Notes under the pieces: model-generated | The model's database searches: none | What the model was told of the DNA's origin: nothing | Seen by the model: only the letters and a program-made list of their open reading frames with translations | Made by a program: the position numbers and the translations under genes | Source: Bacteroidales bacterium | GTDB taxonomy: Bacteria; Bacteroidota; Bacteroidia; Bacteroidales; Prolixibacteraceae | Reading direction: 5' to 3' | Length of the DNA: 64,000 nucleotides | NCBI GenBank assembly: GCA_012719495.1 | Contig: JAAYAG010000060.1 | Location: forward strand, 1-64,000 | Shown here: piece after piece, positions 1 through 64,000 of the stretch | Layout of the letters: each line of letters opens with the position of its first letter | Numbering within the stretch: the stretch's first letter is position 1

Positions 1-70
1 AAAAAGGTGAATATGTTGGGTACACTTCATACCGCCAATTTGTGAAAGAAGAACAATTGGCTTACAACTA
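1..70 (+). CDS. Possible 3' end of an upstream + strand gene (C-terminus ...KGEYVGYTSYRQFVKEEQLAYN*); product unknown
   Basis: Frame 2 is open from the window edge to TAG at 68-70. A + strand stem-loop followed by a T-run sits just downstream at 99-132. Confidence 0.2.
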
Positions 71-98
71 GAAAAAACGACTATCATAATATTTGGTT

Positions 99-132
99 AA
101 TCGCGCTATCGTAATGAGGCGCGATTTTTTTA
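99..132 (+). terminator. Rho-independent terminator-like hairpin (aatcgcgc ... gcgcgatt followed by tttttt)
   Basis: 8-bp perfect stem (99-106 / 119-126) followed by six T (127-132). Confidence 0.45.
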
Positions 133-246
133 GCTGGTTCGATTGTTAAATAAATAGGAACTTTTATTGTTAAAAGGATTATTGAGTCAATTCGCGGCCA
201 TTAAGCAGTTAATGCAAAAAATAAATGGTCAATTATAAATATTAAG

Positions 247-543
247 TTACTTTTCGGCTTTCCATTTCTTTTGTTCTTCTCCAACAAAAAATTTGATCAT
301 AACACGGTAAATATCTTCTATTAGTTCAGGCGAAATACCATGTTCCTCAGCAAGCATTCTTCTTGAATCGATTACTCTGGCAACTCTTTTATCGTCTTTT
401 ACAGAAACAATGTCTGCTTTAAACTTTGCTGCATTGTCGACATACTTTGCCCGCTTGGCAATTAGTTTAACAATTTGGTTGTCAACAGTATCGATTTCGT
501 TTCTGATTTCTTCAATACTTTTACAATCTTCTGGATCTTTCAT
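247..543 (-). CDS. Chorismate mutase (AroQ class, small monofunctional)
   Basis: 98 aa; AroQ-like helical pattern (…DNQIVKLIAKRAKYV… …RRMLAEEHGISPELIEDIYRVMI…). Confidence 0.75.
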   Translation of the reverse strand: MKDPEDCKSIEEIRNEIDTVDNQIVKLIAKRAKYVDNAAKFKADIVSVKDDKRVARVIDSRRMLAEEHGISPELIEDIYRVMIKFFVGEEQKKWKAEK

Positions 544-616
544 TTGCAGAGATTTAAATCATAAAATAACAAGAAAAAAAGGCTCCCGAAACGGAAGCCT
601 TGTGCGTGTGATATCT

Positions 617-1567
617 TTAGCGGGTACTGACCCAAACTTGCGAACCAGGGTGCGAAGCACGGTAGTTTTCCATAGCTTCAAGAGCCTCTTCCCGGGTAGT
701 ATAAGCATTGAAAATTACCCGGTGCCGCCCATCTTTCATCAACACAATCTCAGCTTGGTTTCCTTCTTTTTGCAATTCGGAGCAATAAGATTGTGCATTC
801 TCCTGAACAGAAAAGCTTCCTCCAACCAATGTGTAGTTACCCTTTACTTCAACAGCTACATTCTTTTCTGGCTGAGAAACTTCTGCTGCAATAGGTTTTT
901 CTACTTCTTCAGTTTCAATTTTTGTTGCCGGAGTTGCCGGAGTGGTGAGCACTTCAAGCGGGTTAACGCTCGACTTGCCTATACTTCCCAATTCTTTCTT
1001 GATTTTCTGTGGAAATAAAGAAAGCGAAACCAATAATGCAATTCCTGCAGCAATCCTAAGGGCATTCTTACGTTTGTTTACTGCAGAAACTGCCGGACGT
1101 TCACTGTACGAAGAAACATACACCGGCCTCATCATTTTCGGGAAACTAATCGGGGTTAAGCCATAAGCTGCTGCAAACGGACTAGTAGAAGATGAACTAA
1201 AAATAAAAGAACCATTCGCATCGAATTGAAGCGTGCCGATTTCAGATAGTTCAATTTTTTCGCCGTCATTGAGCGTATCGAAAGCATTTGAAACCCATTT
1301 TGCTACCGCCTGAAAAGCTTGGGTGTAACTTATCGATTCCGCCTCGGCAACGTGGTTAATAAGAACTCCATCGTTTTTGACAATCTTTGAGTTAAAAACA
1401 ATTTCTTTTGCAGGAGGCAGATATGCATTGCTGGCCGGATCGAATTGTGAGGGTACATAATTCGAAATAAAACTCCCGAAATCGGGAATAATAACGCATT
1501 CATTAAATTTTAGCAAAGATGATATGTGCTTCGATATTTCCATTTTCGCGTTCATTCGTTGAATCAA
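617..1567 (-). CDS. HU-like DNA-binding domain protein with C-terminal SPOR (septal peptidoglycan-binding) domain
   Basis: N-terminal HU/CCDC81-like region (MNAKMEISKHISSLLKFNECVIIPDFGSF). Central TM/linker with a Pro/Thr/Glu-rich segment. C-terminal SPOR-like domain (YTLVGGSFSVQENAQSYCSELQKEGNQAEIV…YRVIFNAYTTREEAL). Confidence 0.65.
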   Translation of the reverse strand: MIQRMNAKMEISKHISSLLKFNECVIIPDFGSFISNYVPSQFDPASNAYLPPAKEIVFNSKIVKNDGVLINHVAEAESISYTQAFQAVAKWVSNAFDTLNDGEKIELSEIGTLQFDANGSFIFSSSSTSPFAAAYGLTPISFPKMMRPVYVSSYSERPAVSAVNKRKNALRIAAGIALLVSLSLFPQKIKKELGSIGKSSVNPLEVLTTPATPATKIETEEVEKPIAAEVSQPEKNVAVEVKGNYTLVGGSFSVQENAQSYCSELQKEGNQAEIVLMKDGRHRVIFNAYTTREEALEAMENYRASHPGSQVWVSTR

Positions 1568-1837
1568 AAGTAGCTATTTTTAAAAGGAGCACAAAGGAAA
1601 AAATATCAACATTGTTGAAAAAGTGTTGAAAACATTTTTGAGTATTGCTGAATAGTTCAGAACACCAGCCAATTATATTTATTCTCATTTTATATAAATC
1701 TTTAACGGGGTATACCCGATAAACGAGTTTATGTTTGGTCAGTCATATCTACCTTTTCTAAACAAAATAATAAAACAAGCCCAACTTTTTCACCTGTAAG
1801 TCTATTTTGTTAATTTCGCATTTTTAAAAACTGAAAA

Positions 1838-3226
1838 ATGACGCTTATAAAATCTATCTCAGGTATCCGTGGAACAATTGGAGGGAAACCCGGTGAAGGT
1901 CTTTCTCCTATCGACATTGTAAAATTTACTTCGGCTTATGCTTCCTTTATCCAACAAAAAGCAGGGAAAGACAAAGTAAAAATTGTTGTTGGCCGTGATG
2001 CCCGCATGTCGGGATCAATAGTTAATTCTCTAGTAAAAAACACATTAGCTGCAAAGGGTTGCAATGTTGTAGATATTGGCCTGGCCACAACACCTACAAC
2101 CGAAATTGCTGTTCCGCTCGAAAATGCCAATGGCGGGATTATTCTAACAGCAAGCCATAACCCAAAGCAATGGAACGCATTGAAACTCCTCAACGAAGAC
2201 GGAGAATTTCTGAACGATGCGGAAGGAAAAACAATCCTAGCCCTTGCAGAAAGTGGTGATTTTACATATGCCCCGGTAGATTTGCTTGGAAAAATTGAAT
2301 ACAAAGATTACACGTCTACACATATTAACAGCGTGCTGTCGCTCGACCTGGTGAATACCGACTTGATCAAAGCAGCAAATTTCAGCGTGGCTGTTGATGC
2401 GGTAAATTCTGTTGGTGGAATCATTGTTCCAAAGCTGCTCAATATGCTTGGCGTTAACAGAATTGTGGAAATAAATTGCGAACCTACAGGAAACTTTGCC
2501 CACACGCCCGAGCCAATAACCGAAAACCTTATTGATGTGGCCCGTCGGGTGAAGGAAGAGAAAGTCGATGTTTGCTTTGTTGTTGACCCTGACGTTGACC
2601 GCCTGGTAATCCTCAACGAAGATGGTACCATGTTTAACGAAGAATACACATTAGTGGCCGTTTCGGATTTTGTGCTGTCGAAAACTCCCGGCAACACCGT
2701 TTCAAACCTTTCGTCGACAAGGGCTTTACGCGATGTTACCGAAAAATACGGACAAACCTACACAGCCGCTGCTGTTGGCGAGGTAAATGTGGTAACCCGA
2801 ATGAAGGAGGTGAATGCCGTGATTGGCGGCGAAGGAAATGGTGGCGTTATTTATCCGGCTTCGCATTACGGACGCGACGCGTTGGTTGGCATTGCGTTGT
2901 TCCTGACTTTGCTTGCCGAGCGAAAAATGAAATGTTCTGCCTTGCGCGCCACCTACCCTGAGTATTTTATCTCGAAAAACAAAATTGAACTCACACCCGA
3001 TATTGATGTGGAGGCTATTCTGGTAAAGATGAAAGCCAAATATGCCCACGAAAAGGTGGACGACATTGATGGCGTAAAAATCGATTTTGCCCGAAGCTGG
3101 GTTCACTTGCGCAAGTCGAATACCGAACCGATTATCCGCATTTATTCCGAAGCCGGAACCATGCAGGAAGCCGACGCTCTGGCACAGCAAATTATTACCG
3201 ATATAAAAACGATTGTTGGATCGTAA
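1838..3226 (+). CDS. glmM: Phosphoglucosamine mutase / phosphohexomutase family
   Basis: 462 aa. N-terminal GIRGTIGG, active-site TASHNPKQWNALKL, and FVVDPDVDRLV metal-binding loop typical of alpha-D-phosphohexomutases. Length matches Bacteroidota GlmM. Confidence 0.8.
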   Translation: MTLIKSISGIRGTIGGKPGEGLSPIDIVKFTSAYASFIQQKAGKDKVKIVVGRDARMSGSIVNSLVKNTLAAKGCNVVDIGLATTPTTEIAVPLENANGGIILTASHNPKQWNALKLLNEDGEFLNDAEGKTILALAESGDFTYAPVDLLGKIEYKDYTSTHINSVLSLDLVNTDLIKAANFSVAVDAVNSVGGIIVPKLLNMLGVNRIVEINCEPTGNFAHTPEPITENLIDVARRVKEEKVDVCFVVDPDVDRLVILNEDGTMFNEEYTLVAVSDFVLSKTPGNTVSNLSSTRALRDVTEKYGQTYTAAAVGEVNVVTRMKEVNAVIGGEGNGGVIYPASHYGRDALVGIALFLTLLAERKMKCSALRATYPEYFISKNKIELTPDIDVEAILVKMKAKYAHEKVDDIDGVKIDFARSWVHLRKSNTEPIIRIYSEAGTMQEADALAQQIITDIKTIVGS

Positions 3227-3297
3227 TTGGGTTTATTGAAACTAACCGCTGAGATATTAAAAAGAAAAGTTAATTTTTCGGATTATGTCTTTGTGGT

Positions 3298-4533
3298 TCA
3301 ATTCTTTTCAACCTTCAATCCTATCTTTTGCAAATCGTCCCAATAGCCGGGGTACGATTTGGTAATAACCATGGGGTCGTTAATTTGAATAGCTCCGTTG
3401 GTTAGGGCTACCGGGGCAAAAGCCAGTGCCATGCGGTGGTCGTGATAGGTGTCGATAGAAACAAGGGTATTGAATTGGGTTTCGTTCAGTTTACCATCCC
3501 AGGCAAGTTGCCCGTGTTGAGGTTCGTAAAGATTAGCACCCAGTTTTCCCAACTCTGTAATTAGCGCATGAATCCTGTCGGTTTCTTTTATTTTGAGCGT
3601 TTCCAGCCCTGTAAAATGAAAAGCAACCCGTCGGCAAACACACATAACGGCAAAGGTCTGGGCTATGTCTGGGTTTTCAACAAAATTCTGGATATACCTG
3701 GCAGGTAGCTCTTTCCCTGTTTTCAGTATGCGCACTCCATGTTCCTCTTGCACCGATTCGATGCCAAAGTCCTCGAACCATTTTGCCTGAGTGCAATCAC
3801 CCTGCAAACTGTCAAGTTCCAGGCCTTCAAGCAAGAGGTTCGCCTCATCGGCCAAAACAGCAATTTGGTACCAATAAGAAGCACCGCTCCAATCGGCTTC
3901 AGCAGTGAAAGGAATCGCGCGATATGGCTGCTCAGGAATAATAATTACATTTTCATTCCATTGGTATTCAATGCCAAAACGGGCCATAAGCCTTAATGTC
4001 AAATCTATATATGATGCCGAAGTAATTTTATTGACTAAGGAGAGCTCAAGGCCTCCTTCAATGGTTGGGGCAATCATTAACAATGCAGAAATATACTGAC
4101 TGCTTATGCTTCCGTCGAGTTCAAGCTTTCCACCTTTCAGGTTCGAACCAAAAATACGCAACGGTGGATAGCCTTCATTATTAACATATTCAACCCTGGC
4201 TCCCAGTTGGTTAAGGGCATCGACAAGGATTTTAATTGGACGCTGCTGCATGCGTTCGCTGCCGGTGATTTCCCATTCACCAACAATTTTTGCCAGAAAA
4301 GCGGTAAGGAAGCGCATTGCAGTACCCGCATGGCCAATATCGAACCGATTGATGTTTGAGTTCAATACATCCACCATGACCCGTGTATCGTCGCTATCGG
4401 AAAGGTTTTCAATATCAAACGGACTATAAGCCAGCGCATTGATTATTAAGGCCCGATTGCTGATGCTTTTCGAAGCCGGAAGAATTATTCTCCCTTCTAA
4501 TTTTTTCTGTGCTGATGTTATGGTATAATGCAT
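3298..4533 (-). CDS. aroA: 3-phosphoshikimate 1-carboxyvinyltransferase (EPSP synthase)
   Basis: 411 aa. ILPASKSISNRALIINALA and GHAGTAMRFLTAFLA motifs. Confidence 0.9.
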   Translation of the reverse strand: MHYTITSAQKKLEGRIILPASKSISNRALIINALAYSPFDIENLSDSDDTRVMVDVLNSNINRFDIGHAGTAMRFLTAFLAKIVGEWEITGSERMQQRPIKILVDALNQLGARVEYVNNEGYPPLRIFGSNLKGGKLELDGSISSQYISALLMIAPTIEGGLELSLVNKITSASYIDLTLRLMARFGIEYQWNENVIIIPEQPYRAIPFTAEADWSGASYWYQIAVLADEANLLLEGLELDSLQGDCTQAKWFEDFGIESVQEEHGVRILKTGKELPARYIQNFVENPDIAQTFAVMCVCRRVAFHFTGLETLKIKETDRIHALITELGKLGANLYEPQHGQLAWDGKLNETQFNTLVSIDTYHDHRMALAFAPVALTNGAIQINDPMVITKSYPGYWDDLQKIGLKVEKN

Positions 4534-4614
4534 CGCGTATTGTTTTCTGCAATCTTTATTATGTTGTCAGGCATGTGCCGCAAAATCCAGGCAAAGTTAC
4601 ATGCTTTTAGCTGA

Positions 4615-5253
4615 TTATTTCTTTCTTATTACCGTCATTCCGTCGCGGATGGGCAATATCACGTTTTCTACCCGGTCGTCGTTTTTAATTAACTCGTTAA
4701 AAGCCAATATCCCGGCCGTTTGCGGATCGTCTTGCTCACGAGAGTCAACAACTTTTCCATCCCAAAGTACATTGTCGACAATAATATATCCGCCTTTTGT
4801 AACCTTATTGAATACAAGGTTATAATAATCAACATATTCCCGTTTGTCGGCATCAATAAAAACAAGTTCGAACATATCGTTCAATGAAGGGACAATGGAT
4901 TTTATGTCCCCAAAATGACAGACTATTTTATCTGACAACCCGGCTTTTTCAATGTATTTTGAAATGATTTCTTCGTTTTCATCGCGCAGTTCAATCGTAT
5001 GCAACAGGGCATCGTTGCCAAGTGCAAGAGCCATATTTATTGCAGAATATCCGGTAAATGTTCCCAACTCAAGTACCCTGCGGGGCGAAATCATCGTACA
5101 AAGCATATACAGGATTTTGCCCTGGATGTGCCCCGAAAGCATACGCGGATGCACAAAAGAGAGGTTGGTTTCCCTGTCGAGTTCGTATAAGTAATCTTCC
5201 TCGGGGATGATGTGAGACTTTATATATCCGTCTATTTCTTGTTCAAATTCCAT
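4615..5253 (-). CDS. Class I SAM-dependent O-methyltransferase (caffeoyl-CoA OMT-like, family 3)
   Basis: 212 aa. VLELGTFTGYSAINMA SAM-binding motif and VFIDADKREYVDYY. Starts 2 nt after the stop of the upstream M16 peptidase gene. Confidence 0.75.
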   Translation of the reverse strand: MEFEQEIDGYIKSHIIPEEDYLYELDRETNLSFVHPRMLSGHIQGKILYMLCTMISPRRVLELGTFTGYSAINMALALGNDALLHTIELRDENEEIISKYIEKAGLSDKIVCHFGDIKSIVPSLNDMFELVFIDADKREYVDYYNLVFNKVTKGGYIIVDNVLWDGKVVDSREQDDPQTAGILAFNELIKNDDRVENVILPIRDGMTVIRKK

Positions 5254-5255
5254 AA

Positions 5256-6503
5256 TTAAAGAAAAATGAGCTTCGACAATCTGCTTTTGTCAAGCATCTG
5301 GTTAGCTACCAGAAATATATCATCTTCAGTTATTTTTTCAATTTTCCCGAGAACGGCATCAAGCGAATCTACTTTGTCGAAATAAAGCAAACTACGGCCA
5401 ATGGTAAGCATCAGTTCTTCGCGGTTTTCATTAGCAATGGCCAGTTGCCCGATGAGTTGCTTTTTAGCCCTCGAAAGCTGCTGTGTACCCAGCTTTTTAT
5501 CCCGCAAAAGGGCAAATTCCTTTTCAACAAGGTGCAGCGCTTTGTAAAGATGGCTTTGCTCGGTGCCAAAATACACCATGAAAATACCTGTATCGGAATA
5601 AGGGGTGTAACTGGCTTCTACATTATAGGCTATGCCGTTGCGTTCACGCAAGGTCATGTTTAGCCGCGAGTTCATCGAGTTCCCTCCTAAAATGTTGTTT
5701 AACAAAATCATTGGGATGCGCAAATCGTTTTTCAAGTCATACGATTCGCAACCAATAATGCAATGCGATTGAAATGTTTCTTTTTTCACTTCGCGGTTCG
5801 AAGGGGTGTATCCTGTAAATTGCTGCCTGTTTGCCTGTTGTTTGTTTGCAGGCATCAATTCGAAATGGGTGGATATAAGCCGCTTAAAGTTGACGATATC
5901 GATATTACCCACCGAGCAAAGTACAATTTCGTTGGTGCGGTAATTTTTTTTCATGAAGGAGATGATCTTCTCCTTGGTGAACGATTTAACGGTTTTCGGT
6001 GTTCCAAGAATGTTACGGGCAATGGGATGACCATCGAAAATAAGCTCTTCAAATTCGTCGAAGATAAGTTCCGAAGGAGAATCGTTATATGAGTTTATTT
6101 CCTCGATAATAACGTCTTTCTCAAGTTCAAGTTCTTTTTGCGGGAAAGAGGCATTGATAAGAATATCGCTCATCAACTCAATTGTACGATGATAATATTC
6201 GCTCAGGAAAGTAGCATAAATTGCCGTTTCTTCTTTGGTTGTGTAGGCATTGATTTCGCCGCCAACATCTTCGAGGCGATTAATAATCTGAAAGGCTTTC
6301 CGCTTTTTTGTGCCTTTAAAAATGGTATGCTCAATAAAGTGGGCCATTCCTTGTTCCTTTGGGGTTTCATCGCGCGAACCGGTATTGATTACAATTCCGA
6401 AATGCGCCACTGGTGAATCGACCCGCTGGTGGATGACCCTAATCCCGTTGTTTAATGTAAACAGTTGATACTCCATTGATTTTTTATGATACAAAGTGTG
6501 CAA
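5256..6503 (-). CDS. M16 family (pitrilysin/insulinase-like) zinc peptidase
   Basis: 415 aa. Inverted zinc motif HFIEH followed by TIFKGT. Typical M16 N-terminal fold. Confidence 0.8.
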   Translation of the reverse strand: MHTLYHKKSMEYQLFTLNNGIRVIHQRVDSPVAHFGIVINTGSRDETPKEQGMAHFIEHTIFKGTKKRKAFQIINRLEDVGGEINAYTTKEETAIYATFLSEYYHRTIELMSDILINASFPQKELELEKDVIIEEINSYNDSPSELIFDEFEELIFDGHPIARNILGTPKTVKSFTKEKIISFMKKNYRTNEIVLCSVGNIDIVNFKRLISTHFELMPANKQQANRQQFTGYTPSNREVKKETFQSHCIIGCESYDLKNDLRIPMILLNNILGGNSMNSRLNMTLRERNGIAYNVEASYTPYSDTGIFMVYFGTEQSHLYKALHLVEKEFALLRDKKLGTQQLSRAKKQLIGQLAIANENREELMLTIGRSLLYFDKVDSLDAVLGKIEKITEDDIFLVANQMLDKSRLSKLIFL

Positions 6504-6764
6504 AAGTAGGAAAAAAACAACAGGAACAATGAGGTTTTCATTTCAATTACACGCGAATTAACCCACAAACAAAAACTGGGATATTGTGAGATAGGTTTAC
6601 CCTTTTTATCTCCTATTCTAATCCCATTCGTCTTGCAGCTGATACATATCACTCCACAAATCCTACAATTCATCCACTATGTTTTTCTTTCCTATTTTTT
6701 TCGCCTCACCTTTAGACCATCAAACTTTTTTATTGTCATTACTAAACAGAATATTGATAAAACC

Positions 6765-9131
6765 ATGAAAACACAATTTTTACTCTTTGTTTTTGTATTC
6801 ATTTCTCTCCTCTCCTCTGCACAATTGAAACAAAATTTCCGTGGTACAATTACCGACCAGACATCGAAATTCCCATTGCCCGGAGCCAATATTTCGCTTA
6901 CCAATGGCGATGAATCGTTTGGAACAACCTCTAACGCATCGGGTGTGTTCGAAGTAAAAAACCTCCCTCTTGGGCGTTATCAGCTAACGGTCAGTTTTAT
7001 GGGCTATGAAACTTTCTTACAAAAGAATATCGATTTAGAGTCGGGAAAAGAGAAAGTTATAAACATTGAACTGATAGAAAAGGTAGAAAATCTCGATGAA
7101 ATTATTGTATCGGCATCGGGTAAAGGTGAAGTCCACAACGAAATGGCTGCCCTAAGTGCCCGGTCGTTTTCGGTTGCCGAAACTGAAAAATATGCCGGAA
7201 GCTGGGGCGATCCTTCACGGATGGCGTCCAATTTTGCGGGGGTAATTACAGCGAACGATAGTCGTAACGACATAATAATCAGAGGAAATTCATCGCTTGG
7301 TTTGCTGTGGAAACTCGATGGGGTAAGCATTCCAAACCCAAACCATTTTGGTGCGTTGGGAACCACTGGCGGTCCTGTAAGCATGCTAAACAATAACGTC
7401 CTGACAAACTCTGATTTTTTCACCGGAGCCTTTCCGGCAGAATACGGGAATGCCTTATCAGGAGTTTTCGATTTGAAAATGCGTAACGGGAATAACCAAA
7501 AACACGAATTTGTAGGACAAATTGGTTTTAGTGGTTTCGAGTTAGGTGCTGAAGGCCCTCTGTCGTCGAACAAAAATGCCTCATACATAATTAACTACCG
7601 CTATTCTGTACTAGATGTAATGAGTAAGCTTGGCTTCGATATCGGTAGCGGGGTGCCGGAATACCAGGATCTTACTATGAAGCTTTATCTGCCTACAAAG
7701 AAGATGGGTACTTTTTCCTTTTATGCCATTGGCGGTAAAAGCAGGATCATTTTTGAAGATTCGGGCGAAGAGGGAGGCACAAGTTACGATACGGGTAACG
7801 ACACCCGCACGGTGAACCGCTCTGAAATGGGTGTAGTTGCCCTGTCGCACCGCTTCTTTCCCGACTCAAAATCAAACATTTTCACCTCTGTTTCATTGTC
7901 GGGACAAGGAGTCGACACCGAAATTGACTCCACCGGAAACGACCTTCCCGACATCCGGTATTATGGCGAAGGAAACGACGAAGTCAGAACCACCTTTTCA
8001 ACGCGTTATACCCGGAAGTTTGATTCGCGCAATTCATTAAAAGCCGGGGCTTCGTTCGAATCGTACACTATTGACTATGCCGACAGTGTCGACGGCCGGG
8101 AATACGATCAACCCTTTGGTGTGTATGTGAAAGGCATAAACACACATGAAAGCGGGCTAAACCTACTTCAGTCGTTTGCCGAATTTCAACATAAATTAAA
8201 CCAGAGGCTCACTTTTTACGGTGGAACTCACTTCCAGCACTTTTTTTACAACTCGACCAATGCCATTGACCCGCGCTTAAGCATTACCTACCAGCTTTTG
8301 CCTTCATCAAAGGTGGCGCTGGCTTATGGAATGCATTCGCAAATTCAGCCTCTCTACATCTATTTTGTTGAAAATTACGACAAAAATACAGGCACATATA
8401 CACAGACCAACAATGATTTAAAATTTAGCAAGGCACAACACATTGTAGCCAGCTACGACCAGATGGTGTGCCGGAATATGAAACTAAAAATCGAGACATA
8501 TTACCAGCATCTGACTTCCATTCCTGTAGATAAAGACCCCAGCCCGTTTTCAATGGTAAACGAGGGAAACAAGTTCCATCAGCAGCGGGCTGCCAATTTG
8601 TTGAACAATGGATTAGGCAGAAATTACGGGGCTGAAATCACCCTTGAAAAATACCTTTCAGATAATTACTACTTTTTGGCTACGACGTCAATATTCGATT
8701 CGAAATATAAAGGCAGCGACAATATCTGGCACAACACAGAATTCAATTCCAACTATGTGGTTAATGCGCTTGGCGGATATCAGATCCCAATTAACCATAC
8801 GATGTCGATTGATTTGAATTTGCGTGTTGTCTGGGCCGGCGGAAAGCGTAACCCATATATCGACCTTGAAAAATCAATCCTAAAGGGAGAAGCAGTTTAC
8901 GACAATTCAAAAACCTATTCACAGCGTGAAAAGAACTATTTTAAGCTTGATGGACGTATTTCGTTTAAAAAGAACGGGAAGAAATCGACCCAGGAGTGGG
9001 CACTCGATGTAACAAACATGACCAATCACCACAACGTGTATTCCCGTTATTATGATGATCCATCGAAGTCGATTAAATATGTTTATCAGCAATTACTTTA
9101 CCCGATGATGCTTTATCGGATAAACTTCTAA
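6765..9131 (+). CDS. TonB-dependent receptor-like outer-membrane protein with N-terminal carboxypeptidase-regulatory-like domain
   Basis: Signal peptide MKTQFLLFVFVFISLLSSAQ at the internal ATG at 6765; the ORF-track start at 6633 is an upstream extension. CarbopepD_reg-like beta-sandwich, plug-like region, long beta-rich C-terminus ending in Phe (…YRINF). Confidence 0.6.
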   Translation: MKTQFLLFVFVFISLLSSAQLKQNFRGTITDQTSKFPLPGANISLTNGDESFGTTSNASGVFEVKNLPLGRYQLTVSFMGYETFLQKNIDLESGKEKVINIELIEKVENLDEIIVSASGKGEVHNEMAALSARSFSVAETEKYAGSWGDPSRMASNFAGVITANDSRNDIIIRGNSSLGLLWKLDGVSIPNPNHFGALGTTGGPVSMLNNNVLTNSDFFTGAFPAEYGNALSGVFDLKMRNGNNQKHEFVGQIGFSGFELGAEGPLSSNKNASYIINYRYSVLDVMSKLGFDIGSGVPEYQDLTMKLYLPTKKMGTFSFYAIGGKSRIIFEDSGEEGGTSYDTGNDTRTVNRSEMGVVALSHRFFPDSKSNIFTSVSLSGQGVDTEIDSTGNDLPDIRYYGEGNDEVRTTFSTRYTRKFDSRNSLKAGASFESYTIDYADSVDGREYDQPFGVYVKGINTHESGLNLLQSFAEFQHKLNQRLTFYGGTHFQHFFYNSTNAIDPRLSITYQLLPSSKVALAYGMHSQIQPLYIYFVENYDKNTGTYTQTNNDLKFSKAQHIVASYDQMVCRNMKLKIETYYQHLTSIPVDKDPSPFSMVNEGNKFHQQRAANLLNNGLGRNYGAEITLEKYLSDNYYFLATTSIFDSKYKGSDNIWHNTEFNSNYVVNALGGYQIPINHTMSIDLNLRVVWAGGKRNPYIDLEKSILKGEAVYDNSKTYSQREKNYFKLDGRISFKKNGKKSTQEWALDVTNMTNHHNVYSRYYDDPSKSIKYVYQQLLYPMMLYRINF

Positions 9132-9187
9132 AGATAACTTTTGGAGATAAAAAATTAAATAATATATTTGCACCTCGATTTGAAAAG

Positions 9188-9260
<73 letters not shown>

Positions 9261-9263
9261 CAA

Positions 9264-9295
9264 AAAGGGGAAGCAGCGATGCTTTCCCTTTTTTG
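9264..9295 (+). terminator. Terminator-like hairpin plus T-run after tRNA-Phe
   Basis: aaagggg aagc agcgat gctt tccc tt tttt: imperfect stem followed by a T-tract. Confidence 0.4.
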
Positions 9296-9500
9296 ATATG
9301 ACGCCCATAATAAAACTGTCGGTTCAACAAAAACGGATCACTTCATAATTGGAGTTGACTCTTTATAATCCACCCGAATATTAAAGTGATCCTCAAAAAA
9401 CTAATCGATTGACGGCCAATGTGAAACCATGCAATTCCATAAGAACCACACGTATACACCCTGCACGTCTCGGCCAGTATAAACAACAATGTTGCAAATA

Positions 9501-9540
9501 CCAAAAAAGAAACAGCCCCTTCGTAAAAGAAGAGGCTGTA
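9501..9540 (-). terminator. Rho-independent terminator of the sdh/frd operon
   Basis: Minus strand reads ACAGCCTCTTC…GAAGGGGCTGT stem followed by TTCTTTTTTGG. Confidence 0.5.
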
Positions 9541-9569
9541 ACTATTGATATAAAAGATAACTTATCTAC

Positions 9570-10331
9570 TTAATCGGCTAGCTTAGCAACCAAATACTCG
9601 CGGTTCAAGCGGGCAATGTGCGAAATGCTGATTGCTTTTGGGCATTCCAACTCGCAAGCGCCGGTATTGGTACAACCACCAAAGCCCAGTTCATCCATTT
9701 TGGCAACCATGGCTTTTGCACGGCGTGCGCCTTCAACTTTACCTTGAGGTAATTTGGCAAACTGCGAAACTTTTGCGGCAACAAATAACATGGCCGAAGA
9801 GTTTTTACAAGTAGCAACACAAGCGCCACAGCCAATACAAGCAGCAGCATCCATCGCTTCGTCGGCATCAACTTTGCTGATTGGAATGGCGTTACCATCG
9901 GGAACACCACCTGTATTTACAGAAACGAAACCACCGGCCTGCTGAATTTTTTCAAAAGCGGTACGGTCTACAATCAAGTCTTTGATAACTGGGAAGGCAC
10001 CTGCACGCCAAGGTTCGATGGTGATGGTTTCACCTTCTTTGAACTTGCGCATGTGCAACTGGCAAGTGGTGATGTCGCGGTCTGGCCCGTGAGCACGGCC
10101 GTTCACATACAAACTGCACATTCCGCAAATGCCTTCGCGGCAATCGTGGTCAAATGCAATCGGATCTTTTCCTTCACGAATCAAGTTGTCGTTCAAAATG
10201 TCGAGCATTTCCAAGAACGAGCTGCCCTGCGAGATGTTTTCCACCTCATACGTTTCGAAGCGTCCGCTATCTTTCGGACTGTTTTGCCTCCAAACTTTAA
10301 CGTATATCTTATTTAAAGTTATATCTGCCAT
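9570..10331 (-). CDS. sdhB: Succinate dehydrogenase / fumarate reductase iron-sulfur subunit
   Basis: 253 aa. 2Fe-2S motif CREGICGMC; 4Fe-4S/3Fe-4S motifs [11 protein letters not shown] and [12 protein letters not shown]. Confidence 0.9.
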
Positions 10332-10339
10332 TTTACCAA

Positions 10340-12280
10340 CTATTTATAGCTTCTCTGACTCAATTTAATATTCTCGAATACCAAATCTTCTTTGTGAAGA
10401 ACAGGTTCAGCTTGTTCACCTTTGTATTCCCAGCAAGAAACATAGGTGAATTTCTCGTCGTTGCGTTGTGCTTCGCCATCTTCAGATACCGATTCTTCGC
10501 GGAAGTGGCCACCACACGATTCGTTGCGGTCCAAAGCATCTTGTGCCATCAGGATACCCATTTCGATGGCATCGGCCACGCGGCCTGCTTTTTCGAGCTC
10601 TGGGTTCACGTTGTTCATTTCGCCCGGAATGCGCACATTGCTCCAGAACTCTTTTTTAAGTTCTTTCATCATGGCAATGGCTTTGATCAAACCAGCTTCG
10701 TTGCGGCTCATGCCCACATAGTCCCACATAATGTGGCCCAATTTTTTGTGGAAGTAGTCAACGGGTTCTTTTCCTTTGATGTTGAACAACTGTTGCAAGC
10801 GTCCGGTAACGGCTTTTTCGGCTTCGTCAAACTCGGGTGCTTTGGTGTCGATTTTGGGCGTCATGATTTCATTTGCCAAATAATCGCCAATGGTGTAAGG
10901 CAGTACGAAGTAACCGTCGGCCAAACCTTGCATCAAAGCCGAAGCTCCCAAACGGTTTGCTCCGTGATCGCTGAAGTTTGCTTCACCAATCGCGTACAAA
11001 CCTGGAATGTTTGTCATCAGGTTGTAATCTACCCAAAGTCCGCCCATCGAATAGTGGATGGCAGGATAAATTTGCATTGGTTCGGTATAAGGATCAACAT
11101 CGGTAATTTTTTCGTACATCTGGAACAAGTTACCATAACGTGCTTCAATTACCTTTTTGCCCAAACGTTCGATGGAGTATTTGAAATCGAGGTAAACGGC
11201 CAACCCGGTGTTGTTTACGCCATAGCCAGCATCGCAACGTTCTTTTGCAGCGCGCGAGGCCACGTCGCGGGGAACCAAGTTCCCGTAACTTGGGTAACGG
11301 CGTTCGAGGTAGAAGTCGCGGTCTTCCTCGGGTATATCATTCGCTTTGATAAGACCTTTTTGTAATTTTTCAGCGTCTTCTTTTTTCTTTGGAACCCAGC
11401 AACGGCCATCATTACGCAACGATTCTGACATCAAAGTCAATTTCGATTGTTGATCTCCGTGAACAGGGATACAAGTTGGGTGAATTTGCACAAAGCAAGG
11501 GTTGCCAAACCAAGCGCCTTTTTTGTAGCACTGCCATGCAGCTGAGCCATTGCAGCCCATTGCGTTGGTCGAGAGAAAGAACACGTTGCCGTATCCACCT
11601 GTTGCAACCACTACGGCGTGTGCACCAAAGCGTTTTACTTGTCCGGTTACCATGTCGCGGGCAATAATACCGCGGGCTTTTCCTTCTTTCACAACCACGT
11701 CGAGCATTTCGTGACGGGTGTACATTTTAACGCCGCCTTTTGCAATTTGGCGGTTCAATGCGCTGTAAGCACCCAACAACAATTGTTGTCCGGTTTGCCC
11801 ACGGGCATAAAACGTACGGCTTACCAACACCCCACCAAATGAGCGGTTGTCGAGCAAGCCACCGTATTCGCGTGCAAAAGGAACACCTTGAGCCACACAT
11901 TGGTCAATGATCAATGGCGAAACTTCGGCCAAACGGTACACGTTGGCTTCGCGGGCACGGTAGTCGCCACCCTTAATGGTATCGTAGAAAAGACGATAAA
12001 CTGAGTCGTTATCGTTTTGGTAATTTTTTGCGGCATTGATACCACCCTGTGCAGCAATTGAGTGTGCACGGCGTGGACTATCCTGGTAACAGAAAGCGTG
12101 AACATTATAACCAAGTTCGGAAAGTGAAGCGGCAGCCGAAGCTCCAGCCAAACCTGTTCCAACAACAATTACATCGAGCTTACGCTTGTTTGCAGGGCTA
12201 ACTACTTTAATGGCCGCTTTGTGTTTCGACCATTTTTCGGCCAATGGCCCAGCAGGTATTTTATTGTCAATAGTACTCAT
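10340..12280 (-). CDS. sdhA: Succinate dehydrogenase / fumarate reductase flavoprotein subunit
   Basis: 646 aa. FAD-binding [12 protein letters not shown], covalent-FAD region [12 protein letters not shown], active-site region HYSMGG. Confidence 0.9.
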
Positions 12281-12297
12281 AGTATGAATTCCTCCTG

Positions 12298-12987
12298 TTA
12301 GAATTTAATCATAAAATAGATTGGAATGATGCCAAAACCAATGGTGAAAATCCAACCAATAACTTTGGCAACAATGAACAAACGTTTTCTCCAGATCTGG
12401 TTGTTCAAACCAATGGTTTGGAACGCCGACCAGAAACCGTGAGAAATGTGTAATCCAAGCAACCATCCGCCCAAAATGTAAACGATAGAAAAGATCACAC
12501 TGTTTTTAAATAGTTCAGAAACCAATGCATAAGCGTTTTCCATTTCTACCCCTTTTACGGTAATGTGTTCGAGAAGCGGATCGCCGGCAAATTTCATTTT
12601 CCACCAAAAGTTTGCAAGGTGAATACCCATGTAGATGAACAACATAGCACCAAGGATCAGCATATTGCGCGATGCCCAAGCACTGTTTATTCCTTGTTCG
12701 GTTTTGGCATAATTCACAGGCCTTGCTTTCATATTTTGGTACGTAATAATTAACGACCAAGCAATGTGAATAACAAAACCAAGAGCCAAAATAGGTTCCA
12801 TGATCTTAATCAATGGATTTGTCGCCATAAAATGTGCCGCAATATTGTACAAATCTCCACTATCATCGAATATTAACAGAAGATTGATGGACATGTGTAC
12901 CATAAGAAACATAATCAGGAATAAGCCTGTTATGCTCATTAAAAATTTACGGCCAATAGAAGCGTTGAGAAAACTTCCTTTGCTCAT
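12298..12987 (-). CDS. sdhC: Succinate dehydrogenase / fumarate reductase cytochrome b subunit (Bacteroides-type membrane anchor)
   Basis: 229 aa polytopic membrane protein immediately upstream of sdhA on the same strand. Conserved His residues in TM helices. Confidence 0.7.
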
Positions 12988-13350
12988 AAGAATCTTATTT
13001 ATTGTTATTTATAAAAGTTATTATTCCTAAAAAAGAAATACAAAAGTAGATTGATTCCCCTTCCGACGCAATTTTTAACAGGTAAAAAGTTGTTATTTAA
13101 AACCTTTCTAATTGCCATAAGATACTCCATCAGACACAACTACCCGCAACATACAATATATCAACATAATATAAAAGTCATTTGTGTTAAGTTGATGTGA
13201 ATTTCAAAAGAATAAATTACAACCGCTTCTATATAGAAATTGCAGATGAACAGTCTGTTTTGCAACCCAAGAGCTTGTTCTCTGTCATTCATTCAAATGA
13301 AAGTAAATAAACAAGTGTTCAGGATTTAAACGTAATAACACATATCTATC

Positions 13351-13896
13351 ATGAGAAATTTTTTCCTATTAATTGGTTTGCTTATTGCTACAGCTGTTTG
13401 CGCCCAGGACAAACCAATAAATAATAAAGGCGTTGAAACTGATTTGCTGGCTTGGCGGATTGGGAAGTTTCCGGAAAGCTTTTACATTGGCGGTTGGTAC
13501 GGATATAAAGGCTTCAAAAACAGCATTGTTGTTGGGCATTTCAATTTGGTGAAAAATCATTTGCCTGATGGTTTTGTTTCCGATAAAAGCACTATTCTTA
13601 ACCTACGGTCTGAATATTTTTTCAACAAAAAATACAAGCATTTCTATTTGGGGCCATCACTACTTTTCGAACATGCCACCTTGAAAAGTGAAAAGGGCTA
13701 CAATCAAAAATTGAATTATTTCATGGCGGGTATCTCAACCGGATTTTTGTTCAACATTAAGAATTTAGTGTACTTTGGGCCGACTCTAGTTGCTCATTTC
13801 CCGCTAGGAAACCACAAGTATATTTTTGCCCCGGGCGATGATATGCCTTTACCCTGGAGCCTGGAACCCGGCTTTAAAATTGGCATTTCTTTCTGA
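13351..13896 (+). CDS. Hypothetical secreted/outer-membrane protein (small beta-barrel-like, C-terminal Phe)
   Basis: Signal peptide MRNFFLLIGLLIATAVCAQ. Alternating aromatic/hydrophilic strands. Ends …KIGISF. Confidence 0.4.
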   Translation: MRNFFLLIGLLIATAVCAQDKPINNKGVETDLLAWRIGKFPESFYIGGWYGYKGFKNSIVVGHFNLVKNHLPDGFVSDKSTILNLRSEYFFNKKYKHFYLGPSLLFEHATLKSEKGYNQKLNYFMAGISTGFLFNIKNLVYFGPTLVAHFPLGNHKYIFAPGDDMPLPWSLEPGFKIGISF

Positions 13897-13898
13897 CA

Positions 13899-14885
13899 TT
13901 ATTGGTTGAACATTTCACGACGGTATTGCCCCGGAGGTACCCCTTTTATTCGCCTGAAAGCTCTTGAAAAATGAGCCGAATCAGTGTATCCTAACTGGCT
14001 GGCAATATCGTCGATGTTTAGTCCTGGGTTTTCAAGCAACTCGATAGCTTTTGATATTCTTATTGTTAGCAGATAATTGTATATACTGGTTCCAAATACT
14101 TCTTTAAAACCCCTTTTGAGTTTGTTCTCGTTAATAGCCACGCTACGCGAAATGGTACTGATGCTTGGGTAATCAGACAGGTTTTGCAGCAGCAATGTTT
14201 GAGCTTCCTGTATTTTCTTACGCTCGGTTGGTGATAATTCAATTTTACGTTTATCATTCTTCAACGACAAAATTTGCTCAAGCTGACAGCCAAAAAGCTC
14301 AGTGATTTTGGTGTCATAAAAAACCTTTGAAAGCAGATTGTCGCTTACGTTATGAAACAATATATCTCTGATTATTATCTTCATACGAGGCGATATAGGA
14401 AGAGGCATTTCATACAGGTTAAAATAATCGCCTTTTTTAATCATATCGGCATACAATGAAAAACGGCCGTGATATTTGGCTAACAACTGGTCGAAAAATG
14501 CCGGAGACATTACCACCCTGAAGTTTTCAAAAATTGGGGGTGCTTCAAAAACTAGCTCCCGTTTATTGGTATAAAAAGTGTTGTGTAAGTCGTTTTGAAA
14601 AATACGATAGGGCTCGTAATTTTTCTCTGTAACATTAAAATTTCCATTAAGTTGGAACGACATTATTGCGATATTTCCATCCTGCCTCGATCGTATGGTT
14701 TGTGAAGCTTCGGAATGGTGCTTGGCATACATAATTAATACGCCTTTCATAAAAATAAGCATCGCAGAAGAAGAAAACCCGGGAACATTAACCTTTAATT
14801 CTTCTTTTTCACAATGGTCATCAAGATAGATACTATCATCAAAATGCAACCACTTATTTTCTGTGTTCCATGCTTCTAGGATCAT
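13899..14885 (-). CDS. AraC family transcriptional regulator
   Basis: 328 aa. C-terminal AraC HTH (…IDDIASQLGYTDSAHFSRAFRRIKGVPPGQYRR). Confidence 0.8.
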   Translation of the reverse strand: MILEAWNTENKWLHFDDSIYLDDHCEKEELKVNVPGFSSSAMLIFMKGVLIMYAKHHSEASQTIRSRQDGNIAIMSFQLNGNFNVTEKNYEPYRIFQNDLHNTFYTNKRELVFEAPPIFENFRVVMSPAFFDQLLAKYHGRFSLYADMIKKGDYFNLYEMPLPISPRMKIIIRDILFHNVSDNLLSKVFYDTKITELFGCQLEQILSLKNDKRKIELSPTERKKIQEAQTLLLQNLSDYPSISTISRSVAINENKLKRGFKEVFGTSIYNYLLTIRISKAIELLENPGLNIDDIASQLGYTDSAHFSRAFRRIKGVPPGQYRREMFNQ

Positions 14886-14941
14886 TTTCTTCTTTTTAAA
14901 ATTGACCTAAAAATAGTGTGTTCTCAACATCATTGCAATTC

Positions 14942-14979
14942 AAAAAAAGAGGTTGCCGAAAATGTACCCCGACAACCTC
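14942..14979 (-). terminator. Terminator hairpin downstream of the flotillin gene
   Basis: GAGGTTG…CAACCTC 7-bp stem flanked by an A-run (plus strand), i.e. a T-run on the minus strand. Confidence 0.5.
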
Positions 14980-14998
14980 ATTCTTATCTTAAAAGTGA

Positions 14999-16408
14999 TT
15001 ATTCCTCAACAACTTCAGCTTCCTTTGGTTGATTTTCCTCAGGTTTTGTTTTTCCTTTGAGGTAGTCGGGCAATTCCATTCCGGCCATTTTAAAGAGCTC
15101 TTCATAAGGAGGAATTGCTCCAAGCATTCCAGATAAAAATTTTGCTGAAGTAGGTGAATTACCATCTTTCCCGCCCGACATATTGTCCCAAACAGTAATC
15201 TTATCGATTTTAAGATTCTTGACCGCTTCAACCTGTATCTTAGTCAATTCAGGAAGCTTGTCGGCAATCATCAGTTTTACAGCGCTATTCGGGTCATCGC
15301 CTGCTGCTGCCACCAATTTGCGGAATCCCTCGGCTTGTTTAGTAAGTACTTCATAAATACCCTTTGCTTCAGCTTCCATTTTCATGAAAATAGCATCGGC
15401 TTCCCCTTTAGCATGACGTCGGGTTTGTTCGGCAATAGCTTCTGCGGCAATTTCAACTTTTTCCTTGTCTACCATGGCCGGGATCACAATGTCGGCAGTT
15501 TGAGCTGCTTTATCGCGCTCGGCACGTGCTTTTTCAGCTTCCCGTTCAGCAGCATAGGCTTCTTCGAGGGCTTGGGCCTGATTAACTTTTTCAGCAGCAA
15601 CAGCCTTCTTTTCGGCTTCGGCTTCCATTTGTCTACGCGAAGCGTTTGAATTGGCAATGGTAATTTTGGCTGTATTTTCACCTTCTACAGCGGTCGCATC
15701 GGCAGCAGCAACAAGCACACGTTGATCTTGCATTGCATTGGCTTCACCAACCGATCCGTCACGGTTTTTCTCGGCAACAGTCTTCTTTGCATCATTGATA
15801 GCCTTTGCAGCAGCTTCTTTTCCCAAAGCTTGAATGTAGCCCGATTCATCGTTGATATCGGTTACGTTCACATTGATTAGTTTCAACCCAATTTTCTTCA
15901 ACTCTGCTTCAACATTCGACGAAACTGCTGCCAGAAACTTATCACGGTTGCTGTTGATTTCCTCAATATCCATGGTAGCAACCACCAAGCGTAACTGACC
16001 GAAAATAATATCTTTAGCAAGATTGTTTATATCAACTCTTGTTAATCCGAGTAACCGTTCGGCAGCATTGATCATTATTCCAGGTTCGGTTGATATACCA
16101 ACAGTAAAGCGAGAAGGCACGTCAACGCGGATGTTTTGTTTACTCAAAGCACTGGTCAAATTAATTTCTATTGAAATGGGCGTTAAATCCATAAATGAAT
16201 AATCTTGGATAACTGGCCATATAAATGCAGCACCCCCATGAATACACTTTGCAGAGCGCGATTCCTGAGCTTTGTCCTTTCCAACCTTTCCGTAGATGAC
16301 CAAAATCCGGTCAGAGGGGCATCGTTTGTATCGCCTGAAAAATGATACAATGAGTACAAAAACAAATATGGCAATAGCCCCTACAATTAATACATAATAT
16401 TCTTCCAT
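14999..16408 (-). CDS. Flotillin-like SPFH/band 7 domain protein (YqiK-type)
   Basis: 469 aa. N-terminal TM segment, SPFH domain, long Ala/Glu-rich coiled-coil (EAEAEKKAVAAEK…AEREAEKARAERDKAA). Confidence 0.85.
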   Translation of the reverse strand: MEEYYVLIVGAIAIFVFVLIVSFFRRYKRCPSDRILVIYGKVGKDKAQESRSAKCIHGGAAFIWPVIQDYSFMDLTPISIEINLTSALSKQNIRVDVPSRFTVGISTEPGIMINAAERLLGLTRVDINNLAKDIIFGQLRLVVATMDIEEINSNRDKFLAAVSSNVEAELKKIGLKLINVNVTDINDESGYIQALGKEAAAKAINDAKKTVAEKNRDGSVGEANAMQDQRVLVAAADATAVEGENTAKITIANSNASRRQMEAEAEKKAVAAEKVNQAQALEEAYAAEREAEKARAERDKAAQTADIVIPAMVDKEKVEIAAEAIAEQTRRHAKGEADAIFMKMEAEAKGIYEVLTKQAEGFRKLVAAAGDDPNSAVKLMIADKLPELTKIQVEAVKNLKIDKITVWDNMSGGKDGNSPTSAKFLSGMLGAIPPYEELFKMAGMELPDYLKGKTKPEENQPKEAEVVEE

Positions 16409-16458
16409 GGTAAAAAATTTTGGGTTTCTATTTGTTTAAATAATTGGTGTTGTGTGTT

Positions 16459-17040
16459 TTACTTCAGTTTAACTACTAAAATTTCGCCTTCGAGAGTACC
16501 GGTTACTTCAACAAGCGAACCTGTAGGAATTTCATTTTCTTCATCAGTCACAGCATCAAGGGTTTGAAAGCCCTGAAGCATTATCTGTACTTTTCCCATT
16601 CCATTTCGTTTAGGCGGGATAGGCAGGTATACAGTACCTGTTTTGTTCACTGATCTCTTGAGGTCGAGGGTTCCCGATTCGGTTAGTTTCCCCATGAAGT
16701 ACATTAGAGTAGCCATAAGTACCATCATGAGCAAGCCGGCAATTACAGCCAGCAAGACCGACCACCCTATTGCCATTCCTCCCGATGAGGTTAATATGCC
16801 AACCCATCCAAATAGAGTGAAAAAAGCTACAAGGTTTTTAATTGAAAGAAACTGAAAATCAATTCCTGTATCGCTATCCACAGAGATGTCGGCATCACCA
16901 TGGCTCTCTCCGCTGTCACCGCCAAAAAGTGATAATATTGTTTGTAGAATAAAGAAAATTGAAAAGGGAATAGCAATTAGCCAATATACTTTCTGTAGTG
17001 CTGATAAGCCTTCCCACCATAATGAAAAATCGGTCGTCAT
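16459..17040 (-). CDS. NfeD-like membrane protein (YqiJ-type partner of flotillin)
   Basis: 193 aa. Several TM helices plus C-terminal OB-fold-like soluble domain (…GSLVEVTGTLEGEILVVKLK). Directly upstream of the flotillin gene on the same strand. Confidence 0.65.
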   Translation of the reverse strand: MTTDFSLWWEGLSALQKVYWLIAIPFSIFFILQTILSLFGGDSGESHGDADISVDSDTGIDFQFLSIKNLVAFFTLFGWVGILTSSGGMAIGWSVLLAVIAGLLMMVLMATLMYFMGKLTESGTLDLKRSVNKTGTVYLPIPPKRNGMGKVQIMLQGFQTLDAVTDEENEIPTGSLVEVTGTLEGEILVVKLK

Positions 17041-17289
17041 AAGCGTTGTGTTTAGTTCCTGATTAAAAGTATATAGAATTTTTGAATCTTTTTCAACAAA
17101 AAATATTTTTTCTTAGTTAGTCGAACATTTTCTTGAATTCAACACGTTAAGCATCGCTATTCTATTTATTTTAATTACATCTACACATTAAACTCAACAC
17201 ATTAATTCTTTCAAAATGTATTTTCTAATCAGAAAATGAGTTTTTATGCTGTTTGACAGTTTTTTAAAAGAAAAGAAAATCATATATTT

Positions 17290-17739
17290 GTGATGGGAGA
17301 ATTTTTTAGATTAAGCATGAAAGTATTACAATTTATTGGGGGAATTGTATTTCTTTTCATTTTTGCTTCGTGTTCGCACAATGCAGAGATATACAATGGT
17401 AGCCTACCCGATGGGAGTGTGGGGATAAGCTACAAAGTTCAAAAAAAAGTAACTGACAAGTTGCTTCTTGAAGTCATTAATTTTGAAGATACCCGTTGCC
17501 CGGTTGGCGATGTTTGCAGTAACCCTGGCTATGTTGATGTAGAGATACGGGCTTCTTCTGGTATAGACATTACAAGTACAACCCTACGTTATAACGATTT
17601 TCAGCCTTGCGATTTAAGCCGCGACACTATTTTCAACTATGTGGTTGAGTTGGTTAAGGTAACTCCGTTCCCTTATGCTGACAAGCCTGCTCAAAATGCT
17701 GAAACATACCGTTTCGCTGTGGTTGTTGAGGAATTATAA
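17290..17739 (+). CDS. Hypothetical small lipoprotein
   Basis: Signal peptide with lipobox-like …FIFASC. 149 aa, with paired Cys (CPVGDVC, C…C). Confidence 0.4.
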   Translation: MMGEFFRLSMKVLQFIGGIVFLFIFASCSHNAEIYNGSLPDGSVGISYKVQKKVTDKLLLEVINFEDTRCPVGDVCSNPGYVDVEIRASSGIDITSTTLRYNDFQPCDLSRDTIFNYVVELVKVTPFPYADKPAQNAETYRFAVVVEEL

Positions 17740-17740
17740 T

Positions 17741-18886
17741 CTATTTGTTTCGATAATAATTTTTGATAAACGACGAGGCATTTGATGCTAACGGGTCGCT
17801 AAATAACACAAACAAATCTTGTGGTAACGGTGGTAGGGTCTGTCGTGATTTTGTCATTTTCTTTACATCATCAGGCAGCGCACGATCATCTCCGTTAAAT
17901 GATGCCCAATGGTTTCGCCATACATATTCTCCAGGGAAGTTTCGGTTCTCTAGAATTGTTTTATTGGGATATCTCGTAATCCGTACGTTTAAGACGCCTC
18001 TCGAAACAACTTCCCTCTCGTGAATATGTGCTTTTGCTTTCACTGTTCCCATAACATTATGCGAAATGCCTTTGTCATCTTTAAATGTTCCTATAACCAA
18101 TGAGTCTGACACATAATCTTTTTCAGTTTCTTTCTCATATACATTTCCAACAGCAAAATCAACAAATTGTATCGACACAATCTGGTCAGGAACAATCTTC
18201 ATTTGTTCAGCTTCGATGGCCTGATAAAACCTAACAAAACGGTTTCGTGAATTCTTCGAAATATCAGCATAAAGTTTTGAATAAAAACGATTTATGTAAG
18301 CAGTATATTGATCACCCATATAGGGTATAGGTTCAATTACGACCTTAATAGTGGCTAATTCAATGGCTTGCGCTAGTTTATTGTCAACATCAGCATACCC
18401 TGGTTTTGCATTTTTTACCCACTCAAATTTTTCGATAGCAGTTCGAGCATCATTAATACTTTGACTTCGAAGTAATTGAACGCCGGAATTATATTGTTCT
18501 GAAATGGCCATTTCAAGTGCCTTGCTTAATTGATCGTGAAAATAAACAACTGGCTTTACCTGATTGAGTGCCGCCGGACAACGTGAAATTTCGTCGGCCA
18601 GAGTATTTAGTTTTTTATAAATATCGACTACGGACAAGTATTTATCAGGTGAACTTGATTTTAAAATTTCATCCACTTTCTGACGATAGTAGTCGAGTGC
18701 CATCGGGTAACTTTGTTCGATCGTTTCTCTGGCATTTTTTGAGTCGGGATTCGATCGTAAACGATTGACAGATTGAATTGTGGCTTCGTAGTAATCGCCT
18801 TTCTTCAATGCATTTTTACCGGTGCTGCACGACGAAATGATAATAAAAAGAATTGCAAAAACAGTAAGGACTGAGCTTCGTTTCAT
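17741..18886 (-). CDS. Hypothetical lipoprotein (about 381 aa)
   Basis: Start chosen at the internal ATG (18886) giving MKRSSVLTVFAILFIIISSCSTG lipoprotein signal; the ORF-track start at 18928 is an extension. No recognisable catalytic motif. Confidence 0.4.
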   Translation of the reverse strand: MKRSSVLTVFAILFIIISSCSTGKNALKKGDYYEATIQSVNRLRSNPDSKNARETIEQSYPMALDYYRQKVDEILKSSSPDKYLSVVDIYKKLNTLADEISRCPAALNQVKPVVYFHDQLSKALEMAISEQYNSGVQLLRSQSINDARTAIEKFEWVKNAKPGYADVDNKLAQAIELATIKVVIEPIPYMGDQYTAYINRFYSKLYADISKNSRNRFVRFYQAIEAEQMKIVPDQIVSIQFVDFAVGNVYEKETEKDYVSDSLVIGTFKDDKGISHNVMGTVKAKAHIHEREVVSRGVLNVRITRYPNKTILENRNFPGEYVWRNHWASFNGDDRALPDDVKKMTKSRQTLPPLPQDLFVLFSDPLASNASSFIKNYYRNK

Positions 18887-18984
18887 CTCTCTTAAGTATT
18901 TATTTCTTATGAAAACAAAACATTGCAAGCATTATGCCATCTTGTTTTCAAATTATTTTTGTCTCGTTACAAATATACGTTGTG

Positions 18985-21348
18985 CTAATTCATTTTTTTA
19001 GATACAACTGTGAAAAATTTAGTGAGTTGGTTGCCTTCTTCGTCGACAACGGTTAGTTTGTGAGGCCCGGCATCGGGAGAAATCCCCATTTGATGGAAAT
19101 AGGTTGTTTCGCCAAGGTACTCGCCGTCGACATGCCAGAAAAGGCGTGTATCCATGTTGCGATGGGCAATTTCGAAAACAATTTTCCCCTTTCTCCCATT
19201 CAGTTCGTTTGGAACAAAGAGGCTCTTCAGGTTCTTGGGATATAAAAGCTCCATCATTTTAAACGTTTCGGAAGGTGTACAGCCATTCATAAATGGCGGG
19301 AGCACAAAGTATTCGGGGTGCAATTTCCGGTAGTACCACTCCATTCCCGGGGTAAGCACAAAACACGAATCATGTACCATCTTGCTCATATCGTAGCAGT
19401 TGGCATTTACCTGCCATTGTCTGTCAGAACTTAGGTGGATGAGTTGATGGTATGGACAGGCTGCCGTTTTTGTCCCCGATTCCGGGATCTCGCATTTAAT
19501 TACATGCGGGCAAACCGACGAAGCCTTGTATCCGCTTTCTGCACAAACATCAACGGTAATTAATTCGTTTTCAGGTTTGTCGAACCATTTATTTGTTGGG
19601 AGTAAATCCAAAATATCGAACAGAATTGGTGCAGCTGCCTGATTGCCGGTTAAGCCCGGCCGTCCTTCGCCTGTGGCGTTCCCAGCCCAAACAGCAACCA
19701 CATAGTTTGGCGTAGTTCCAACAGCCCATGCGTCGCGGAACCCAAAACTAGTGCCGGTTTTCCACGCAACCTCGCCCGACGACGAAAAATTCCTCCATCC
19801 TTCGCGTTCTGATGGGCGGTTGACCTCTTTCAGTGCGTTGAAGGTTAGCCAAATTGCTGATGCCGAAACGATTGACTGCTGGTTCCACTTTTTATCTTTT
19901 GCCGGTTTTTCGGTTAGTTGTGGCAGGCTAATGTCTTGCGAATTATATCCCTTATGCTGATTGTAATGGTTCAGAATTCTTGCCATCGAGGAGTAAGCAC
20001 CAGCAAGTTCAATGAGCTTTGTTTCGCCCCCGCCCAAAATAAGCGACAATCCATAATGCTCGGCAGGAAAAGTGAATGTGCTGAATTTCAAGTTGCGGAG
20101 GAGGTTCAGAAAACGAGCTTCACCAAAATCCTGCAACATCTCTACTGCCGGAATATTTAGCGATTTGCTTAATGCCTGCGAAGCCGGAACTGCTCCCGAG
20201 TAGGTGTAATCGAAGTTCTTTGGCGAAAATCCATTAAAATTGATGGGGATATCGGGAACAAGCGTATTGGGGAGAATTTCGCCACTGTGGAGCATCCCGG
20301 CATACAGAAAAGGTTTCAGAATGCTGCCTGAACTTCGGGGCGCTTCGGCTACATCAACCTGTTCGTTGTGTTTGTTATTTCTGTTTTGAACGTTTCCAAT
20401 GTACGAAACAATTTGCCCTGTTTCAACTTCAACAACCAATGCTGCAATGTTATAAATCTGATTTTCAGATAAATTAGAACGGTGAAGTTCAACAATGTTG
20501 TTAACCTTTTGCTGAAGTGAATAATCGATGGTTGAAGTAACGTTTTTCCCTTTATCCGTCTTCGAAAATTTCTCAACCACATGGTTAGCTATTTCGGGTA
20601 GGGGAAGCGGTTTCACGGGAAGCTCTTCGGCAATGGATAGCTCGTAAGTAAGTTGATCTATTGTGTTGTTATCCCGGAGTTTCAACAGAAGATTATTGCG
20701 TTTGACTCTCAGTTTTTCGGCATTTTTTCCGGGGAACATCAACGAAGGGGCATTGGGCAGAATGGCAAGAACCGAAGCTTCGGCCCACGAGAGTTGCTCG
20801 GCCGGACGGTTAAAATATCGCCACGAAGCTGCTTCAATACCAACAACATTGCCGCCAAACGGTGCTGCCGACGCATACATGCCAAGAATATGTTTTTTCG
20901 ATTTAAGGATTTCGAGCTTAATAGCCATGCACATTTCAAGAAGTTTTCCGGGGATGGTTCGTGCCGGGTTTTTCCTCGATAAGCGGGCAACCTGCATCGA
21001 AATTGTACTTCCACCACTAACAACTTTCTTGTTTCTGATGTTGAGGTACAACGCCCTTACCAGCGAAACGGGATTCACACCGGGATGAAAATAGAACCAG
21101 CTGTCTTCGAACCCGATGAGTGCTTTTTTGTAATTGCCGGGCAGTTTTTTTGTCGCTGGAAAACGCCATTGACCATCGTCGGCAATGCGGGCACCAAGAA
21201 GCTCGCCCTCTTTCGAGAAAACCACCGTACACGTTGGATCATTGAACTTTGGCATTGGAACAACAATCAGAAAAAGAAGCAATCCGGCTAAAAGTAACAG
21301 AATTACCTTTAGCCAGATTGGTTGGTTGCGAAACTTAAAATCCTTCAT
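18985..21348 (-). CDS. pbpC: Penicillin-binding protein 1C (bifunctional glycosyltransferase/transpeptidase)
   Basis: Start set at MKDFKF… (ATG 21348-21346) followed by a TM anchor; the 851-aa track ORF is an upstream extension. GT51 motifs (EDSWFYFHPGVNP, GGSTISMQ). Transpeptidase SxxK/SxN-like motifs (SGSILKP). C-terminal PBP1C-specific domain. Confidence 0.85.
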   Translation of the reverse strand: MKDFKFRNQPIWLKVILLLLAGLLLFLIVVPMPKFNDPTCTVVFSKEGELLGARIADDGQWRFPATKKLPGNYKKALIGFEDSWFYFHPGVNPVSLVRALYLNIRNKKVVSGGSTISMQVARLSRKNPARTIPGKLLEMCMAIKLEILKSKKHILGMYASAAPFGGNVVGIEAASWRYFNRPAEQLSWAEASVLAILPNAPSLMFPGKNAEKLRVKRNNLLLKLRDNNTIDQLTYELSIAEELPVKPLPLPEIANHVVEKFSKTDKGKNVTSTIDYSLQQKVNNIVELHRSNLSENQIYNIAALVVEVETGQIVSYIGNVQNRNNKHNEQVDVAEAPRSSGSILKPFLYAGMLHSGEILPNTLVPDIPINFNGFSPKNFDYTYSGAVPASQALSKSLNIPAVEMLQDFGEARFLNLLRNLKFSTFTFPAEHYGLSLILGGGETKLIELAGAYSSMARILNHYNQHKGYNSQDISLPQLTEKPAKDKKWNQQSIVSASAIWLTFNALKEVNRPSEREGWRNFSSSGEVAWKTGTSFGFRDAWAVGTTPNYVVAVWAGNATGEGRPGLTGNQAAAPILFDILDLLPTNKWFDKPENELITVDVCAESGYKASSVCPHVIKCEIPESGTKTAACPYHQLIHLSSDRQWQVNANCYDMSKMVHDSCFVLTPGMEWYYRKLHPEYFVLPPFMNGCTPSETFKMMELLYPKNLKSLFVPNELNGRKGKIVFEIAHRNMDTRLFWHVDGEYLGETTYFHQMGISPDAGPHKLTVVDEEGNQLTKFFTVVSKKMN

Positions 21349-24300
21349 TAATTCTTTACTACTTTCACTGTTCGGCCCGGAGTTTTTGACATGAAATTGT
21401 TGTCGTACATGTCGGAACAAATCACTGGCGACTGGATAAACTCTCCGCAGTAAGCCGCATTCAGGTTCACGGTGAAGGTTTTCGATTCGTAACTGTCGAG
21501 CCCGAAGTAGATGTAAACCCTGTCGTCGCGGAAATCGCAATAATCGAACGGGCTATTTTTATTGATGCCGGCTCCGGGAGCAAGGCGGGTGTTAATTATT
21601 TCCCAACCTGACGGGAACAACTGACTGAGAGCTATATTTTTAACCCTTGCCGCGGTTTTGTTTTTCACCATCACCATAGCTGTAAAATCGGTTCCCTGCT
21701 GAAGTGATTTTGTGTCGATAGGGTTCATATTCGAATCGAAGTATTTAACCTCCATCTGCATTCCTTTTTCGGCCGATGTTAGGTCGACATCTTTTTTCGC
21801 ACCTGTATTGAACACATTTACAAACAGTGAACCTTTGCCGCTATTTTCGACTACGATGGTTGCGTTTCCCGATTTATTAAACTGAGGTTCAATGCTATAA
21901 AACTTTGCTTTGCTACGTATTGCTGTTGTTTCGCCATTAATAGTTTGTTTGAAGTTTATCTCGTCATTGCTACCGGTTTGAACCGCAAACGAACTAAGCG
22001 CAACCAGCGAATAGGCAGTAGATTGTGTGCTGTACCAATCATCGGTAGAGATTGATTTTGAGACTTCCAACGCAACTTTTGCTGCTTGATCCCATTCTTT
22101 CAACGCAACCAATGTTTGTAGAATAATTCCTTTGTCTCTTAACTCCGAGCCATAGCATTCATAGTCCGGTTTATCGGGTGTCATATTCCTGAAATCGATC
22201 AGTTTGTAAGCCGCATCTTTCATCGATGCAAGCGCGTAAGCCCCTGCAAGCAACCACTTAGTCTGGTTGTTGAGGTTGGATGAGGTGCGGAGCCTGTTCA
22301 TGGCCGAAACCTGTGGCTCGCCGGCTACCGAGAGCAGGTACAAACGGTAAGCTTGTATGTAATTATTGTAACTGTACTGCGAATTAATTGAATACTGCGA
22401 AGCTGCTTTCGATGTGTATTCAAGCCATTTTTTCTTCATATTCGATGGAACCAGATAACCTGCTTTTTCGGCTTCGAGAAGGAAATAACCCACATAGCAG
22501 CTTGCCCATTCTTCAACATAAGAACTTCCGGGCCAGTAAGTAAACCCGCCATTTGCGAGTTGAAAGCGTTGTAGCCGCTCAATTCCTGCTGTTACATTGT
22601 TCTTTACTCTTAGTTGGTCGTTGGCACTGAGCGATAGCAACGAAGGAAGATAGAGTTGCGGAAATACCGACGAAGTTGTTTGCTCAACACAACCGTGAGG
22701 ATAACGGATAAGGTATTCTAACCGCCGGCCAAGATTTAGCGGAGGCAGCGACGAAATTTCAAGTTGCAGTTTATTTGTGCCTTCTATCCCGAATGCAGAT
22801 TGCTCGCAAACCCACTTTTCGCCCGCTGCAAGGAGCTTGAATTGCGAAGTTGTTTCGGGCAGGTTTGGAAGCCTTACGTCGAGTTCGATTTCGTTAAATG
22901 ACTTTTCGGTTCCCGATTGAACTTCAACTTTTACTTTTGCAAACCCTTGTTTCGATGCCGATTTTATTCGGAACGAAATGTTCTTTTCGCCAGTTGAACT
23001 GAATGCAATGGTTGTGTCAGCCCGTCCAATTATCTGTATGTTCGGATTTGAGCTGATGTGTACCTGTACTTTTTTTACCGATTCGTTCATGGCAAAAACA
23101 GTAACCGGCAAATCGACAGTTTCGTCGGGCGACAAAACCCTTGGAAGCGTAGCCAGTACCATCAATGGCTCACGTACAGCAACGGCTTTTTCGGCGTTTC
23201 CATACTTGCCTTCGCTTGCAGCTATAACCATTGTGCGTACAGAGCCAACATATTGTGGCAGAGCAACTTTGTGCGAAGCTTCTTTGTTTGCATCTAAATG
23301 GAATGGCCCCAGAACTTTCACTACGGGCTTAAAGCGTTCAGCTTTCTTCTTCGACATATCGACACCGTTGTTGCTTCCCCCTACTGCAAACATGCTTTCA
23401 ATCCGGCTTCCGAATGAGCCCATTACATAGTTGTACATGTCGTACGACTTCACGCCTAACGCTTCGCGGGCATAAAAACTTCCCCACGGATCGGGCGTTT
23501 TAAAGTTTGTAATATCCAGCAATCCTTCGTCAACAATCGCTACGGTGTAATCCATTGCCTTCCTGTTCTTCTCTTTTATGTTGATGGTGAATTCCTTTAG
23601 TGGCCTGACTTCGGCAGGCATATTAATCACCGGCTGAAGTCGGGTTTCTGGATCTTCGACCATGATTGGAATTACACCATAAAGCCTGATTGGTAAATCG
23701 TTGACTGTTTGCCCATGAGGCTGTATCAAACTAATGCTTACATACACATTTGGCGACATTGCGGGGGTTGCTTCAAACGTATATTCGGTAAAACTATTGA
23801 GGTTTTTCAGCCATTGCTGGCCAATTACGCCGTTGCCATTTTCGAACGTAATCAGCGCTGTTGCATTCTTGTTAGCTGGAAATCCGATGGTTACTTTTTC
23901 GCCAACCTTGTAATTTGTCTTCTCGGCAACAAGGGCTAAAACCTGAGCGCCGCCATTTTGCCTGTCGCGACCCCAATCCCATCCAAAGTAGATGACTTGC
24001 CCACTTGTGTGCCCGTTTGGCGATGTGACCAGCATCAGGTGTCTGCCCCACATATCTTCGTCGGGTTTTATGGTGAATTCGGCTTTCCCGTTTACAGAAC
24101 TGATTGTTTTGCTGATTACCGGAGTGTAATGTGTTGTTCCTGCGTACGATGCTAGGTTTTCGTCGTTGCTGTCGTACCACCAACTATACTCCAATTCGTA
24201 TATTTTTACCTGTATTCCGTTCAAACTAACCGGTTTCCCGTCTTCATCAACGGTGGCAACTTTAATAACATGGTTTTCTTCAATGTTCAGTTTTTTCCAA

Positions 24301-26843
24301 CCTTCGTACGACCAGTTAATCTTCATTCCCACATAATCGGGGTATGGCGAGTAGGGTTTCGAGATGCTGTTGATGCTGAAATCGCCGCCCTCTTCAAAAA
24401 CTTTGGTTGTGAAACTTGCATTCAGAAATCCATTTACATTCTTGTTGGTTTTCAAGTCGAAGGTGATATCTGTTTTTCCCTCCTGATTAAGTTTTCCATC
24501 AAAAATAGTTTGGTTGTTGACCGTATTTCCACCGAAAGGCGTAGAGAAATCGTAATCTTTGAAATTGTCGAACTTGGGTGCTATTTGGCTGAATGACACA
24601 TCGACACGGGCAGCAAGGTTTTTGGCCGGCATTCCGTGCAACCATTTTGCCTCCAGTTTTCCTTTCGAACTTCTTTTTGCGGAGAGAATTTTATCGTTGA
24701 AACTTAAATCAATTTTCAGTCGGTTAGGTTTAACGGTTTCAACCTGAATGCTTTTGTTGAACTGGCTTCCACCGGCATTTACAACTAGCCGCCAGTTCCC
24801 GGTTGGGTCGTCAGGATTGGTCTTGAAATAGAACGGATAAATTGATTTTTCGCTCTTGTTCCTGACCATTTTCTGAACAAACTGACCTTTGGGGTTAAAT
24901 ACTTCCATTACAAGCGGATGCCCTTCGGGTAAGCTTTTCAGCTTGTCTTCGAGAATGAACGAAACGTAGACCGAATCGCCCGGGCGCCAAACACTGCGTT
25001 CGCCATAAATGAAGCCTTTCATACCCTTTTGAACGCTTACGCCTGAAACATCAAAGTTACTGAGCGACAGGCTGGTTCCATCGTCAATTTTCAGGTAGCC
25101 AATCTGCTTGTCTTTTTCGGCAATGACTAAAAATGGATCGAACTCAGTTTTCACCGAAACCATTCCTTCTGAGTTGGTTTTTGCTTTTGTAAGAAACTGG
25201 TTCTGAAAATCGTAGAATGAAATTTCTACGCCCGATTCAGGCTCGGCAGTTAGCAGGTTCGAAACGTAAATGTTGGTGTTTTTGTTCTGCCCTGTTTTTG
25301 CAATAATGCCAAAGTTAGAGCCTAATATGTTGCGTTTTAAGAATTTATAAGGCGAATAATATGCGTATTTGCAAGGATCATCGTTTTCATCCCACTCGTT
25401 GTAATAGGTGTAGAACACATCCGAGTACTCCTTATCGGGGTTTTCCTGTTCATCTTCAATTGGTACAAATTTGTTCGATTGTTCATCTTTCGATTCGCAA
25501 GGATAGGTCGAATACTCCTTCCGGAACCCAATTTCGATGTTGTAAATGGCACCGGGTTCCACGGTAATAATTTTTGTCAGGTCGAGGTTGAAAGCGTTCC
25601 AAGTGTTCAGATCTTTGGGTCCTTTGTTGGTCAAGTCGACCTTCATGCGTTTCACCGTGCGCCCAACCTGATGGAGGCTCCAGATATTGTCGAAATTCTG
25701 ATTTTGCAGAAATGAGTGGATGTTGTTCTTGAATATCTTGGTAATACGCACATCGACAGCGTTGAGCGAAGTAGCCTCGAATGGAAAATAGAGCCCGGTA
25801 CTCTGCGGCACAATAACCCCTTTCCCCAACAGCCTTATCTGAGGTTTCGTGCCTCCAAAATTGAGTTGTTCTATGTAGTTCGAACCAAGTATATATCCCA
25901 GTTCGCTTTCGATAGAAGCATTCAGTTTGAGCGTTTTTGTGCCTGTAATTTGTTCCGAAGGATAAATCTTCAACAAGTTCCGTTCAACCGAAACCTGGCT
26001 AATATTTTCGTTGTCGAGTTGGATCAAACCGCGTAAATCGATCTGATTTTGAATAGGATCTGAAAATGATATTTCAATATGCTGATCGGGATTATTGATG
26101 ACCTGAACCGAGGTTACAGCAAAATCTTTTAACGAAGGAACTTCAACTTTTATGGAGCCCTTCCCGTTTTCGAGGTCTATTTTTCCCCCGGCCCATTCAA
26201 CTTCAACCTCCGATTTCTGTTCTTTGCGCTTGATTTCTAAAACCCTAAAAGAGTGTGTGTTCGATTTTGCCTGGTGATTCCACAGAAGTGGCAGTTTGTC
26301 GCCATCTTGTTCGGCAGTAAAAATTTCTTCAATCTCTTTGTCGTCGATCAGGTCGGAAGTAACAATCTCGATGGGGAGTTCATACGTCTTGTCGTTTTTA
26401 TCGGAAATTGAGAGGCCGCGTTCCGAAACCCTTATCTGTTTGGTCGTTGTGTTGAAATTGAACGTCAGCGTTGAAAGCTGTTTCGACACTTTCATCAGTT
26501 TTGAAAGCTTCAGTTTGCCTTGGTACGACGCGTCCCAATCGAGCAAATTAGTTGGTTTGAATTCGATGGCGTCGGTATTTGCCCACACTGCTTTTCCATC
26601 AATTGAAGGGGAGAACGAAAGCACGGAGCTTGAAACTGTTGAACCAATTTCTTCTGATGAAACTAGCTCGGAGGTGAATTTGATCACAATTGCATCGGAG
26701 CGTTTTATTTGTCCCGATGTAACGCCGTACACAAACTCGTGAAACGACTCAATTGACGATGGTGTTCCGGCATCTCTCTTTTTGCATCCAACAAAAGCAA
26801 TCAGCAGGGTAATTGCAACGAATAGGATTGTTTTTAGCTTCAT
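21348..26843 (-). CDS. Bacterial alpha-2-macroglobulin family lipoprotein (YfhM-like), 1831 aa
   Basis: Lipoprotein signal MKLKTILFVAITLLIAFVGCKK. Thioester motif GCVEQ (…RYPHGCVEQTTSSVFPQ…). Very large multi-domain beta-rich protein. Stop TAA overlaps the pbpC ATG (TAATG). Confidence 0.85.
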   Translation of the reverse strand: MKLKTILFVAITLLIAFVGCKKRDAGTPSSIESFHEFVYGVTSGQIKRSDAIVIKFTSELVSSEEIGSTVSSSVLSFSPSIDGKAVWANTDAIEFKPTNLLDWDASYQGKLKLSKLMKVSKQLSTLTFNFNTTTKQIRVSERGLSISDKNDKTYELPIEIVTSDLIDDKEIEEIFTAEQDGDKLPLLWNHQAKSNTHSFRVLEIKRKEQKSEVEVEWAGGKIDLENGKGSIKVEVPSLKDFAVTSVQVINNPDQHIEISFSDPIQNQIDLRGLIQLDNENISQVSVERNLLKIYPSEQITGTKTLKLNASIESELGYILGSNYIEQLNFGGTKPQIRLLGKGVIVPQSTGLYFPFEATSLNAVDVRITKIFKNNIHSFLQNQNFDNIWSLHQVGRTVKRMKVDLTNKGPKDLNTWNAFNLDLTKIITVEPGAIYNIEIGFRKEYSTYPCESKDEQSNKFVPIEDEQENPDKEYSDVFYTYYNEWDENDDPCKYAYYSPYKFLKRNILGSNFGIIAKTGQNKNTNIYVSNLLTAEPESGVEISFYDFQNQFLTKAKTNSEGMVSVKTEFDPFLVIAEKDKQIGYLKIDDGTSLSLSNFDVSGVSVQKGMKGFIYGERSVWRPGDSVYVSFILEDKLKSLPEGHPLVMEVFNPKGQFVQKMVRNKSEKSIYPFYFKTNPDDPTGNWRLVVNAGGSQFNKSIQVETVKPNRLKIDLSFNDKILSAKRSSKGKLEAKWLHGMPAKNLAARVDVSFSQIAPKFDNFKDYDFSTPFGGNTVNNQTIFDGKLNQEGKTDITFDLKTNKNVNGFLNASFTTKVFEEGGDFSINSISKPYSPYPDYVGMKINWSYEGWKKLNIEENHVIKVATVDEDGKPVSLNGIQVKIYELEYSWWYDSNDENLASYAGTTHYTPVISKTISSVNGKAEFTIKPDEDMWGRHLMLVTSPNGHTSGQVIYFGWDWGRDRQNGGAQVLALVAEKTNYKVGEKVTIGFPANKNATALITFENGNGVIGQQWLKNLNSFTEYTFEATPAMSPNVYVSISLIQPHGQTVNDLPIRLYGVIPIMVEDPETRLQPVINMPAEVRPLKEFTINIKEKNRKAMDYTVAIVDEGLLDITNFKTPDPWGSFYAREALGVKSYDMYNYVMGSFGSRIESMFAVGGSNNGVDMSKKKAERFKPVVKVLGPFHLDANKEASHKVALPQYVGSVRTMVIAASEGKYGNAEKAVAVREPLMVLATLPRVLSPDETVDLPVTVFAMNESVKKVQVHISSNPNIQIIGRADTTIAFSSTGEKNISFRIKSASKQGFAKVKVEVQSGTEKSFNEIELDVRLPNLPETTSQFKLLAAGEKWVCEQSAFGIEGTNKLQLEISSLPPLNLGRRLEYLIRYPHGCVEQTTSSVFPQLYLPSLLSLSANDQLRVKNNVTAGIERLQRFQLANGGFTYWPGSSYVEEWASCYVGYFLLEAEKAGYLVPSNMKKKWLEYTSKAASQYSINSQYSYNNYIQAYRLYLLSVAGEPQVSAMNRLRTSSNLNNQTKWLLAGAYALASMKDAAYKLIDFRNMTPDKPDYECYGSELRDKGIILQTLVALKEWDQAAKVALEVSKSISTDDWYSTQSTAYSLVALSSFAVQTGSNDEINFKQTINGETTAIRSKAKFYSIEPQFNKSGNATIVVENSGKGSLFVNVFNTGAKKDVDLTSAEKGMQMEVKYFDSNMNPIDTKSLQQGTDFTAMVMVKNKTAARVKNIALSQLFPSGWEIINTRLAPGAGINKNSPFDYCDFRDDRVYIYFGLDSYESKTFTVNLNAAYCGEFIQSPVICSDMYDNNFMSKTPGRTVKVVKN

Positions 26844-26867
26844 GGTTTTTAATTATTTAGGTGAATT

Positions 26868-27551
26868 TTAGAGGTTTCTGTTTTTGATGAGCAAACCCGC
26901 AAAGATGAGGTCGGCCGGGTGGGTTATTTTAATGTTTTCGATGTTTCCCTGAACAAGGTTAATTGCCAGTCCGGCAGCTTCCAACACACTGGCATCGTCG
27001 GTAAATGCTTCGTTAAAAGGTTGGTTATAAGCTGCTTTTATTTCGGAAACGTTAAAAACCTGAGGGGTTTGAATTGTAACAAACGATGAACGGTCGACAG
27101 CTTTACTGTTTTCGCCATCGATTATTCTAAGCGATTCAATAACAGGCATTACCGGGATTGCATTTCCTTTTAGTCGGGCAACTTCGAAACAGTGGCCAAT
27201 GGCTTCGAAGCTCACCAATGGGCGAACGCCATCGTGAATGGCAACAATTCCGTCGCCCTGGATTCTCGATAGCCCGTTCTTTACACTTTCAAACCGCACT
27301 GAGCCACCCGCAACCAACTGATGTCGAATGCTAAACTTATATTCGTGGCAAAGGCTTTCCCATAACTCAAATTGGGCTTCGGGCAGAACAACAATAATTT
27401 CAATGGCATTATCGTACTCGTGAAAACGCTCGATGGTATGCATTAACACCGGTTTGTCATTCAGCAAAAGGAATTGTTTGGGAACAGTGGCGTTCATGCG
27501 GCTGCCACTTCCTCCGGCAACAATCAATGCATAGTTTTTTTGTTCAGCCAT
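26868..27551 (-). CDS. ispD: 2-C-methyl-D-erythritol 4-phosphate cytidylyltransferase
   Basis: 227 aa. N-terminal ALIVAGGSGSRM…PKQF motif and HDGVRPLV. Confidence 0.85.
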   Translation of the reverse strand: MAEQKNYALIVAGGSGSRMNATVPKQFLLLNDKPVLMHTIERFHEYDNAIEIIVVLPEAQFELWESLCHEYKFSIRHQLVAGGSVRFESVKNGLSRIQGDGIVAIHDGVRPLVSFEAIGHCFEVARLKGNAIPVMPVIESLRIIDGENSKAVDRSSFVTIQTPQVFNVSEIKAAYNQPFNEAFTDDASVLEAAGLAINLVQGNIENIKITHPADLIFAGLLIKNRNL

Positions 27552-27630
27552 TAGAAATAAAGTTTGAAAGTAAAATCCTTAGGCTAATTCGTTAATTTTG
27601 CCTTTGAATAAATAACAAATTTATCAAAAA

Positions 27631-28290
27631 ATGAAAGAGATCTATCACTTTTTGCAACAACTGGAAGCAAATAACAATAAAGACTGGTTTGACAAAAACC
27701 GTGATGAATTTAAAAAAGCACAACAGAAGATTTCACACCTTACCGAGCTACTTATCAACGAAGTACGAAGCTTCGACAAAGAGATAGGATTCTTGCAACC
27801 CAAAGATTGTATGTACCGGATTTATCGCGACCTTCGTTTCTCGGCCGATAAAACCCCTTACAAAACAAACATGGGGGCTTACATCGCCAAGAATGGGAAA
27901 TGTGGTGGTTATCCCGGGTATTACTTTCATATTCAACCTAATGGAAGTTTTGTTAGTGGCGGCTTGTATATGCCCAATCCGGCTTTCCTGAAAGCTATCA
28001 GAAATGAAATTTATTACCATTCCGATGAATTTATTGATATAATTGAGGAGCCTGAATTTAAAAGCCGGTTTTCGTTTTTCGACGAAGATAAGTTGAAAAC
28101 TAATCCCAAAGGTTTTCCTGCTGATTTTGAACACATTGAACTCTTGAGGTTTAAGTCTATTGCCCCTTCTGTTAATGTTTCTGAAGAACAGCTTTTTAGT
28201 AATGATATCATTGATTTCATTATCGAAAATTTCAGAAAGTTCTATCCGTTGAATGCATTTTTATATGAAGCTGTTTCAAAAATAGAATAA
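27631..28290 (+). CDS. DUF2461 / TIGR02453-family conserved hypothetical protein
   Basis: 219 aa. N-terminal …LEANNNKDWFDKNRDEFKK… pattern typical of this family. Assigned from recall only. Confidence 0.45.
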   Translation: MKEIYHFLQQLEANNNKDWFDKNRDEFKKAQQKISHLTELLINEVRSFDKEIGFLQPKDCMYRIYRDLRFSADKTPYKTNMGAYIAKNGKCGGYPGYYFHIQPNGSFVSGGLYMPNPAFLKAIRNEIYYHSDEFIDIIEEPEFKSRFSFFDEDKLKTNPKGFPADFEHIELLRFKSIAPSVNVSEEQLFSNDIIDFIIENFRKFYPLNAFLYEAVSKIE

Positions 28291-28325
28291 TACCCACAAG
28301 TAAATGGCTTAGTTAATTTGTTGGT

Positions 28326-29045
28326 TCATTGCATTTTTCTTTCAAATCGAGAAAAAAGCAACCAGATAATAAACCCATGAAATACTGTTGCACCAGCAAG
28401 GTAAAGCCACCGATATTCCTGAAGTGAAAAAATGGCTCTTTCGATCCACCAAAGAGGCGAAAATGAAAGGATCCAACGCCAATTTCCCTGCGTAAAATAA
28501 TCGATTAAAACAGGAAGCAGAACTATACCAAAACTTTTAGATAAGGCTATCCCTTCAACCTTATTTCCTGCAAATGCGGCCAAGAAAAGCAGCATTAGTG
28601 GCGCTTCAGTTGCAACAATCAATGTAATTACAATTATTTCAAACCAGTTGAGTAGAGAGGAAAAACCTGTCAGAATAAGAAACGCCACTCCAAAAACTAA
28701 GCTTGCCAGCACCGGAATAATCATTCTGGTTCTCAGGTATCCCGATTTTCCCAATGGAGTTATCGATAAGTAACTGATAATCCCTTCGTCGCGTTCGTCG
28801 AGAAGGATAAACCCGTAAATCATGCCAAACAACATGGGAATCAACGAAAAGAAAAAAAAGCTTCCCAACAGGAAATAGGAATCGAGGGGCAGAGAAAAGT
28901 ACTTGATGGAGAGTTGTGAGACTATAGGGAATAAGAAAAGGGCAATGATCAACAACAGAAATGGCGCAACAAAACTCAAAATCAGCATTGGGTCACGCCC
29001 AATAATCTTCAAATCGCCTTTTATCAGGTATAAATCTCGTGTCAT
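28326..29045 (-). CDS. ABC-2-type exporter permease subunit
   Basis: 239 aa polytopic membrane protein. Last gene of the ATPase-permease-permease operon. Confidence 0.5.
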   Translation of the reverse strand: MTRDLYLIKGDLKIIGRDPMLILSFVAPFLLLIIALFLFPIVSQLSIKYFSLPLDSYFLLGSFFFFSLIPMLFGMIYGFILLDERDEGIISYLSITPLGKSGYLRTRMIIPVLASLVFGVAFLILTGFSSLLNWFEIIVITLIVATEAPLMLLFLAAFAGNKVEGIALSKSFGIVLLPVLIDYFTQGNWRWILSFSPLWWIERAIFSLQEYRWLYLAGATVFHGFIIWLLFSRFERKMQ

Positions 29046-29052
29046 CTTCTAG

Positions 29053-29817
29053 TTATTTGTGGATTATATTTTTATTGAATTGACTCATCGCATATCTGTA
29101 AGCCACAATATTCCAGCAAATAAGAACAGAAATTCCGGCAATATTGCTTACTAAAGTTTGTTGTGTAGCCGGTGTAATTAGCAACGTTACTGCGGCATTT
29201 ATTGGAAATATCATTGAGAGCACGGGGTGAATAAAAAACAAGGCTAACGGGACAACCATAACCAGTCCGGCCAAAAGTATCCCTCCAAAGTACTCGTTCA
29301 ACGTATTGGCACGCGACGAAACTCCCAGTCCTAAAAACGTAAAAAACAAAGAACAAAGAATCACAGATGCCAACATAGAGAGGCACCTATCGAGCATTGC
29401 TCCCGGAATAAATCCAATAGCCGAGCTAACAAGGGTAGCAATAAGGGTTAATGAAATGGCTTTACTAAAAATGTATGTAGATAGTTTCATGGGAGTTATA
29501 AAAAGACTCTGAAGTACATTTTGTTGCTTTTCGAGCAAAACCAATGCTCCAACAAAAACCATCCCCAGCACCGAAGTATCTGAGAGGATAAGATAAGCAG
29601 CAACCTCGGGGCGAACAGTTTCAGGCAGATAGAACAACAACAACAAGTAAACAGCTGTTAAGATGGCATATACAAGATAAAAACCCTGTTTGTACTGAAA
29701 TAAAACATCGAAATGAGCAAGTTTCAAAAGTTGAGCGGTATTTTTAATAATACTATTTTTCATTCTTCTAAATTTGATAGCCAGAAAATCAATACTCAAA
29801 ATACTACATAGAATCAT
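29053..29817 (-). CDS. ABC-2-type exporter permease subunit
   Basis: Polytopic membrane protein. True start may be the internal MKNSIIKN (ATG at 29763). Confidence 0.5.
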   Translation of the reverse strand: MILCSILSIDFLAIKFRRMKNSIIKNTAQLLKLAHFDVLFQYKQGFYLVYAILTAVYLLLLFYLPETVRPEVAAYLILSDTSVLGMVFVGALVLLEKQQNVLQSLFITPMKLSTYIFSKAISLTLIATLVSSAIGFIPGAMLDRCLSMLASVILCSLFFTFLGLGVSSRANTLNEYFGGILLAGLVMVVPLALFFIHPVLSMIFPINAAVTLLITPATQQTLVSNIAGISVLICWNIVAYRYAMSQFNKNIIHK

Positions 29818-29826
29818 CGGAAATAT

Positions 29827-30708
29827 TTATGAAAGCTGTTTGCCTGTTACAGCCAGAAAAATATCTTCGAGTGTGGCTTCCTGCGTATGGATCGTTTCTA
29901 TTTCGTTGTGATTAATCAATTGCAAAAACTCGTTGTTTGAACCAAGGCCATGCAATGAAAACTCCTTGGTTTCTAACTGCATATCGGCTTTATAACGAAT
30001 CTTTAAGGTTTTTCGACCATGCTGAAGTTTAAGCTTTTCAGGGGAATCGATTACAGGGAGCTGCCCGTCGATCATAAATGCCACGCGGTCGCACAGTTCA
30101 TCGGCGTCGGTCATGTTATGTGTGGTTAAAAAAATTGTTGTTCCATTATCGCGCAGCTCCAAAATAAAATCTTTCAACATACGGCTGTTGCTTGGGTCGA
30201 GACCCGAGGTTGGTTCATCGAGGAACAATAATTTGGGTTTGTGTAAAATTGCCCGGATAAAATTCAAGCGCATACGCATCCCTTTCGAGAATGCCTCAAC
30301 AGGCAAGTTTCGGTCTTCCCACAACCCCACACGACTGAGCAATTCCTGAAAATCATATTTTTCACAAGTGTAGAACGAGGCGAAAAGAGCAAGGTTTTCG
30401 AGAGCGGTGAATTTAAGATATAGGTTTGGAAACTCGAAAGCTACTCCAATGTTTTCATAGAATTGCTTGTTGAAGTTATTCACTTCCCGCCCCTTAAGGG
30501 TAACACTGCCCTGATAATTCTTTAGTATTCCGGTCATCACTTTCTGCGTAGTGCTCTTCCCTGCCCCACTGGGTCCTAAAAAACCAAAGATTTCCTGATC
30601 GTTAACCTTGAATGAAATGTTTTTAAGCGCCGGTACACCTTGGTTTGCATATGAATACAGCAAATTTTCAACTCGGATCATGACTTTATTATTGTTGATA
30701 TTGTACAA
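29827..30708 (-). CDS. ABC transporter ATP-binding protein
   Basis: Walker A GPSGAGKST, signature-like FSKGMRMRL, Walker B LLFLDEPTSGLD. Confidence 0.85.
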   Translation of the reverse strand: MYNINNNKVMIRVENLLYSYANQGVPALKNISFKVNDQEIFGFLGPSGAGKSTTQKVMTGILKNYQGSVTLKGREVNNFNKQFYENIGVAFEFPNLYLKFTALENLALFASFYTCEKYDFQELLSRVGLWEDRNLPVEAFSKGMRMRLNFIRAILHKPKLLFLDEPTSGLDPSNSRMLKDFILELRDNGTTIFLTTHNMTDADELCDRVAFMIDGQLPVIDSPEKLKLQHGRKTLKIRYKADMQLETKEFSLHGLGSNNEFLQLINHNEIETIHTQEATLEDIFLAVTGKQLS

Positions 30709-30790
30709 AAGTAACCTGCCAGAATGAAATACTTTTGCCCAAAAAGGATTCTTCTTTGCCCGAAAAGGATTTTATTGTGATGATGCTGCG

Positions 30791-30832
30791 AAAGAAAAAT
30801 CCCGAACTTGCAGAGTTCGCAAATTCGGGATT
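30791..30832 (-). terminator. Terminator hairpin downstream of the glucokinase gene
   Basis: AATCCCGAA…TTCGGGATT 9-bp stem. Minus strand is followed by TTTTTCTTT. Confidence 0.45.
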
Positions 30833-30857
30833 CAAACTGATAGAGTATTATTGAATA

Positions 30858-31835
30858 CTAGGCATCAACTTCTTTCCAAACCAAAGCACTTGCTCCCACA
30901 ATAGCAGCGTCGCCCAATTTAAGTTTCGAAGGATAGATTGGTATCTTGTTCTTGAAAATTGGTAGGAGGTGTTTTTCCATGCTTTCTTTAGCTGGCTTGA
31001 AAATATAATCGCCGGCAGCGGTTGGCCCACCAAAGAGGAAAATGGCCTCGGGGCTGAGGTGATGTACCGTATCGGCTAAGCCTTGTCCTAACCACTCACC
31101 CGTTTTTTTGAACACTTCGAGGGCTACTTTATCGCCTTTTTCAGCTGCATCGAAAATATCTTTCGATTCGAGATCTTCGTATGAGAATTTTGCGAGTAAA
31201 CTGCCAATGGCATTGTCACGTGCAATAATCTCGAAAGCAGTGCGCTTCATGCCAGGAGCCGAGCAATAGGCTTCGAGGTGGCCTTTAGCACCGCATCCAC
31301 AGAGCCTGCCATCGGGAACAAGCATGGTATGGCCACATTCTCCGGCAAAACCATCGGCGCCGTATACCAAGTTTCCATCGACAACCAATCCGCTGCCAAC
31401 ACCGGTTCCCAAAGTATACATCACAAAATTTTTCATGCCTTTTGCTCCTCCATAAATCATTTCACCAATAGCCGCAGCATTAGCATCATTGGTGAGGGCA
31501 ATGTTTTCCAGCGATGGAAATTTTTCTTTTAGCAGTTGTACAAAAGGAACAATGCCTTTGAACGAAAGATTTGGAGCATGCTCAATAGTCCCTTTGTAAT
31601 AGTTTCCGTTGGGCGCACCAATTCCTATCCCAAGTATTTCGATTTCTTCGTTTAGCAAACGAACCGAATTGATTTGTTCTTTAATGGCTTCGGCCAGGTC
31701 ATTGATATACTTATCGATATCTCCATGTGAAGGAGTGGATATCGACGTTTTTACCATTACATTGCCTTCTTTGTCTACAACGCCAATTGCGGTATTTGTT
31801 CCTCCTATATCTACTCCTATTGCTACTTTTTTCAT
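30858..31835 (-). CDS. ROK family sugar kinase (glucokinase-like)
   Basis: 325 aa. N-terminal MKKVAIGVDIGGTNT. ROK Cys/His zinc motif (…GHTMLVPDGRLCGCGAKGHLEAY…). Confidence 0.8.
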   Translation of the reverse strand: MKKVAIGVDIGGTNTAIGVVDKEGNVMVKTSISTPSHGDIDKYINDLAEAIKEQINSVRLLNEEIEILGIGIGAPNGNYYKGTIEHAPNLSFKGIVPFVQLLKEKFPSLENIALTNDANAAAIGEMIYGGAKGMKNFVMYTLGTGVGSGLVVDGNLVYGADGFAGECGHTMLVPDGRLCGCGAKGHLEAYCSAPGMKRTAFEIIARDNAIGSLLAKFSYEDLESKDIFDAAEKGDKVALEVFKKTGEWLGQGLADTVHHLSPEAIFLFGGPTAAGDYIFKPAKESMEKHLLPIFKNKIPIYPSKLKLGDAAIVGASALVWKEVDA

Positions 31836-32115
31836 CTTTTTTATCTTATTAAGTTACTGATTAGTTGTTATTATTGTTCTATCTGGCACCAAGCACGTTA
31901 ATGTAACGGCAAAATGAATTTTAAAAATAATAATTATTGTTTGTAATTATAAGCTGTTCTGGGTTCATTTCTGTTTTCAAATTTAATTTTTTGAGTTGAA
32001 TGCACAACATTCCTTTCACTCAAAAGGATAAAAATAGCCTGTACTAAAAACATCCCTGAAAACTTTTCTGAAGGAAAGCTCTCAAGGATGTTTATCTATA
32101 TAATAAATGTTTGAT

Positions 32116-33501
32116 CTATCGTATCTTACTTCCCTTCAATGCAAAGAAAGTAATGTAAGCATAGCAGATAATAGAAATAATAAGCGCAGCTTTAGCACTT
32201 ACCGAGTCGGTTACAAAACCCATGAGTAAAGGAATAACAGCTCCACCGCATATTAAGGTATTGATTATGCCCGAAGCCAGCGGCATTTCCGAAGGATCGA
32301 GATCGTTTACGCCCAACGCAAAAATGTTCGGGAACATAATTGAGTTGAAGAAGCCAATTGATAAAAGGCCCCACATGCCAATATTAGCGGGCAACAGAAG
32401 GGCGGCCACAATAAGCAGCATATTTACGGTTCCAAAAACTCCAAGGGCAAGGTTTGCTTTGCCTTTTCCGAGTAACATAAGCAAAAAGTTAAGTACAGCT
32501 ATTCCCAAAAAGATGAATCCATTAATGATTTTCGATTCGAAAATAAATTTGCCATCAACAAAATTTGCCGAAGTAATGAACCAGCCTACGAAGAAAGCAA
32601 AAACAATTATCAAGGCAGAAAGCTGATATTTTTTGCGGTTCTCCATGTTGCCAAGAAGAATTGAGCCAAAGAAACGGCCAATCATGGCACCTCCCCAATA
32701 AATAGCCGATAACCTAACAGCAACGTCGGTTGCATAACCACTGTCGTTGAGGTAAGGAGCAATTTGAGAAGCAGTACCCACTTCGGCACCTACATAGCAG
32801 AAAATACCGATAGCACCAAGCCATACTTGTGGCTTTTTGAAAACTGATTTCGATGAAATGGTAGTATCGCCAATGATAGCAGGAAGTTTAATGAAACCAA
32901 TTCCTATGGCAATAAGTAAAACAAGAGTTCCAATGACAAGAAATGGGCCTTGAACAAATTTAGCCGCATCGGCAGGGGTCGAGCCCGAGTTGATTGCCAA
33001 TACAGCGGGAGCCAAAACCAACACACCGGCAAGGAAAGGGGCAATGGTTGTAGCCACCCCGTTTAACGCTTGGGTAAGGTTCAGTCGAGCAGGAGCTGTA
33101 TCTTGTGGCCCTAATGCTGCAACATACGGGTTTGCAGCGGTTTGCAAAAACACCACTCCAGAAGCCATAATGAAAACAGCCAATAGGAATAAGGGGTACG
33201 ACAACGCAGCCACAGCCGGGAAAAAGGTGTAACTCCCTGCAGCTACAAGCACAAGGCCTGCAATAACTCCATTTTTATACCCAATACGTTTGATAATAAA
33301 GCCGCACAAAAAACTGAAAACGGCATAAGCAATAAAAAAGGCAAAGTTTACCAGCTGAGCCCCAAAATTGGAAAGGGTAAACGCTAGCTGAACCTGGTCT
33401 TTCATCGCAATGTTGAAATTGGTGATAAAACCAAAAATGAAAAAGATCGATGCCATAAAGGTCATCCCAATCTTTAGGTTACTGTTCGATTGCTGTGACA
33501 T
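32116..33501 (-). CDS. MFS transporter, FucP/GluP family (glucose/galactose or fucose:H+ symporter-like)
   Basis: 461 aa, 12-TM pattern. Same strand and upstream of the ROK kinase. Confidence 0.75.
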   Translation of the reverse strand: MSQQSNSNLKIGMTFMASIFFIFGFITNFNIAMKDQVQLAFTLSNFGAQLVNFAFFIAYAVFSFLCGFIIKRIGYKNGVIAGLVLVAAGSYTFFPAVAALSYPLFLLAVFIMASGVVFLQTAANPYVAALGPQDTAPARLNLTQALNGVATTIAPFLAGVLVLAPAVLAINSGSTPADAAKFVQGPFLVIGTLVLLIAIGIGFIKLPAIIGDTTISSKSVFKKPQVWLGAIGIFCYVGAEVGTASQIAPYLNDSGYATDVAVRLSAIYWGGAMIGRFFGSILLGNMENRKKYQLSALIIVFAFFVGWFITSANFVDGKFIFESKIINGFIFLGIAVLNFLLMLLGKGKANLALGVFGTVNMLLIVAALLLPANIGMWGLLSIGFFNSIMFPNIFALGVNDLDPSEMPLASGIINTLICGGAVIPLLMGFVTDSVSAKAALIISIICYAYITFFALKGSKIR

Positions 33502-33841
33502 TTGAGTACTTTTAATTAATTTGTTTTATGGTTTGTGTGAATTTACGTCGAAACGAACAAATTTATAAATTAAATCGAAATTGATCTATGGTCTCCGGGA
33601 CAAAACTGTGTTAAGACCTCCCATTTTTCCAATATATTTTGGTCACACAATCGGGATCGTTTCACATTACAGAAATCTTTTGCCTATACGCTTCAACCGA
33701 ACAATAGAACAGCAAAATTCTTAACCCAACTGAACAAACTCATTCTTATCAATACACATTTCATTGCTCTCCTGAAATCTAATCCATTTAAGCCCTTCAA
33801 AGAGAATAATTCTCAACATGATCCCAAAATAATTTATACTT

Positions 33842-34798
33842 TTGAGAAAAGAGAAACCGGAAACCATCAGAAAATCTTGTGGGCTTTTTCACGCAAATTC
33901 ACCGCCAATGAAACTTAACGACTTTTTTGTTCCCGCTTGGAAAAACAGCGACCCTAAAGTACGGCTGAAAGCTATCGAAAAGAATCATTACGATGAAAAT
34001 ATTCTTTCCTGCATTATAAAAAACACTGATGAAGAGATTGATGTCGTTTTTGCGGCTATCGACAAGCTACAAAACACTGAACTTTGCGAAATACTTTTTC
34101 AAAATGTTTATGGAAAAAAAGCTGATGAAAAAAGAAAGAAGATTCTTCAAAAGATTAGTGACGAACAACATATCCTAAAAATTTATTGGAAAATACGCAA
34201 CAGTGGTGGAAAATCTTTTCTGGAGATAGTTCTCGAACAACGGTTGTTTGAACTCTGGGAAACAGCTGTTGAAAAGACCATTGATACTGATGCTCTTATA
34301 GCCATTGCCCAAAAATCGCTAAATCATATACAGGGATCTTATGTAAGTTCAGGTTCTTTCAGCATAGCCCGTATCGCTATCAAAAAAATTTCTGATTTGG
34401 AAAAATTGTCGGCCTGGATACAGAACCAATTTGCCTCAACCAAACAGCTCCATTATTCCATTCTGGATGGGTTATCGGAAAGGCTGAAACAAAAAGATTC
34501 TGAAAAATTCTTTTCATCGATCGACAACACCGAATTGCTACTCCTTCTATACAAAAGCGGAGGGACTGCTCTTGTTGCTGGTGTTGAAAAAAGGCTATCT
34601 CAAATGGGAAAAAAGATCCGGATTGACGAATACGATAAAGAGGGAAAATGTTCATCGTGCGATGGAGCTGGCGGAGGAGATGCCAGGATCCCCTACACCG
34701 ATAATGATTGGAAATGGGAAAGATGTGAATACTGCAACGGAACCGGCCGCGAAATGTTTCACATCAAAGAGTACCTCATCGAAAACCTCGAAGATTAG
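33842..34798 (+). CDS. Hypothetical helical-repeat protein with C-terminal DnaJ-type CxxCxGxG zinc finger
   Basis: C-terminus CSSCDGAGGG … CEYCNGTGRE (two CxxCxGxG motifs). N-terminal helical repeat region. Alternative start MKLNDFF at 33908. Confidence 0.4.
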   Translation: MRKEKPETIRKSCGLFHANSPPMKLNDFFVPAWKNSDPKVRLKAIEKNHYDENILSCIIKNTDEEIDVVFAAIDKLQNTELCEILFQNVYGKKADEKRKKILQKISDEQHILKIYWKIRNSGGKSFLEIVLEQRLFELWETAVEKTIDTDALIAIAQKSLNHIQGSYVSSGSFSIARIAIKKISDLEKLSAWIQNQFASTKQLHYSILDGLSERLKQKDSEKFFSSIDNTELLLLLYKSGGTALVAGVEKRLSQMGKKIRIDEYDKEGKCSSCDGAGGGDARIPYTDNDWKWERCEYCNGTGREMFHIKEYLIENLED

Positions 34799-35007
34799 AA
34801 TATATTACCACACTCATACCCCAACTCCTCGAAATATGCTCAACTATTCGCAACTGTCGCCTCTCAAACTCAGAATTTAGCTAACGCTGCTCTTCGATTG
34901 AAATCCTGTAAACATACTAAACTAACGTACTATTCACCTGCTCTCTTATATTTTGAGCCGTAACAATTATATTGTTATTTAATCAGATGCTTATCAGCTC
35001 ATAACCT

Positions 35008-35035
35008 GCTGCCGCGGTTTGCAAACCGCGGCAGC
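35008..35035. repeat. Perfect 28-bp GC-rich palindrome GCTGCCGCGGTTTGCAAACCGCGGCAGC between convergent genes
   Basis: Read directly from the sequence. It is the reverse complement of itself, GC-rich in an AT-rich intergenic region, with no T-tract on either side. Confidence 0.6.
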
Positions 35036-35102
35036 AGCGTTCGCTAACATCCTGCCCAGCTGGGGCATGTACTTCCAGCACAGCACCCTTACAACAAGAT
35101 AA

Positions 35103-36275
35103 TTACTTGAATATCAACTGAGAAAATTCTGACAAGTAGGTTCTCCAATTGGTCCAGGTATGGCCACCTTCTGTTTCCAAATAAGTGTATTTCATACCTA
35201 TAGAATCGAGTTTTTTTCTGAAATCGGCATTTGCCTGATACAAAAAGTCGGTTTTGCCAATGCCTATCCAATAGATTTTGTACCCGTTTTTTTGCTGCTG
35301 CGAGAGTGTTTCGTCAAATTTGTCGTACACTTTTGATTTTACCTGCTGATCGGGCATAATGGCTGCCGAAAATAGCCCAACATGGTCAAAGGTATTGGGA
35401 TAGAAACGCGAAATATGCAGGGAATGAAAACCGCCCATCGATAAGCCTGCAATAGCCCGTCCCTTTTTCTCGGAAATAACCCGATAGTTTTGCTCAACAA
35501 AAGAAATTATATCGGGAAAAGAAGTTTCAAAGGTTCCGTCCATGGTATTGGGGAGCATCATGTTAGGCTTGTGCATCCCTGTAGAAGCTTCACCGGGAGC
35601 AGCTTGTTGCGATGCATTTCCATTGCTCATAACCACAATCATTGGCCTGGCTTTTCCTTGGGCAATCAGGTTATCGAGAATTTGAGCTGTACGCCCAAGC
35701 GCGATCCATGCTTCTTCATCGCCACCCATTCCATGAAGCAAATACAGAACCGGAAACTTTTCCTTGCTGTTTTCATATCCGGCTGGTGTATAAATAGTTA
35801 TTCGTCGTTCTTTTGAAAGGCTTGGCGAGTTGTACCAACGCCGCGAAACAGTACCGTGGGGCACATCATTCACCGAATAGAGGTCGCCTTTCCCTCCTTT
35901 TACAATAAACACATTGAAGATTGAGGCCACATCGCGAATTTGATAAACATTGTTCGGATCGTTGGTTTTAATGCCATCTATAACAAAAAGATAGCTATAC
36001 AAATCGCTGGCAAGCGGAGTTGTTGTGTAGCTCCAAATGCCTTTTTCATCCAATTTCATCGTAACACTTCCCGAGCCCTGGCCTGCTGAAGGAAGCCAAT
36101 CACCAATAATTTTCACTTCGCGGGCTCCGGGTGCTTCAACCCTAAAAGTTACCGAGTTATCGTTGTTGATTTGTGGAGATACAAGTTGTGAATTGTTCCA
36201 CAGAGATTGTTGTGCAACAGCATAATAGCTGATAGTCGTGAACAACAAGATTAATAATACAGTTGGTTTATTCAT
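35103..36275 (-). CDS. Esterase (PF00756-like alpha/beta hydrolase) with N-terminal CBM48/Ig-like domain
   Basis: Signal peptide. N-terminal VTFRVEAPGAREVKIIGDW beta-sandwich. Catalytic GLSMGG serine motif. …HGMGGDEEAW…. Confidence 0.7.
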   Translation of the reverse strand: MNKPTVLLILLFTTISYYAVAQQSLWNNSQLVSPQINNDNSVTFRVEAPGAREVKIIGDWLPSAGQGSGSVTMKLDEKGIWSYTTTPLASDLYSYLFVIDGIKTNDPNNVYQIRDVASIFNVFIVKGGKGDLYSVNDVPHGTVSRRWYNSPSLSKERRITIYTPAGYENSKEKFPVLYLLHGMGGDEEAWIALGRTAQILDNLIAQGKARPMIVVMSNGNASQQAAPGEASTGMHKPNMMLPNTMDGTFETSFPDIISFVEQNYRVISEKKGRAIAGLSMGGFHSLHISRFYPNTFDHVGLFSAAIMPDQQVKSKVYDKFDETLSQQQKNGYKIYWIGIGKTDFLYQANADFRKKLDSIGMKYTYLETEGGHTWTNWRTYLSEFSQLIFK

Positions 36276-36461
36276 GGTAATTTCATGTGTATATTTTATT
36301 GTTTTTTATTACCACATGGAATTAGCTATCGCTGAACTCCGTTTCGCATGATTGGAAAATAATCACTTCGATTGGTGTTTCTGCAAATCATGCTCATTTC
36401 ATCTATGGTAATTGGTTGATTAAGATAGATAGAAATTTTGGCTCGTGAGGGAAAAAAATAC

Positions 36462-36497
36462 AAAAAAAGCCGGGTGAAAAATCTCCCCGGCTTTTTT
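36462..36497 (-). terminator. Bidirectional rho-independent terminator (GCCGGG…CCCGGC flanked by A- and T-runs)
   Basis: aaaaaaagccgggtgaaaaatctccccggctttttt lies directly downstream of the DMT gene on the minus strand. Confidence 0.55.
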
Positions 36498-36510
36498 ATA
36501 TGAAATATTT

Positions 36511-36879
36511 CTATTCTTTAAAGACAAAATACACCGCCAATATTATAAATACAAAGGCAATTAAATGATTAAACCTGAACGTTTCAGTTTTGAAGGCAAA
36601 AACGGCAAATAATGTAAAAACAATTAAGGTAATCGCTTCCTGAATTACTTTCAACTGAAAAAGGGTGAAAGGGCCTCCATTGTCTTTAAAACCAATTCGG
36701 TTGGCTGGCACTTGAAAAAAATACTCGAACAACGCAATTCCCCAACTAATAAGAATTACTACAATCAGAGGCAGAGACTCAAACCATTTGTATTCTTTAA
36801 ACTTAAGATGACCATACCAGGCAAACGTCATAAATGTATTGGAAAGAACGAGCAATCCAATCGTATATAATGCCTTCAT
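36511..36879 (-). CDS. Small DMT-superfamily (EamA-like, 4-TM) membrane protein
   Basis: 122 aa, four hydrophobic helices, conserved Trp/Tyr-rich N-terminus. Confidence 0.45.
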   Translation of the reverse strand: MKALYTIGLLVLSNTFMTFAWYGHLKFKEYKWFESLPLIVVILISWGIALFEYFFQVPANRIGFKDNGGPFTLFQLKVIQEAITLIVFTLFAVFAFKTETFRFNHLIAFVFIILAVYFVFKE

Positions 36880-36901
36880 TTACAGAACAATCAAAAGCAA
36901 A

Positions 36902-37336
36902 TCAATTAACACTGGTTTGTGGTTCTGTGTTTTGTTTCACTTCGCCCGAAATACGCAATACCACTGAAGGGGTTTCAGCAGCGTTTGACGTAACGGTTAT
37001 CGATTTCGCGAAAGCACCGATTCGATGCGTATCGTACGTTACTTTAATTTCTCCGCTTTGTCCCGGTGCAACAGGATCTTTGGTCCAACTCGGAGTAGTA
37101 CAGCCGCATGAAGCCCTTACATTAGAAAGGATCAGTGGTACAGTACCCTCGTTCTTAAACTTGAAAGTACAGGTTCCATCTGCACCATAAGCAATTTGAC
37201 CATAATTGTGATTCAAGTATTCAAAAACAATTTTAGCTTTTGCCACTGAATCAGCAACTGCTGGTTGTACTGGTTGTTGTGCAAACAATGTAAGGGTACA
37301 ACTAACTATTAACAGTGATAAAAATATTTTCTTCAT
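36902..37336 (-). CDS. DUF1573 domain secreted protein
   Basis: Signal peptide. Ig-like domain with the family's CGC motif (NVRASCGCTTPSW). Confidence 0.65.
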   Translation of the reverse strand: MKKIFLSLLIVSCTLTLFAQQPVQPAVADSVAKAKIVFEYLNHNYGQIAYGADGTCTFKFKNEGTVPLILSNVRASCGCTTPSWTKDPVAPGQSGEIKVTYDTHRIGAFAKSITVTSNAAETPSVVLRISGEVKQNTEPQTSVN

Positions 37337-37448
37337 TTGGTATATATTTTAAGTTTTCCTTGATATAAGTTCGACAAAATTATAGATTCTTTTCGTGTTG
37401 TGTACTTTCTATCCTGATTTTTAACAACAAAAAAACAAAATGCATTAA

Positions 37449-38198
37449 TTATTTTTTTCTTGTCAGGTCTTTTAACCCGTTGATAATGGTTAATGGGTGG
37501 CACGGGTTTCCGGGGATATACAGATCGATAGGATACTTACTCAGAAAACTCCGGTCGATAGCCGGACTATCTCCAAAAATTCCACCACTAATGGCATCTG
37601 TTCCTGCCAGAACTATAATTTTAGGAGCAGGGGTTGCATCATAACAAAGTTGCACCGGTTCGGCCATGTTTTCCGATATGGGGCCTGTAATAAGAATCCC
37701 GTCGGCATGACGCGGCGAAGCAACAAAATCGATCCCAAAACGGCTCATATCGAATTGAACATTGTTGGCGGCATTGAGCTCCCACTCGCAACTGTTATCG
37801 CCTGCTGCTGATATTTGCCTAAGTTTTAACGATTGCCCCAATACTCGATGCACATCTGACCTCACTTTAGTAGGATCAACTTCAATGGTTCTATCTTCGC
37901 CTTCGGTTACAACGAGCCTTTCACGTATGTTGGTAGAAATTTTATAATCTTTGGTGAATTCAATTTTTGTTGGAAAACGCCTGGCACATTCACCACAAAA
38001 TGTGCATTTCCCCAAATCGATACGTACCGGCGATGTTTCAATGGCTCCTACCGGGCAAACCAACTGCAGCTCGTGTTCGTCAACTTTTTCGAGGCTAATA
38101 ACCGGCCGCCCCCTGAAAATTCCCGGAACCTTTGCCGAAGTAACATCGGGAATAAATTGCTTCCCCTGATGGTATACTATTTTTAAATTTTCTAACAT
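37449..38198 (-). CDS. Fusion of a single-cluster 4Fe-4S ferredoxin domain with a NuoB / [NiFe]-hydrogenase small-subunit-like domain (HyfH-HyfI-like); Cys ligands incomplete
   Basis: N-terminus CPVGAIE + CTFCGECARRFP, one cluster's worth of Cys. C-terminal NuoB-like SPRHADGILITGPISENMAEP…IIVLAGTDAISGG…IPGNPCHP. Canonical CCxxE and GxCxxxGG cysteines are replaced. Confidence 0.7.
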   Translation of the reverse strand: MLENLKIVYHQGKQFIPDVTSAKVPGIFRGRPVISLEKVDEHELQLVCPVGAIETSPVRIDLGKCTFCGECARRFPTKIEFTKDYKISTNIRERLVVTEGEDRTIEVDPTKVRSDVHRVLGQSLKLRQISAAGDNSCEWELNAANNVQFDMSRFGIDFVASPRHADGILITGPISENMAEPVQLCYDATPAPKIIVLAGTDAISGGIFGDSPAIDRSFLSKYPIDLYIPGNPCHPLTIINGLKDLTRKK

Positions 38199-38230
38199 GG
38201 CTCTGTGCTTCTTTTTAATCTTGCTGATAA

Positions 38231-39730
38231 CTACAAATCGTGACCAGCATACGAAAGGTTAAAACTCTTGTTGCAAATTGGAAAATCAGAAATTTCGTTA
38301 TTCCTTACCGCCAAGGCCAATGCCAGCCAATTATGGAACGAAGGATCTTTTATCTTGTAAATGAGCAACTCTCCTTTTTCATCGGTAATGGCACAATGGC
38401 ATATTTCGCCGCGCCAACCCTCAACCAACGCGATAGAAAATGCATTTGGCGAAGAATTTTCCAGATTATTTACCTCACTGGTAGCATCTGGCACATTGTC
38501 AAGCATTTCCTTAATGTATTTTATCGACTGCCTGATTTCGTTCCTCCGAATCTGGAAGCGGGAATATACATCGCCATGGTGCTTAATAGCTGGTTCATGT
38601 TTCATTTCGCTATACAGATAAAAAGGATGCGTAGAACGAATGTCCCGGGTTAGCCCGCTCATGCGTGCGGCCATTCCAACGGCACCTATCGAAAGTATAT
38701 CGTCATATGAAACAATCCCGGTTCTTTCAAACCTTGATAACGTACTTGGTAACCGGCGGATTTGTTCAACGATCTCTTCAAAGTCAGGTTCATATTCTGT
38801 AAAGATTTGCGCTAACCTTTCGGCAAGAGCCGGGGTAAAGGGGAACTGATTCCGGCCAGGCCTAATGAGCCCTTTCGACAAGCGGTTTCCACCCCATTCC
38901 TGCATAAAGTTTATCATTGGGGTACGCAAACGTCCAAGTACCGAACTCCCAAGCTGATAGGCTACATCGGTACACATGGCGCTCAAGTCGCCGGTATGAA
39001 TAGCAATCCGCTCCATCTCGAGAGCAAGAGTACGGGCAAATTGAATATCTTTTGATGGTTTAAACCCGCACAAACTTTCCCAAACCATCGAAAATGCAGT
39101 GGTATGACCTACAACAGTATCTCCTGTAATATTTTCGGCTAACGTTGTACGCTGCAACAGGCTTTTTTTATCGAGGAAAAGCTGTTCAACCCCACGGTGC
39201 TGAAAACCAAGCTGTATTTCAAGATGAAGAATTTGTTCACCATTACAAATAAACCTGAAGTGACCCGGCTCGATAACACCGGCATGAATTGGACCTACAC
39301 CCACCTCGTGAAGTTCTTCACTATCGATACTGTAAAACGGGTAGTTGGCAATGGTTTTCGATTTGTCGGCACGGTTAAACGGGTAACGTACCGGTTTTAA
39401 CCAAGGATGACCAACAAATCCAATCCCGAAATTTTCGTGAATCTCGCGCTCAAATTTCTCGAAGCATAAAAGCTCTTTTGATAACGAACGCAAGTTATCA
39501 TCATTATTTACCACACACGATAATACATAAATTTGATGGGTCAGATCGTCGGCAAGGCAACATATCAATTTAATTTTTCCATTCAGGCGATATCCAAAAT
39601 AATTGGCGCAATGCCTTTCGGTTTGCCCAGTCATCAATTTCGATATTTCATCGAAAAAAACAGGATAACTTACCTCAGGAATTTCGGCAATGCCAATGGT
39701 GGTATTATTTTCTATCTGTATGTAATTCAT
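38231..39730 (-). CDS. Fused NuoC/NuoD-like (hydrogenase-4 large-subunit HyfG-like) protein lacking [NiFe]-binding CxxC motifs
   Basis: 499 aa. NuoC-like N-terminus. NuoD/HycE-like core (GPIHAGVIEPGHFRF…GFQHRGVEQ). No CxxC pair anywhere in the protein. C-terminus DFPICNKS occupies the place of the DPCxxCxxR Ni/Fe ligand motif. Confidence 0.75.
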   Translation of the reverse strand: MNYIQIENNTTIGIAEIPEVSYPVFFDEISKLMTGQTERHCANYFGYRLNGKIKLICCLADDLTHQIYVLSCVVNNDDNLRSLSKELLCFEKFEREIHENFGIGFVGHPWLKPVRYPFNRADKSKTIANYPFYSIDSEELHEVGVGPIHAGVIEPGHFRFICNGEQILHLEIQLGFQHRGVEQLFLDKKSLLQRTTLAENITGDTVVGHTTAFSMVWESLCGFKPSKDIQFARTLALEMERIAIHTGDLSAMCTDVAYQLGSSVLGRLRTPMINFMQEWGGNRLSKGLIRPGRNQFPFTPALAERLAQIFTEYEPDFEEIVEQIRRLPSTLSRFERTGIVSYDDILSIGAVGMAARMSGLTRDIRSTHPFYLYSEMKHEPAIKHHGDVYSRFQIRRNEIRQSIKYIKEMLDNVPDATSEVNNLENSSPNAFSIALVEGWRGEICHCAITDEKGELLIYKIKDPSFHNWLALALAVRNNEISDFPICNKSFNLSYAGHDL

Positions 39731-39731
39731 G

Positions 39732-41159
39732 TCATTGAGGTAAAAGCATTATACTTTCTTTAATCAGTTCGACCAATTCGGCAGGCGGGTTAAGCCCCAA
39801 ATAAATGGCCAGTGCAAGCAGAACAAACTGCGAAAGAGATTCCCACGGGCTAATTTTCGGCACATTGCTATCGTCGAAATCAACTGGAGGAACAAAAAGG
39901 ATTTTAAGAATATTTTTTCCAAAAGCCCATATAATAATAGTGAGCAACAGAAGCAAAGCGGCAAGAACAATAATTTGCTTAGCCTCGAAAAGCGAGCGGA
40001 ATATCATGAATTCGCTCACAAAAAGACCCGAAGGGGGCATGGCTGTGGCACTAATGAAACCAGTGAGCAACACCATGGCACCGGCAGTATTATATTTGAA
40101 ATAATTTCCAACATTGTAAATACTTTTGTTCTGAAACACCCTATACAGCTGGGTGAACTGCAGAAATAAGCTTGACTTTACAAAAGCATGAAGAATAATG
40201 TGCAAAATGGCAGCATAATAGCCAACACCTCCGGCAGCCACACCCAACATAACCAATCCCATGTGCTCTATACCCGAATAGGCGAGCATACGTTTTATGT
40301 TCTTTACTTTAATCATATACACTGTCGATACAAAAACCGACAAGAAAGCAGCAATACCAATTACCATATTGGCCCAGTGGTGAAGCGGTGTATTGGCAAC
40401 CACAATATAAAACCTGAAGATGCCCACAAAACCAAGGTTCATCAGCACGCTCGAAAGCAAGGCTCCAACGGGTGCCGGGGCTTTGTCTTTAGCATCGATA
40501 CCGGCAGTAAACATTGGCACTAAGCCAAGCTTCGCCGTAAAACCAGTAAAAATAAACAAGAAAGCCAGGCGCAGCCAAAACGGGTTCAGTTTAGCACTAT
40601 TCGTAACAAGATTAGTGTAACTAAGATCCTGAGAACCTGCCTGTTCAAGAGCAAGGCTTAAAAACAGGATACCGATGAATACAAAGGTGATGCTTATAGC
40701 ACAAATAAATACATATTTCCAGGTTCCTTCGAGGGCTAATTTGTTCCGGTGATGGTATATTAAGGCAGAAGCACTCAAGGTGGTAATTTCGGTGAAAATC
40801 CAGGTAACGGCAATGTGATTGGCCAAATATCCAGCACTTATCGCTGTGATTAAAAGCACTATAGATGCATAATATATTGAACGGGTTTCGGGAGGTGCCG
40901 GTTGGTCCTCGAGGTAAATGTGACTATGAAAAATTGCAGCTACCGAAATAATACTCATTGTAACCAAGAGCAAGAATGCAAGCGAATCATAGGTAAAATA
41001 GGTTAAATCGGTACTCCTTAAGTTATTGTATGAATAGAATGTAAGTATCCATTGCAACACCAGAAACAGGCCAAGAAGCCCGAAGGTAAGTTGTTTGTTC
41101 CGGATGAAAAAGAGTCCGATTACTATTGAAAATGCTCCTATCAGATATATTCCAATCAT
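39732..41159 (-). CDS. NuoM/NuoN-like (HyfF/HyfD-like) proton-translocating antiporter-type subunit
   Basis: 475 aa, about 14 TM. Conserved antiporter-like core (…GIEHMGLVMLGVAAGG…). Confidence 0.7.
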   Translation of the reverse strand: MIGIYLIGAFSIVIGLFFIRNKQLTFGLLGLFLVLQWILTFYSYNNLRSTDLTYFTYDSLAFLLLVTMSIISVAAIFHSHIYLEDQPAPPETRSIYYASIVLLITAISAGYLANHIAVTWIFTEITTLSASALIYHHRNKLALEGTWKYVFICAISITFVFIGILFLSLALEQAGSQDLSYTNLVTNSAKLNPFWLRLAFLFIFTGFTAKLGLVPMFTAGIDAKDKAPAPVGALLSSVLMNLGFVGIFRFYIVVANTPLHHWANMVIGIAAFLSVFVSTVYMIKVKNIKRMLAYSGIEHMGLVMLGVAAGGVGYYAAILHIILHAFVKSSLFLQFTQLYRVFQNKSIYNVGNYFKYNTAGAMVLLTGFISATAMPPSGLFVSEFMIFRSLFEAKQIIVLAALLLLLTIIIWAFGKNILKILFVPPVDFDDSNVPKISPWESLSQFVLLALAIYLGLNPPAELVELIKESIMLLPQ

Positions 41160-41176
41160 TTGATCTGCTTTAACGG

Positions 41177-41809
41177 TTAATAATCCTTGAGGTTAGTAAG
41201 TTGCTCTACGTCAACATCTTTAAATACGTCTCCAATTTTATTGAGAAAAATGCCCAGAATGAGTACACTGGCAAAAATATCGAGCATAATGCCCAGGTTC
41301 ACCAAGTGCGGCATTTCGTTCCCCACAGCCAGCGAAAGCACAAAAACCCCGTTTTCAATAATCATATAGCCCATAACATGGGTAATAATTTTCCTTCGGG
41401 AAGCAATTATATACAAACCCGAAAATATGGTCGAAAGGGCTACAACAAAGAACATCTTATCCAGATGAGTATCTTTTATGCTGTTCGAAAGCAATATGGT
41501 TGCAATCACTATGGCTGTTGTTATCAGCAACGAAACAAAGTTGGGAAGATAAGGCTCAGCCTCTCGGGTGATATTGTTCCGCCTTAGCAGATATGCTAAA
41601 AACATAGGTACAGCCACCGCCTTGAAAACAATGGTCTCGAGCATGATCAACACCAAGTTCAACGTGTTAATCTCATTCAACTGAAGAAACACGACAAAGA
41701 AAAGCAACACGCCCTGAACTGCCAGTACTTTAGTGTACGACAACAGTCGGTTGGCTATCGAAAGATAGAATAGCGTGATGATGAAAACTATCAGAAGTAC
41801 GTCTATCAT
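41177..41809 (-). CDS. HyfE-like small membrane subunit of hydrogenase-4-type complexes
   Basis: 210 aa, 6-7 TM. C-terminus VDVEQLTNLKDY resembles the E. coli HyfE C-terminus (…LDVNNLTALKG, recalled from memory). Confidence 0.5.
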   Translation of the reverse strand: MIDVLLIVFIITLFYLSIANRLLSYTKVLAVQGVLLFFVVFLQLNEINTLNLVLIMLETIVFKAVAVPMFLAYLLRRNNITREAEPYLPNFVSLLITTAIVIATILLSNSIKDTHLDKMFFVVALSTIFSGLYIIASRRKIITHVMGYMIIENGVFVLSLAVGNEMPHLVNLGIMLDIFASVLILGIFLNKIGDVFKDVDVEQLTNLKDY

Positions 41810-41828
41810 TGTTTTACATTTTTTATCG

Positions 41829-42734
41829 TTAATTGAACTTCCCTAAAATGAGTATGGCTCCGAAGAATATCAAGAGCGAAACCGATGTGAGCGCCACAAT
41901 AAACTGTGCGTTATGGTTCATTCTGAAACGGGCCATAAACGATTCAATCAGCCCCACGACAACAGCCATAAGGAACTGGATAATAAAGAACAAGGGTATC
42001 GCATACTGATAATCTACCATCCCCACAAAAAGGTTTACAATGAGCGCTCCGTAAATGGCAAATTTCAAGTATCCGGCACTTAGCAAAAGTCCCAGATCGA
42101 AGCCACTGTTATCGAGGATCATAACTTCGTGTATCATGGTGAGTTCAAGGTGCGTTTTAGGATCGTCGATAGGCATACGGCTATTTTCAATCATAGCAAT
42201 CATTACCAGAACAAAAGTTGCCAGTGTAGCCAAGGCATAACTCAGGTACGAGCCAATATGCAATGCCGCAAATATTTCCTGAAAAGACGTATACCCTGTA
42301 AGCAAGGCAAATGAGCCCATAAGGATGAATAAAGCCGGTTCGGCAAACATCGAATACAATGCTTCGCGGCTGGCACCCATTCCCTCAAAACTACTTCCGG
42401 TGTCGAGTGCCGATATAATGCTGAAAAACTTGCCTAACGCCAAAACATATGCAAAAAAGATAAAATCGCAATTGAAACTAATCAACCCTTTTGATTGACC
42501 GAAAGGAACAACAAGCATAGCCATCACTACCGATGAAAAGTAGATTGTTGGTGCAATTTGAAAGATGATACTGCTTGTTTTGCTGTATACAGCCCCTTTT
42601 TTGAAAAGACGTATAACATCTTTGATTGGCTGCATAATTCCTGGTCCTTTCCTTCCCGAAGCAAGGCTTTTGGTGCGCACCACAATGCCAGTGAAAAAGA
42701 AGGCAGCTATTACAATTAAAAATAGGCTCAACAT
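41829..42734 (-). CDS. NuoH-like (HyfC/HycD-like) membrane subunit
   Basis: 301 aa polytopic. Position in the cluster and size match HyfC/NuoH. Confidence 0.55.
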   Translation of the reverse strand: MLSLFLIVIAAFFFTGIVVRTKSLASGRKGPGIMQPIKDVIRLFKKGAVYSKTSSIIFQIAPTIYFSSVVMAMLVVPFGQSKGLISFNCDFIFFAYVLALGKFFSIISALDTGSSFEGMGASREALYSMFAEPALFILMGSFALLTGYTSFQEIFAALHIGSYLSYALATLATFVLVMIAMIENSRMPIDDPKTHLELTMIHEVMILDNSGFDLGLLLSAGYLKFAIYGALIVNLFVGMVDYQYAIPLFFIIQFLMAVVVGLIESFMARFRMNHNAQFIVALTSVSLLIFFGAILILGKFN

Positions 42735-42736
42735 AA

Positions 42737-44764
42737 TTATAGTTGTTTTATAAATTCAAAAAAATCCAGAATCAATCCATATACCAACGGGATCATTATC
42801 AGTGAAATGATAAATATTATCCCGTATAATATCGAGAATTGCAATTTCCCGTTATTAAGGAATACAAACTTTCCTAAAAAGCTCTTAATTCCTCTTATTG
42901 GCCTGTCTATCAAGCTCTTTTCCAAACGATCATAAGGATGCGTCTTAAGGGCTGCATGTTCGGGGAAGATTCCCGATACAGGCTTTTCTTTTTGGCCAAT
43001 TAACAGCAAATGACCAAATAGTTTACTATAACTCCTTACATACGATGATGCGGTGTATTGTAACTTTGGTGTGGGTGAAACATATCCGCACCCCCAGGTA
43101 ACCGAAGATGTGGTAACCCTGTTTTTTGTGACCAACTTCCGCAGAAGGAACATCAACACAATAAGCACGATAAAACCTGTTGAAGCAAGTCCGATGTATT
43201 GCAATGTATCAGCAATACTTCCCTGAATTGGAGCAAACTCCCCTACCCTGTTTCCTGTGAGCACAGAAGTTGCATGGCTGACTACTCCAAAAAATCCCTG
43301 AGGAAAAATCCCTATACCAACAATAAGAAGAGCAATAAAATATAAAGGAATACGCTGAATAGCCGGAGCTTCATGTATTCCGTGTACGAATTTTTTCCTT
43401 GGTTCCCCTAAGAAAATTGTCCCAAATGCTTTGGTAAAACAAAAAAGGGCCAACCCTCCAATGAGCACAAGTGCCAGGGTTGAAAAAATAATCACAATAA
43501 GCGGGACGAGCGTAGCATTTTGTACCCATTGATATAAGCTGCTGTAAATCAAAAACTCAGAAACAAAACCATTCAGTGGCGGAATACCGCAAATGGCAAC
43601 AGCTGCTATAAGAAATAATAGGGTTGTGTGGGGCATTTTCTTAATAAGCCCGCCTAGATGCTCAATATTTAACGTATGAGTCGCCTGATAAACAATGCCT
43701 ACAGTATAAAACAGCAAGGATTTAAACAGTGCATGGTTTAAAGTGTGCAACAATGCCCCCGAAAAACCTAACCAGGCAACCAATTGATTACCATTGCCAA
43801 GGCCAATACACCCAATGCCTATCCCCATACCAATAATACCAATATTCTCGATACTATGATAAGCAAGTAACTTTTTAACATTGTGCTGAATAATTGCCAG
43901 CATTACTCCATATAACCCCGAGATGGCCGAAATAATCAGAATGAAATAGCCTATACTGGTATAGTCAGTTTTTATTAATACCAACATCCGCATAATTCCA
44001 TAAATCCCAATCTTAATAAGCACTCCCGACATGATTCCCGAAATATGGGTAGGAGCCGCCGGATGAGCATGGGGCAACCAGGTATGAAACGGGATAAAGC
44101 CCGCTTTGAAAGCAAAACCTATAAAGAAGCAAATGAAAAGGAAAAGACCAACCGAAGTGGGGTTCGACTGTGAATATTCAGTAATAGATGCAAAATCAAA
44201 ACTACCGGTTTTCACAGCAACCCAGATAAAACCCAGCATCAGAAAAAGAATAGAAACATGGGACTGAATCAGGTAATTAATACCCGCTTTCAATGTCGAC
44301 ATCTTATCTCCTTCAAAAATTACTGCAATAAATGCCGAAAGAGCCATCAGTTCCCAAGTAATGAGAAACACAAGGCTGTTCTGTATAACGCAAAGACTTA
44401 CAAGAGACAGGTGAAGCACAATGAATGCAATGCAGTGCAATGAAATCTGCTTTTGTTGCTCCCGGTATGCTTTAAGGTAGAAAATTCCATAAAAGCCCCC
44501 TGTAATAAAAACAATATTGATAATAAGAATAAACCATGCCGAAAGAGCATCAATCTGGAGCCTGATTGGGCCAGTTACCGCACTCCCGCCAAAAACATAT
44601 TCTTCGGCTCCTCCGACAATTGCGCTAATAGCTATCGCAGACGATAACCCGGCAACCAGCAAGAGTTCTAAATATGTAACTATTGCTTTTGCTTTCTCCT
44701 TCATAAAGGGGATGGCAACAACAGCCAACAAAGGCATCAGCAGATAAGCAGATATGTTACTCAT
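42737..44764 (-). CDS. NuoL-like (HyfB / MrpA-like) antiporter subunit, copy 2
   Basis: 675 aa. Conserved …WLPHAHPAAPTHISGIMSG… and …GIIGMGIGIG… antiporter motifs. Confidence 0.75.
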   Translation of the reverse strand: MSNISAYLLMPLLAVVAIPFMKEKAKAIVTYLELLLVAGLSSAIAISAIVGGAEEYVFGGSAVTGPIRLQIDALSAWFILIINIVFITGGFYGIFYLKAYREQQKQISLHCIAFIVLHLSLVSLCVIQNSLVFLITWELMALSAFIAVIFEGDKMSTLKAGINYLIQSHVSILFLMLGFIWVAVKTGSFDFASITEYSQSNPTSVGLFLFICFFIGFAFKAGFIPFHTWLPHAHPAAPTHISGIMSGVLIKIGIYGIMRMLVLIKTDYTSIGYFILIISAISGLYGVMLAIIQHNVKKLLAYHSIENIGIIGMGIGIGCIGLGNGNQLVAWLGFSGALLHTLNHALFKSLLFYTVGIVYQATHTLNIEHLGGLIKKMPHTTLLFLIAAVAICGIPPLNGFVSEFLIYSSLYQWVQNATLVPLIVIIFSTLALVLIGGLALFCFTKAFGTIFLGEPRKKFVHGIHEAPAIQRIPLYFIALLIVGIGIFPQGFFGVVSHATSVLTGNRVGEFAPIQGSIADTLQYIGLASTGFIVLIVLMFLLRKLVTKNRVTTSSVTWGCGYVSPTPKLQYTASSYVRSYSKLFGHLLLIGQKEKPVSGIFPEHAALKTHPYDRLEKSLIDRPIRGIKSFLGKFVFLNNGKLQFSILYGIIFIISLIMIPLVYGLILDFFEFIKQL

Positions 44765-46767
44765 TTTAAAACATTTAATCCAGTGAGGACAACTATAAGT
44801 ACCACAAACAAAATTCCATATAATACATACGATTGCATACGGCCATTTTGTATAAACTTGAAATAATTGGCACTAAACACTATCCGTTGAGTAACAAAGT
44901 TAAAAATATAGTACTCAAAAAAGTCTTTATAGTGCGATACATATTTTCGCTTCTTTGGAAATATTTCACCATCAGAAAGTTCTGCATATTTCTTCTCCTC
45001 TATCAGTAAAAAACTGAATACCTTTCCCAACGGTTTCGAAAACGATTTCCCGGTATACTGCATTTTGCTATTGGGGGCAACATAGGAGCAGCCCCAGGTT
45101 CCTTCGGTTTGCTGTTCCCGGTTTTTCACCATTAGCGAACGAATTCCCCAAATTATTCCTACAACGACCAACAATAAAATAAAATAATAGTTAACAGCAA
45201 CAATATTGTCTGAATAACTGGCAACTGACGAAAAAATGGCAATATTCTTCAAGCCGTCTTGAAGTATACATTGAATACTATTCAGGAAAAAGCGCGGAAA
45301 GAAAGCAACAAGAAGCATTACTGCTACAATAATGTATTGCGGAAACAGCATAATTTTCGACACTTCTTGCGGAACTGTATGCAATTTTTTCCGTGGTGAG
45401 CCAAGAAAAACCACCCCAAATGTTTTCGAAAAGGTAAGGATAGAAAGCCCTCCAATGAGGCTAAGCCCTGCAAATGATAAAATTACAAGACTGGTTTGTG
45501 TAATATCACCCGTTTTCAACGCTTCAATCAGGCCGTTATATAAAATGAATTCCGACACAAATCCGTTGAAGGGTGGCATACCCCCAATGGCAATAGCGCC
45601 AATCAGGAACAATATTGCCGTTTTGGGCATTTGCTTTATCAACCCGCCCAATTTCTCCATATCGCGGGTGTGGGTTTGCTGATACACTGAACCGGCTGAG
45701 TAGAAAAGCAGCGATTTGAATAGCGAATGGTTCAGCACATGCAACAGGGCGCCCGAGAATCCTAAAAAGAACAGTAACGGGGAGTTGTTGCCGATGCCAA
45801 TCAAGCCTAGCCCAATCCCAATGCCAATGATGCCAATATTTTCGATGGTACAATAAGCCAACATCCGTTTAAAATCGCGGTGAACAGCTGCATTTAGTAT
45901 TCCGTATAACCCGGTGAGCACCGATACCGAAAGAATAATTTCGCCGAGCATCAAAAAATCGGATTCAAGAAAAGTAATGACCCTGAATATTCCGTAAATA
46001 CCCAGCTTTACAATTACACCCGACATTACACCCGACACGTGCGACGGAGCCGCCGGATGCGCATGGGGCAACCAGCTATGAACAGGAATAAAGCCGGCTT
46101 TTATTCCAAATCCTACGAAAAAGATCAGAAAAAGCCATATGTTGTTATTATTGGCAAAGAATGTTGAAAAAGCATCGAAACTAAATGAGCCAGTAGTGGC
46201 ATATACCCAGATAAACCCTATTGTGAGAAGAATAACACTGATATGCATCTGAACCAGGTAATTAAGCCCAGCTTTCAGGGTTTTTGGTTTGTGCCCGTCG
46301 AAAATTACAAGAAGCATCGACGACAGCGACATTATTTCCCAAGCTACCAGGAAAGCAAAACTATGCTGCAACATACAAACCCAAACCATTGATAGCTGAA
46401 AAACAACATACAACGACCAATGAAGGGAAAGTTTAGCAGAGTTGTTTTGATAACTTCGAAGATAGCCAATGCCATAAAATGCACCCGTAACTGATGTAAA
46501 GTTGATAATAAGTATGAACCAAGCTGAGAGGCCGTCGATTTTTATCGGGATACTTCCCAAAAAAGAACCGGCAAAAATTGATACAGAACTTGTTGCCCCG
46601 CCTAATGCCTGAAGTGCAGGAATACTTGTTGACAATGCAGTAATAACACTAGCCAGAGCGGCAATATATGCTTTGCTATTTGGTTTGACTAACACGATAA
46701 AAACTATCGCAATCAGAGCAGTTGCCCACGACAGGTTCAATAATAATTCAGTACTTATCATTATCAC
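44761..46767 (-). CDS. NuoL-like (HyfB / MrpA-like) antiporter subunit, copy 1
   Basis: 668 aa. WLPHAHPAAPSHVSGVMSG motif. 4-nt ATGA overlap with copy 2. Confidence 0.75.
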   Translation of the reverse strand: MIMISTELLLNLSWATALIAIVFIVLVKPNSKAYIAALASVITALSTSIPALQALGGATSSVSIFAGSFLGSIPIKIDGLSAWFILIINFTSVTGAFYGIGYLRSYQNNSAKLSLHWSLYVVFQLSMVWVCMLQHSFAFLVAWEIMSLSSMLLVIFDGHKPKTLKAGLNYLVQMHISVILLTIGFIWVYATTGSFSFDAFSTFFANNNNIWLFLIFFVGFGIKAGFIPVHSWLPHAHPAAPSHVSGVMSGVIVKLGIYGIFRVITFLESDFLMLGEIILSVSVLTGLYGILNAAVHRDFKRMLAYCTIENIGIIGIGIGLGLIGIGNNSPLLFFLGFSGALLHVLNHSLFKSLLFYSAGSVYQQTHTRDMEKLGGLIKQMPKTAILFLIGAIAIGGMPPFNGFVSEFILYNGLIEALKTGDITQTSLVILSFAGLSLIGGLSILTFSKTFGVVFLGSPRKKLHTVPQEVSKIMLFPQYIIVAVMLLVAFFPRFFLNSIQCILQDGLKNIAIFSSVASYSDNIVAVNYYFILLLVVVGIIWGIRSLMVKNREQQTEGTWGCSYVAPNSKMQYTGKSFSKPLGKVFSFLLIEEKKYAELSDGEIFPKKRKYVSHYKDFFEYYIFNFVTQRIVFSANYFKFIQNGRMQSYVLYGILFVVLIVVLTGLNVLK

Positions 46768-47025
46768 AGATCAGTAAAAATACTATTTCGGATGCAAGGT
46801 AAGGGATTATTCTGTACTCTCAGAAAGAAGAAAGCTATTTATAACCCCAATAAATTCTCATTTTGGATAAAACTAGAAAATGAGGGGGCGAATTTAGAAA
46901 ATTAAGGATATCGAGCATGCTAATTATGAGATGTTTTTTTTATATAATCTGTGGAGTTAATGTTTGATTAAGCTAAAAATAGGTTCAACCTAAAGAAATT
47001 AAGTTTTATATTTGCGCCTCAATTA

Positions 47026-47098
47026 GCCTTTTTAGCTCAGTTGGTAGAGCAGCTCATTCGTAATGAGCAGGTCGCGGGTTCGAGTCCCGTGAAAGGCT
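47026..47098 (+). tRNA. tRNA-Thr (anticodon CGT)
   Basis: Acceptor GCCTTTT/GAAAGGC, D-arm AGCTCAGTTGGTAGAGC, anticodon stem-loop GCTCA-TTCGTAA-TGAGC, T-loop TTCGAGT. A hairpin plus T-run follows at about 47127-47160. Confidence 0.85.
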
Positions 47099-47393
47099 CT
47101 GAGACAACCATCTAAATTTATTATAAAGCCTGAAATCAATGATTTTCGGGCTTTTTTATGTTTCATTGACAACAACTCAGTAATAGGAACTATTTATTGT
47201 TGTATGGATTGTTGAGTCAATGTGCTGCCATTCAGAACTTAATCCATAAGCTTTATTAATCGGTAAGTTATTCGCATTTTTAACAATTATCGTTAAATTC
47301 ACCTCTTCAAATTAACCAATATAAATCGAACCAATTGAAATTTGAAATACGTGAATTAATCTACTTTAGCTAAAGACTTAATAACTTATACTT

Positions 47394-48947
47394 ATGAGGG
47401 CGTTTTCAGTTTTATTTATCGTTTTAATCCTTTCAATGAATTTGAAAGCACAGCAAACGACCATTGATCAAAGTAAGTACCCACCGCTGGTTACTTTTAC
47501 TGCTGAGCAGGACCATGGCAATATGATGGGACAATTGGGTATAAAAGTGCTTCGACCCGGGCCAAGTGGAAATGAATCTGACCCCAACCATGCCAATTAC
47601 GATGAAGCGTTGGCAAATCCATGTCCCCAATTGCCTGATGTGCTTACAACCAGCAAGGGAAAAAAAGTAACTACACCCGATATGTGGTGGAACCAACGCC
47701 GACCCGAAATCGTTGAAGGTTTTGAGAAGGAAGTGTATGGACGTTTGCCCAAAAATATCCCGAATGTAAAATGGGAAGTTGAGATGACCGATTACGAACA
47801 AATTGGGTTTACACCAGTTGTAGCCAAAAAAATTGTTGGTCATGTCGATAACAGTGCTTACCCTTTAATTAGTGTGGATATCAATATGGTGTTGGTTGTG
47901 CCGTTGAATGTAAAAGGTCCTGTTCCCGTTTTAATGATGTTTGGTCGTCCTTCTTTACCAGCGCCGGCTGAACCTTCGGTCGATGACATGAAGCTTATCA
48001 ATAAAGCTTTTAAAGAAACGCTTATAAAAGATAATCCTGAATTGGAGGCGGTCTTTAAACGTTACCCGGCGTACGAACCCTTCAAACGCGAAGATCCTTT
48101 TGCTGGCATGATGCAGCGCCGTAACCAGGAACCTTCGTCAACTGAACGATTATTGGCTGCCGGTTGGGGATACGTTACCATTGACCCCAGCAGCATTCAG
48201 GCAGATAACGGTGCCGGGCTCACTCGGGGAATAATTGGGTTAGTGAATAAAGGACAGCCCCGTAAACCGGAAGACTGGGGTTCGCTCCGGGCATGGGCCT
48301 GGGGTGCTGCGCGTGCACTGGATTATCTTGAAACAGATTCTATTGTTGATGCAAAAAAGGTGGGGATTGAAGGCGTATCCCGTTATGGGAAAGCTGCTTT
48401 GGTTACCCTCGCTTTTGAACCACGCTTTGCAGTTGGCTTGATCGGATCATCCGGTAAGGGAGGTGCAGCCTTGCACAGGCGGGTTTTTGGCGAAGCAGTG
48501 GAAAGCCTTACCGGTGCTGGTGAATACCATTGGATGGCCGGGAATTATCTGAAATATGGCGCAGAGCAGGCCAGCTTTGGCAGGAAAACAGGTTGTGACC
48601 TTACCGTTGATTCTCATGAACTCATCGCATTATGTGCCCCGCGTCTGGCCTTTATTAGTTATGGAATTCCTGAGCAAGGCGATGCAAAATGGCTCGATCA
48701 GAAAGGCAGTTATATGGCTACCATTGCAGCCGGCGCTGTTTATAAATTGTTGGGTGCAAAAGATCTGGGTGTTTCCAATGATTATATGAAAGAGGAAATG
48801 CCTCCGGTACTGACCGGGTTACTGGACGGACAACTTGCATGGCGTCAACACGATGGCGGCCATACCGATGCTCCAAATTTTGAAACGTTTATTCCTTGGG
48901 CCAGTAAAATGCTTGGCTACGAAAAAGTTAGTTCAAGAAGACGTTAA
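47394..48947 (+). CDS. Carbohydrate esterase family 15-like (glucuronoyl esterase-like) secreted protein
   Basis: Signal peptide. GVSRYGK matches the CE15 G-C-S-R-x-G catalytic-serine motif with Cys replaced by Val. 517 aa. Confidence 0.5.
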   Translation: MRAFSVLFIVLILSMNLKAQQTTIDQSKYPPLVTFTAEQDHGNMMGQLGIKVLRPGPSGNESDPNHANYDEALANPCPQLPDVLTTSKGKKVTTPDMWWNQRRPEIVEGFEKEVYGRLPKNIPNVKWEVEMTDYEQIGFTPVVAKKIVGHVDNSAYPLISVDINMVLVVPLNVKGPVPVLMMFGRPSLPAPAEPSVDDMKLINKAFKETLIKDNPELEAVFKRYPAYEPFKREDPFAGMMQRRNQEPSSTERLLAAGWGYVTIDPSSIQADNGAGLTRGIIGLVNKGQPRKPEDWGSLRAWAWGAARALDYLETDSIVDAKKVGIEGVSRYGKAALVTLAFEPRFAVGLIGSSGKGGAALHRRVFGEAVESLTGAGEYHWMAGNYLKYGAEQASFGRKTGCDLTVDSHELIALCAPRLAFISYGIPEQGDAKWLDQKGSYMATIAAGAVYKLLGAKDLGVSNDYMKEEMPPVLTGLLDGQLAWRQHDGGHTDAPNFETFIPWASKMLGYEKVSSRRR

Positions 48948-49031
48948 AATAACGTGAGTTCGATATAGAAGTCGATTATATTTCTTATATGATCAGCTTT
49001 TAAAATTGAGATATTCAGCAAGAAAGCAATA

Positions 49032-49067
49032 GAATACGATCGAAAACAATTGTTTTCGATCGTATTC
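49032..49067. repeat. Perfect 36-bp palindrome GAATACGATCGAAAACAATTGTTTTCGATCGTATTC upstream of the MarR-like gene
   Basis: Read directly from the sequence. Followed by ATTTTAT. About 100 bp upstream of the regulator start. Confidence 0.6.
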
Positions 49068-49170
49068 ATTTTATGAGGTACTCCTCAAATAAATTTTTTT
49101 ATGTGAATTTTGTTGTTTCATAAACCAATTGTTGTATATTGCAACAGTTTTAATTTACAACATTGACGTA

Positions 49171-49638
49171 ATGAAAGAAACTGAAATTAATACGATAAAG
49201 AAATTCAGGGAAATACTCCGGAGTTTTGAACGCGAGATATTTGTGCAAACCAACGAGTGTTGTTGTGGTGGAGTTACACTAGCGCAATGTCATGCTCTTT
49301 TGGAAATCGAAAATAAGAAAACAGAATCGGTTACTGAGCTTGCCAAAACACTCGATCTCGATAAAAGCACTGTTAGCCGAACGGTTGATGGACTGGTAAA
49401 CATGGGGTACATTGACCGGACAATCCCGAACGAAAACCGGAGAACATCTGTCTTATCCCTTACCGAATCGGGGCAGAATGTATGCCTTTCGATCAATGCA
49501 AACAACGACAAGTTTATCGGCGATACGTTATCGATCTTAACCGATTCTGAAAAAGAGGAATTGATTGGGTTGTTTGAAAAAATTACAAACCAGATGATTT
49601 CTTTGCGAACAGCTTGTTGCAGTCCATACAAGCGTTAA
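49171..49638 (+). CDS. MarR-family winged-helix regulator with unusual Cys clusters (N-terminal ECCCGG…C-H, C-terminal CCSPY)
   Basis: Start at MKETEINT (ATG 49171). wHTH (…VTELAKTLDLDKSTVSRTVDGLVNMGYIDR…). Eight Cys in total. Confidence 0.65.
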   Translation: MKETEINTIKKFREILRSFEREIFVQTNECCCGGVTLAQCHALLEIENKKTESVTELAKTLDLDKSTVSRTVDGLVNMGYIDRTIPNENRRTSVLSLTESGQNVCLSINANNDKFIGDTLSILTDSEKEELIGLFEKITNQMISLRTACCSPYKR

Positions 49639-49677
49639 AATAAACTGCACACATCAATAGAACAATTAACAATAGCC

Positions 49678-50595
49678 ATGATTTTCGATAATATTTTACA
49701 AACCATTGGAAACACTCCTCTTGTGAGGATCAATCACCTGAACCCAAACCCAAACGTTACCATTGCTGCAAAAATCGAAGGGTTCAACCCATCGGGCAGC
49801 ATCAAAGACCGTATTGCACTGAAAATGATTGAACAGGCCGAAGCCGAAGGTATTTTGGCAAAAGGGAAGACCATTATTGAACCCACATCGGGCAATACCG
49901 GTATCGGGTTGGCCATGATCGGGAAGATTAAAGGGTACGAAGTTGAAATTGTTATCAGCAGGGCGGTTTCAGAAGAACGGATAAAAATGATCAAAGCCTT
50001 TGGGGCAAAGGTTACTTTTACCGATGAGAAGCTGGGAACCGACGGAGCAATTTTAAAAGCAAAAGAACTGGTTAAAGCCAATCCAAACAAATACTTCATG
50101 CCCGACCAGTTTTCTAACAACTACAACAAAATTGCCCACTACAAAACTACCGGCGAAGAGATATGGAAACAAACCAACGGGAAAATAACCCATCTGGTTT
50201 CGGCGCTTGGAACTTCGGGCACCATTATGGGCGTTGGAAAAGCGTTGAAAGAAAACAATCCCGCCATAAAAATTGTTTGTGCACATCCGGTCAAAGGTCA
50301 TTACATTCAGGGACTTAAAAGTATGGCCGAAGCGATTGTCCCGGCCATATACGATCCATCGAAAATTGATGAAACCATCATGATCGAAACCGAAAGTGCG
50401 TTTGAAATGGCTCGTCAGGTTGTGATGAAAGAGGGGATATTTGTTGGCATGAGCAGTGGCGCGGCCATGTATGCTGCCATCGAAACCGCTAAAAAGATCG
50501 ATTCGGGTACCATTGTCGTCATTTTTCCCGATAGTGGCGAGAAATACCTGAGCACCCAGCTTTTTTCAAAGTTGGAGAACAACGTTGAAAATTAA
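49678..50595 (+). CDS. cysK: Cysteine synthase (O-acetylserine sulfhydrylase)
   Basis: 305 aa. PLP-lysine motif NPSGSIKDR, glycine-rich loop TSGNTGIGLA. Confidence 0.9.
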   Translation: MIFDNILQTIGNTPLVRINHLNPNPNVTIAAKIEGFNPSGSIKDRIALKMIEQAEAEGILAKGKTIIEPTSGNTGIGLAMIGKIKGYEVEIVISRAVSEERIKMIKAFGAKVTFTDEKLGTDGAILKAKELVKANPNKYFMPDQFSNNYNKIAHYKTTGEEIWKQTNGKITHLVSALGTSGTIMGVGKALKENNPAIKIVCAHPVKGHYIQGLKSMAEAIVPAIYDPSKIDETIMIETESAFEMARQVVMKEGIFVGMSSGAAMYAAIETAKKIDSGTIVVIFPDSGEKYLSTQLFSKLENNVEN

Positions 50596-50760
50596 AATCA
50601 GAACGCCGTTCCGGAAAGCATATTTTCTTTATAATCATCTTATTAACACCTATAAACCCTGAATAAAACTATTGAGGCAGGTATTGTATTCTCCTGTAAG
50701 AACGTTTTCAAATAGCAGTTAATAATAGAATATGACATTCAGAATAAAAACATACATGCA

Positions 50761-52107
50761 ATGACGAATATCCACTCGGAATATGGGTTAAGGAAGCTTC
50801 TGCAACTGGCTCTTCCTGTAATTGCATCCTCTTTTTTGTCGATGGCCTACAGCTTCATTAATGTTCTGTTTGTCGGCAAACTGGGAAGCGGTGCGGTTGC
50901 TGCGGTTGGGACTGCCGGTTTCTACATGAATTTAAGCTGGAGCATCTCGGCATTGATTACGGTAGGAACGGGCATAAAAGTGTCGCACGCTGTAGGAAAA
51001 AGAGATCTGACACTGGCTAAAGGTTATATCCGGAGCGGAATGTTGGCCATTGGTGTGATAGCACTTGCATACCTGGCTTTTTTGATGATTTTTAATAAAG
51101 AACTGATCGGTTTTGTCAAGCTAAACGACGTGGCTATCGAAACGGCATCGGCCAATTATCTTGTGTGGGCAGGTTTATGCATCCCTTTTACTTTCATCAA
51201 CCTGTTTTTCACCAGTGTTTTTATTGGGTATGGCGATAGTCGTTCTCCATTTCGGATCAATGCAACTGCCTTTGCATTAAATATCCTGCTCGATCCAATT
51301 CTAATTTTTCTTATTGGATTAGGGATTAAAGGTGCGGCTATTGCCACTATTCTTTCGCAAGTAACAGCAACAGTGCTCTTCTTTTATAAAGTAAAAGCAA
51401 CAAAAACCATTTACCCCGAAAGAGGTGCTTTTTCAAAAAAATTACTGAAAGATATTGTTGGGCTGGGTGTAAGTCCGGCAGTGCAACGGGTTTCGTTTAC
51501 AATTGTGGCCATTTTTATGGCACGCATTATCAGCAACTGGGGGCCTGCGGCTATTGCTGTGCAGAAAGTTGGTGTCCAGATTGAAGCTATATCATATATG
51601 ACCGCTGGTGGTTTTCTGTCGGCACTTTCAGCAATGTCGGGGAAAGCTTACGGAGCTAAAAATTACCAGGGGCAGTGGGTTGCGTTCAAATCGGGAATTA
51701 CGGTGGCTTTTGTTATCGGAGTTGTTACCTCCAGCCTCTTCATCTTATTTCCTGAAGCGCTTTTTTCAATCTTCATTAACGAAGAAGAGAGCATTGCAAT
51801 GGGATCGGCATACTTAAGGGTGCTGGGATTTTCGCAGCTTTTCATGTGCCTCGAGATGGTTACTACCGGTGCTTTTTTTGGATGGGGCAAAACCAATATC
51901 CCGGCTATTACAAGCATCTCGCTAACGGTGTTGCGCATTCCAATGGCTTTGTTATTCATTCAATTCTGGAGCAATTCGCTGGTTTCGGTTTGGTGGAGCA
52001 TTAGTATCAGCAGCATGGCAAAGGGCATCATTTTGACCGTTTTGTATATTATACTGTTCAAGCTTTTTTTAAGAGATAGAAATACCATGAAACAAGCTTT
52101 AAGGTGA
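50761..52107 (+). CDS. MATE family efflux transporter
   Basis: 448 aa, 12 TM, MATE-type repeat architecture. Confidence 0.8.
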   Translation: MTNIHSEYGLRKLLQLALPVIASSFLSMAYSFINVLFVGKLGSGAVAAVGTAGFYMNLSWSISALITVGTGIKVSHAVGKRDLTLAKGYIRSGMLAIGVIALAYLAFLMIFNKELIGFVKLNDVAIETASANYLVWAGLCIPFTFINLFFTSVFIGYGDSRSPFRINATAFALNILLDPILIFLIGLGIKGAAIATILSQVTATVLFFYKVKATKTIYPERGAFSKKLLKDIVGLGVSPAVQRVSFTIVAIFMARIISNWGPAAIAVQKVGVQIEAISYMTAGGFLSALSAMSGKAYGAKNYQGQWVAFKSGITVAFVIGVVTSSLFILFPEALFSIFINEEESIAMGSAYLRVLGFSQLFMCLEMVTTGAFFGWGKTNIPAITSISLTVLRIPMALLFIQFWSNSLVSVWWSISISSMAKGIILTVLYIILFKLFLRDRNTMKQALR

Positions 52108-52175
52108 ATGCATTTACAATAGAATGAATGTTGTGGCGAGTTCCTTCAGGCAATTTAAAAACAAATTAGTATCAG

Positions 52176-54494
52176 ATGAAACCATTTATCAATCAAATTA
52201 AAGGAAACCGCTGGCTGAATGGGTTATTTGGCCTCGAAAAAGAGAATATCCGTGTCGATCAGCAAGGAGTTTTCGCACAAACACCTCATCCTGCTTCTTT
52301 TGGCGACAGGGTGAAACATCCGTTTATTACGACCGATTTTTCAGAAAGCCAGATCGAGATGATTACGCCGCCATTGTCTTCCATCTCTGAAGCGCTGGGC
52401 TTTCTCGAAACCATTCACGACCTGGTAAGTCTTGAGCTGAACGGAGAACTTCTTTGGCCACAAAGCATTCCTCCGGTTATTCCTGCCGAGGAATCGATAC
52501 CGATTGCCCGTTACTCAAACCTGGGCAAAAAAGAAGAGGAGTACCGCAAGAACCTCGCTTTGAAATACGGGCGCAAAAAACAGGCACTCTCCGGCATTCA
52601 TTTCAACATTTCGCTCAACGAAAACCTGCTTCACCAACTAAATCGGGAGGTTGAACCAACTGTGCCTTTTACCGAATTTACCGATTCGGTCTACCTGAAA
52701 ATTACCCGGCAGCTTTTGCGCTACCGCTGGCTTTATGTGTTGTTGTTTGGCAGCAGCCCTGTTGTTGATCCAAGTTTCGACCTGAAATGTCGTAGCCTGC
52801 CCATCTACCTCAATACAAAGTCGTATGCACTTTCGTTCCGGAACAGCTGTTTTGGATATGGTAACCTCGAAGAGCTTTTCCCCGACTATCAATCGGTAAG
52901 CGGATACAAACAAAGCATCGAAACAATGGTGAAAACCGGAAAGATTTCGGCACAAAAAGAACTGTATGCTTCGGTCAGACCAAAGTTTCTGAAGGATTCC
53001 GAGTCGGTTTCGTATGTCGAGGTAAGGTTTATCGACATCAACCCGCTGAGCAAGATTGGTATTACCCCCGAAATGCTGCAATTTATTCACTGGCTTGCCA
53101 TTTATGGCTTGTTAACCGACGAACAGGACGACTTTGTCCCAGACTTTCAGTCAATAGCAAGCCGAAACCATGAAAACATTTCGCACAACGGACTGCACAA
53201 CGATATTACGGTCATCTCTTCGTCGGGCGAAGTGGTAAACGTGTGGGACGAAGCCCGCCGCATCATCAGCTCAATGACCGAACTGTACAGCAAGCTTGAG
53301 ATTGAAAATAGCGGTTACCGAAACATGCTCGACTATGTTAGTGCGTTGGCCAATGACCCGGCAAAGCGTGATGTACACCAGATTATTGCCGGGACTGAAG
53401 AGAAAGGGTACATTGCATTTCATCTCGAAAAAGCCCGTCAGTATTTAGCCGAAAGCCAAAAAAACAGCTTCAGCTTCAAGGGGTTTGAAGACCTTGAACT
53501 TTCGACCCAACTTGTGCTGCGCGAAGCAGTCAGAAGGGGTGTTGCATTTGAACTGCTCGACCGTGAAGAAAACTTTGTCCGCCTTAGTCGCGACGGGAAT
53601 GTGCAGTACATTCAGCAGGCAACCAAAACTTCGCTCGATAATTATGCCGGAATTCTGGCCATGGAAAACAAAGTAGTGACAAAGAAAATACTTGACGGCC
53701 AAGGAATACGGGTGCCAAAGGGGATGAACTATTCCGATGCACAAACGGCTCTGTCCGATTTCAGCCTTTTTGAGGGACAAGCAATCGTCATCAAGCCCAA
53801 AACAACCAACTTTGGCAAGGGCATCACCATTTTGAAAGAGAATACCAATGCCACCGTTTATGAACGAGCGGTTGCCATTGCTTTTGAAGCGGACAACAAC
53901 ATTCTGATCGAAGAATTTATTGCAGGCAATGAGTTCCGCATTTTTGTAATGGACAATGACGTGGTGGGAATACTGCATCGTGTTCCGGCCAACGTAACCG
54001 GAAACGGTGACCTGACAATCGGGGAGCTGGTGGCTATAAAGAACGAAGATCCCTTGCGGGGAAAAGGTTATCGGACACCGCTCGAGAAGATTAATCTGGG
54101 CGAGGCCGAAGAGATGTTCCTCGCTTTGCAGGGAAAAACATTCGAAACCATTCCGGCCAATGGTGAAACCGTCTTTCTGCGCGAGAATTCGAACATCAGC
54201 ACCGGTGGCGACAGCATCGACTTTACCGACGAGATACCTGAATCGTACAAGAAAATTGCCGTGCAGGCAACACAAGCACTGAACGTCAGAATCACGGGGC
54301 TCGATATGATCATAGCCGATTACACACAGGAGGCCAATGCCGAAAACTATGCTATTATTGAGATGAATTTCAACCCGGCAATTCACATTCATTGCCATCC
54401 ATACAAAGGAAAAAACCGCAGGCTGAACGAAAAACTGCTCGATATGCTGGGCTTTGCCGCACCTGTTGCATTGGGTTCGCAACACAATTTGTGA
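52176..54494 (+). CDS. gshAB: Bifunctional glutamate--cysteine ligase / glutathione synthetase (GshF/GshAB type)
   Basis: 772 aa. N-terminal GshA-like domain (…HPFITTDFSESQIEMITPP…). C-terminal ATP-grasp domain (…EFIAGNEFRIFVMDNDVVG…). Confidence 0.8.
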   Translation: MKPFINQIKGNRWLNGLFGLEKENIRVDQQGVFAQTPHPASFGDRVKHPFITTDFSESQIEMITPPLSSISEALGFLETIHDLVSLELNGELLWPQSIPPVIPAEESIPIARYSNLGKKEEEYRKNLALKYGRKKQALSGIHFNISLNENLLHQLNREVEPTVPFTEFTDSVYLKITRQLLRYRWLYVLLFGSSPVVDPSFDLKCRSLPIYLNTKSYALSFRNSCFGYGNLEELFPDYQSVSGYKQSIETMVKTGKISAQKELYASVRPKFLKDSESVSYVEVRFIDINPLSKIGITPEMLQFIHWLAIYGLLTDEQDDFVPDFQSIASRNHENISHNGLHNDITVISSSGEVVNVWDEARRIISSMTELYSKLEIENSGYRNMLDYVSALANDPAKRDVHQIIAGTEEKGYIAFHLEKARQYLAESQKNSFSFKGFEDLELSTQLVLREAVRRGVAFELLDREENFVRLSRDGNVQYIQQATKTSLDNYAGILAMENKVVTKKILDGQGIRVPKGMNYSDAQTALSDFSLFEGQAIVIKPKTTNFGKGITILKENTNATVYERAVAIAFEADNNILIEEFIAGNEFRIFVMDNDVVGILHRVPANVTGNGDLTIGELVAIKNEDPLRGKGYRTPLEKINLGEAEEMFLALQGKTFETIPANGETVFLRENSNISTGGDSIDFTDEIPESYKKIAVQATQALNVRITGLDMIIADYTQEANAENYAIIEMNFNPAIHIHCHPYKGKNRRLNEKLLDMLGFAAPVALGSQHNL

Positions 54495-54708
54495 ACCCAA
54501 TGCAACGCTTTGGTTTAGAAAGTAGATTTATGCCTAGAAGCGCAAAAAATCAGAAGCGAAATTTGAAATATCCCCTTGTTCTTTCAGAATAATAAACCTA
54601 ATGAAAAACTAATTGTTAACAGAGAAGTTTCCATTGCGTGATGGAATCATTGAATCCTTTATCAGTGGAATAACTGACGAAATGGTTGAGAAGGAATAGG
54701 CTCGAAAA

Positions 54709-54760
54709 CTCAGGGAGTGGATAACTTCACAATTGGTATCCCGCTCCCTGAGCTATTTTT
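54709..54760 (+). terminator. Rho-independent terminator after gshAB (CTCAGGGAG…CTCCCTGAG plus T-run)
   Basis: 9-bp perfect stem with an internal GGATA/TATCC sub-stem, followed by CTATTTTT. Confidence 0.5.
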
Positions 54761-54876
54761 GACTAATATGCCATTATAGTGTAAATAAAATTGGTGCTCA
54801 AGTCTCGTGAAAGGGTTCAAATTCAAATCCTTTGGAAAAACGGCTCAAACAGAAATGGGGCACTGATTGTAAGTTC

Positions 54877-56193
54877 TTATAATTCGCCAAGTAGTTGTTT
54901 CAGACGGGTTTCTGCTATTTTCAACGCATATCTGTAATTTGTTAACCTAGTTGCCGACTCTTCAAAATCATTTTGCGCCATTCGTACTTCAAGAGAAGTA
55001 GCTTCGCCCAAACGCATTCGTTGTAAACTTATATCGAGATTTTCGCGAGCCAACTCATTGTTTTCCTTCTCTATTGTTAAAAGTTGCTGTTGGCTTTCAA
55101 AAGTATTTAGTGCATTAAGCAATTCTGTATTAACCTGATTTCTTGTGTTTTCGAGATTGTATTGAGCAATATCCACCTCAATTTTCGATAACGCTACCTG
55201 CCGCTGCAAATTACCTGCACGAAATATAGGAATCACCATCGAAGCCCCAATTTGAGGCCATAACGACCGGCTTTGCGAACGATTGTCAGCATCAAAATTA
55301 TTGTTGGTAATATGCTGAAAATAATATCCTCCGCTAAGATTAACCTGTGGCAACAACGTGCGATAATTCTCTTTCAACTGCAATTTCTCAATAGCTAACT
55401 GCTTTTCAAAAGCTTGTATCGTTGCGTTTTGTGTATATATGCGTTGGTTCAATTCATCACGATCGGGTGTGTAATTGAAGGTAACTTCAGAAGAAACATC
55501 AAAATTGCTATCAGTAACCAGCTTTCGGGCTAATTCGCGGCGGGCTGTTTCAATCGCCGTTTTTTGGTTAATAGCATTCTGCTGATTTACGTTAAGATCG
55601 ATTTTCGCCTGAAGCAAATCGGTTTTACTTTTCGAACCTGTCTTGAAAGCAGTTTCAGCAATAGTAACCCGTTCACTATTGTACTTTATAATCTGCTCTA
55701 TAGCTGCTAATTGCTGCTTTTGCTTAACCACATTGTAATATGCACTAATAACATCGGCCAAGGTTTGCAACACTTGTTGTTTATACCTTATTTCGCCCAA
55801 TGCTTCTATCTCGTTCAATTTCGATTTGGCAACAAACATCTTTCCCCCGTCAAAAATAGTCCACGAAAGTTCGGCTCCGGCATTAAGGGTAGCAATACCA
55901 TTCTGCTGGTTTGTATACTCTTCGTTTTCAGAGGCTTTACTTCCAGTTTGTTTTAACGCATAATTACCCGATCCCGTTAAGTTTATCGAAGGAAGCATTC
56001 CGGCAGCACCTGCCGTGTTGTTGGTTGCCGATATAGCAGCCTCACTTTTTGAAACTGAAATATCGAAATTGTTTTTTAACGCCAGGGCCATTGCCTCATC
56101 AATGGTGAGAACTTTTTGTGCATAAGCACCAGAGCCAAGCGCTAAAACGATTATTGTCAACAACAATGATTTTATATTCTTCATGTGAAACAC
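54877..56193 (-). CDS. TolC-family outer-membrane efflux protein
   Basis: 438 aa. Signal peptide. Two-repeat coiled-coil / beta pattern. Confidence 0.8.
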   Translation of the reverse strand: MFHMKNIKSLLLTIIVLALGSGAYAQKVLTIDEAMALALKNNFDISVSKSEAAISATNNTAGAAGMLPSINLTGSGNYALKQTGSKASENEEYTNQQNGIATLNAGAELSWTIFDGGKMFVAKSKLNEIEALGEIRYKQQVLQTLADVISAYYNVVKQKQQLAAIEQIIKYNSERVTIAETAFKTGSKSKTDLLQAKIDLNVNQQNAINQKTAIETARRELARKLVTDSNFDVSSEVTFNYTPDRDELNQRIYTQNATIQAFEKQLAIEKLQLKENYRTLLPQVNLSGGYYFQHITNNNFDADNRSQSRSLWPQIGASMVIPIFRAGNLQRQVALSKIEVDIAQYNLENTRNQVNTELLNALNTFESQQQLLTIEKENNELARENLDISLQRMRLGEATSLEVRMAQNDFEESATRLTNYRYALKIAETRLKQLLGEL

Positions 56194-56229
56194 TTATAAT
56201 ACTATTCAATAACAAAAGGTTATGTCAAA

Positions 56230-59200
56230 TTATTTAATCCCTTCTTTTTCAAGCTCGAGCATCAATTCGCTGTTCGCCTTTCTTGGCTTTTTACTGGTCA
56301 TGACAATATACATCACCGGAATAACAAACAACGTGAGCAAGAGTGAGAAAAGAATTCCCCCAACAACAACAACACCAAGAGGAATGCGGCTTTCAGCACC
56401 CGAACCCAAGGCCAGTGCAATAGGCAATGCCCCAAAAACAGTGGCCAGCGAAGTCATTAAAATTGGCCGTAACCTTGATGATGCAGCTTCAAATGCGGCA
56501 TCTTTTATGGTAAGACCGGCTTCGCGTTTTTGGTTAGCAAACTCAACAATCAGAATTCCGTTCTTAGTTACAATACCAATAAGAAGCAACATACCAATTT
56601 CGGAGAAGATGTTCAGGGTGTGCCCAAAAATCCAAAGCGAAAGCATTGCACCAGCAATAGCCATTGGCACGGTAAGCATAATAATGAACGGATCTCTGAA
56701 ACTTTCGAACTGAGCCGCCAAAATCAAATATACAAGCAACAGGGCTAAAGCAAGGGCAAAGAAAATATTGGAACCACTCTCAGCAAAGTCGCGCGATGGT
56801 CCTGACAAATCGGTCTCAAACGACGAATCGAGAAGCCCTTCAGCGATGCGGTTCATTTCATCGATCCCTTCGCCCAGCGAGTAACCTTTTGCCAGGTTGG
56901 CAGAAATGGTAGCCGATTTGTAACGATTGAAATGGTAAAGGGTTGGAGGGTTACTGTTTTCTTCAATTTTTACCAGATTATCGAGCTGAATCATTTCCCC
57001 TTTATTGTTTCGCACATAAAGCTTCGAAATATCTGCGGGATCGTCGCGGTTTTCACGTTCAACCTGCATTACAACATAATACTGCTTGTTGTTCCGGAGA
57101 AAATACCCGGTACGTCCCCCGCTGAAAGCCATATTGAGTGCATCGGTAATATCTCTTATATTTACACCAAGACTTGTTGCCTTAAGCCTGTCGACAATGA
57201 TGTTAAGTTCGGGTTTGTTAAATTTAAGATCTGAATCAACCACGCTGAACACTTCGCTATTTCTGGCTTCTTCCAAGAAACGAGGCAAAACATCGCGAAT
57301 TTTCTGAAAATCAATATTTTGCAACACAAATTGAACGGGCAAACCTCGTGAAAAAGCAGTAGCAATAGTTGGTTCCTGACTTGCAATAACCCGGGCTCCC
57401 GAAATTGCACTATATTTTGCGGTAAGTTCATCGTAAATTTCTTGTTGAGATCGTTCACGTGAATCAGGCTCATCAAGCATAGTCATAATATTACCTGAGT
57501 TACCAGAGCTTCCTCCCCAGCCTCCATAGCGTGTCAATACGTAACGTATTTCCGGGATTGTTTCCAACTGCATATCGGCAATGGAATTGGTAATCTTCTG
57601 AGTAGTTGAGAACTCTGTCCCTTCAGGTGCGGTAATTGATGTACGGATAAAACTATGGTCTTCGAGCGGAGCCAATTCACTTTTTAAACTACCCCCGATA
57701 AAGACAATGAGCAGGATACAAAGGACCATAATTAAAAATGAAGCCCATTTATGACCGATAAACAACTTGAGTGCTTTTCGATAGCCGCTTTCCATCCCCA
57801 CAAAGAATGGCTCGGTTTTATTATAGAATGCCGAATGATGCGAAGCTGAACCACCAAGTTTTACGTTAAGAACTGGGGTAAGTGTTAGCGATACTATAGC
57901 AGAAATCAATATGGCACTGGCCATTACAATTCCAAATTCGCGGAAAAGCCGTCCGGTAAACCCTTCAAGAAAAATAACCGGAATGAAAACAATGGCAAGA
58001 GTCAAAGAAGTAGAAACAACCGCAAAGAAAATTTCGCGGGTACCTTCTGCGGCAGCACGCCACTTGTTCATACCCCGTTCAATACGTTTAAAAATATTTT
58101 CGGTTACCACAATCCCGTCGTCAACAACAAGCCCAGTGGCCAAGACAATCCCCATAAGAGTCAGCACGTTGATGGAATACCCCATAATATACATCACGAA
58201 AAAAGTGCCTATCAGCGAAACCGGGATATCGATTAATGGTCGTATTGCAATAATCCAGTTACGGAAAAAGAGGAAAATAATTATCACAACCAAAACAATG
58301 GCTATGAGCAATGTTTCAAGAACATCGTGAACCGACTGCCTGACAAATATTGAACTATCACGCCCCATGGTGAGCTCCATTCCTTCAGGAAGGTTTTCTT
58401 TCACTTGCTCAAGGCGTTTGTAGAACTCATCAGCAATTTCAATGGTATTGGCTCCCGGTAAAGGGATCATGGCTATCGTTACCCCATTAGCTCCATTTAT
58501 CGTTGCCCCCGACTCTTCATCCTGTGGACCAAGAACCGCTTCTCCAACATCGCTGAAACGAATTACCTGATTATTGTTTTGCTTTATAATCAAATTGTTA
58601 AAGTCTTCTTCGGAAGTTAATCGGCCATAAGTACGGATGGTCAATTCGGTCCCGTCACCCCTAATTTTACCTCCCGGTGTTTCCACATTTTCCCGGCTTA
58701 ACGCAGACGTTACATCAGAAATAGTAAGGCCGCGGGCAGCAAGTTTTACCGGGTCAATCCATAGCCGCATAGCTGGTTTTTGTTCTCCAAATATAGAAAC
58801 GGAACTGATGCCCGGAATGGTTTGAAATTTTTCAAGAAGCACATTGTCAGCATATTCACTTAATTCAATCGCGTTCATCTTGGTGCTTTGTGCTATAAGC
58901 ATCATGATAGGTTCAGCATTGGCATCGGCCTTGGTAACCGTTGGCGGGGCATCAAGATCTAGGGGAAGGCGCCGTGTAGCTTGCGATACTTTATCGCGTA
59001 CATCGTTAGCTGCTTTTTCAAGGTCGGAACCCAGCTCAAATTCAACAGTAATACGACTCGATCCCATAGATGAAGAAGAGGAAATTGACTTCACCCCTTC
59101 AATGCCATTGATAGAACGTTCGAGTACTTCTGTAATCTGCGATTCAATAATTTCGGAATTCGCTCCAATATACGAAGTGGATACGGTAATAATAGGAGGG

Positions 59201-59319
59201 TCTATAGCTGGATAAAGCCTTACTCCCAGAAAATTATACCCAACAACCCCCAGCAAAAGAATAACCAGACTGAGCACCGTAGCGGCGACAGGCTTTTTTA
59301 ACGCAACATCTGAAATCAT
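56230..59319 (-). CDS. RND (HAE1/AcrB-like) efflux permease
   Basis: 1029 aa, 12 TM with two large periplasmic loops. Confidence 0.9.
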   Translation of the reverse strand: MISDVALKKPVAATVLSLVILLLGVVGYNFLGVRLYPAIDPPIITVSTSYIGANSEIIESQITEVLERSINGIEGVKSISSSSSMGSSRITVEFELGSDLEKAANDVRDKVSQATRRLPLDLDAPPTVTKADANAEPIMMLIAQSTKMNAIELSEYADNVLLEKFQTIPGISSVSIFGEQKPAMRLWIDPVKLAARGLTISDVTSALSRENVETPGGKIRGDGTELTIRTYGRLTSEEDFNNLIIKQNNNQVIRFSDVGEAVLGPQDEESGATINGANGVTIAMIPLPGANTIEIADEFYKRLEQVKENLPEGMELTMGRDSSIFVRQSVHDVLETLLIAIVLVVIIIFLFFRNWIIAIRPLIDIPVSLIGTFFVMYIMGYSINVLTLMGIVLATGLVVDDGIVVTENIFKRIERGMNKWRAAAEGTREIFFAVVSTSLTLAIVFIPVIFLEGFTGRLFREFGIVMASAILISAIVSLTLTPVLNVKLGGSASHHSAFYNKTEPFFVGMESGYRKALKLFIGHKWASFLIMVLCILLIVFIGGSLKSELAPLEDHSFIRTSITAPEGTEFSTTQKITNSIADMQLETIPEIRYVLTRYGGWGGSSGNSGNIMTMLDEPDSRERSQQEIYDELTAKYSAISGARVIASQEPTIATAFSRGLPVQFVLQNIDFQKIRDVLPRFLEEARNSEVFSVVDSDLKFNKPELNIIVDRLKATSLGVNIRDITDALNMAFSGGRTGYFLRNNKQYYVVMQVERENRDDPADISKLYVRNNKGEMIQLDNLVKIEENSNPPTLYHFNRYKSATISANLAKGYSLGEGIDEMNRIAEGLLDSSFETDLSGPSRDFAESGSNIFFALALALLLVYLILAAQFESFRDPFIIMLTVPMAIAGAMLSLWIFGHTLNIFSEIGMLLLIGIVTKNGILIVEFANQKREAGLTIKDAAFEAASSRLRPILMTSLATVFGALPIALALGSGAESRIPLGVVVVGGILFSLLLTLFVIPVMYIVMTSKKPRKANSELMLELEKEGIK

Positions 59320-60380
59320 AATTCACCGGTTTTAACGTTGGCATACAGAACAGGCATCCCGGGTTTAAGAAAAAGCACCCCCGATGTGATCACGGTGTCG
59401 CCAGCTGCGATTCCTGAAAGGATCTCGATGGAGGCAGCTTTGCGGATTCCAGTTTCAACCTCAACAAATTGAGCCTTGCCTTGACGCGAAACAATGATAT
59501 TTTTTGTTCTTTCCTGTGGAATTATTGCATTCGAAGGAACCATTATTGCCTGAAGATTCTCACCCAGCAAAAGTTTCACATTAGCATAGGCGCCCGGAAT
59601 AAGGTTAGGCGATGACTTATCGACCACTGCACGAACCTTTAAACTTCTGGTAGTGGTTTCGATACCCTGTTCAGTCGCCAATACTGAAGCCTTAAATATT
59701 TCATTTGGTGCATTTTGAAGTGAAAACTCCACTTCAAGCCCTGGCATTACCAGCGAACTGTATTTTTCGGGAACACTAAAATCGAGTTTTACTTTATTCG
59801 ATTGCCGAAGAGTAGCAACCGCAGTAGAAGACTGCAAAACTGCCCCTTCACTTATTGTTCGTAAACCGATTATTCCATCGAACGGAGCCAATATTTCGGT
59901 TTTCCGAATCTGTGCTTTCACTGCATCAATTTCGGCATTAAGCGAATTGATTTGCATGCTAAGCTGGTCGTAGTCGGTCTGACTAATTCCGTTTACTTTC
60001 AATAATTCGGACTGACGCTTCTGAATTTCATGCTGAACAGCCAATTGTGCCAGTAATTTCCGAAGATTGGCCTGCAAGTCATCGTCGAAAATTTTAACCA
60101 GTAATGTGCCGGATTTCACGAATTTTCCTTCGGGCAAATTCAACTTTACTACCCTGCCTGCAACCTCGTTTTTTAACACAACTTCTTCAAAAGGCAGTAA
60201 TGACCCTGAAACCGTTAACTCATTTACAACCCGCGAAGGAGAAACCACGTATGCGTCGACTTTAGGAACTTGCCGGCCTTTTCCGCCAGCCTTCTCTTTG
60301 CCCTGCTTAGCACTGCAACCTGAAATAAGCACAACAACAAGGAACAGTGTTCCCCAGCCGAAAAATCGAAATGTATTCAT
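59316..60380 (-). CDS. RND efflux periplasmic adaptor (membrane fusion protein)
   Basis: 354 aa. Lipoprotein-like N-terminus (…LISGCSAK). Coiled-coil hairpin and beta-barrel domains. 4-nt overlap with the RND pump gene. Confidence 0.8.
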   Translation of the reverse strand: MNTFRFFGWGTLFLVVVLISGCSAKQGKEKAGGKGRQVPKVDAYVVSPSRVVNELTVSGSLLPFEEVVLKNEVAGRVVKLNLPEGKFVKSGTLLVKIFDDDLQANLRKLLAQLAVQHEIQKRQSELLKVNGISQTDYDQLSMQINSLNAEIDAVKAQIRKTEILAPFDGIIGLRTISEGAVLQSSTAVATLRQSNKVKLDFSVPEKYSSLVMPGLEVEFSLQNAPNEIFKASVLATEQGIETTTRSLKVRAVVDKSSPNLIPGAYANVKLLLGENLQAIMVPSNAIIPQERTKNIIVSRQGKAQFVEVETGIRKAASIEILSGIAAGDTVITSGVLFLKPGMPVLYANVKTGEL

Positions 60381-60638
60381 TGAAATATGTATTTACTATT
60401 AAAAAAATAAGACCAAAAATACTGATAAAGGTTTATTCGAATAATAAATTGTGTTGTTAATAAGAGGTTAAAATCGGCAATAATTCGAATATTGTCATTA
60501 TTAACCGTTTAAATGTCAATTTATTTGATAAAAAAGATGTTAACTCTATTTAAAAAAATTTATCTCCAAAAGTAAGGATAAAAAAAACTCTCCTTTGTCA
60601 GATTTACACAAAAAACTACCTTTAGCAGTAAAAAAGAA

Positions 60639-61592
60639 ATGATGACAATAGACGAATTAGATGAAAAATTTGGTATTGAAGGAGAGTTGGGTTTTATCGA
60701 ATCGGAAGGTGACCTTCTGGCCATTTCAATCTTTAACAAATATGCCGATGCTGAAATAAGCCTTTACGGAGGCCAGGTAATGCGCTACACCCCGCAAGGC
60801 TCTTTCGATGTTCTTTGGGTAAGCGAGTCTAGCTTTTTTGAAGAAGGGAAAGCCATCAGGGGCGGAATCCCGGTTTGTTTTCCATGGTTCGGCCCACATC
60901 CTACCGACCCTGGAAAACCTATGCATGGGTTTGCACGGCTAAAATACTGGCAAGTTGTTGAAACTGCGTCGCTCGAAACCGGCGATACAAAAGTTATACT
61001 GCAACTTACTTCTGATGAGGAAACCAAGGCCCTTTGGCAACACGATTTTCGGGCATTGCTGACTGTAATCATTGGCCGCAGCCTTGATGTGTCACTAACA
61101 GTTACAAACACCGGCTCTGAACCACTTTCTTATTCCTCTGCACTTCATTCATATTTCAATGTTTCAGGAATTGCCAGCATACGTGTAGCCGGGCTCGAGG
61201 GGAAAACATTCTATAATGGGTTCGAGAGCACAACCAATGTTCAGCAAGAAGAACTACTGGCGATTGAAAAAGAAGAAAACCGCCGTTATGTAAATGTTAT
61301 AAACGATTGTCTCATAATAGATCAGCCATTTAATCAAATTACCCGTGTTGCCAAACGGGGCAGCAATGTTACCGTGGTATGGAATCCGGGAAGTGAAACC
61401 GCAGCAAAAATGGACGACATCACAGACGAAGGATGGCAGGAATTTATTTGCGTTGAAGCGGTTAATGCCTACAACGATATAATCCATCTCAGTGCCGGTC
61501 AGTCGCATACTACTGCAACAACAATCAGCCTCGACTTAAAAGCCAGCAACTTACGTATGAGCGAACAAGACAGCAGCTTTACAGTAATTTGA
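60639..61592 (+). CDS. Aldose 1-epimerase family protein (glucose-6-phosphate 1-epimerase/YeaD-like)
   Basis: 317 aa. Conserved …GGIPVCFPWFG… and HGFAR motifs of hexose-6-phosphate mutarotases. Confidence 0.7.
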   Translation: MMTIDELDEKFGIEGELGFIESEGDLLAISIFNKYADAEISLYGGQVMRYTPQGSFDVLWVSESSFFEEGKAIRGGIPVCFPWFGPHPTDPGKPMHGFARLKYWQVVETASLETGDTKVILQLTSDEETKALWQHDFRALLTVIIGRSLDVSLTVTNTGSEPLSYSSALHSYFNVSGIASIRVAGLEGKTFYNGFESTTNVQQEELLAIEKEENRRYVNVINDCLIIDQPFNQITRVAKRGSNVTVVWNPGSETAAKMDDITDEGWQEFICVEAVNAYNDIIHLSAGQSHTTATTISLDLKASNLRMSEQDSSFTVI

Positions 61593-61613
61593 TTTGCAAT
61601 CGATAATAGTTTT

Positions 61614-61653
61614 AAAAAGAGAGTGATGGAATTGAATCCGTCACTCTTTTTGA
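61614..61653 (+). terminator. Bidirectional terminator hairpin (AGAGTGA…TCACTCT flanked by A5/T5)
   Basis: Read directly; immediately after the epimerase stop. Confidence 0.5.
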
Positions 61654-61740
61654 TTTGCTTACAGAATGCAATAATGAGGCATTGAGTATAACATTTGTAA
61701 TATTTCAGCTAAATTTGGAGTCGAATTTGGCACAAAAAAC

Positions 61741-61986
61741 ATGAGTGGATCAGAAATTTTAGTTGTCGTTGCAGCAATTCTCCTTTTGTTCGGGGCAAAA
61801 TCAATCCCTGAATTTGCTCGTTTCTTTAACAAAGGGATGCGTGAATTAAAGAAAGCAACCAGCGAAATTCAAAAAGAAATTGAAGGGTATACCGCTGATA
61901 TTTCCGACGAAATATCGGATATTAAAAGCAACCTGAACAAAGAAATTAAAAACATCGACGACGAAATAAATCCAAACAGCAAATAA
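61741..61986 (+). CDS. tatA: Twin-arginine translocase TatA/TatE family protein
   Basis: 81 aa. N-terminal TM + hinge (VVVAAILLLFGAKSIPEFARFFNKGMRELKKA) typical of TatA. Confidence 0.7.
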   Translation: MSGSEILVVVAAILLLFGAKSIPEFARFFNKGMRELKKATSEIQKEIEGYTADISDEISDIKSNLNKEIKNIDDEINPNSK

Positions 61987-62006
61987 GTAAATAAATTCAA
62001 CGAGCA

Positions 62007-62660
62007 TTGATAAAAGCAGCTAACATAACCAAATCGTTCGGCCCCCTGCAAGTGTTGAAAGGGGTTACCCTCGAAGCTCCAAAAGGGAAGATTATTTCCA
62101 TTGTAGGAGCAAGTGGTGCAGGCAAATCGACCCTACTGCAAATTCTTGGTACGCTCAGCCTTCCCGATGGTGGAACTTTGCAGATAGAAAATAGCAATCC
62201 TCTGAGCATGAGCGAAAAAGAACTTGCCCGTTTTCGCAACAAACATATTGGATTTGTATTTCAATTTCATCATTTGCTACCCGAATTCACTGCCCTCGAA
62301 AATGTTTGTTTGCCTGCATTTATTGCCCAAACAGCAAAAAAAGATGCCGAAAAAAGAGCAAGTGAACTGTTAACTTTTCTTGGCCTTAAAGACCGGTTAA
62401 CCCATAAGCCAAATGAACTTTCGGGAGGAGAAAAGCAACGAGTTGCTGTGGCCAGGGCACTCATTAACAAGCCTTCGGTTATTTTTGCCGACGAACCCAC
62501 CGGTAACCTCGACAGCCAAAATCAACAGGAAATGCACGATTTGTTTTTTTCGTTGCGCGACGAATACAAACAAACTCTCATAATTGTTACCCACGACCGT
62601 AACTTTGCCAAAATGAGCGATGTTATTGTGGAAATTAAAGATGGGGTAATTTTAAAATAG
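62007..62660 (+). CDS. lolD: ABC transporter ATP-binding protein, LolD/FtsE-like
   Basis: 217 aa. Walker [12 protein letters not shown], signature [15 protein letters not shown], Walker [12 protein letters not shown]. Confidence 0.75.
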
Positions 62661-62725
62661 GCTCATCGTAAGTTGCTGCACATCCGTTGTTGCAGTGCCT
62701 ATTAAATTGAAAAGCAATTAAGACT

Positions 62726-63493
62726 ATGGAAAAAAGCGAATTAAAAGCTTTTCTCGACGAAAAATTCTACGAATATAACCAACCGGTATTCATCGAAAAC
62801 GACCCGGTGCTAATTCCTCACCTTTTCGATAAAAAAGAAGATATCGAAATTTCCGGTTTGCTCACGGCTACCATTGCCTGGGGAAACCGCGCATCGATAT
62901 TGAAAAATAGCCAACGCATGATGAAAGAAATGGGCTACTTTCCACATGAATTTATAATGAATGCTTCGAAAAACGAACTTACAGCTTTCGACAATTTTGT
63001 TCACCGAACATTCAACGGAACCGATGCAATTTTCTTTATTCTATCGTTGAAAAACATTTACGAAAACCACAACGGGCTTGAAGCGATATTCAACAAAGGA
63101 TACAAAAAAACTGACAGTTTAGCCGGTGCCCTGGCATATTTCCGTTCTGTATTTCTTGAGATTCCACACCTACAGCGCAGCGAGAAACACCTATCGAATG
63201 TCGAAAAAAATGCATCGTGCAAAAGGCTCTGCATGTTTCTTCGCTGGATGGTTCGCGACGATAACCGTGGAGTAGATTTCGGATTATGGAAAAAAATACC
63301 CACATCTGCATTAATGCTTCCCCTCGACATCCATACCGGAAATATTTCACGAATGCTTGGCTTGCTGGAGCGAAAACAAAACGACTGGAAAGCTGTTGAA
63401 GAAGTAACCGCTACGCTCAGAAGTTTTGATGAAAATGACCCGGTAAAATACGATTTTTCACTCTTCGGTCTTGGGGTAAACAACGCAATATAA
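62726..63493 (+). CDS. TIGR02757 / DUF2400-family conserved hypothetical protein
   Basis: 255 aa. Family assignment from recall; no motif-level proof. Confidence 0.4.
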   Translation: MEKSELKAFLDEKFYEYNQPVFIENDPVLIPHLFDKKEDIEISGLLTATIAWGNRASILKNSQRMMKEMGYFPHEFIMNASKNELTAFDNFVHRTFNGTDAIFFILSLKNIYENHNGLEAIFNKGYKKTDSLAGALAYFRSVFLEIPHLQRSEKHLSNVEKNASCKRLCMFLRWMVRDDNRGVDFGLWKKIPTSALMLPLDIHTGNISRMLGLLERKQNDWKAVEEVTATLRSFDENDPVKYDFSLFGLGVNNAI

Positions 63494-64000
63494 TGGGACA
63501 CAATAGCTATTTCGAGTTCAAACAATTCACTGTTAAACAAGATAATGCTGCGATGAAAGTTGGCACCGACGGGGTTCTTCTTGGTGCCTGGACCGACGTT
63601 GAAAACGCAAAACAGATCCTTGATATTGGAACAGGAACAGGAGTGGTTGCGCTGATGCTTGCCCAACGGAGCCAAGCAAATATTGTGGCAATCGATTGTG
63701 AGTCTTCTGCCTGTACCGATGCTCGCCTAAACGTGTTGAATTCGCCATGGAGCCAACGTATTGCAATACAAGAAATCTGTTTACAAGAATTTGCAGCAAC
63801 TGCAACGCAACAATTTGATTGTATCGTTTGTAACCCACCCTTCTTCAGCAATGCGGTCAGGCCTAACGATGTGAAACGTTCAATGGCCCGGCACAACCAT
63901 AGCCTCCCTTTCGACGAACTGCTAAAAAGTGCAGCACTTCTGCTTACGCCCAACGGCCACTTTACAGTGATACTCCCTGCCAATGCTGAAAATAGTTTCA
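63493..64000 (+). CDS. tRNA1(Val) (adenine37-N6)-methyltransferase-like (YfiC/TrmN6), 5' partial in window
   Basis: Own translation from ATG 63493: MGHNSYFEFKQFTVKQDNAAMKVGTDGVLLGAW…DIGTGTGVVALMLAQR…CNPPFF. SAM-binding GTGTG and N6-adenine MTase NPPF motif. Absent from the ORF track because there is no stop in the window. TAATG overlap with the upstream gene. Confidence 0.6.
   Translation, partial: MGHNSYFEFKQFTVKQDNAAMKVGTDGVLLGAWTDVENAKQILDIGTGTGVVALMLAQRSQANIVAIDCESSACTDARLNVLNSPWSQRIAIQEICLQEFAATATQQFDCIVCNPPFFSNAVRPNDVKRSMARHNHSLPFDELLKSAALLLTPNGHFTVILPANAENSF

Follow-up and report, generated by a model that had tools for sequence, protein, structure and literature searches.

What does a complex built from hydrogenase- and complex-I-like subunits do once its nickel-iron site is gone? 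This question is raised by an operon in the window, i.e., the whole stretch of 64,000 nt of Bacteroidales DNA analyzed here. Seven co-directional ORFs, with intergenic gaps or overlaps of at most 32 bp, were found on the (−) strand exactly where a preliminary description had placed a series of hyf/complex-I-like genes, and their Pfam and NCBIfam identities agree with that description. Specifically, they encode EhrA-1 (44761..46767; 668 aa), an antiporter-like subunit resembling HyfB, HycC, and MbhH; EhrA-2 (42737..44764; 675 aa), a second HyfB-like subunit; EhrB (41829..42734; 301 aa), a NuoH/HyfC-like membrane subunit; EhrC (41177..41809; 210 aa), a HyfE-like membrane subunit with a NuoK-like C-terminal half; EhrD (39732..41159; 475 aa), a HyfF/NuoN-like antiporter-like subunit; EhrL (38231..39730; 499 aa), the large subunit, in which a NuoC-like domain is fused to a HycE/NuoD-like domain; and EhrS (37449..38198; 249 aa), the small subunit, in which a HycF/NuoI-like ferredoxin remnant is fused to a HycG/MbhJ/NuoB-like domain. 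The ATG at 46761 is a possible alternative start for EhrA-1. The upstream intergenic region (46768..47025, (−) strand) is presumed from its position to hold the operon promoter; a scan of it with the sigma-70 consensus, which does not cover Bacteroidota promoters, scored no better than shuffled sequence. The flanks are as previously described, with tRNA-Thr at 47026–47099 and DUF1573 and DMT genes downstream of the operon, and no hyp, formate dehydrogenase, or CO dehydrogenase gene was found among the larger ORFs scanned in the 64-kb window.

The Pfam content of the seven genes comprises three Proton_antipo_M domains, NADHdh, Oxidored_q2, Complex1_30kDa with Complex1_49kDa, and Fer4 with Oxidored_q6. 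The top NCBIfam matches were hydrogenase-4 subunits B, B, E, and F together with NuoH, NuoD, and NuoB, all under the curated cut-offs (for the equivalogs, 509 vs 667 for HyfB, 210 vs 610 for HyfF, and 75 vs 136 for HyfE). The gene order, B-B′-C-E-F-G-(H/I fused), broadly follows that of E. coli hyf, as had been claimed, but it is not a reproduction of hyfB-C-D-E-F-G-H-I, because the second antiporter gene is a duplicate of the first and not a HyfD equivalent. E. coli Hyf/Hyc (7z0s) provided the best sequence and fold matches for EhrL (HycE) and EhrS (HycG), as well as the best matches for the ferredoxin remnant (HycF) and the antiporter-like subunit (HycC or HyfB). Unlike Hyf/Hyc, the window complex lacks the NiFe site and the proximal and distal clusters and has its HycF and HycG equivalents fused, and HyfA/HycB, HyfD, FdhF, and HycI are absent from the window, as are hyp genes. 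The predicted assembly would be complex-I/Hyf-like: three antiporter-like subunits, of which two resemble HyfB and one HyfF, would join one NuoH-like and one HyfE-like subunit and a peripheral arm of the HycE/HycG type.

Since the large subunit is listed in public annotation as "NADH dehydrogenase subunit" or "NADH-quinone oxidoreductase subunit C" (also "Ni,Fe-hydrogenase III large subunit"), we considered whether the cluster is part of an ordinary nuo operon or, alternatively, a decaying relic without function. In agreement with the preliminary description, which had read the cluster as Ehr-type, the top family matches were to Hyf, Hyc, and Mbh and all Nuo models scored far under their cut-offs; the complex I core set (NuoA, J, K, and I, with or without E, F, and G) is incomplete, none of the seven genes matching NuoA, NuoJ, NuoE, NuoF, NuoG, or a separate NuoI, the last of which is present only as the fused remnant. 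The seven-gene order proved syntenic in every one of the 80 examined loci long enough to hold the operon (a subset of 570 confirmed genome matches), with 64 to 89% identity; 38 to 42% of positions are near-invariant in the peripheral and joint subunits. Across phyla, conservation is highest in the large and small subunits, indicating that the peripheral arm remains subject to selection and is not in decay. Both versions of this explanation are contradicted by the Hyf/Hyc/Mbh matches, the missing Nuo subunits, and the synteny, and we regard them as having next to no probability.

EhrL matched HycE (7z0s_E) with an E-value of 6e-37, MbhL with 2e-27, and MbsL weakly (7e-15); it hosts Pfam Complex1_49kDa (3e-33), and its AlphaFold model (pLDDT 80.8) has HycE as its top fold match (TM 0.78). 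As the preliminary description had stated, there is no C-x-x-C anywhere in EhrL, and alignment to HycE revealed that all four [NiFe] cysteine positions are substituted (T202, T205, S493, and G496). The N-terminal CGxC motif (CGIC in HycE) is replaced by T202-G-D-T205 (39116..39127, (−) strand), which follows the family signature x-G-D-[ST], and the C-terminal C-x-x-C is replaced by S493-Y-A-G496 (38243..38254, (−) strand), which lies inside the family signature NKSFNLSY.G.DL; motif coordinates in both EhrL and EhrS were verified by translation. HycE DPCYSC aligned to NLS493-Y-A-G496, with the last four residues extended by hand: the HMMER alignment ends at residue 495, so the pairing of G496 with the second cysteine rests on that extension. 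Neither the L1 (RxCGxCxxxH) nor the L2 (DPCxxCxxH/R) motif of group 4 [NiFe]-hydrogenases is present in EhrL. Among 80 orthologs, G203 and D204 occur in all 80, and H149, E154, H157, G203, D204, H209, and E218 are invariant or nearly so; the x-G-D-[ST] motif also extends across roughly 130 full-length representatives of 50%-identity clusters that were examined. G203 aligns with the Tyr of the LDY motif in bovine 49 kDa, which we take to be the complex-I quinone-site tyrosine.

These replacement motifs are common to the published Ehr (energy-converting-hydrogenase-related) and Hyq families, and the assignment to Ehr made in the preliminary description therefore holds. The nearest relatives (43 to 48% identity) are from Melainabacteria and Spirochaetota, lineages with complexes published as Ehr, while cysteine-bearing hydrogenases reach only about 34%; this grouping is a similarity ranking and not a rooted phylogeny with HydDB references. 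The Ehr name comes from Geobacter sulfurreducens (GSU0739-45, Coppi 2005); Marreiros et al. 2013 surveyed the family, and there are reports of it from Melainabacteria, Margulisbacteria, comammox Nitrospira, CPR bacteria, and ammonia-oxidising archaea. HydDB treats it as a non-hydrogenase family, and, consistent with the earlier characterization of the cluster as uncharacterised, the literature searched reports no established function for it. Like the window operon, Ehr combines antiporter-like, NuoH-like, HyfE-like, antiporter-like, large, and small subunits, the large one being group-4-hydrogenase-like without the [NiFe] cysteines and carrying both the x-G-D-[ST] and the NKSFNLSY.G.DL motifs. 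The Geobacter cluster likewise has seven loci, with one subunit named EhrA-1, a likeness by description and not by sequence.

The same large-subunit signature makes it necessary to consider a cryptic hydrogenase, as claimed for the "endo-hydrogenase" Hyq of Azorhizobium. Azorhizobium/Rhizobium Hyq (hyqRBCEFGI) has the same six structural genes in the same order as the window operon, and its large subunit lacks the [NiFe] ligands; the Rhizobium plasmid copy has SGDS and NKSFNCSYSGHDL, i.e., the EhrL-type signature. Hyq is under nif regulation and is reported to handle H2: deleting hyqRBCEFGI impaired growth under diazotrophic conditions, and H2 evolution that depends on hyq has been described (PMC2650096, PMC3357923). 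However, this evidence is physiological rather than enzymological, and Hyq keeps an N2-type cluster, its small subunit being plain NuoB-like (177 aa, four cysteines) with no ferredoxin domain, whereas EhrS has a ferredoxin remnant and has lost cluster ligands. Hyq also differs in a short XRE-type HTH gene that precedes it and in its single HyfB-like gene, which is duplicated in the window. Given that the window complex has lost all four Ni/Fe ligands together with the proximal cluster, with no hyp genes among the scanned ORFs of the window and with Ehr classed as non-hydrogenase, we consider a cryptic hydrogenase very improbable.

The metal ligands of EhrS turned out to differ from those of other Ehr complexes. 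EhrS hosts Pfam Oxidored_q6 (5e-20) and a weak Fer4, matched MbhJ (5e-24) and HycG (3e-19) in the PDB, and has HycG and MbhJ as the top fold matches of its AlphaFold model (pLDDT 81.8); the N-terminal half of a canonical relative matched HycF at 4e-13. Aligned to MbhJ and HycG, the CxxC motif becomes D134-N-S-C137, GxC becomes D201, and PGC becomes N231, so that the former proximal-cluster site (37506..37799, (−) strand; D134 and C137 at 37788-37799, D201 at 37596-37598, and N231 at 37506-37508) has three of its four cysteines replaced in the Bacteroidota clade. Among 77 orthologs, D134 is found in 77, D201 and N231 in 76 each, and C137 in 72. These residues are also where the N2 ligands of complex I are replaced. 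The preliminary description had reported the loss of the small-subunit motif cysteines, which is correct for D134, D201, and N231 but not for C137, the single first-motif cysteine still present. C233 of the window protein is not conserved and is usually Ala in orthologs.

The broader statement that the Fe-S cysteines are lost likewise stands for the proximal set and for the distal set, which is entirely missing from EhrS of this clade, but it overlooked a third. Four cysteines are retained (37986..38057, (−) strand): C48, the "CP" cysteine of motif 1 (76/77 orthologs), and C65-x2-C68-x2-C71 of motif 2 (each 77/77), a set sufficient for one [4Fe-4S] cluster. The nickel-iron site is gone, and one four-cysteine set for a [4Fe-4S] cluster remains. 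A distant Bacteroidota locus (a 43% identical lineage) displayed the same Fe-S pattern, including the retained set. By comparison, in other phyla the Ehr small subunit is a fused HycF/HycG-like protein with all 12 cysteines, which suffice for three [4Fe-4S] clusters, and it has Cys at all four positions corresponding to D134, C137, D201, and N231. Among the best 120 profile matches to EhrS, 115 have the full 12 cysteines, and every one has its proximal-cluster cysteines. The ligand loss therefore cannot be read as a general Ehr trait, as had been implied, and is specific to Bacteroidota lineages. A complete small-subunit Fe-S chain is not part of the published Ehr definition, and its absence marks a variant. 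We conclude that the cluster is a Bacteroidota-specific variant of Ehr.

The membrane subunits have kept the residues expected of an ion pathway, in line with the earlier claim that the complex is ion-translocating: the antiporter-like subunits have Lys/Glu relay residues that are invariant across 58 to 75 orthologs. EhrA-1 (Pfam Proton_antipo_M, 1e-55; NCBIfam hydrogenase 4 subunit B, 2e-152, under cut-off; PDB HycC, 7e-57, and MbhH, 1e-54) has E144, K223, K254, K351, and E406 invariant in 58 orthologs. EhrA-2, with the same Pfam and NCBIfam assignments, has E138, K220, K251, K348, and E403 invariant in 61. The two proteins are 44% identical and cluster together in a neighbour-joining tree, as sister to the single copy of another Bacteroidota lineage. 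EhrA-2 is a lineage-specific paralog of EhrA-1, a duplication that sets the window lineage apart from canonical Ehr. In EhrD (Pfam Proton_antipo_M, 5e-39; NCBIfam hydrogenase 4 subunit F, 5e-62, under cut-off), E124, K210, K328, and E383 are invariant in 75 orthologs, and the TM8 lysine position, identified by motif comparison with subunits A and B, is Asn241. EhrC matched the NCBIfam hydrogenase 4 membrane subunit (8e-21) and Pfam Oxidored_q2 over residues 119–208, with E58 and E152 invariant and E165 in 70 of 71 sequences. EhrB (Pfam NADHdh, 8e-36), the predicted joint of the peripheral arm with the membrane arm, surpasses the other membrane subunits in conservation, with 42% of its positions conserved at ≥97%, E183, E197, and E203 invariant, and E117 in 61 of 64.

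Taken together, the NiFe site and two of the three Fe-S clusters are lost, which rules out a hydrogenase; the complex probably moves ions with no passage of electrons. The retained cluster is presumably the one that adjoined the former proximal cluster, comparable to N6b of Thermus Nqo9, in which case a gap of more than 20 Å would follow. With the proximal ligands replaced and C137 dispensable, this cluster is a dead end toward the EhrL pocket; from the missing electron wire we infer that the complex acts neither as hydrogenase nor as through-conducting oxidoreductase. For the same reason, i.e., the loss of the proximal cluster, the term "redox module" used in the preliminary description is doubtful for the window variant. 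Our leading proposal, which we nonetheless rate as somewhat less likely than not, is that this Ehr variant is an ion-translocating complex that works without through-electron transfer. H+ or Na+ would be translocated via the intact Lys/Glu relays with no electron transfer to a substrate, the peripheral arm may serve as a non-redox coupling or gating element centred on the EhrL Asp204/His pocket and the EhrS Asp134/Asp201/Asn231 site, and the remaining Fe-S cluster could be a structural or redox-sensing cofactor.

One rival to this proposal, in line with the preliminary description, is a redox-driven ion pump with an unnamed donor and acceptor, in which a partner that may be encoded elsewhere in the genome, such as ferredoxin or a formate dehydrogenase module, docks on the ferredoxin-like remnant and electron flow drives ion translocation. 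The near-invariant four-cysteine set fits such a role too, the peripheral arm is strongly conserved, and the three clusters kept in canonical Ehr suggest a redox function for the ancestor. The pocket motifs of the large subunit, which are identical in canonical Ehr and in the window variant, likewise speak against our proposal. Moreover, Ehr subunits of Geobacter were more abundant on formate (PMC7894505), Margulisbacteria and Saganbacteria have been proposed to possess an FDH-Ehr complex (PMC6349859), and Moco biosynthesis genes adjoin a Melainabacteria cluster. Nevertheless, the window variant has Asp, Asp, and Asn at three of the four proximal ligand positions, the fourth, C137, being dispensable in 5 of 77 orthologs; it lacks the NiFe site, has Gly at the presumed quinone tyrosine position of EhrL, and has no conserved neighbouring redox gene in 80 loci. 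The operon is self-contained, as had been suggested, the commonest flanking gene family occurring in at most 9 of the 80 related loci. We therefore judge a redox pump unlikely for this variant.

A more radical reading is a complex-I-type machine entirely free of electron transfer, whose arm would link the ion gradient with some non-redox event at the sites once occupied by NiFe and the proximal cluster. Candidate events would be the binding or chemistry of a small ligand or cation (e.g., vectorial CO2/bicarbonate conversion) or ion sensing and gating, and the complex might then represent a naturally occurring "redox-dead" form of complex I coupling; we consider this unlikely. In a further rival explanation, the ion gradient would be tied to substrate binding or non-redox chemistry where the NiFe pocket used to be, for instance vectorial CO2 hydration as in DabAB and NDH-1 CupA. 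Complex-I-type modules drive non-redox CO2 hydration in other systems. Consistent with this idea, the metal-ligand sites hold invariant polar residues (EhrL D204, T205, and H209; EhrS D134, D201, and N231), the high conservation of the NuoH-like joint accords with genuine coupling of the pocket to the membrane arm, and the pocket motifs are identical with or without the Fe-S wire. Against it, no carbonic-anhydrase-like or other catalytic domain was detected in the cluster by Pfam, there is no substrate-related neighbour gene or recognisable metal-binding motif, and the idea is wholly inferential; we rate it, too, as rather improbable.

Other known systems share parts of this architecture. Pyrococcus Mbh and Mbs (formerly Mbx; 6cfw, 6u8y) share the complex-I-like architecture, with a peripheral arm (MbhL/MbhJ) homologous to EhrL/EhrS. 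Mbs is a precedent for a hydrogenase relative re-tooled to another substrate, and both complexes retain three clusters alongside an Mrp-type Na+/H+ module (MbhA-G), which is absent from the window operon. Mrp antiporters possess antiporter-like subunits with the same Glu/Lys relay, but they have no peripheral arm and need MrpB, E, F, and G, whereas the window complex has the arm and, according to Pfam, none of these genes in its cluster. Mrp, DabAB, and the cyanobacterial NDH-1 CupA system are likened here as ion modules without substrate reduction, a functional analogy and not membership, as homologs of DabA and CupA are both absent.

Complex I and the membrane hydrogenases have widespread relatives in the Ehr complexes, among which the Bacteroidota clade represents a natural experiment in which the relays, the NuoH-like joint, and the peripheral arm are under strong purifying selection while the electron wire to the EhrL pocket is cut. 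If the complex is active, the coupling machinery of complex I would serve a purpose beyond substrate reduction; another possibility is that the core function of Ehr as a whole does not require the Fe-S chain. The Ehr family itself was already known, and what is added to the preliminary description is the Bacteroidota-specific Fe-S loss in EhrS and the duplicated HyfB-like subunit. An HTH-PTS-EIIA gene, absent from the window operon, precedes the operon in 6 of the 10 more distant loci examined. Routine mis-annotation of the variant can distort metagenome-based metabolic reconstructions; it occurs in hundreds of Bacteroidota genomes and is abundant in anaerobic Bacteroidales of sediments, lakes, and sludge.

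We found that the seven tightly packed minus-strand ORFs reported in the preliminary description are present at exactly 37449–46767. EhrA-1 (668 aa), EhrA-2 (675 aa), and EhrD (475 aa) match the Pfam family Proton_antipo_M, EhrB (301 aa) matches NADHdh, EhrC (210 aa) matches Oxidored_q2 on its C-terminal half, EhrL (499 aa) matches Complex1_30kDa and Complex1_49kDa, and EhrS (249 aa) matches Fer4, weakly, and Oxidored_q6. The best NCBIfam models were hydrogenase-4 subunit B for both EhrA proteins, NuoH for EhrB, hydrogenase-4 subunits E and F for EhrC and EhrD, respectively, NuoD for EhrL, and NuoB for EhrS; all seven scores fell well under the curated cut-offs, indicating that the named subunits have no equivalog among these proteins. 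Among solved structures, the best matches were subunits of E. coli formate hydrogenlyase and Pyrococcus Mbh, specifically HycE (6e-37) and MbhL (2e-27) for EhrL, MbhJ (5e-24) and HycG (3e-19) for EhrS, and HycC (7e-57) and MbhH (1e-54) for EhrA-1. AlphaFold monomer models of EhrL and EhrS (pLDDT 81–82), from which cofactors are absent, confirmed the folds, with HycE (TM 0.78) and HycG/MbhJ as the respective best fold matches. The claimed surroundings were likewise found, with a tRNA-Thr gene (47026–47099) upstream and DUF1573 and DMT genes downstream, along with an esterase gene. In line with the claim that none is adjacent, no hyp, formate dehydrogenase, or CO dehydrogenase gene occurred among the larger ORFs scanned in the window, and no nuo gene occurred among those scanned in the rest of the 64 kb. 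A sigma-70 promoter scan upstream of the operon performed no better than on shuffled sequence, the consensus used not covering Bacteroidota promoters.

The central claim of the preliminary description, loss of the [NiFe] ligands, holds for EhrL. The protein contains no C-x-x-C motif, and in an HMMER alignment to HycE, the CGIC motif becomes T202-G-D-T205 and the DPCYSC cysteines become S493 and G496 (the last four residues being extended by hand); on this ligand alignment, we reject identity as a hydrogenase. An exhaustive search using 50%-identity representatives returned 530 clusters at E ≤ 1e-30, and among ~130 full-length representatives from the best 150 of these, nearly all lack the four cysteines, with x-G-D-[ST] replacing CGxC and NKSFNLSY[C/S/A]G.DL replacing the C-terminal motif. 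True four-cysteine hydrogenases, with the motif RICGVC...NKSFELCYSCTDR, start only at ~34% identity to EhrL. Across 80 orthologs of EhrL, H149, E154, H157, G203, D204, and E218 never vary, and 79 carry H209.

The accompanying claim that the Fe–S cysteines had also been lost proved correct for three of the four proximal-cluster ligands, while a complete set (C48/C65/C68/C71) had been overlooked. Relative to MbhJ and HycG, the C-x-x-C of EhrS reads D134-N-S-C137, the GxC cysteine is D201, and the PGC cysteine is N231. In the ferredoxin-like N-terminal half, C48 ("CP," motif 1) and C65-x2-C68-x2-C71 (motif 2) remain; motif 1 is missing its first three cysteines and motif 2 its last. Since each cluster in a 2×[4Fe-4S] ferredoxin fold is held by three cysteines of one motif and the fourth of the other, this pattern means that one cluster has been cleanly lost and the other kept whole. 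We take the N6b ligands of Thermus Nqo9 to be the second-motif cysteines and the first-motif CP, which would make the retained cluster the middle one of a three-cluster chain. Among the small subunits of 77 Bacteroidota orthologs, the replacements (D134 in 77, D201 and N231 in 76 each), the leftover proximal cysteine (C137 in 72), and the retained ligands (C48 in 76; C65, C68, and C71 each in all 77) are conserved. We also considered C233, two residues past the lost PGC cysteine (PGNPCHP, 37500–37511), as a stand-in for it; the position is not conserved and is usually Ala (54 of 77), so we regard C233 as peculiar to this genome rather than as a ligand that has shifted position.

A different picture emerged when eight more distant loci and the 120 best profile matches were aligned. 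Among the distant loci, all four proximal-cluster cysteines are present in seven of eight, and six of these seven retain the full 12, in the motifs GGCNGCE, G[A/T]CAISGG, PGCP, and two CxxCxxCxxxC. All 12 were likewise kept in 115 of the 120 profile matches; a few lack some distal-cluster cysteines, including one that has lost the distal set as in the window with all four proximal cysteines present, and none of the 120 has lost any proximal-cluster cysteine. The locus L089, from a second Bacteroidota lineage (43% identical, with a six-gene operon), carries D, A, E, and W at the proximal positions and shares the window pattern of a lost distal and a kept middle set, which implies that the Fe–S loss is old and lineage-specific and that the replacement residues then came under strong constraint. 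With the chain severed, we infer that electrons are unable to reach the EhrL pocket and, therefore, that the complex does not work as a hydrogenase or as a through-conducting oxidoreductase. The Hyq "endo-hydrogenase" claimed for Azorhizobium has the same large-subunit signature as EhrL, but it keeps an N2-type cluster and the claim is backed by physiology only; a cryptic hydrogenase of this type appears highly improbable.

At the cluster level, EhrL has more than 8,000 homologs, the best 120 of which are 70–100% identical and, where named, belong to Bacteroidales, Prolixibacteraceae, or Bacteroidota metagenome-assembled genomes. When a single genome per species was scanned, 570 confirmed matches encoded a relative, and the best 80 loci were fetched for comparison (labels include Prolixibacteraceae, Paludibacter, Lentimicrobiaceae, Salinivirgaceae, Draconibacterium, and Chitinophagaceae). 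Every named match is a metagenome-assembled genome, and no cultured isolate with the Bacteroidota variant was identified among them. The synteny across Bacteroidota that the preliminary description proposed to look for was found, with the same seven-gene order at 47–89% identity in every one of the 80 loci long enough to show it. Clustering of 667 ORFs from these loci revealed no flanking family in more than nine of them except the cluster's own fragments, indicating an operon without a conserved neighbour. Family scores, subunit content, and the conserved seven-gene synteny rule out an ordinary or split nuo operon.

Relatives 43–48% identical were recovered by profile search from Melainabacteria/Gastranaerophilales, Spirochaetota, Ignavibacteria (Melioribacter, Rosettibacter), and Zhuqueibacterota. 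Ehr complexes of Melainabacteria have been reported to cluster with Spirochaetes sequences (PMC6349859), and the searched literature, including HydDB, treats the members of the Ehr family as hydrogenase homologs that do not metabolize H2, with no known function as of 2023. In the Geobacter prototype GSU0739-45, the subunits named EhrA-1, EhrC, EhrL, and EhrS are more abundant on formate (PMC7894505); by its published description, this cluster likewise spans seven loci. The replacement motifs, the lineages of these relatives, and the published descriptions thus support the proposed Ehr-type assignment. The window cluster is a widespread Bacteroidota variant of this known, functionally uncharacterised family, distinguished by its severed Fe–S chain and a duplicated antiporter-like subunit. 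We found no prior description of this variant in the available literature and no functional or structural study of Ehr in the literature searched.

As for the duplication, EhrA-1 and EhrA-2 are 44% identical and pair in a neighbour-joining tree, with the single copy of L089 as their sister. This indicates a within-lineage duplication, by which EhrA-2 would be a second HyfB-like gene and no HyfD equivalent. The ion-relay residues of the antiporter-like subunits are intact: E144, K223, K254, K351, and E406 of EhrA-1, E138, K220, K251, K348, and E403 of EhrA-2, and E124, K210, K328, and E383 of EhrD are invariant across the compared orthologs, with Asn241 of EhrD at the presumed TM8 lysine position (placed by comparing its motifs with those of A and B). 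Equally invariant are E58 and E152 of EhrC (E165 in 70 of 71) and E183, E197, and E203 of EhrB (E117 in 61 of 64). The share of near-invariant positions is 42% in the NuoH-like subunit, 38–39% in the large and HyfE-like subunits, and just 19–25% in the antiporter-like subunits. Across phyla, conservation is highest in the large and small subunits, even with the cluster-poor Bacteroidota forms included in the comparisons, so the peripheral arm is not a vestige. Purifying selection on the complex is strong. This conservation rules out a decaying relic, and we assign negligible likelihood to either a relic or an ordinary nuo operon.

The earlier designation "ion-translocating redox module" thus stands as far as the relay residues go, and its redox part needs correction because three of the four proximal ligands are replaced. 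Our tentative preference is an ion-translocating complex working without substrate reduction, in which the antiporter-like part would translocate ions, the peripheral arm would couple or gate without redox chemistry, and the one Fe–S cluster left would be structural or redox-sensing. Conservation of that cluster and descent from ancestors with three clusters could instead speak for a redox pump with a docking partner encoded elsewhere, but the retained cluster sits in a dead-end position, and we consider such a pump unlikely. That the gradient is coupled to non-redox chemistry where the metals once sat seems similarly doubtful.

The Bacteroidota loci vary in the spacer between the EhrL and EhrS genes, which is 32 bp in the window versus 60–830 bp in 36 related loci (L021:11501–12080, L026:6200–6668, L069:3667–4174, L070:5048–5546, L078:11501–12007, and ~30 others). 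Five long spacers hold a low-GC insert with an ORF of roughly 115–121 aa (MEKKN.ILDKS.EFALEII...), presumably akin to four-helix-bundle "intervening sequence" proteins; the remaining long spacers examined are non-coding. In a Salinivirgaceae locus (L022:591–2110), the large-subunit frame stops early and resumes in another ORF (MAIHAGDLSAICTD...), which points to a frameshift, pseudogene, or assembly error.

In 6 of 10 more distant loci, a gene of 222–244 aa lies immediately upstream of the Ehr operon, on the same strand and ~20 bp or less from its first gene (L081:4361–5041, L083:4348–5022, L084:2339–3007, L085:2353–3027, L086:2348–3022, and one further locus). Its product fuses an excisionase-type HTH to a PTS EIIA-2 (PtsN-like) domain with a GIAIPH motif; these proteins are 46–73% identical among themselves, and searches of the window and the 80 Bacteroidota loci found no homolog. 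In proteobacteria, K+ transporters are subject to regulation by EIIA-Ntr proteins, and by analogy a link to ion homeostasis may be taken as a lead, not as evidence. On a Melainabacteria contig (L082:12368–15639), molybdenum-cofactor biosynthesis genes (MoeA, MoaA-like, MoaC, MOSC, and MoaB-like) lie directly downstream of the Ehr operon, which fits the published FDH–Ehr idea for that group. At L085:9812–14794, the large subunit is followed by SMC/AAA ATPase and Type ISP restriction-modification genes, without a small-subunit gene; at L086:433–2273, the small-subunit gene is upstream of the HTH–EIIA gene, beside an Old-Yellow-Enzyme-type flavoprotein gene. A Variovorax plasmid (L091) carries two Ehr/Hyf-like clusters ~3.4 kb apart (3725–11009 and 14421–19248), the first having a fused small subunit with all cysteines present.

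Elsewhere in the window, 9570–12987 encodes a fumarate reductase/succinate dehydrogenase-type flavoprotein (10340–12280) and iron–sulfur subunit (9570–10331), which suggests a quinone-linked respiratory chain in this organism; the adjoining ORF of 229 aa (12298–12987), with no Pfam match, may be the membrane anchor. At 18985–26843, a bacterial alpha-2-macroglobulin gene (1831 aa) adjoins a PBP1C-type penicillin-binding protein gene (851 aa), and the two ORFs overlap by 193 bases, so one start codon is probably further downstream. Finally, a protein of 772 aa (52176–54494) that joins a glutamate–cysteine ligase domain with an ATP-grasp domain resembles bifunctional glutathione synthetases of the GshF type.

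Follow-up and report, generated by a model that had tools for sequence, protein, structure and literature searches.

The fused small subunit of a Bacteroidota Ehr complex retains the ligands of a single [4Fe-4S] cluster

Introduction

Ehr complexes (energy-converting-hydrogenase-related, also called Ech-hydrogenase-related) have long been regarded as connecting membrane-bound hydrogenases with complex I. A gene in the window analyzed here, 64,000 nucleotides of DNA from a Prolixibacteraceae/Bacteroidales bacterium, raises the question of what becomes of the electron path in such a complex when the subunit expected to carry it lacks most of its cluster-binding cysteines. A sequence-only reading of this gene had described a NuoI/HyfH-like domain fused to a NuoB/HyfI-like one, with a reduced Fe-S complement, and had proposed a shortened and fused wire.

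Results and Discussion

An intact gene for an Ehr small subunit

The gene and its product, referred to here as EhrS, are as follows.

37449..38198, minus strand: ehrS-type small subunit, an uninterrupted ORF encoding a 249-aa NuoI-like/NuoB-like fusion

The product is identical to a deposited protein (NLU38497.1), and identical and near-identical proteins are encoded on many independent contigs. A homologue search returned ~7,860 homologues, and a species-representative genome collection contains 597 loci; full-length fusions are found there and in thousands of proteins. In Pfam searches, Oxidored_q6 (PF01058, the NuoB family) matched residues 136-244 with 71.9 bits, well above its gathering threshold of 27, and Fer4 matched weakly at residues 59-72. 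The best PDB matches were MbhJ (6cfw_J, 5e-24) and HycG (7z0s_G, 3e-19). The Pfam matches, together with alignments to NdhI/NuoI, MbhJ and HycG, bear out the fusion that had been read from the sequence. An AlphaFold2 model computed from a 65-sequence alignment (pLDDT 93.5, pTM 0.90) was used in place of one from the single sequence (pLDDT 30), and Foldseek placed its C-terminal half on MbhJ with a TM score of 0.81 and an rmsd of 1.7 A, confirming the NuoB/hydrogenase small-subunit fold. These data, with the operon described below, identify 37449-38198 as the small-subunit gene of an Ehr complex.

Across 83 other loci, EhrS has a mean identity of 66% and is the second most conserved subunit. 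The NuoB-like half, which appears to hold no cluster (see below), is more conserved than the Fe-S half (72% versus 57%), indicating that EhrS is not decaying. The sequence-only reading had named two findings that would undo it: the missing cysteines in another reading frame, or a sequencing artefact of two genes. The alignment with MbhJ contains no frameshift, so the absent cysteines are true substitutions, and the fusion is carried by the independent contigs and by the 597 loci. An assembly or sequencing artefact that joined two genes, or a decaying pseudogene, for which we found no supporting evidence, has a negligible probability and is ruled out by those contigs and thousands of full-length fusions, by the gapless alignment, and by the high conservation and confident model.

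The operon encodes an antiporter-like membrane arm

ehrS is the last of seven genes in an operon, ehrA1-A2-B-C-D-L-S, that runs from 46767 to 37449. The genes upstream of it are the following.

44761..46767, minus strand: ehrA1, first operon gene, HyfB-like antiporter-like subunit (the second such subunit), 668 aa (Pfam Proton_antipo_M)
42737..44764, minus strand: ehrA2, HyfB/MbhH-like antiporter-like subunit, 675 aa (Pfam Proton_antipo_M)
41829..42734, minus strand: ehrB, NuoH/HyfC-like subunit, 301 aa (Pfam NADHdh)
41177..41809, minus strand: ehrC, HyfE-like membrane subunit, 210 aa (Pfam Oxidored_q2)
39732..41159, minus strand: ehrD, HyfF/NuoN-like antiporter-like subunit, 475 aa (Pfam Proton_antipo_M)
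38231..39730, minus strand: ehrL-type large subunit, a NuoC-NuoD/HycE-like fusion without NiFe ligands, 499 aa (Pfam Complex1_49kDa and Complex1_30kDa)

The operon contains the Ehr gene set (HyfB-, NuoH-, HyfE- and HyfF-like, large and small subunits) in the order ehrABCDLS, a name and subunit order already in use for Ehr complexes (PMC6688271, PMC7894505). The operon is also Hyf-like in that it mirrors the gene order B-C-E-F-G-H-I of E. coli hydrogenase 4/FHL (7z0s). When compared with the Nuo and Hyf families of NCBIfam, all seven proteins fall under the cut-offs: EhrA1 scored 509 bits as hydrogenase 4 subunit B (cut-off 667), EhrC 75 as the hydrogenase 4 membrane subunit (cut-off 136), EhrL 150.9 as NuoD (cut-off 360), and EhrS 85.6 as the NuoB subfamily (cut-off 116) and 78.5 for TIGR01957 (cut-off 142.7), with matches of EhrD to hydrogenase 4 subunit F likewise under the cut-off. 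An alignment of EhrA2 with MbhH of the Pyrococcus furiosus membrane-bound hydrogenase (MBH; 6cfw_H, 3e-58), the best match of this antiporter-like subunit, indicated that the conserved Glu, Lys and His are retained, with charged residues kept in WELMALS, FKAGFIPFHTW, NHALFKSLLF and GFVSEF.

The same operon recurs in 80 or more other species, with few exceptions Bacteroidota, as a self-contained unit with unrelated flanks. Since the genes downstream of it differ in other genomes, we rejected a DUF1573 gene (36902-37336) as an operon member. No partner gene for formate dehydrogenase, NuoEFG or HyfA was seen in the operon contexts inspected. A scan for sigma-70 promoters did no better than shuffles, and Bacteroidota promoters are in any case of a different type.

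The large subunit lacks the NiFe ligands and the quinone tyrosine

The sequence-only reading also assumed that this subunit hands electrons to an active site, which would lie in the large subunit. Two segments of EhrL bear on that assumption, both located by alignment with HycE (7z0s_E, 6e-37).

39116..39127, minus strand: L1 position, T202-G-D-T205 in place of C-G-x-C
38234..38260, minus strand: C-terminus, N-L-S-Y-A-G-H-D-L in place of D-P-C-x-x-C

CGIC of HycE is TGDT in EhrL and DPCYSC is NLSYAG, such that all four NiFe-binding cysteines are absent. At other loci the consensus is [A/T]GD[T/S] at L1 and NLSY[C/S/A]GH at the C-terminus; a partner large subunit without NiFe-binding CxxC motifs, as is typical of Ehr complexes, is therefore found there as well as here. 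The L1 and L2 cysteines that identify a group 4 [NiFe] hydrogenase are missing, and the quinone tyrosine that identifies complex I (Tyr87 in Thermus thermophilus Nqo4) aligns with an invariant Gly. Without NiFe cysteines or quinone Tyr, the complex is neither a hydrogenase nor complex I, and with its catalytic ligands gone EhrL offers no recognizable active site for electrons to reach. A genuine group 4 [NiFe] hydrogenase or complex I variant whose wire is merely shorter, the reading first given to this gene, would account for the hyf-like gene order and for MbhJ and HycG as best PDB matches, but it is contradicted by the large subunit, by the absence of the N2 ligand set (below) and by seven sub-threshold family matches; we reject both forms of it on these ligand tests as barely credible.

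The N-terminal half of EhrS keeps one ligand set

Two features describe the first half of the small subunit.

37848..38198, minus strand: NuoI/HyfH-derived domain, residues 1-117, aligning to the second ferredoxin motif of NdhI/NuoI and the segment after it
37971..38057, minus strand: single [4Fe-4S] site, C48-P49...C65xxC68xxC71...F75-P76, with four invariant Cys

NuoI, HyfH, HycF and MbhN have two CxxCxxCxxxCP motifs and hence two clusters, but EhrS keeps only the Cys-Pro of motif 1 and the CxxCxxC of motif 2, which are the ligands of one. Its N-terminal half aligns with the second NuoI/NdhI motif plus flank ('IDLGKCTFCGECARRFPTKIEFTKDYKIST' versus 'IDFGICIFCGNCVEYCPTN.LSMTEEYELST'). F75-P76 takes the place of the Cys-Pro of a two-cluster ferredoxin, with F75 replacing the Cys, and the ORF sequence has neither a Cys nor a CxxCxxC upstream of C48. 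C48, C65, C68 and C71 are invariant in 121 of 121 close homologues and at all 83 loci from other genomes and metagenomes, so that the earlier count of four cysteines and one cluster holds in more than 200 homologues and the reduced Fe-S complement comes down to a single [4Fe-4S] ligand set. By the established ferredoxin ligation pattern, these residues are predicted to bind the medial cluster. The combination of motif 2 with the motif-1 Cys-Pro is one that we take, from the T. thermophilus structures, to correspond to N6b, the neighbor of N2. The distal (input) cluster has been lost from the NuoI-like half, leaving the survivor as an isolated middle cluster.

Conserved carboxylates occupy the N2 site

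The second half of EhrS contains the following features, located by alignment with MbhJ (for the domain, gapless) and with MbhJ and HycG (for the ligand positions).

37452..37847, minus strand: NuoB/HycG/MbhJ-like domain, residues 118-249, without the cluster-binding Cys set
37779..37799, minus strand: D134-N-S-C137-E-W-E in place of CxxCE (proximal/N2 ligands 1 and 2)
37581..37604, minus strand: G-T-D201-A-I-S-G-G in place of GxCxxxGG (ligand 3)
37494..37514, minus strand: P-G-N231-P-C233-H-P in place of PGCPP(H/R)P (ligand 4)

In a gapless 125-residue alignment with MbhJ (6cfw_J) and HycG (7z0s_G), the ligand positions of the proximal cluster correspond to D134, C137, D201 and N231. EhrS therefore has neither the four proximal-cluster cysteines of a group 4 [NiFe] small subunit nor the N2 set CC...C...C of NuoB, and it is the D/C/D/N pattern that is conserved. 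Among the 83 other loci, D134 is kept in 80, D201 in 80 (with Glu in one and Cys in two) and N231 in 81. About three quarters of them have Cys at position 137, and the rest have A, T, S, V, G or H there; judged from these sequences, C137 itself is dispensable in relatives. Two of the four canonical N2 ligands had been thought to persist, but one does (C137): C233 lies two residues past canonical ligand 4 and is out of register, the position is Ala or Thr in 118 of 121 close homologues, and Cys is found there in none of the 83 other loci, being fixed only in the species-level cluster of this gene. The alignments thus show replacement of the proximal/N2 site by a conserved Asp134/x/Asp201/Asn231 set. 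Acidic residues in place of Cys at ligand positions 1 and 3 seem to recur in at least three separate Ehr clades, a count taken from a neighbor-joining tree that is indicative only. Changing Cys to Asp requires two nucleotide changes, which points to selection and not drift.

Could an N2-like cluster still be bound through Asp134, Asp201 and Cys137, perhaps with Cys185 or Cys233 in this species? The NuoB-like domain of EhrS holds three Cys, and ligation of [4Fe-4S] clusters by Asp is known in other proteins. However, roughly one species in four lacks Cys at position 137, position 185 varies among C, A and T across orthologues, and Cys233 is particular to this species; because all three vary, several orthologues have no Cys at the N2 site whatsoever. 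We know of no precedent for a cubane with two Asp and one Asn as its ligands. An Asp-ligated N2 cluster is therefore rejected as very improbable.

Ehr relatives differ in cluster number

Relatives that share the Ehr-type large subunit carry three, two or one clusters, and those with two keep the medial cluster and N2. All four N2 cysteines are retained in two Gastranaerophilales (Melainabacteria) orthologues (55% identity) and in a Wallbacteria relative. The NuoI-NuoB fusion is present also in relatives with all three clusters, and it has been reported for several Ehr lineages (PMC6349859, Supplementary Note 4); it is an already known family trait of Ehr complexes and is not peculiar to this gene. 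In the Ehr papers covered, Marreiros et al. 2013 (BBA) not being among them, we found no description of a stepwise loss of clusters (three, two, one) among Ehr relatives, or of repeated Cys-to-acidic exchange at ligand positions 1 and 3, and no discussion of EhrS Fe-S ligands or of Bacteroidota Ehr complexes.

The Ehr complexes of Geobacter sulfurreducens (GSU0739-45), Methylacidiphilum, Margulisbacteria, Melainabacteria and comammox Nitrospira share with this one the HyfB-like, NuoH-like, HyfE-like, HyfF-like, large and small subunits in that order, a large subunit without NiFe cysteines, and both fusions, the NuoC-NuoD fusion also having been described for Ehr complexes in the literature. 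The Bacteroidota EhrS differs in lacking the distal and proximal/N2 clusters as well, with one isolated [4Fe-4S] left. E. coli hydrogenase 4/FHL, despite its matches to EhrS and EhrL, has separate H and I subunits (HyfH and HyfI, HycF and HycG) with 2 + 1 [4Fe-4S] clusters, a NiFe-binding large subunit, and an electron feed from formate dehydrogenase through HyfA/HycB. MBH (MbhN and MbhJ, 6cfw), whose MbhJ is the best match of the NuoB-like half in both sequence and structure, carries NiFe and a full row of distal, medial and proximal clusters, and oxidizes ferredoxin to form H2. Complex I (NuoI and NuoB, with N6a, N6b and N2) shares homologous folds, the N6b equivalent and a conserved NuoB-like core; here, in contrast, the ligands of N6a and N2 and the quinone Tyr of the NuoD-like subunit are missing.

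The peripheral arm and the function of the complex

With only the middle of the three usual clusters kept, the electron wire appears to be cut at both ends. The idea of a shortened wire that still feeds an active site does not fit a protein in which the distal cluster is gone and the N2 site retains no more than a single Cys, which several orthologues lack. From the structures of complex I and MBH, the EhrS cluster presumably lies well beyond normal electron-tunnelling range of the large-subunit pocket, in which case the peripheral arm cannot conduct electrons to that pocket. EhrL most likely receives no electrons.

We infer, with a probability of about one half, that the Bacteroidota Ehr complex is a cation/proton translocator whose cap is structural or senses redox state. 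The intact antiporter-like membrane arm would carry out ion transport, the strongly conserved peripheral arm would act as a structural or gating cap, the single [4Fe-4S] cluster would have a structural or redox-sensing role, and the two carboxylates may stand in for the charge or packing of the lost cluster. With two HyfB/MrpA-D-like subunits, one HyfF-like subunit and conserved charged residues, the membrane arm resembles Mrp-type multisubunit cation/proton antiporters, as would ion translocation that needs no redox input, but Mrp lacks a NuoB/NuoD/NuoI-like peripheral arm and an Fe-S cluster; we regard the likeness as a possible functional analogy and claim no family membership. Other observations weigh against a translocator: a working redox center could also explain why four cysteines are invariant in more than 200 sequences, the three-cluster relatives suggest that ancestral Ehr complexes moved electrons, and the near-invariant D134, D201 and N231, together with the invariant Gly-Asp of EhrL, could mark a new site for a metal or substrate through which a redox path is re-established.

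These observations lead to the strongest alternative, a complex that is still an energy-converting oxidoreductase and whose medial cluster, left exposed when the distal one was lost, takes electrons directly from ferredoxin or flavodoxin and passes them to another acceptor. Candidate acceptors would be a non-Fe-S metal on Asp134/Asp201/Asn231, the Gly-Asp site of EhrL, or a soluble partner encoded elsewhere. Such an enzyme would explain why the four cluster cysteines are invariant and D134, D201 and N231 nearly so, with ligand positions 1 and 3 acidic in at least three clades; the two-cluster relatives indicate that a wire without its distal cluster is viable, and the higher abundance of Geobacter Ehr subunits reported on formate suggests that at least one Ehr complex has a redox link. 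Against it, there is no Cys-rich or His-rich site and no conserved partner gene near the operon, and EhrL lacks every known catalytic ligand. A site composed of Asp, Asp and Asn is typical of hard cations and not of redox metals. On balance we consider this alternative rather unlikely, though clearly ahead of the others.

The translocator proposal can be extended, speculatively, to a fuller scheme that we think unlikely to hold in all its parts: electron transfer to EhrL would have been abandoned; N2 would have given way to a selected Asp134/Asp201 pair (with Asn231) that mimics its charge or binds a cation; the orphan [4Fe-4S] cluster would be a switch; what drives or gates the membrane arm would be protonation, cation binding or the redox state of the cluster, and not substrate turnover; and the change from Cys to acidic residues would be convergent in at least three Ehr lineages.

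Implications

Genes of this kind are commonly labeled 'Ni,Fe-hydrogenase III small subunit' or 'NADH:ubiquinone oxidoreductase', labels that attribute H2 metabolism or complex I to Bacteroidota MAGs too often. Ehr relatives form a natural series from three clusters to two to one, in the last step of which N2, central to energy coupling in complex I, gives way to conserved carboxylates, with strong constraint persisting elsewhere in the machine. Should the Bacteroidota complex be active, Ehr function would be independent of electron delivery to the large subunit, which would reduce the number of possible functions, and the complex would give direct access to the way in which the NuoB/NuoD/NuoH junction drives the membrane arm.

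Identity of the operon and its products

The fused NuoI-like/NuoB-like protein is encoded by a single unbroken ORF, the last of seven genes in a tightly packed, co-directional set extending from 46767 to 37449. ORF and Pfam analyses identified the following products:

Minus strand, two HyfB-like antiporter-like subunits (668 aa and 675 aa)
Minus strand, NuoH/HyfC-like subunit (301 aa)
Minus strand, HyfE-like subunit (210 aa)
Minus strand, HyfF/NuoN-like subunit (475 aa)
38231-39730, minus strand, NuoC-NuoD/HycE-like large subunit (499 aa)
37449-38198, minus strand, the fused small subunit (249 aa)

Within the small subunit, Pfam placed Oxidored_q6 (the NuoB/hydrogenase small-subunit family) on residues 136-244 (71.9 bits, cut-off 27) and a weak Fer4 match on residues 59-72. 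None of the seven proteins reaches the curated NCBIfam cut-offs for the Nuo and Hyf families, and therefore none is an ordinary NuoB, NuoD or hydrogenase-4 subunit. Judged by gene order and missing NiFe ligands, the operon matches that of the Ehr (energy-converting-hydrogenase-related) complex, which was named ehrABCDLS in Methylacidiphilum (PMC6688271), includes EhrA/C/L/S of Geobacter sulfurreducens (GSU0739-45; PMC7894505), and was defined with its function stated as unknown (PMC6349859, PMC7304191, PMC10284858). The ferredoxin-NuoB-like fusion flagged in the sequence-only reading is genuine, and it is a documented Ehr family trait, because the literature already reports it (PMC6349859, Supplementary Note 4).

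The possibility that the fusion is an artefact can be rejected, given ~7,860 homologues, 597 loci in the species-representative genome set and the deposition of an identical protein (NLU38497.1, “NADH:ubiquinone oxidoreductase [Bacteroidales bacterium]”). The best 80 of the 597 loci come from Bacteroidota MAGs (including Bacteroidales, Prolixibacteraceae, Lentimicrobiaceae, Paludibacter, Rikenellaceae, Saprospiraceae, Flavobacteriales and Cyclobacteriaceae), isolated Melioribacteraceae and Phycisphaerae bins, and two Gastranaerophilales. The operon is the same in them, with the number of HyfB-like genes ranging from one to three. Among otherwise collinear operons, fetched loci L002, L003 and L009 have three such genes, the window two, and L084, L085 and L087 one. 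The flanks vary from genome to genome, and no formate dehydrogenase, NuoEFG or HyfA-type partner adjoined the operon in the contexts inspected. The complex is under strong purifying selection; across 52 complete operons the small subunit has the second highest mean identity (66%), with 72% in its cluster-less NuoB-like half versus 57% in its Fe-S half.

The 626-bp gap upstream of the operon contains two features on the opposite strand, which limit the ehr promoter region to ~46768-47025:

47026-47098, plus strand, tRNA gene (Rfam RF00005, 65 bits)
47125-47154, plus strand, strong terminator-like hairpin after the tRNA gene (11-bp stem, then a T-run)

Database entries for the family go by several names: “Ni,Fe-hydrogenase III small subunit”, “NADH:ubiquinone oxidoreductase”, “NAD-dependent dihydropyrimidine dehydrogenase PreA subunit” and “hypothetical protein”. 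The ligand content agrees with none of them.

The NuoI-like half retains one cluster

The N-terminal domain reads ...LVC48P49VGAI...IDLGKC65TFC68GEC71ARRF75P76TKIEFTKDYKIST. Its best match among solved structures is the second ferredoxin motif of NdhI/NuoI together with the characteristic segment that follows (NdhI “IDFGICIFCGNCVEYCPTN.LSMTEEYELST”; E. coli NuoI “RINFSRCIFCGLCEEACPT.AIQLTPDFEM”), which makes the domain NuoI/HyfH-derived rather than a generic ferredoxin. Ferredoxins of the 2x[4Fe-4S] type bind one cluster through the motif-1 Cys-Pro cysteine together with the three motif-2 cysteines, and C48, C65, C68 and C71 are exactly this set. Of the other cluster's four ligands none remains: there is no motif-1 CxxCxxC, no cysteine occurs upstream of C48, and the motif-2 Cys-Pro is Phe-Pro. 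The earlier count of four cysteines and one cluster thus holds, as one composite [4Fe-4S] site lacking the distal ligands. The complex I chain runs N5-N6a-N6b-N2, and Cys63/98/101/104 of T. thermophilus Nqo9 presumably bind N6b; if so, the cluster kept is the medial one and that lost is the distal, electron-receiving one. The four cysteines are invariant in 121 of 121 homologues (at least 76% identity) and in all 83 loci (50% identity or more) drawn from other genomes and metagenomes.

Carboxylates occupy two of the N2 ligand positions

Gapless alignment over ~125 residues with MbhJ (6cfw_J, 5e-24) and HycG (7z0s_G, 3e-19) fixed the proximal ligand positions in the NuoB-like half. CxxC (ligands 1 and 2) is D134-N-S-C137, GxC (ligand 3) is G-T-D201, and PGCPP (ligand 4) is P-G-N231-P-C233. 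Only C137 is a canonical ligand, so the proposal that two of four survive was wrong; C233 lies out of register, two residues off the canonical position. Of 121 close homologues, 118 have Ala or Thr at position 233; Cys is absent there from all 83 other loci and is fixed only inside the species-level cluster of our sequence. Nor are the missing cysteines hidden in an alternative frame, since the colinear alignment shows substitutions. Across the 83 loci, Asp occupies positions 134 and 201 (80 loci each), Asn position 231 (81) and His position 234 (all); position 137 is Cys in about three quarters and otherwise A/T/S/V/G/H, and position 185 is C/A/T. Several orthologues have no Cys at the N2 site, which excludes a Cys-ligated cluster. 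The predicted structure (65-sequence alignment) is of high confidence, with pLDDT 93.5 and pTM 0.90, and its C-terminal half superimposes on MbhJ with TM 0.81 and rmsd 1.7 Å.

Fused NuoI-NuoB proteins among wider-family representatives fall into three classes, for each of which example loci were fetched: all three clusters kept (19 representatives, e.g. P0124, P0125, P0132); distal lost and N2 kept (13, e.g. P0127 from Cloacimonadota and P0128 from Wallbacteria); and both lost (our clade and others). Example loci of all three classes share one Ehr-type large subunit (AGD[T/S] ... NKSFNLSYCGHDL), and two Gastranaerophilales orthologues, 55% identical to our protein, have all four N2 cysteines; among Ehr relatives, therefore, the wire has been cut back from three clusters to two and then to one.

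Acidic residues have repeatedly taken the place of Cys at ligand positions 1 and 3: D-x-D-[N/H] in our clade, D-x-D-[S/D] in a second (P0153, P0194, P0206, P0221, P0251), D-A-D-N in a third, unfused lineage (L090) and E-C-E-D in P0197. The second clade's large subunit is just 24% identical to ours, and its neighbour L089 keeps all four cysteines. A neighbour-joining tree, which is indicative only, places the acidic-ligand clades apart among Cys-containing sequences. Since Cys to Asp takes two nucleotide changes, recurrence suggests selection for carboxylates, not neutral decay, and the conserved replacement at N2 is apparently convergent. An EhrS variant with an isolated medial cluster and carboxylates at N2 was not found described in the literature searched.

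The large subunit and membrane arm

Aligned with HycE (7z0s_E, 6e-37), the large subunit EhrL has T-G-D-T for the L1 motif CGIC and N-L-S-Y-A-G for the C-terminal DPCYSC; in alignment with the bovine 49-kDa subunit, the Gly of T-G-D-T takes the place of the quinone-binding Tyr. The consensus in other loci is [A/T]GD[T/S] ... NLSY[C/S/A]GH. Lacking both NiFe ligands and the quinone Tyr, the complex belongs neither with the [NiFe] hydrogenases nor with the complex-I-type quinone reductases.

Ehr large subunits (38231-39730, minus strand; L001-L090) have an invariant Gly-Asp where the NiFe CGxC has G-x, and their C-terminus is conserved as P-x-C-N-K-S-F-N-L-S-Y-[C/S/A]-G-H-D-L, finishing two residues past the His. 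Both traits are present even in relatives with all three Fe-S clusters, and they may constitute an unrecognised site.

The antiporter-like membrane arm looks intact by alignment with MbhH (3e-58), as the 675-aa subunit keeps the conserved Glu, Lys and His in its WELMALS, FKAGFIPFHTW, NHALFKSLLF and GFVSEF stretches.

Other features of the window

18985-26843, minus strand, bacterial alpha-2-macroglobulin (1831 aa) adjoining a PBP1C-type transglycosylase/transpeptidase (851 aa)
33842-34798, plus strand, 318-aa ORF with no Pfam match
49129-54494, plus strand, four co-directional genes

The first pairing is the usual arrangement; the two listed ORFs overlap by ~190 bases, and the upstream one therefore probably starts after its listed TTG. 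The C-terminus of the 318-aa ORF carries a zinc-finger-like CxxCxGxG ... CxxCxGxG motif resembling the DnaJ cysteine-rich domain. The four genes encode a MarR-family regulator that has paired cysteines close to both termini (CCC at the N-terminal end, CC at the C-terminal end), a cysteine-synthase-like PLP-dependent enzyme, a membrane protein of 448 aa and a GshF-like bifunctional glutamate-cysteine ligase/ATP-grasp protein; together they resemble a cluster for thiol/glutathione synthesis, unexpected in an anaerobic Bacteroidales lineage.

A proposed function for the complex

In complex I and MBH, the medial-proximal and proximal-active-site gaps are each roughly 10-14 Å, and the usual tunnelling limit is ~14 Å. 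With the proximal cluster removed, the remaining gap would exceed that limit, and the medial cluster would be unable to feed the large-subunit pocket. The earlier suggestion of a shortened wire handing electrons to the active site was right about the reduced Fe-S complement; the wire appears broken, however, and the large subunit shows no recognisable active site. We favor a model in which the membrane arm would translocate cations or protons and the peripheral arm would be retained as a structural or gating cap, with the orphan [4Fe-4S] cluster serving a structural or redox-sensing role and the Asp pair taking over the charge or packing of the lost cubane. In Methylacidiphilum, Ehr has been suggested to take part in pH homeostasis (PMC6688271).

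The main alternative is that the exposed cluster takes electrons from ferredoxin and passes them to a new metal at Asp/Asp/Asn or to an acceptor encoded elsewhere. The invariant cluster cysteines and the carboxylates fit this ferredoxin-fed scheme equally well, and the formate-dependent abundance of Geobacter Ehr (PMC7894505) may hint at a redox link. An Asp-ligated cubane at the N2 site is contradicted by the ligand-position tests, and a true hydrogenase or complex I by the large subunit.

Ehr is a known, functionally uncharacterised kind of complex, and our sequence reveals no new class of system. The ligand content of its EhrS corrects the “hydrogenase” and “complex I” labels common in Bacteroidota genomes and places a concrete, testable constraint on the activities possible for Ehr.

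Follow-up and report, generated by a model that had tools for sequence, protein, structure and literature searches.

Ehr complexes have been defined as relatives of the group-4 [NiFe]-hydrogenases that lack the CxxC motifs (PMC6349859, PMC10284858, PMC7304191, PMC4758237). Their subunit set consists of NuoC–NuoD and NuoI–NuoB fusions together with HyfB, HyfF, NuoH-like and HyfE-like proteins (PMC6349859, Supplementary Note 4). In Geobacter sulfurreducens, GSU0739–0745 are EhrA-1, A-2, B, C, D, L and S, and Geobacter Ehr is more abundant on formate (PMC7894505), a response that may reflect some redox connection of the canonical Ehr type. Later papers credit Coppi (2005) and Marreiros et al. (2013) with the name Ehr. 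Two relatives are useful for comparison. In HycE, residues H188, E193, H284, R395, E437 and R478 have roles in the proton relay or its coupling (PMC9474812). The membrane-bound sulfane reductase MBS of Pyrococcus furiosus (formerly Mbx; 6u8y) resembles Ehr in being a NiFe-less descendant of the group-4 hydrogenases coupled to Mrp-type modules. The family and its missing CxxC are therefore already known; the unexpected feature of the locus described here, as judged from alignments, is the D-C-D-N site at the proximal-cluster position of the Bacteroidota small subunit, EhrS.

The ehr operon and its surroundings

The window, by which we mean the whole stretch of 64,000 nucleotides that was analysed, contains a seven-gene operon, ehrA1-A2-B-C-D-L-S, extending over 37449–46767, in which ehrL is the sixth gene (Table 1). 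The ehrL reading frame is intact, with an ATG start and a product of 499 aa; the first-pass annotation of this region had the length and position of the ORF right, to which we add its strand, which is minus. The ehrA1 and ehrA2 genes overlap by 4 nt, and the antiporter-like subunits are intact. The matches of EhrD in the PDB are MbsH, NuoM and HycC, and the TM5 Glu and TM7 Lys are present in the alignment. Homologues of EhrB form the interface with the peripheral arm.

Table 1. Features of the ehr operon and its upstream flank, with positions in the window
Feature	Description	Position	Strand	Basis
ehrS	Small subunit, ferredoxin-like and NuoB/HycG-like fusion	37449..38198	minus	PF01058 and Fer4; NCBIfam NuoB and NuoI partial matches
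ehrL	Large subunit, [NiFe]-hydrogenase large-subunit homologue without metal ligands	38231..39730	minus	ORF; Pfam PF00329/PF00346; HycE match
ehrD	HyfF/NuoN/MrpD-like antiporter-like subunit	39732..41159	minus	PF00361; NCBIfam 'hydrogenase 4 subunit F' models below cutoff
ehrC	HyfE-like small membrane subunit, NuoK-like C-terminal half	41177..41809	minus	PF00420; NF008556 'hydrogenase 4 membrane subunit' (7.7e-21, below cutoff)
ehrB	NuoH/HycD-like membrane subunit	41829..42734	minus	PF00146 (7.7e-36)
ehrA2	HyfB/NuoL-like antiporter-like subunit, C-terminal extension	42737..44764	minus	PF00361; NF005086 'hydrogenase 4 subunit B' (7.6e-144, below equivalog cutoff)
ehrA1	Second HyfB/NuoL-like antiporter-like subunit, first gene of the operon	44761..46767	minus	PF00361 and PF00662; NF005086 (1.8e-152)
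Upstream intergenic region	Presumed operon promoter	46768..47025	minus	Sequence
tRNA-Thr	Divergent side, bounds the intergenic region	47026-47099	+	Rfam scan

Pfam and NCBIfam matches on all seven ORFs correspond to the Ehr subunit set. About 70 of the 80 loci compared share the order A(1-2)-B-C-D-L-S; they come from Bacteroidota, Desulfobacterota (including Geobacter), Melainabacteria, Spirochaetota, Planctomycetota, Omnitrophota and other phyla. Gene content and order are those of Geobacter Ehr (GSU0739–45), and the published Margulisbacteria clusters match too. Two loci of the Geobacter lineage, L076 and L080 (neither being G. sulfurreducens itself), carry the same operon; their EhrL proteins are ∼40% identical to the query, share with it the C-terminal signature ISDFP.CNKSFNLSY.G.DL, and fall with it into one clade of an NJ tree, apart from the true hydrogenases. 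The best match of the query large subunit is HycE, and, as in other Ehr large subunits, the Cys ligands are missing. On this comparative evidence we identify the ORF as EhrL, an ordinary member of the family inside a variant Ehr complex.

Unlike Hyd-3/FHL, the ehr operon has no HycB, FdhF, HycH, HycI or hyp genes near it, and unlike complex I it is not accompanied by genes for NuoA, J, E, F or G. A scan of the 64-kb window that covered ORFs of at least ∼150 aa found no hyp, endopeptidase, FDH/FdhF, CooS, NuoEF or ferredoxin-subunit partner genes, and no conserved neighbouring partner gene was found at related Bacteroidota loci. Scans for sigma-70 promoters and terminators, which are uninformative for Bacteroidota, stayed at the shuffled or background level and led to no promoter assignment, and an Rfam scan returned two tRNAs and nothing else. 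Ehr complexes are widespread, and database labels routinely call their components 'Ni,Fe-hydrogenase III' or 'NADH dehydrogenase' subunits; the EhrL label guards against reading a false H2 metabolism or an extra complex I into Bacteroidales genomes.

A large subunit without metal ligands

EhrL is a NuoC/NuoD fusion with a HycE-like layout, matching Complex1_30kDa (weakly) and Complex1_49kDa, and its NuoC/D-like nature, recognised earlier, is borne out. The best PDB sequence match in phmmer is HycE (7z0s_E, E = 6e-37). The likeness to MBS is much weaker (MbsL, E = 7e-15), with MbsL, MbsJ and MbsH recognisable as homologues of ehr products. An AF2 model of EhrL (pLDDT 91.6) has HycE as its best fold match in Foldseek (TM 0.89, compared with ∼0.86 for E. 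coli NuoCD), and shows the HycE fold, as predicted, to be kept. EhrL and its operon share with HycE/Hyd-3 and Hyf/FHL-2 a NuoC-like N-terminal domain and a long β1–β2 loop (EPGHFR), and with HycE/Hyd-3 and Hyf the proton-pathway His, Arg and Glu residues, the canopy Arg and membrane subunits of the HyfB, HyfE and HyfF types.

The absence of any CxxC from EhrL, which had been noticed previously, is confirmed, the only clustered Cys being CC at 57–58 and CxC at 444–446. There are, however, 11 Cys (positions 41, 57, 58, 72, 89, 162, 221, 253, 444, 446 and 486) and not the 12 first counted. Nor does DFPICNKS stand in place of DPCxxCxxR, as had been suggested: in the phmmer alignment it pairs with HycE DAPLIIGS, upstream of L2, and HycE DPCYSCTDR pairs with the last residues of EhrL, NLSYAGHDL. 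The DFP..NKS motif is inherited, because the nearest true hydrogenases found in a search of representatives read DFPLINKSFELCYSCxDR. L2 has become LSYAGHDL in the query.

That search, made against representatives at 50% identity, gave 5,094 matches at E ≤ 0.001, and the 113 best full-length representatives of these comprised 107 Ehr-like proteins and 6 true hydrogenases. In the same alignment, the four metal-ligand positions are Cys in all 6 true hydrogenases, T202, T205, S493 and G496 in the query, and A/S, S/T, S (99/107) and G (102/107) in the Ehr representatives. Neither L1 (RxCGxCxxxH) nor L2 (DPCxxCxxR/H) can therefore be recognised in EhrL, where all four aligned positions are non-Cys. 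Since all four NiFe ligands have been replaced, by T, T, S and G, EhrL cannot be a hydrogenase, and with 0/4 ligands present we rejected an active enzyme of this kind. The homology to group-4 [NiFe]-hydrogenase large subunits that had been noted stands, without the capacity to bind NiFe. As the absence of CxxC is the published defining feature of Ehr, it does not mark a new kind of site.

A CxxC hidden by a frameshift, which would have undermined these observations, was also rejected. The other frames yield only out-of-frame or stop-riddled matches and nothing usable, and independent samples (JGI, NCBI, ENA and Logan) yielded at least 24 contigs on which the identical EhrL protein is called. 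The terminus G-x-D-L is common to all 78 orthologues extracted from other genomes.

The proton relay has been kept. HycE H188, E193, H284, R395, E437 and R478 correspond to H149, E154, H245, R356, E398 and R440 of EhrL, each conserved in at least 89% of the 107 diverse Ehr representatives. His149 and Glu154 sit on the β1–β2 loop and Arg440 is the canopy Arg; unlike HycE, the query has no NiFe-binding Cys and has Asn491 in place of the canopy Asp. Besides the relay set, a gained Asp204 is conserved in the family, as are Ser493 and Gly496, and a possible alternative, non-Cys site would consist of Asp204, Ser/Thr205, Ser493 and Glu154.

Like NuoD/NDUFS2 and NuoCD, EhrL has this same fold, lacks the NiFe Cys and contains the proton-relay residues. 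In contrast to NuoD, the position of the quinone-ligand Tyr of bovine NDUFS2 (RLDY) is occupied by Gly203, and the β1–β2 loop is of the longer hydrogenase type (IEPGHFRF), with Glu154 instead of the NuoD His. With Gly at the quinone-Tyr position EhrL is without a NuoD-type quinone site, and the earlier suggestion that the protein is not simply decaying to NuoD is upheld by both the Gly and the loop. Plain NuoD was rejected on the missing Tyr/His quinone ligands and on model scores far below the cutoffs (150.9 against 360 for NF004739, 125.7 against 459 bits for TIGR01962; the NuoCD model NF008728 gave 78.8 against 840).

Cysteines 162 and 486

The two Cys to which the first-pass annotation drew attention, C162 in PGHFRFICNGE and C486 in DFPICNKS, are present, and the ortholog comparison proposed there finds them to be the best-conserved Cys of EhrL. 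C162 occurs in 78/78 extracted orthologues and in 60/113 diverse representatives. C486 occurs in 65/78 extracted orthologues, a frequency biased upward by the motifs used in the genome scan for loci (VGP[VI]HAG[VI]I and DFP[LI]CNKS), and in 63/113 diverse representatives, the unbiased figure. Within the 107 Ehr representatives the two co-occur above chance (contingency 48/11/15/33; Fisher p = 2e-7, an association confounded by phylogeny), and many other Ehr proteins have an extra Cys, Cys495, within the former L2 motif. These observations speak for the idea that Cys162 and Cys486, alone or together with further Cys, bind a new cofactor or make a new quinone-site chemistry in EhrL.

We nevertheless regard such a role as very improbable. 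One Cys is found without the other in 26/107 representatives, and the two are missing from ∼45% of diverse Ehr representatives; V/A/T/L/M (at 162) and I/V/N/S/T (at 486) take their place, replacements that fit small, probably buried residues. Position 162 is A/V/T/S and position 486 I/V in the aligned true hydrogenases, so that the two Cys had not been 'retained', as was first thought; the distribution indicates a gain within a sub-clade of Ehr. Two thiols are insufficient for an Fe–S or NiFe-type site, and the query, unlike most Ehr, has Ala at 495. The quinone-binding Tyr is missing, with Gly203 in 101/107 representatives, and in the Bacteroidota lineage the relay cluster that would feed such a site is missing too. 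As these residues exchange with others and hydrogenases do without them, we see no good case for the proposal that they mark a different cofactor or quinone-site chemistry; they are probably clade-typical residues at small or hydrophobic, buried positions and not obligatory cofactor ligands. The remaining Cys of the query are lineage-specific. A second Fe–S site formed from C41, C253 and C444 was rejected, these positions exchanging with V/I, A/S and V/S/A in other lineages.

The proximal-cluster site of EhrS and the role of the complex

The N-terminal, ferredoxin-like domain of EhrS contains one complete [4Fe-4S] motif (C48-P49 ... C65xxC68xxC71), whose Cys48, Cys65, Cys68 and Cys71 are invariant, both in the loci and in the 120 closest homologues. 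In this the operon differs from Hyd-3, the ferredoxin part being a single cluster motif fused to the small subunit, and the proximal ligands being lost. In alignments to MbhJ, HycG and Nqo6, the proximal-cluster ligand positions of the query are D134, C137, D201 and N231. We compared these positions across 66 loci and the 120 closest homologues. In 35 loci they are CCCC; almost all of these belong to other phyla than Bacteroidota, although L023 and L052 are labelled Bacteroidota/Bacteroidetes. Geobacter-type EhrS is C-C-C-C, in contrast to the D-C-D-N of the query and its Bacteroidota relatives. The Bacteroidota clade as a whole (32 sequences, query included) reads D-[C/T/A/V/Y/H/I/D]-[D/E]-[N/A], with A or E at 134 in two, and amongst the 120 closest homologues D134 is found in 120/120, D201 in 119/120 and N231 in 119/120. 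The alignments thus show that in Bacteroidota EhrS conserved Asp, Asp and Asn have replaced three of the four proximal [4Fe-4S] ligands, so that a canonical cluster is not to be expected at this site in the query. The chemistry of MBS is described as dependent on its proximal Fe–S cluster (PMC7684303); EhrS, with three of four ligand positions non-Cys, does not match MBS in this respect. We found no mention of the Bacteroidota ligand difference in the searchable literature, a scope that does not include Marreiros et al. (2013).

A compensating role for Cys233 of EhrS (PGNPCHP) was rejected; this Cys is confined to the query's near-identical cluster (1/120), the other homologues having A or T. 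The AF2 model of EhrS has a pLDDT of 50.

With both the catalytic metal ligands and, in the Bacteroidota clade, the proximal-cluster ligands lost, the operon might be taken for what is left of a group-4 hydrogenase that no longer functions and is decaying by plain drift. The conservation data already contradict this, and we give it practically no credence. The seven ORFs are intact and syntenic across many phyla, and Geobacter Ehr subunits have been detected in proteomes. The query EhrL is 70–81% identical to more than 100 cluster representatives, and its C-terminal 20 residues and β1–β2 loop are nearly invariant even though overall identity is ∼40%. The replacement residues themselves are conserved, both in EhrL (D204, S493 and G496) and in EhrS (D134, D201 and N231).

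That one lineage has lost the proximal cluster and kept the relay residues bears on the role of Ehr. As the relay cluster has gone from Bacteroidota EhrS, electron delivery to EhrL looks impossible, which argues that in the Bacteroidota form, at least, no electrons would be supplied to the large-subunit pocket. Our preferred explanation, on which our confidence is evenly balanced, is that in the cluster-less Bacteroidota Ehr the large subunit is a non-catalytic coupling module on the antiporter-like subunits, Cys162 and Cys486 not being ligands. EhrL would then be a structural and coupling element, a protonatable 'plug' on the NuoH-like EhrB, and, as homology suggests, this plug may gate or regulate the flow of H+/Na+ through the three antiporter-like subunits of Mrp type. 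The [4Fe-4S] cluster that survives in EhrS would sense redox state or have a structural part, and would not conduct electrons onwards. Against this reading, the ortholog comparison revealed no EhrL position fixed differently between cluster-containing and cluster-less lineages; either the EhrL pocket never depended on the cluster, it would seem, or the cluster-less form is functionally no different.

The strong conservation of the ferredoxin domain and of the former pocket would fit a redox or chemical activity equally well, and a different metal might be bound by the conserved Asp/Asp/Asn of the old cluster site, so that some electron path is maintained. Ehr might still be a redox-driven ion pump, in which electrons from a low-potential donor such as ferredoxin pass through the ferredoxin-domain cluster of EhrS to a substrate in the EhrL pocket or at the EhrS/EhrL interface, the Bacteroidota D/C/D/N site holding a non-standard cluster or metal. 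The pocket considered for such a pump consists of Asp204, Ser/Thr205, Ser493, Glu154 and Arg440, and the interface option is modelled on polysulfide reduction at the proximal cluster of MBS. The four-Cys ferredoxin motif of EhrS is indeed invariant, the conserved proton-delivery network serves substrate protonation in hydrogenases and complex I, and two of the former ligand positions have stayed strictly acidic instead of drifting. MBS already exemplifies a relative that has no NiFe and has acquired a new chemistry (PMC7684303), and Geobacter Ehr subunits are higher with formate (PMC7894505). Against this, the proximal site has a single Cys left, at a position that is itself variable in the clade (C/T/A/V/Y/H/I/D), and a partner oxidoreductase gene lies nearby in 0 Bacteroidota loci. 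We know of no [4Fe-4S] cluster held by Asp/Asp/Asn and an optional Cys, and the N6b-equivalent cluster is, we presume from the spacing in complex I, too distant from the EhrL pocket for direct transfer. A redox-driven pump is, in our judgement, unlikely.

Returning to the non-catalytic coupling module, a more specific form of it, which we put forward only tentatively, is that Bacteroidota Ehr, a machine of the complex I superfamily, has discarded the whole electron wire and kept, under strong selection, all of the apparatus that couples peripheral and membrane arms. The former NiFe pocket and cluster site would have become oxygen-ligand sites for cations or proton relay, and the arm an ion-, pH- or redox-sensing gate on an Mrp-type transporter. 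The proposed sites are Asp204, Ser/Thr205, Ser493, Glu154 and Arg440 in EhrL and Asp134, Asp201 and Asn231 in EhrS. If true, redox chemistry would here have been separated naturally from the conformational and electrostatic mechanism of coupling. Whatever the role, CCCC and D-C-D-N are two natural variants for comparing the coupling of peripheral arm and antiporters in the complex I superfamily.

Identity and fold of the large subunit

The large subunit is encoded by a single intact ORF with an ATG start and contains 11 cysteines (positions 41, 57, 58, 72, 89, 162, 221, 253, 444, 446 and 486), one fewer than the first-pass annotation had counted. As that annotation had stated, there is no CxxC; there is one CC (57–58) and one CxC (444–446). 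A frameshift hiding a CxxC, which it had named as a possible refutation, can be excluded, because gene calls on 24 or more contigs of independent samples give exactly this protein, and its C-terminus is common to 78 extracted orthologs; the other frames gave only out-of-frame or stop-containing matches.

Pfam gave a strong match to Complex1_49kDa (NuoD) and a weak one to Complex1_30kDa (NuoC, residues 50–114), and the NCBIfam NuoD and NuoCD models all scored far under their curated cutoffs. By sequence, the best solved relative is E. coli HycE (7z0s_E, E = 6e-37); P. furiosus MbhL ranks second and complex I NDUFS2 third. The gene takes sixth place in a tightly packed, co-directional set of seven, whose other products are two HyfB/NuoL-like antiporter-like subunits, NuoH-like, HyfE-like and HyfF/NuoN-like subunits, and EhrS, which joins a ferredoxin-like domain at its N-terminus to a NuoB-like domain. 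This seven-gene architecture is that of published Ehr complexes, where the NuoD gene also encodes NuoC and the NuoB gene also NuoI, together with HyfB, HyfF, NuoH-like and HyfE-like subunits (PMC6349859, Supplementary Note 4); the Geobacter sulfurreducens subunits (GSU0739-45) are named EhrA-1 through EhrC, EhrL and EhrS (PMC7894505). Ehr large subunits without CxxC or Ni–Fe ligands have been described, their function being stated as unknown (PMC6349859, PMC10284858, PMC7304191, PMC4758237). The protein is almost certainly EhrL, and an ordinary member of the family; since the CxxC-less large subunit is a published hallmark of Ehr, the original observation rediscovers a known family.

In the HycE alignment, the metal-binding motifs L1 (RVCGICGFAH) and L2 (DPCYSCTDR) pair with NITGDTVVGH and the terminal NLSYAGHDL of EhrL, so that the former ligand positions are T202, T205, S493 and G496. 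The segment DFPICNKS, proposed to stand in place of L2, pairs with DAPLIIGS of HycE, upstream of that motif. The nearest true hydrogenases in the representative search read ...VGPIHAGIIEPGHFRF... ERxCGxCxxSH ... DFPLINKSFELCYSCxDR. Both PGHFRF and DFP..NKSF thus come from the hydrogenases by inheritance; the ligands alone have been altered. The quinone-ligand Tyr of NDUFS2 pairs with Gly203, which gives no support to a quinone site of the NuoD type. EhrL is neither a hydrogenase nor a NuoD-type quinone reductase.

Functional residues were transferred from the FHL structure (PMC9474812) through the HycE alignment, the deposited chain numbering being, as judged from motif positions, native + 12 over the aligned region. 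The β1–β2-loop residues His188 and Glu193 correspond to H149 and E154, the proton-pathway residues His284, Arg395 and Glu437 to H245, R356 and E398, and the canopy Arg478 to R440; each is kept in 89–97% of the 107 Ehr representatives. The canopy Asp529 is replaced by Asn491 (N in 68 representatives, D in 24). Specific to Ehr, and near-universal in it, are Asp204, between the two former L1 cysteines (100/107), Ser493 (99/107), Gly496 (102/107) and a terminal Leu replacing Arg. The fold is intact: Foldseek placed the model on HycE (TM 0.89, rmsd 2.9 Å, 24% identity), with E. coli NuoCD next. Nothing closer than HycE was found in the PDB copy searched, which therefore apparently holds no Ehr structure. 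Proton-relay and coupling residues are thus conserved within an intact fold.

The cysteines C162 and C486

Conservation of the two flagged cysteines, whose lack the first-pass annotation would have taken as a refutation, was confirmed. C162 is present in 60 of the 113 full-length representatives (31–50% identity) and in 78/78 genome loci; C486 is present in 63 of the 113 and in 65/78 loci, the latter count coming from a locus scan whose pattern favoured it. C253 follows with 32/113, and every other cysteine occurs in at most 17/113. The two also co-occur above expectation among the 107 Ehr representatives (48/11/15/33, Fisher p = 2e-7), an association confounded by shared ancestry, and 26 of the 107 carry one of the pair singly. 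The proposal that these cysteines bind a cofactor could draw on this conservation, and yet we regard it as very improbable. The substitutions are not ligand-like: C162 is exchanged for V/A/T/L/M and C486 for I/V/N/S/T, a pattern which on sequence suggests small or hydrophobic structural positions and not indispensable ligands. Nor are they retained residues, as had been supposed; both are absent from all six true hydrogenases aligned (A/V/T/S and I/V, respectively) and were therefore gained within an Ehr sub-clade. In the AF2 model (pLDDT 91.6, pTM 0.92), C162 lies at the end of β-strand 157–163 and C486 within helix 480–490. The clade-specific Cys 41, 253 and 444 show ordinary exchanges with V/I, A/S and V/S/A, and many Ehr proteins have a Cys at position 495, within the old L2 (SYCG), where EhrL of the window has Ala.

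Proximal-cluster ligands of EhrS

Alignment of EhrS to MbhJ, HycG and T. thermophilus Nqo6 places D134, C137, D201 and N231 at the proximal-cluster (N2-equivalent) ligand positions. Where MbhJ, HycG, NuoB and EhrS of other phyla bind a proximal [4Fe–4S] cluster, the Bacteroidota-clade EhrS carries Asp, (Cys), Asp, Asn. In a survey of 66 orthologs plus the query, four cysteines were found in 35 sequences, nearly all non-Bacteroidota, and D-[C/T/A/V/Y/H/I/D]-[D/E]-[N/A] in 32 (31 loci and the query), every one of which falls within the tree's Bacteroidota clade; the first position is A or E in 2 of these 32. The variant was noted for the window and for loci L001–L040. In a neighbour-joining tree of EhrL the D-C-D-N-type loci form one Bacteroidota clade. 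Two four-cysteine loci, L023 and L052, are labelled Bacteroidota/Bacteroidetes, and only L023, a Bacteroidota MAG, is nested in that clade, which points to either repeated loss of the cluster or replacement of the gene. Among the 120 closest EhrS homologs, D134 and C137 are invariant and D201 and N231 are each kept in 119; the nearby Cys233 occurs in 1/120. Thus, the relay cluster beside the large subunit has been replaced by conserved Asp/Asp/Asn in the Bacteroidota lineage. No EhrL position was fixed differently between the two types among the orthologs compared.

The ferredoxin-like domain keeps one complete [4Fe–4S] motif (C48-P49 and C65xxC68xxC71) in all loci except the Omnitrophota L077 and L078, whose EhrS has no such domain. 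By motif order and a NuoI model match, this cluster would be the equivalent of N6b of NuoI.

The D-C-D-N form is a real, strongly conserved variant. We found no description of it in the literature that could be searched, which did not include Coppi 2005 and Marreiros et al. 2013, the papers that founded the family. It constrains Ehr function, yet lies within the known kind. Proximal-cluster ligands are lost in the window's lineage. Maturation or partner genes are absent nearby: a scan of the 64-kb window's ORFs down to a length of ~150 aa turned up no gene for Hyp proteins, formate dehydrogenase or NuoEF. The antiporter-like subunits are intact, as is the NuoH-like one. Decay of the operon, which the lost ligands might suggest, is hardly credible beside these intact subunits and the near-invariant replacements. 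The same near-invariance might suit a complex that still carries out redox chemistry on some substrate, using a metal bound unconventionally at the D/C/D/N site; given the lost ligands and missing partners, we consider this unlikely. We give about even odds to our preferred mechanism, in which the EhrL pocket would be beyond the reach of electrons, EhrL would have no catalytic role but be a protonatable module that couples or gates an Mrp-type ion translocator, and the remaining EhrS cluster would be a sensor or structural element.

Ehr loci and surrounding genes

Features of the window and of other Ehr loci
Feature	Location	Strand	Remark
Fumarate reductase/succinate dehydrogenase cluster	9570-12987	-	
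Fe-S subunit	9570-10331	-	
Flavoprotein	10340-12280	-	
229-aa ORF	12298-12987	-	no Pfam match; may be cytochrome b anchor
Alpha-2-macroglobulin and PBP1C-type penicillin-binding protein	18985-26843	-	1831 aa and 851 aa, adjoining
Ehr operon	37449-46767	-	
EhrS	37449-38198	-	249 aa
EhrL	38231-39730	-	499 aa
Antisense ORF (example)	38240-38653	+	
HyfB-like paralogs	42737-44764; 44761-46767	-	4-nt overlap
tRNA-Thr (CGT)	47026-47099	+	
Terminator-like hairpin, strong	47125-47154	+	
Glutamate-cysteine ligase/ATP-grasp fusion	52176-54494	+	772 aa
EhrS of L023	6914-7663		all four Cys
Tandem Ehr operons of L076 (Geobacteraceae)	5089-12274; 13416-20545		one contig, both complete
Ehr operon of L022 (uncultured bacterium)	10001-17237		EhrS positions A-D-D-N

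A word-indexed search with EhrL returned at least 8,000 matches, the best 120 being 70–100% identical; the few of these with a named source are Bacteroidales, Prolixibacteraceae or Bacteroidota MAGs. Searched exhaustively, the 50%-identity representatives yielded 5,094 matches at E <= 1e-3. When one genome was scanned for each species, 80 Ehr loci were recovered, from Bacteroidota, Desulfobacterota (Desulfogranum, Electrothrix, Geobacter), Melainabacteria, Spirochaetota, Victivallales, Planctomycetota, Omnitrophota, Myxococcota and others, with the order A(1-2)-B-C-D-L-S kept in nearly all. Many more distant operons have a single EhrA. The L022 operon is rearranged, ehrL coming first, then ehrA-B-C-D-S, and the second L076 operon encodes an EhrL only ~32% identical to the query.

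A PtsN-like gene (HTH_17 + PTS_EIIA_2) lies just upstream of ehrA, mostly on the same strand, in 11 loci (L032, L050, L051, L055, L061, L062, L066, L070, L076, L077 and L079), where EhrS is canonical (CCCC) or was not recovered; neither the loci of the Bacteroidota clade nor the window has such a gene. The protein may be a regulator. EIIA-Ntr of E. coli is linked to K+ transport, and the gene's position is a weak pointer toward ion homeostasis.

In the window the operon's neighbours are unrelated (DUF1573, a DMT-type protein, esterases, tRNA-Thr), and the tRNA gene, immediately upstream on the opposite strand, bounds the presumed promoter region. Both HyfB-like subunits have a C-terminal extension with a TWGC[GS]YV motif, which may be the ND3-like loop region of HycC. 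ORFs of 100–137 aa lie antisense to ehr genes, a few with 'homologs' in related loci; these most probably reflect conservation of the coding strand opposite and are not real genes. Elsewhere, the fumarate reductase/succinate dehydrogenase cluster suggests that the organism also has an anaerobic respiratory chain based on quinone. Alpha-2-macroglobulin and PBP1C are the usual periplasmic defence pair, and the glutamate-cysteine ligase/ATP-grasp fusion, a GshAB/GshF-like bifunctional glutathione synthetase, is probably uncommon in Bacteroidales.
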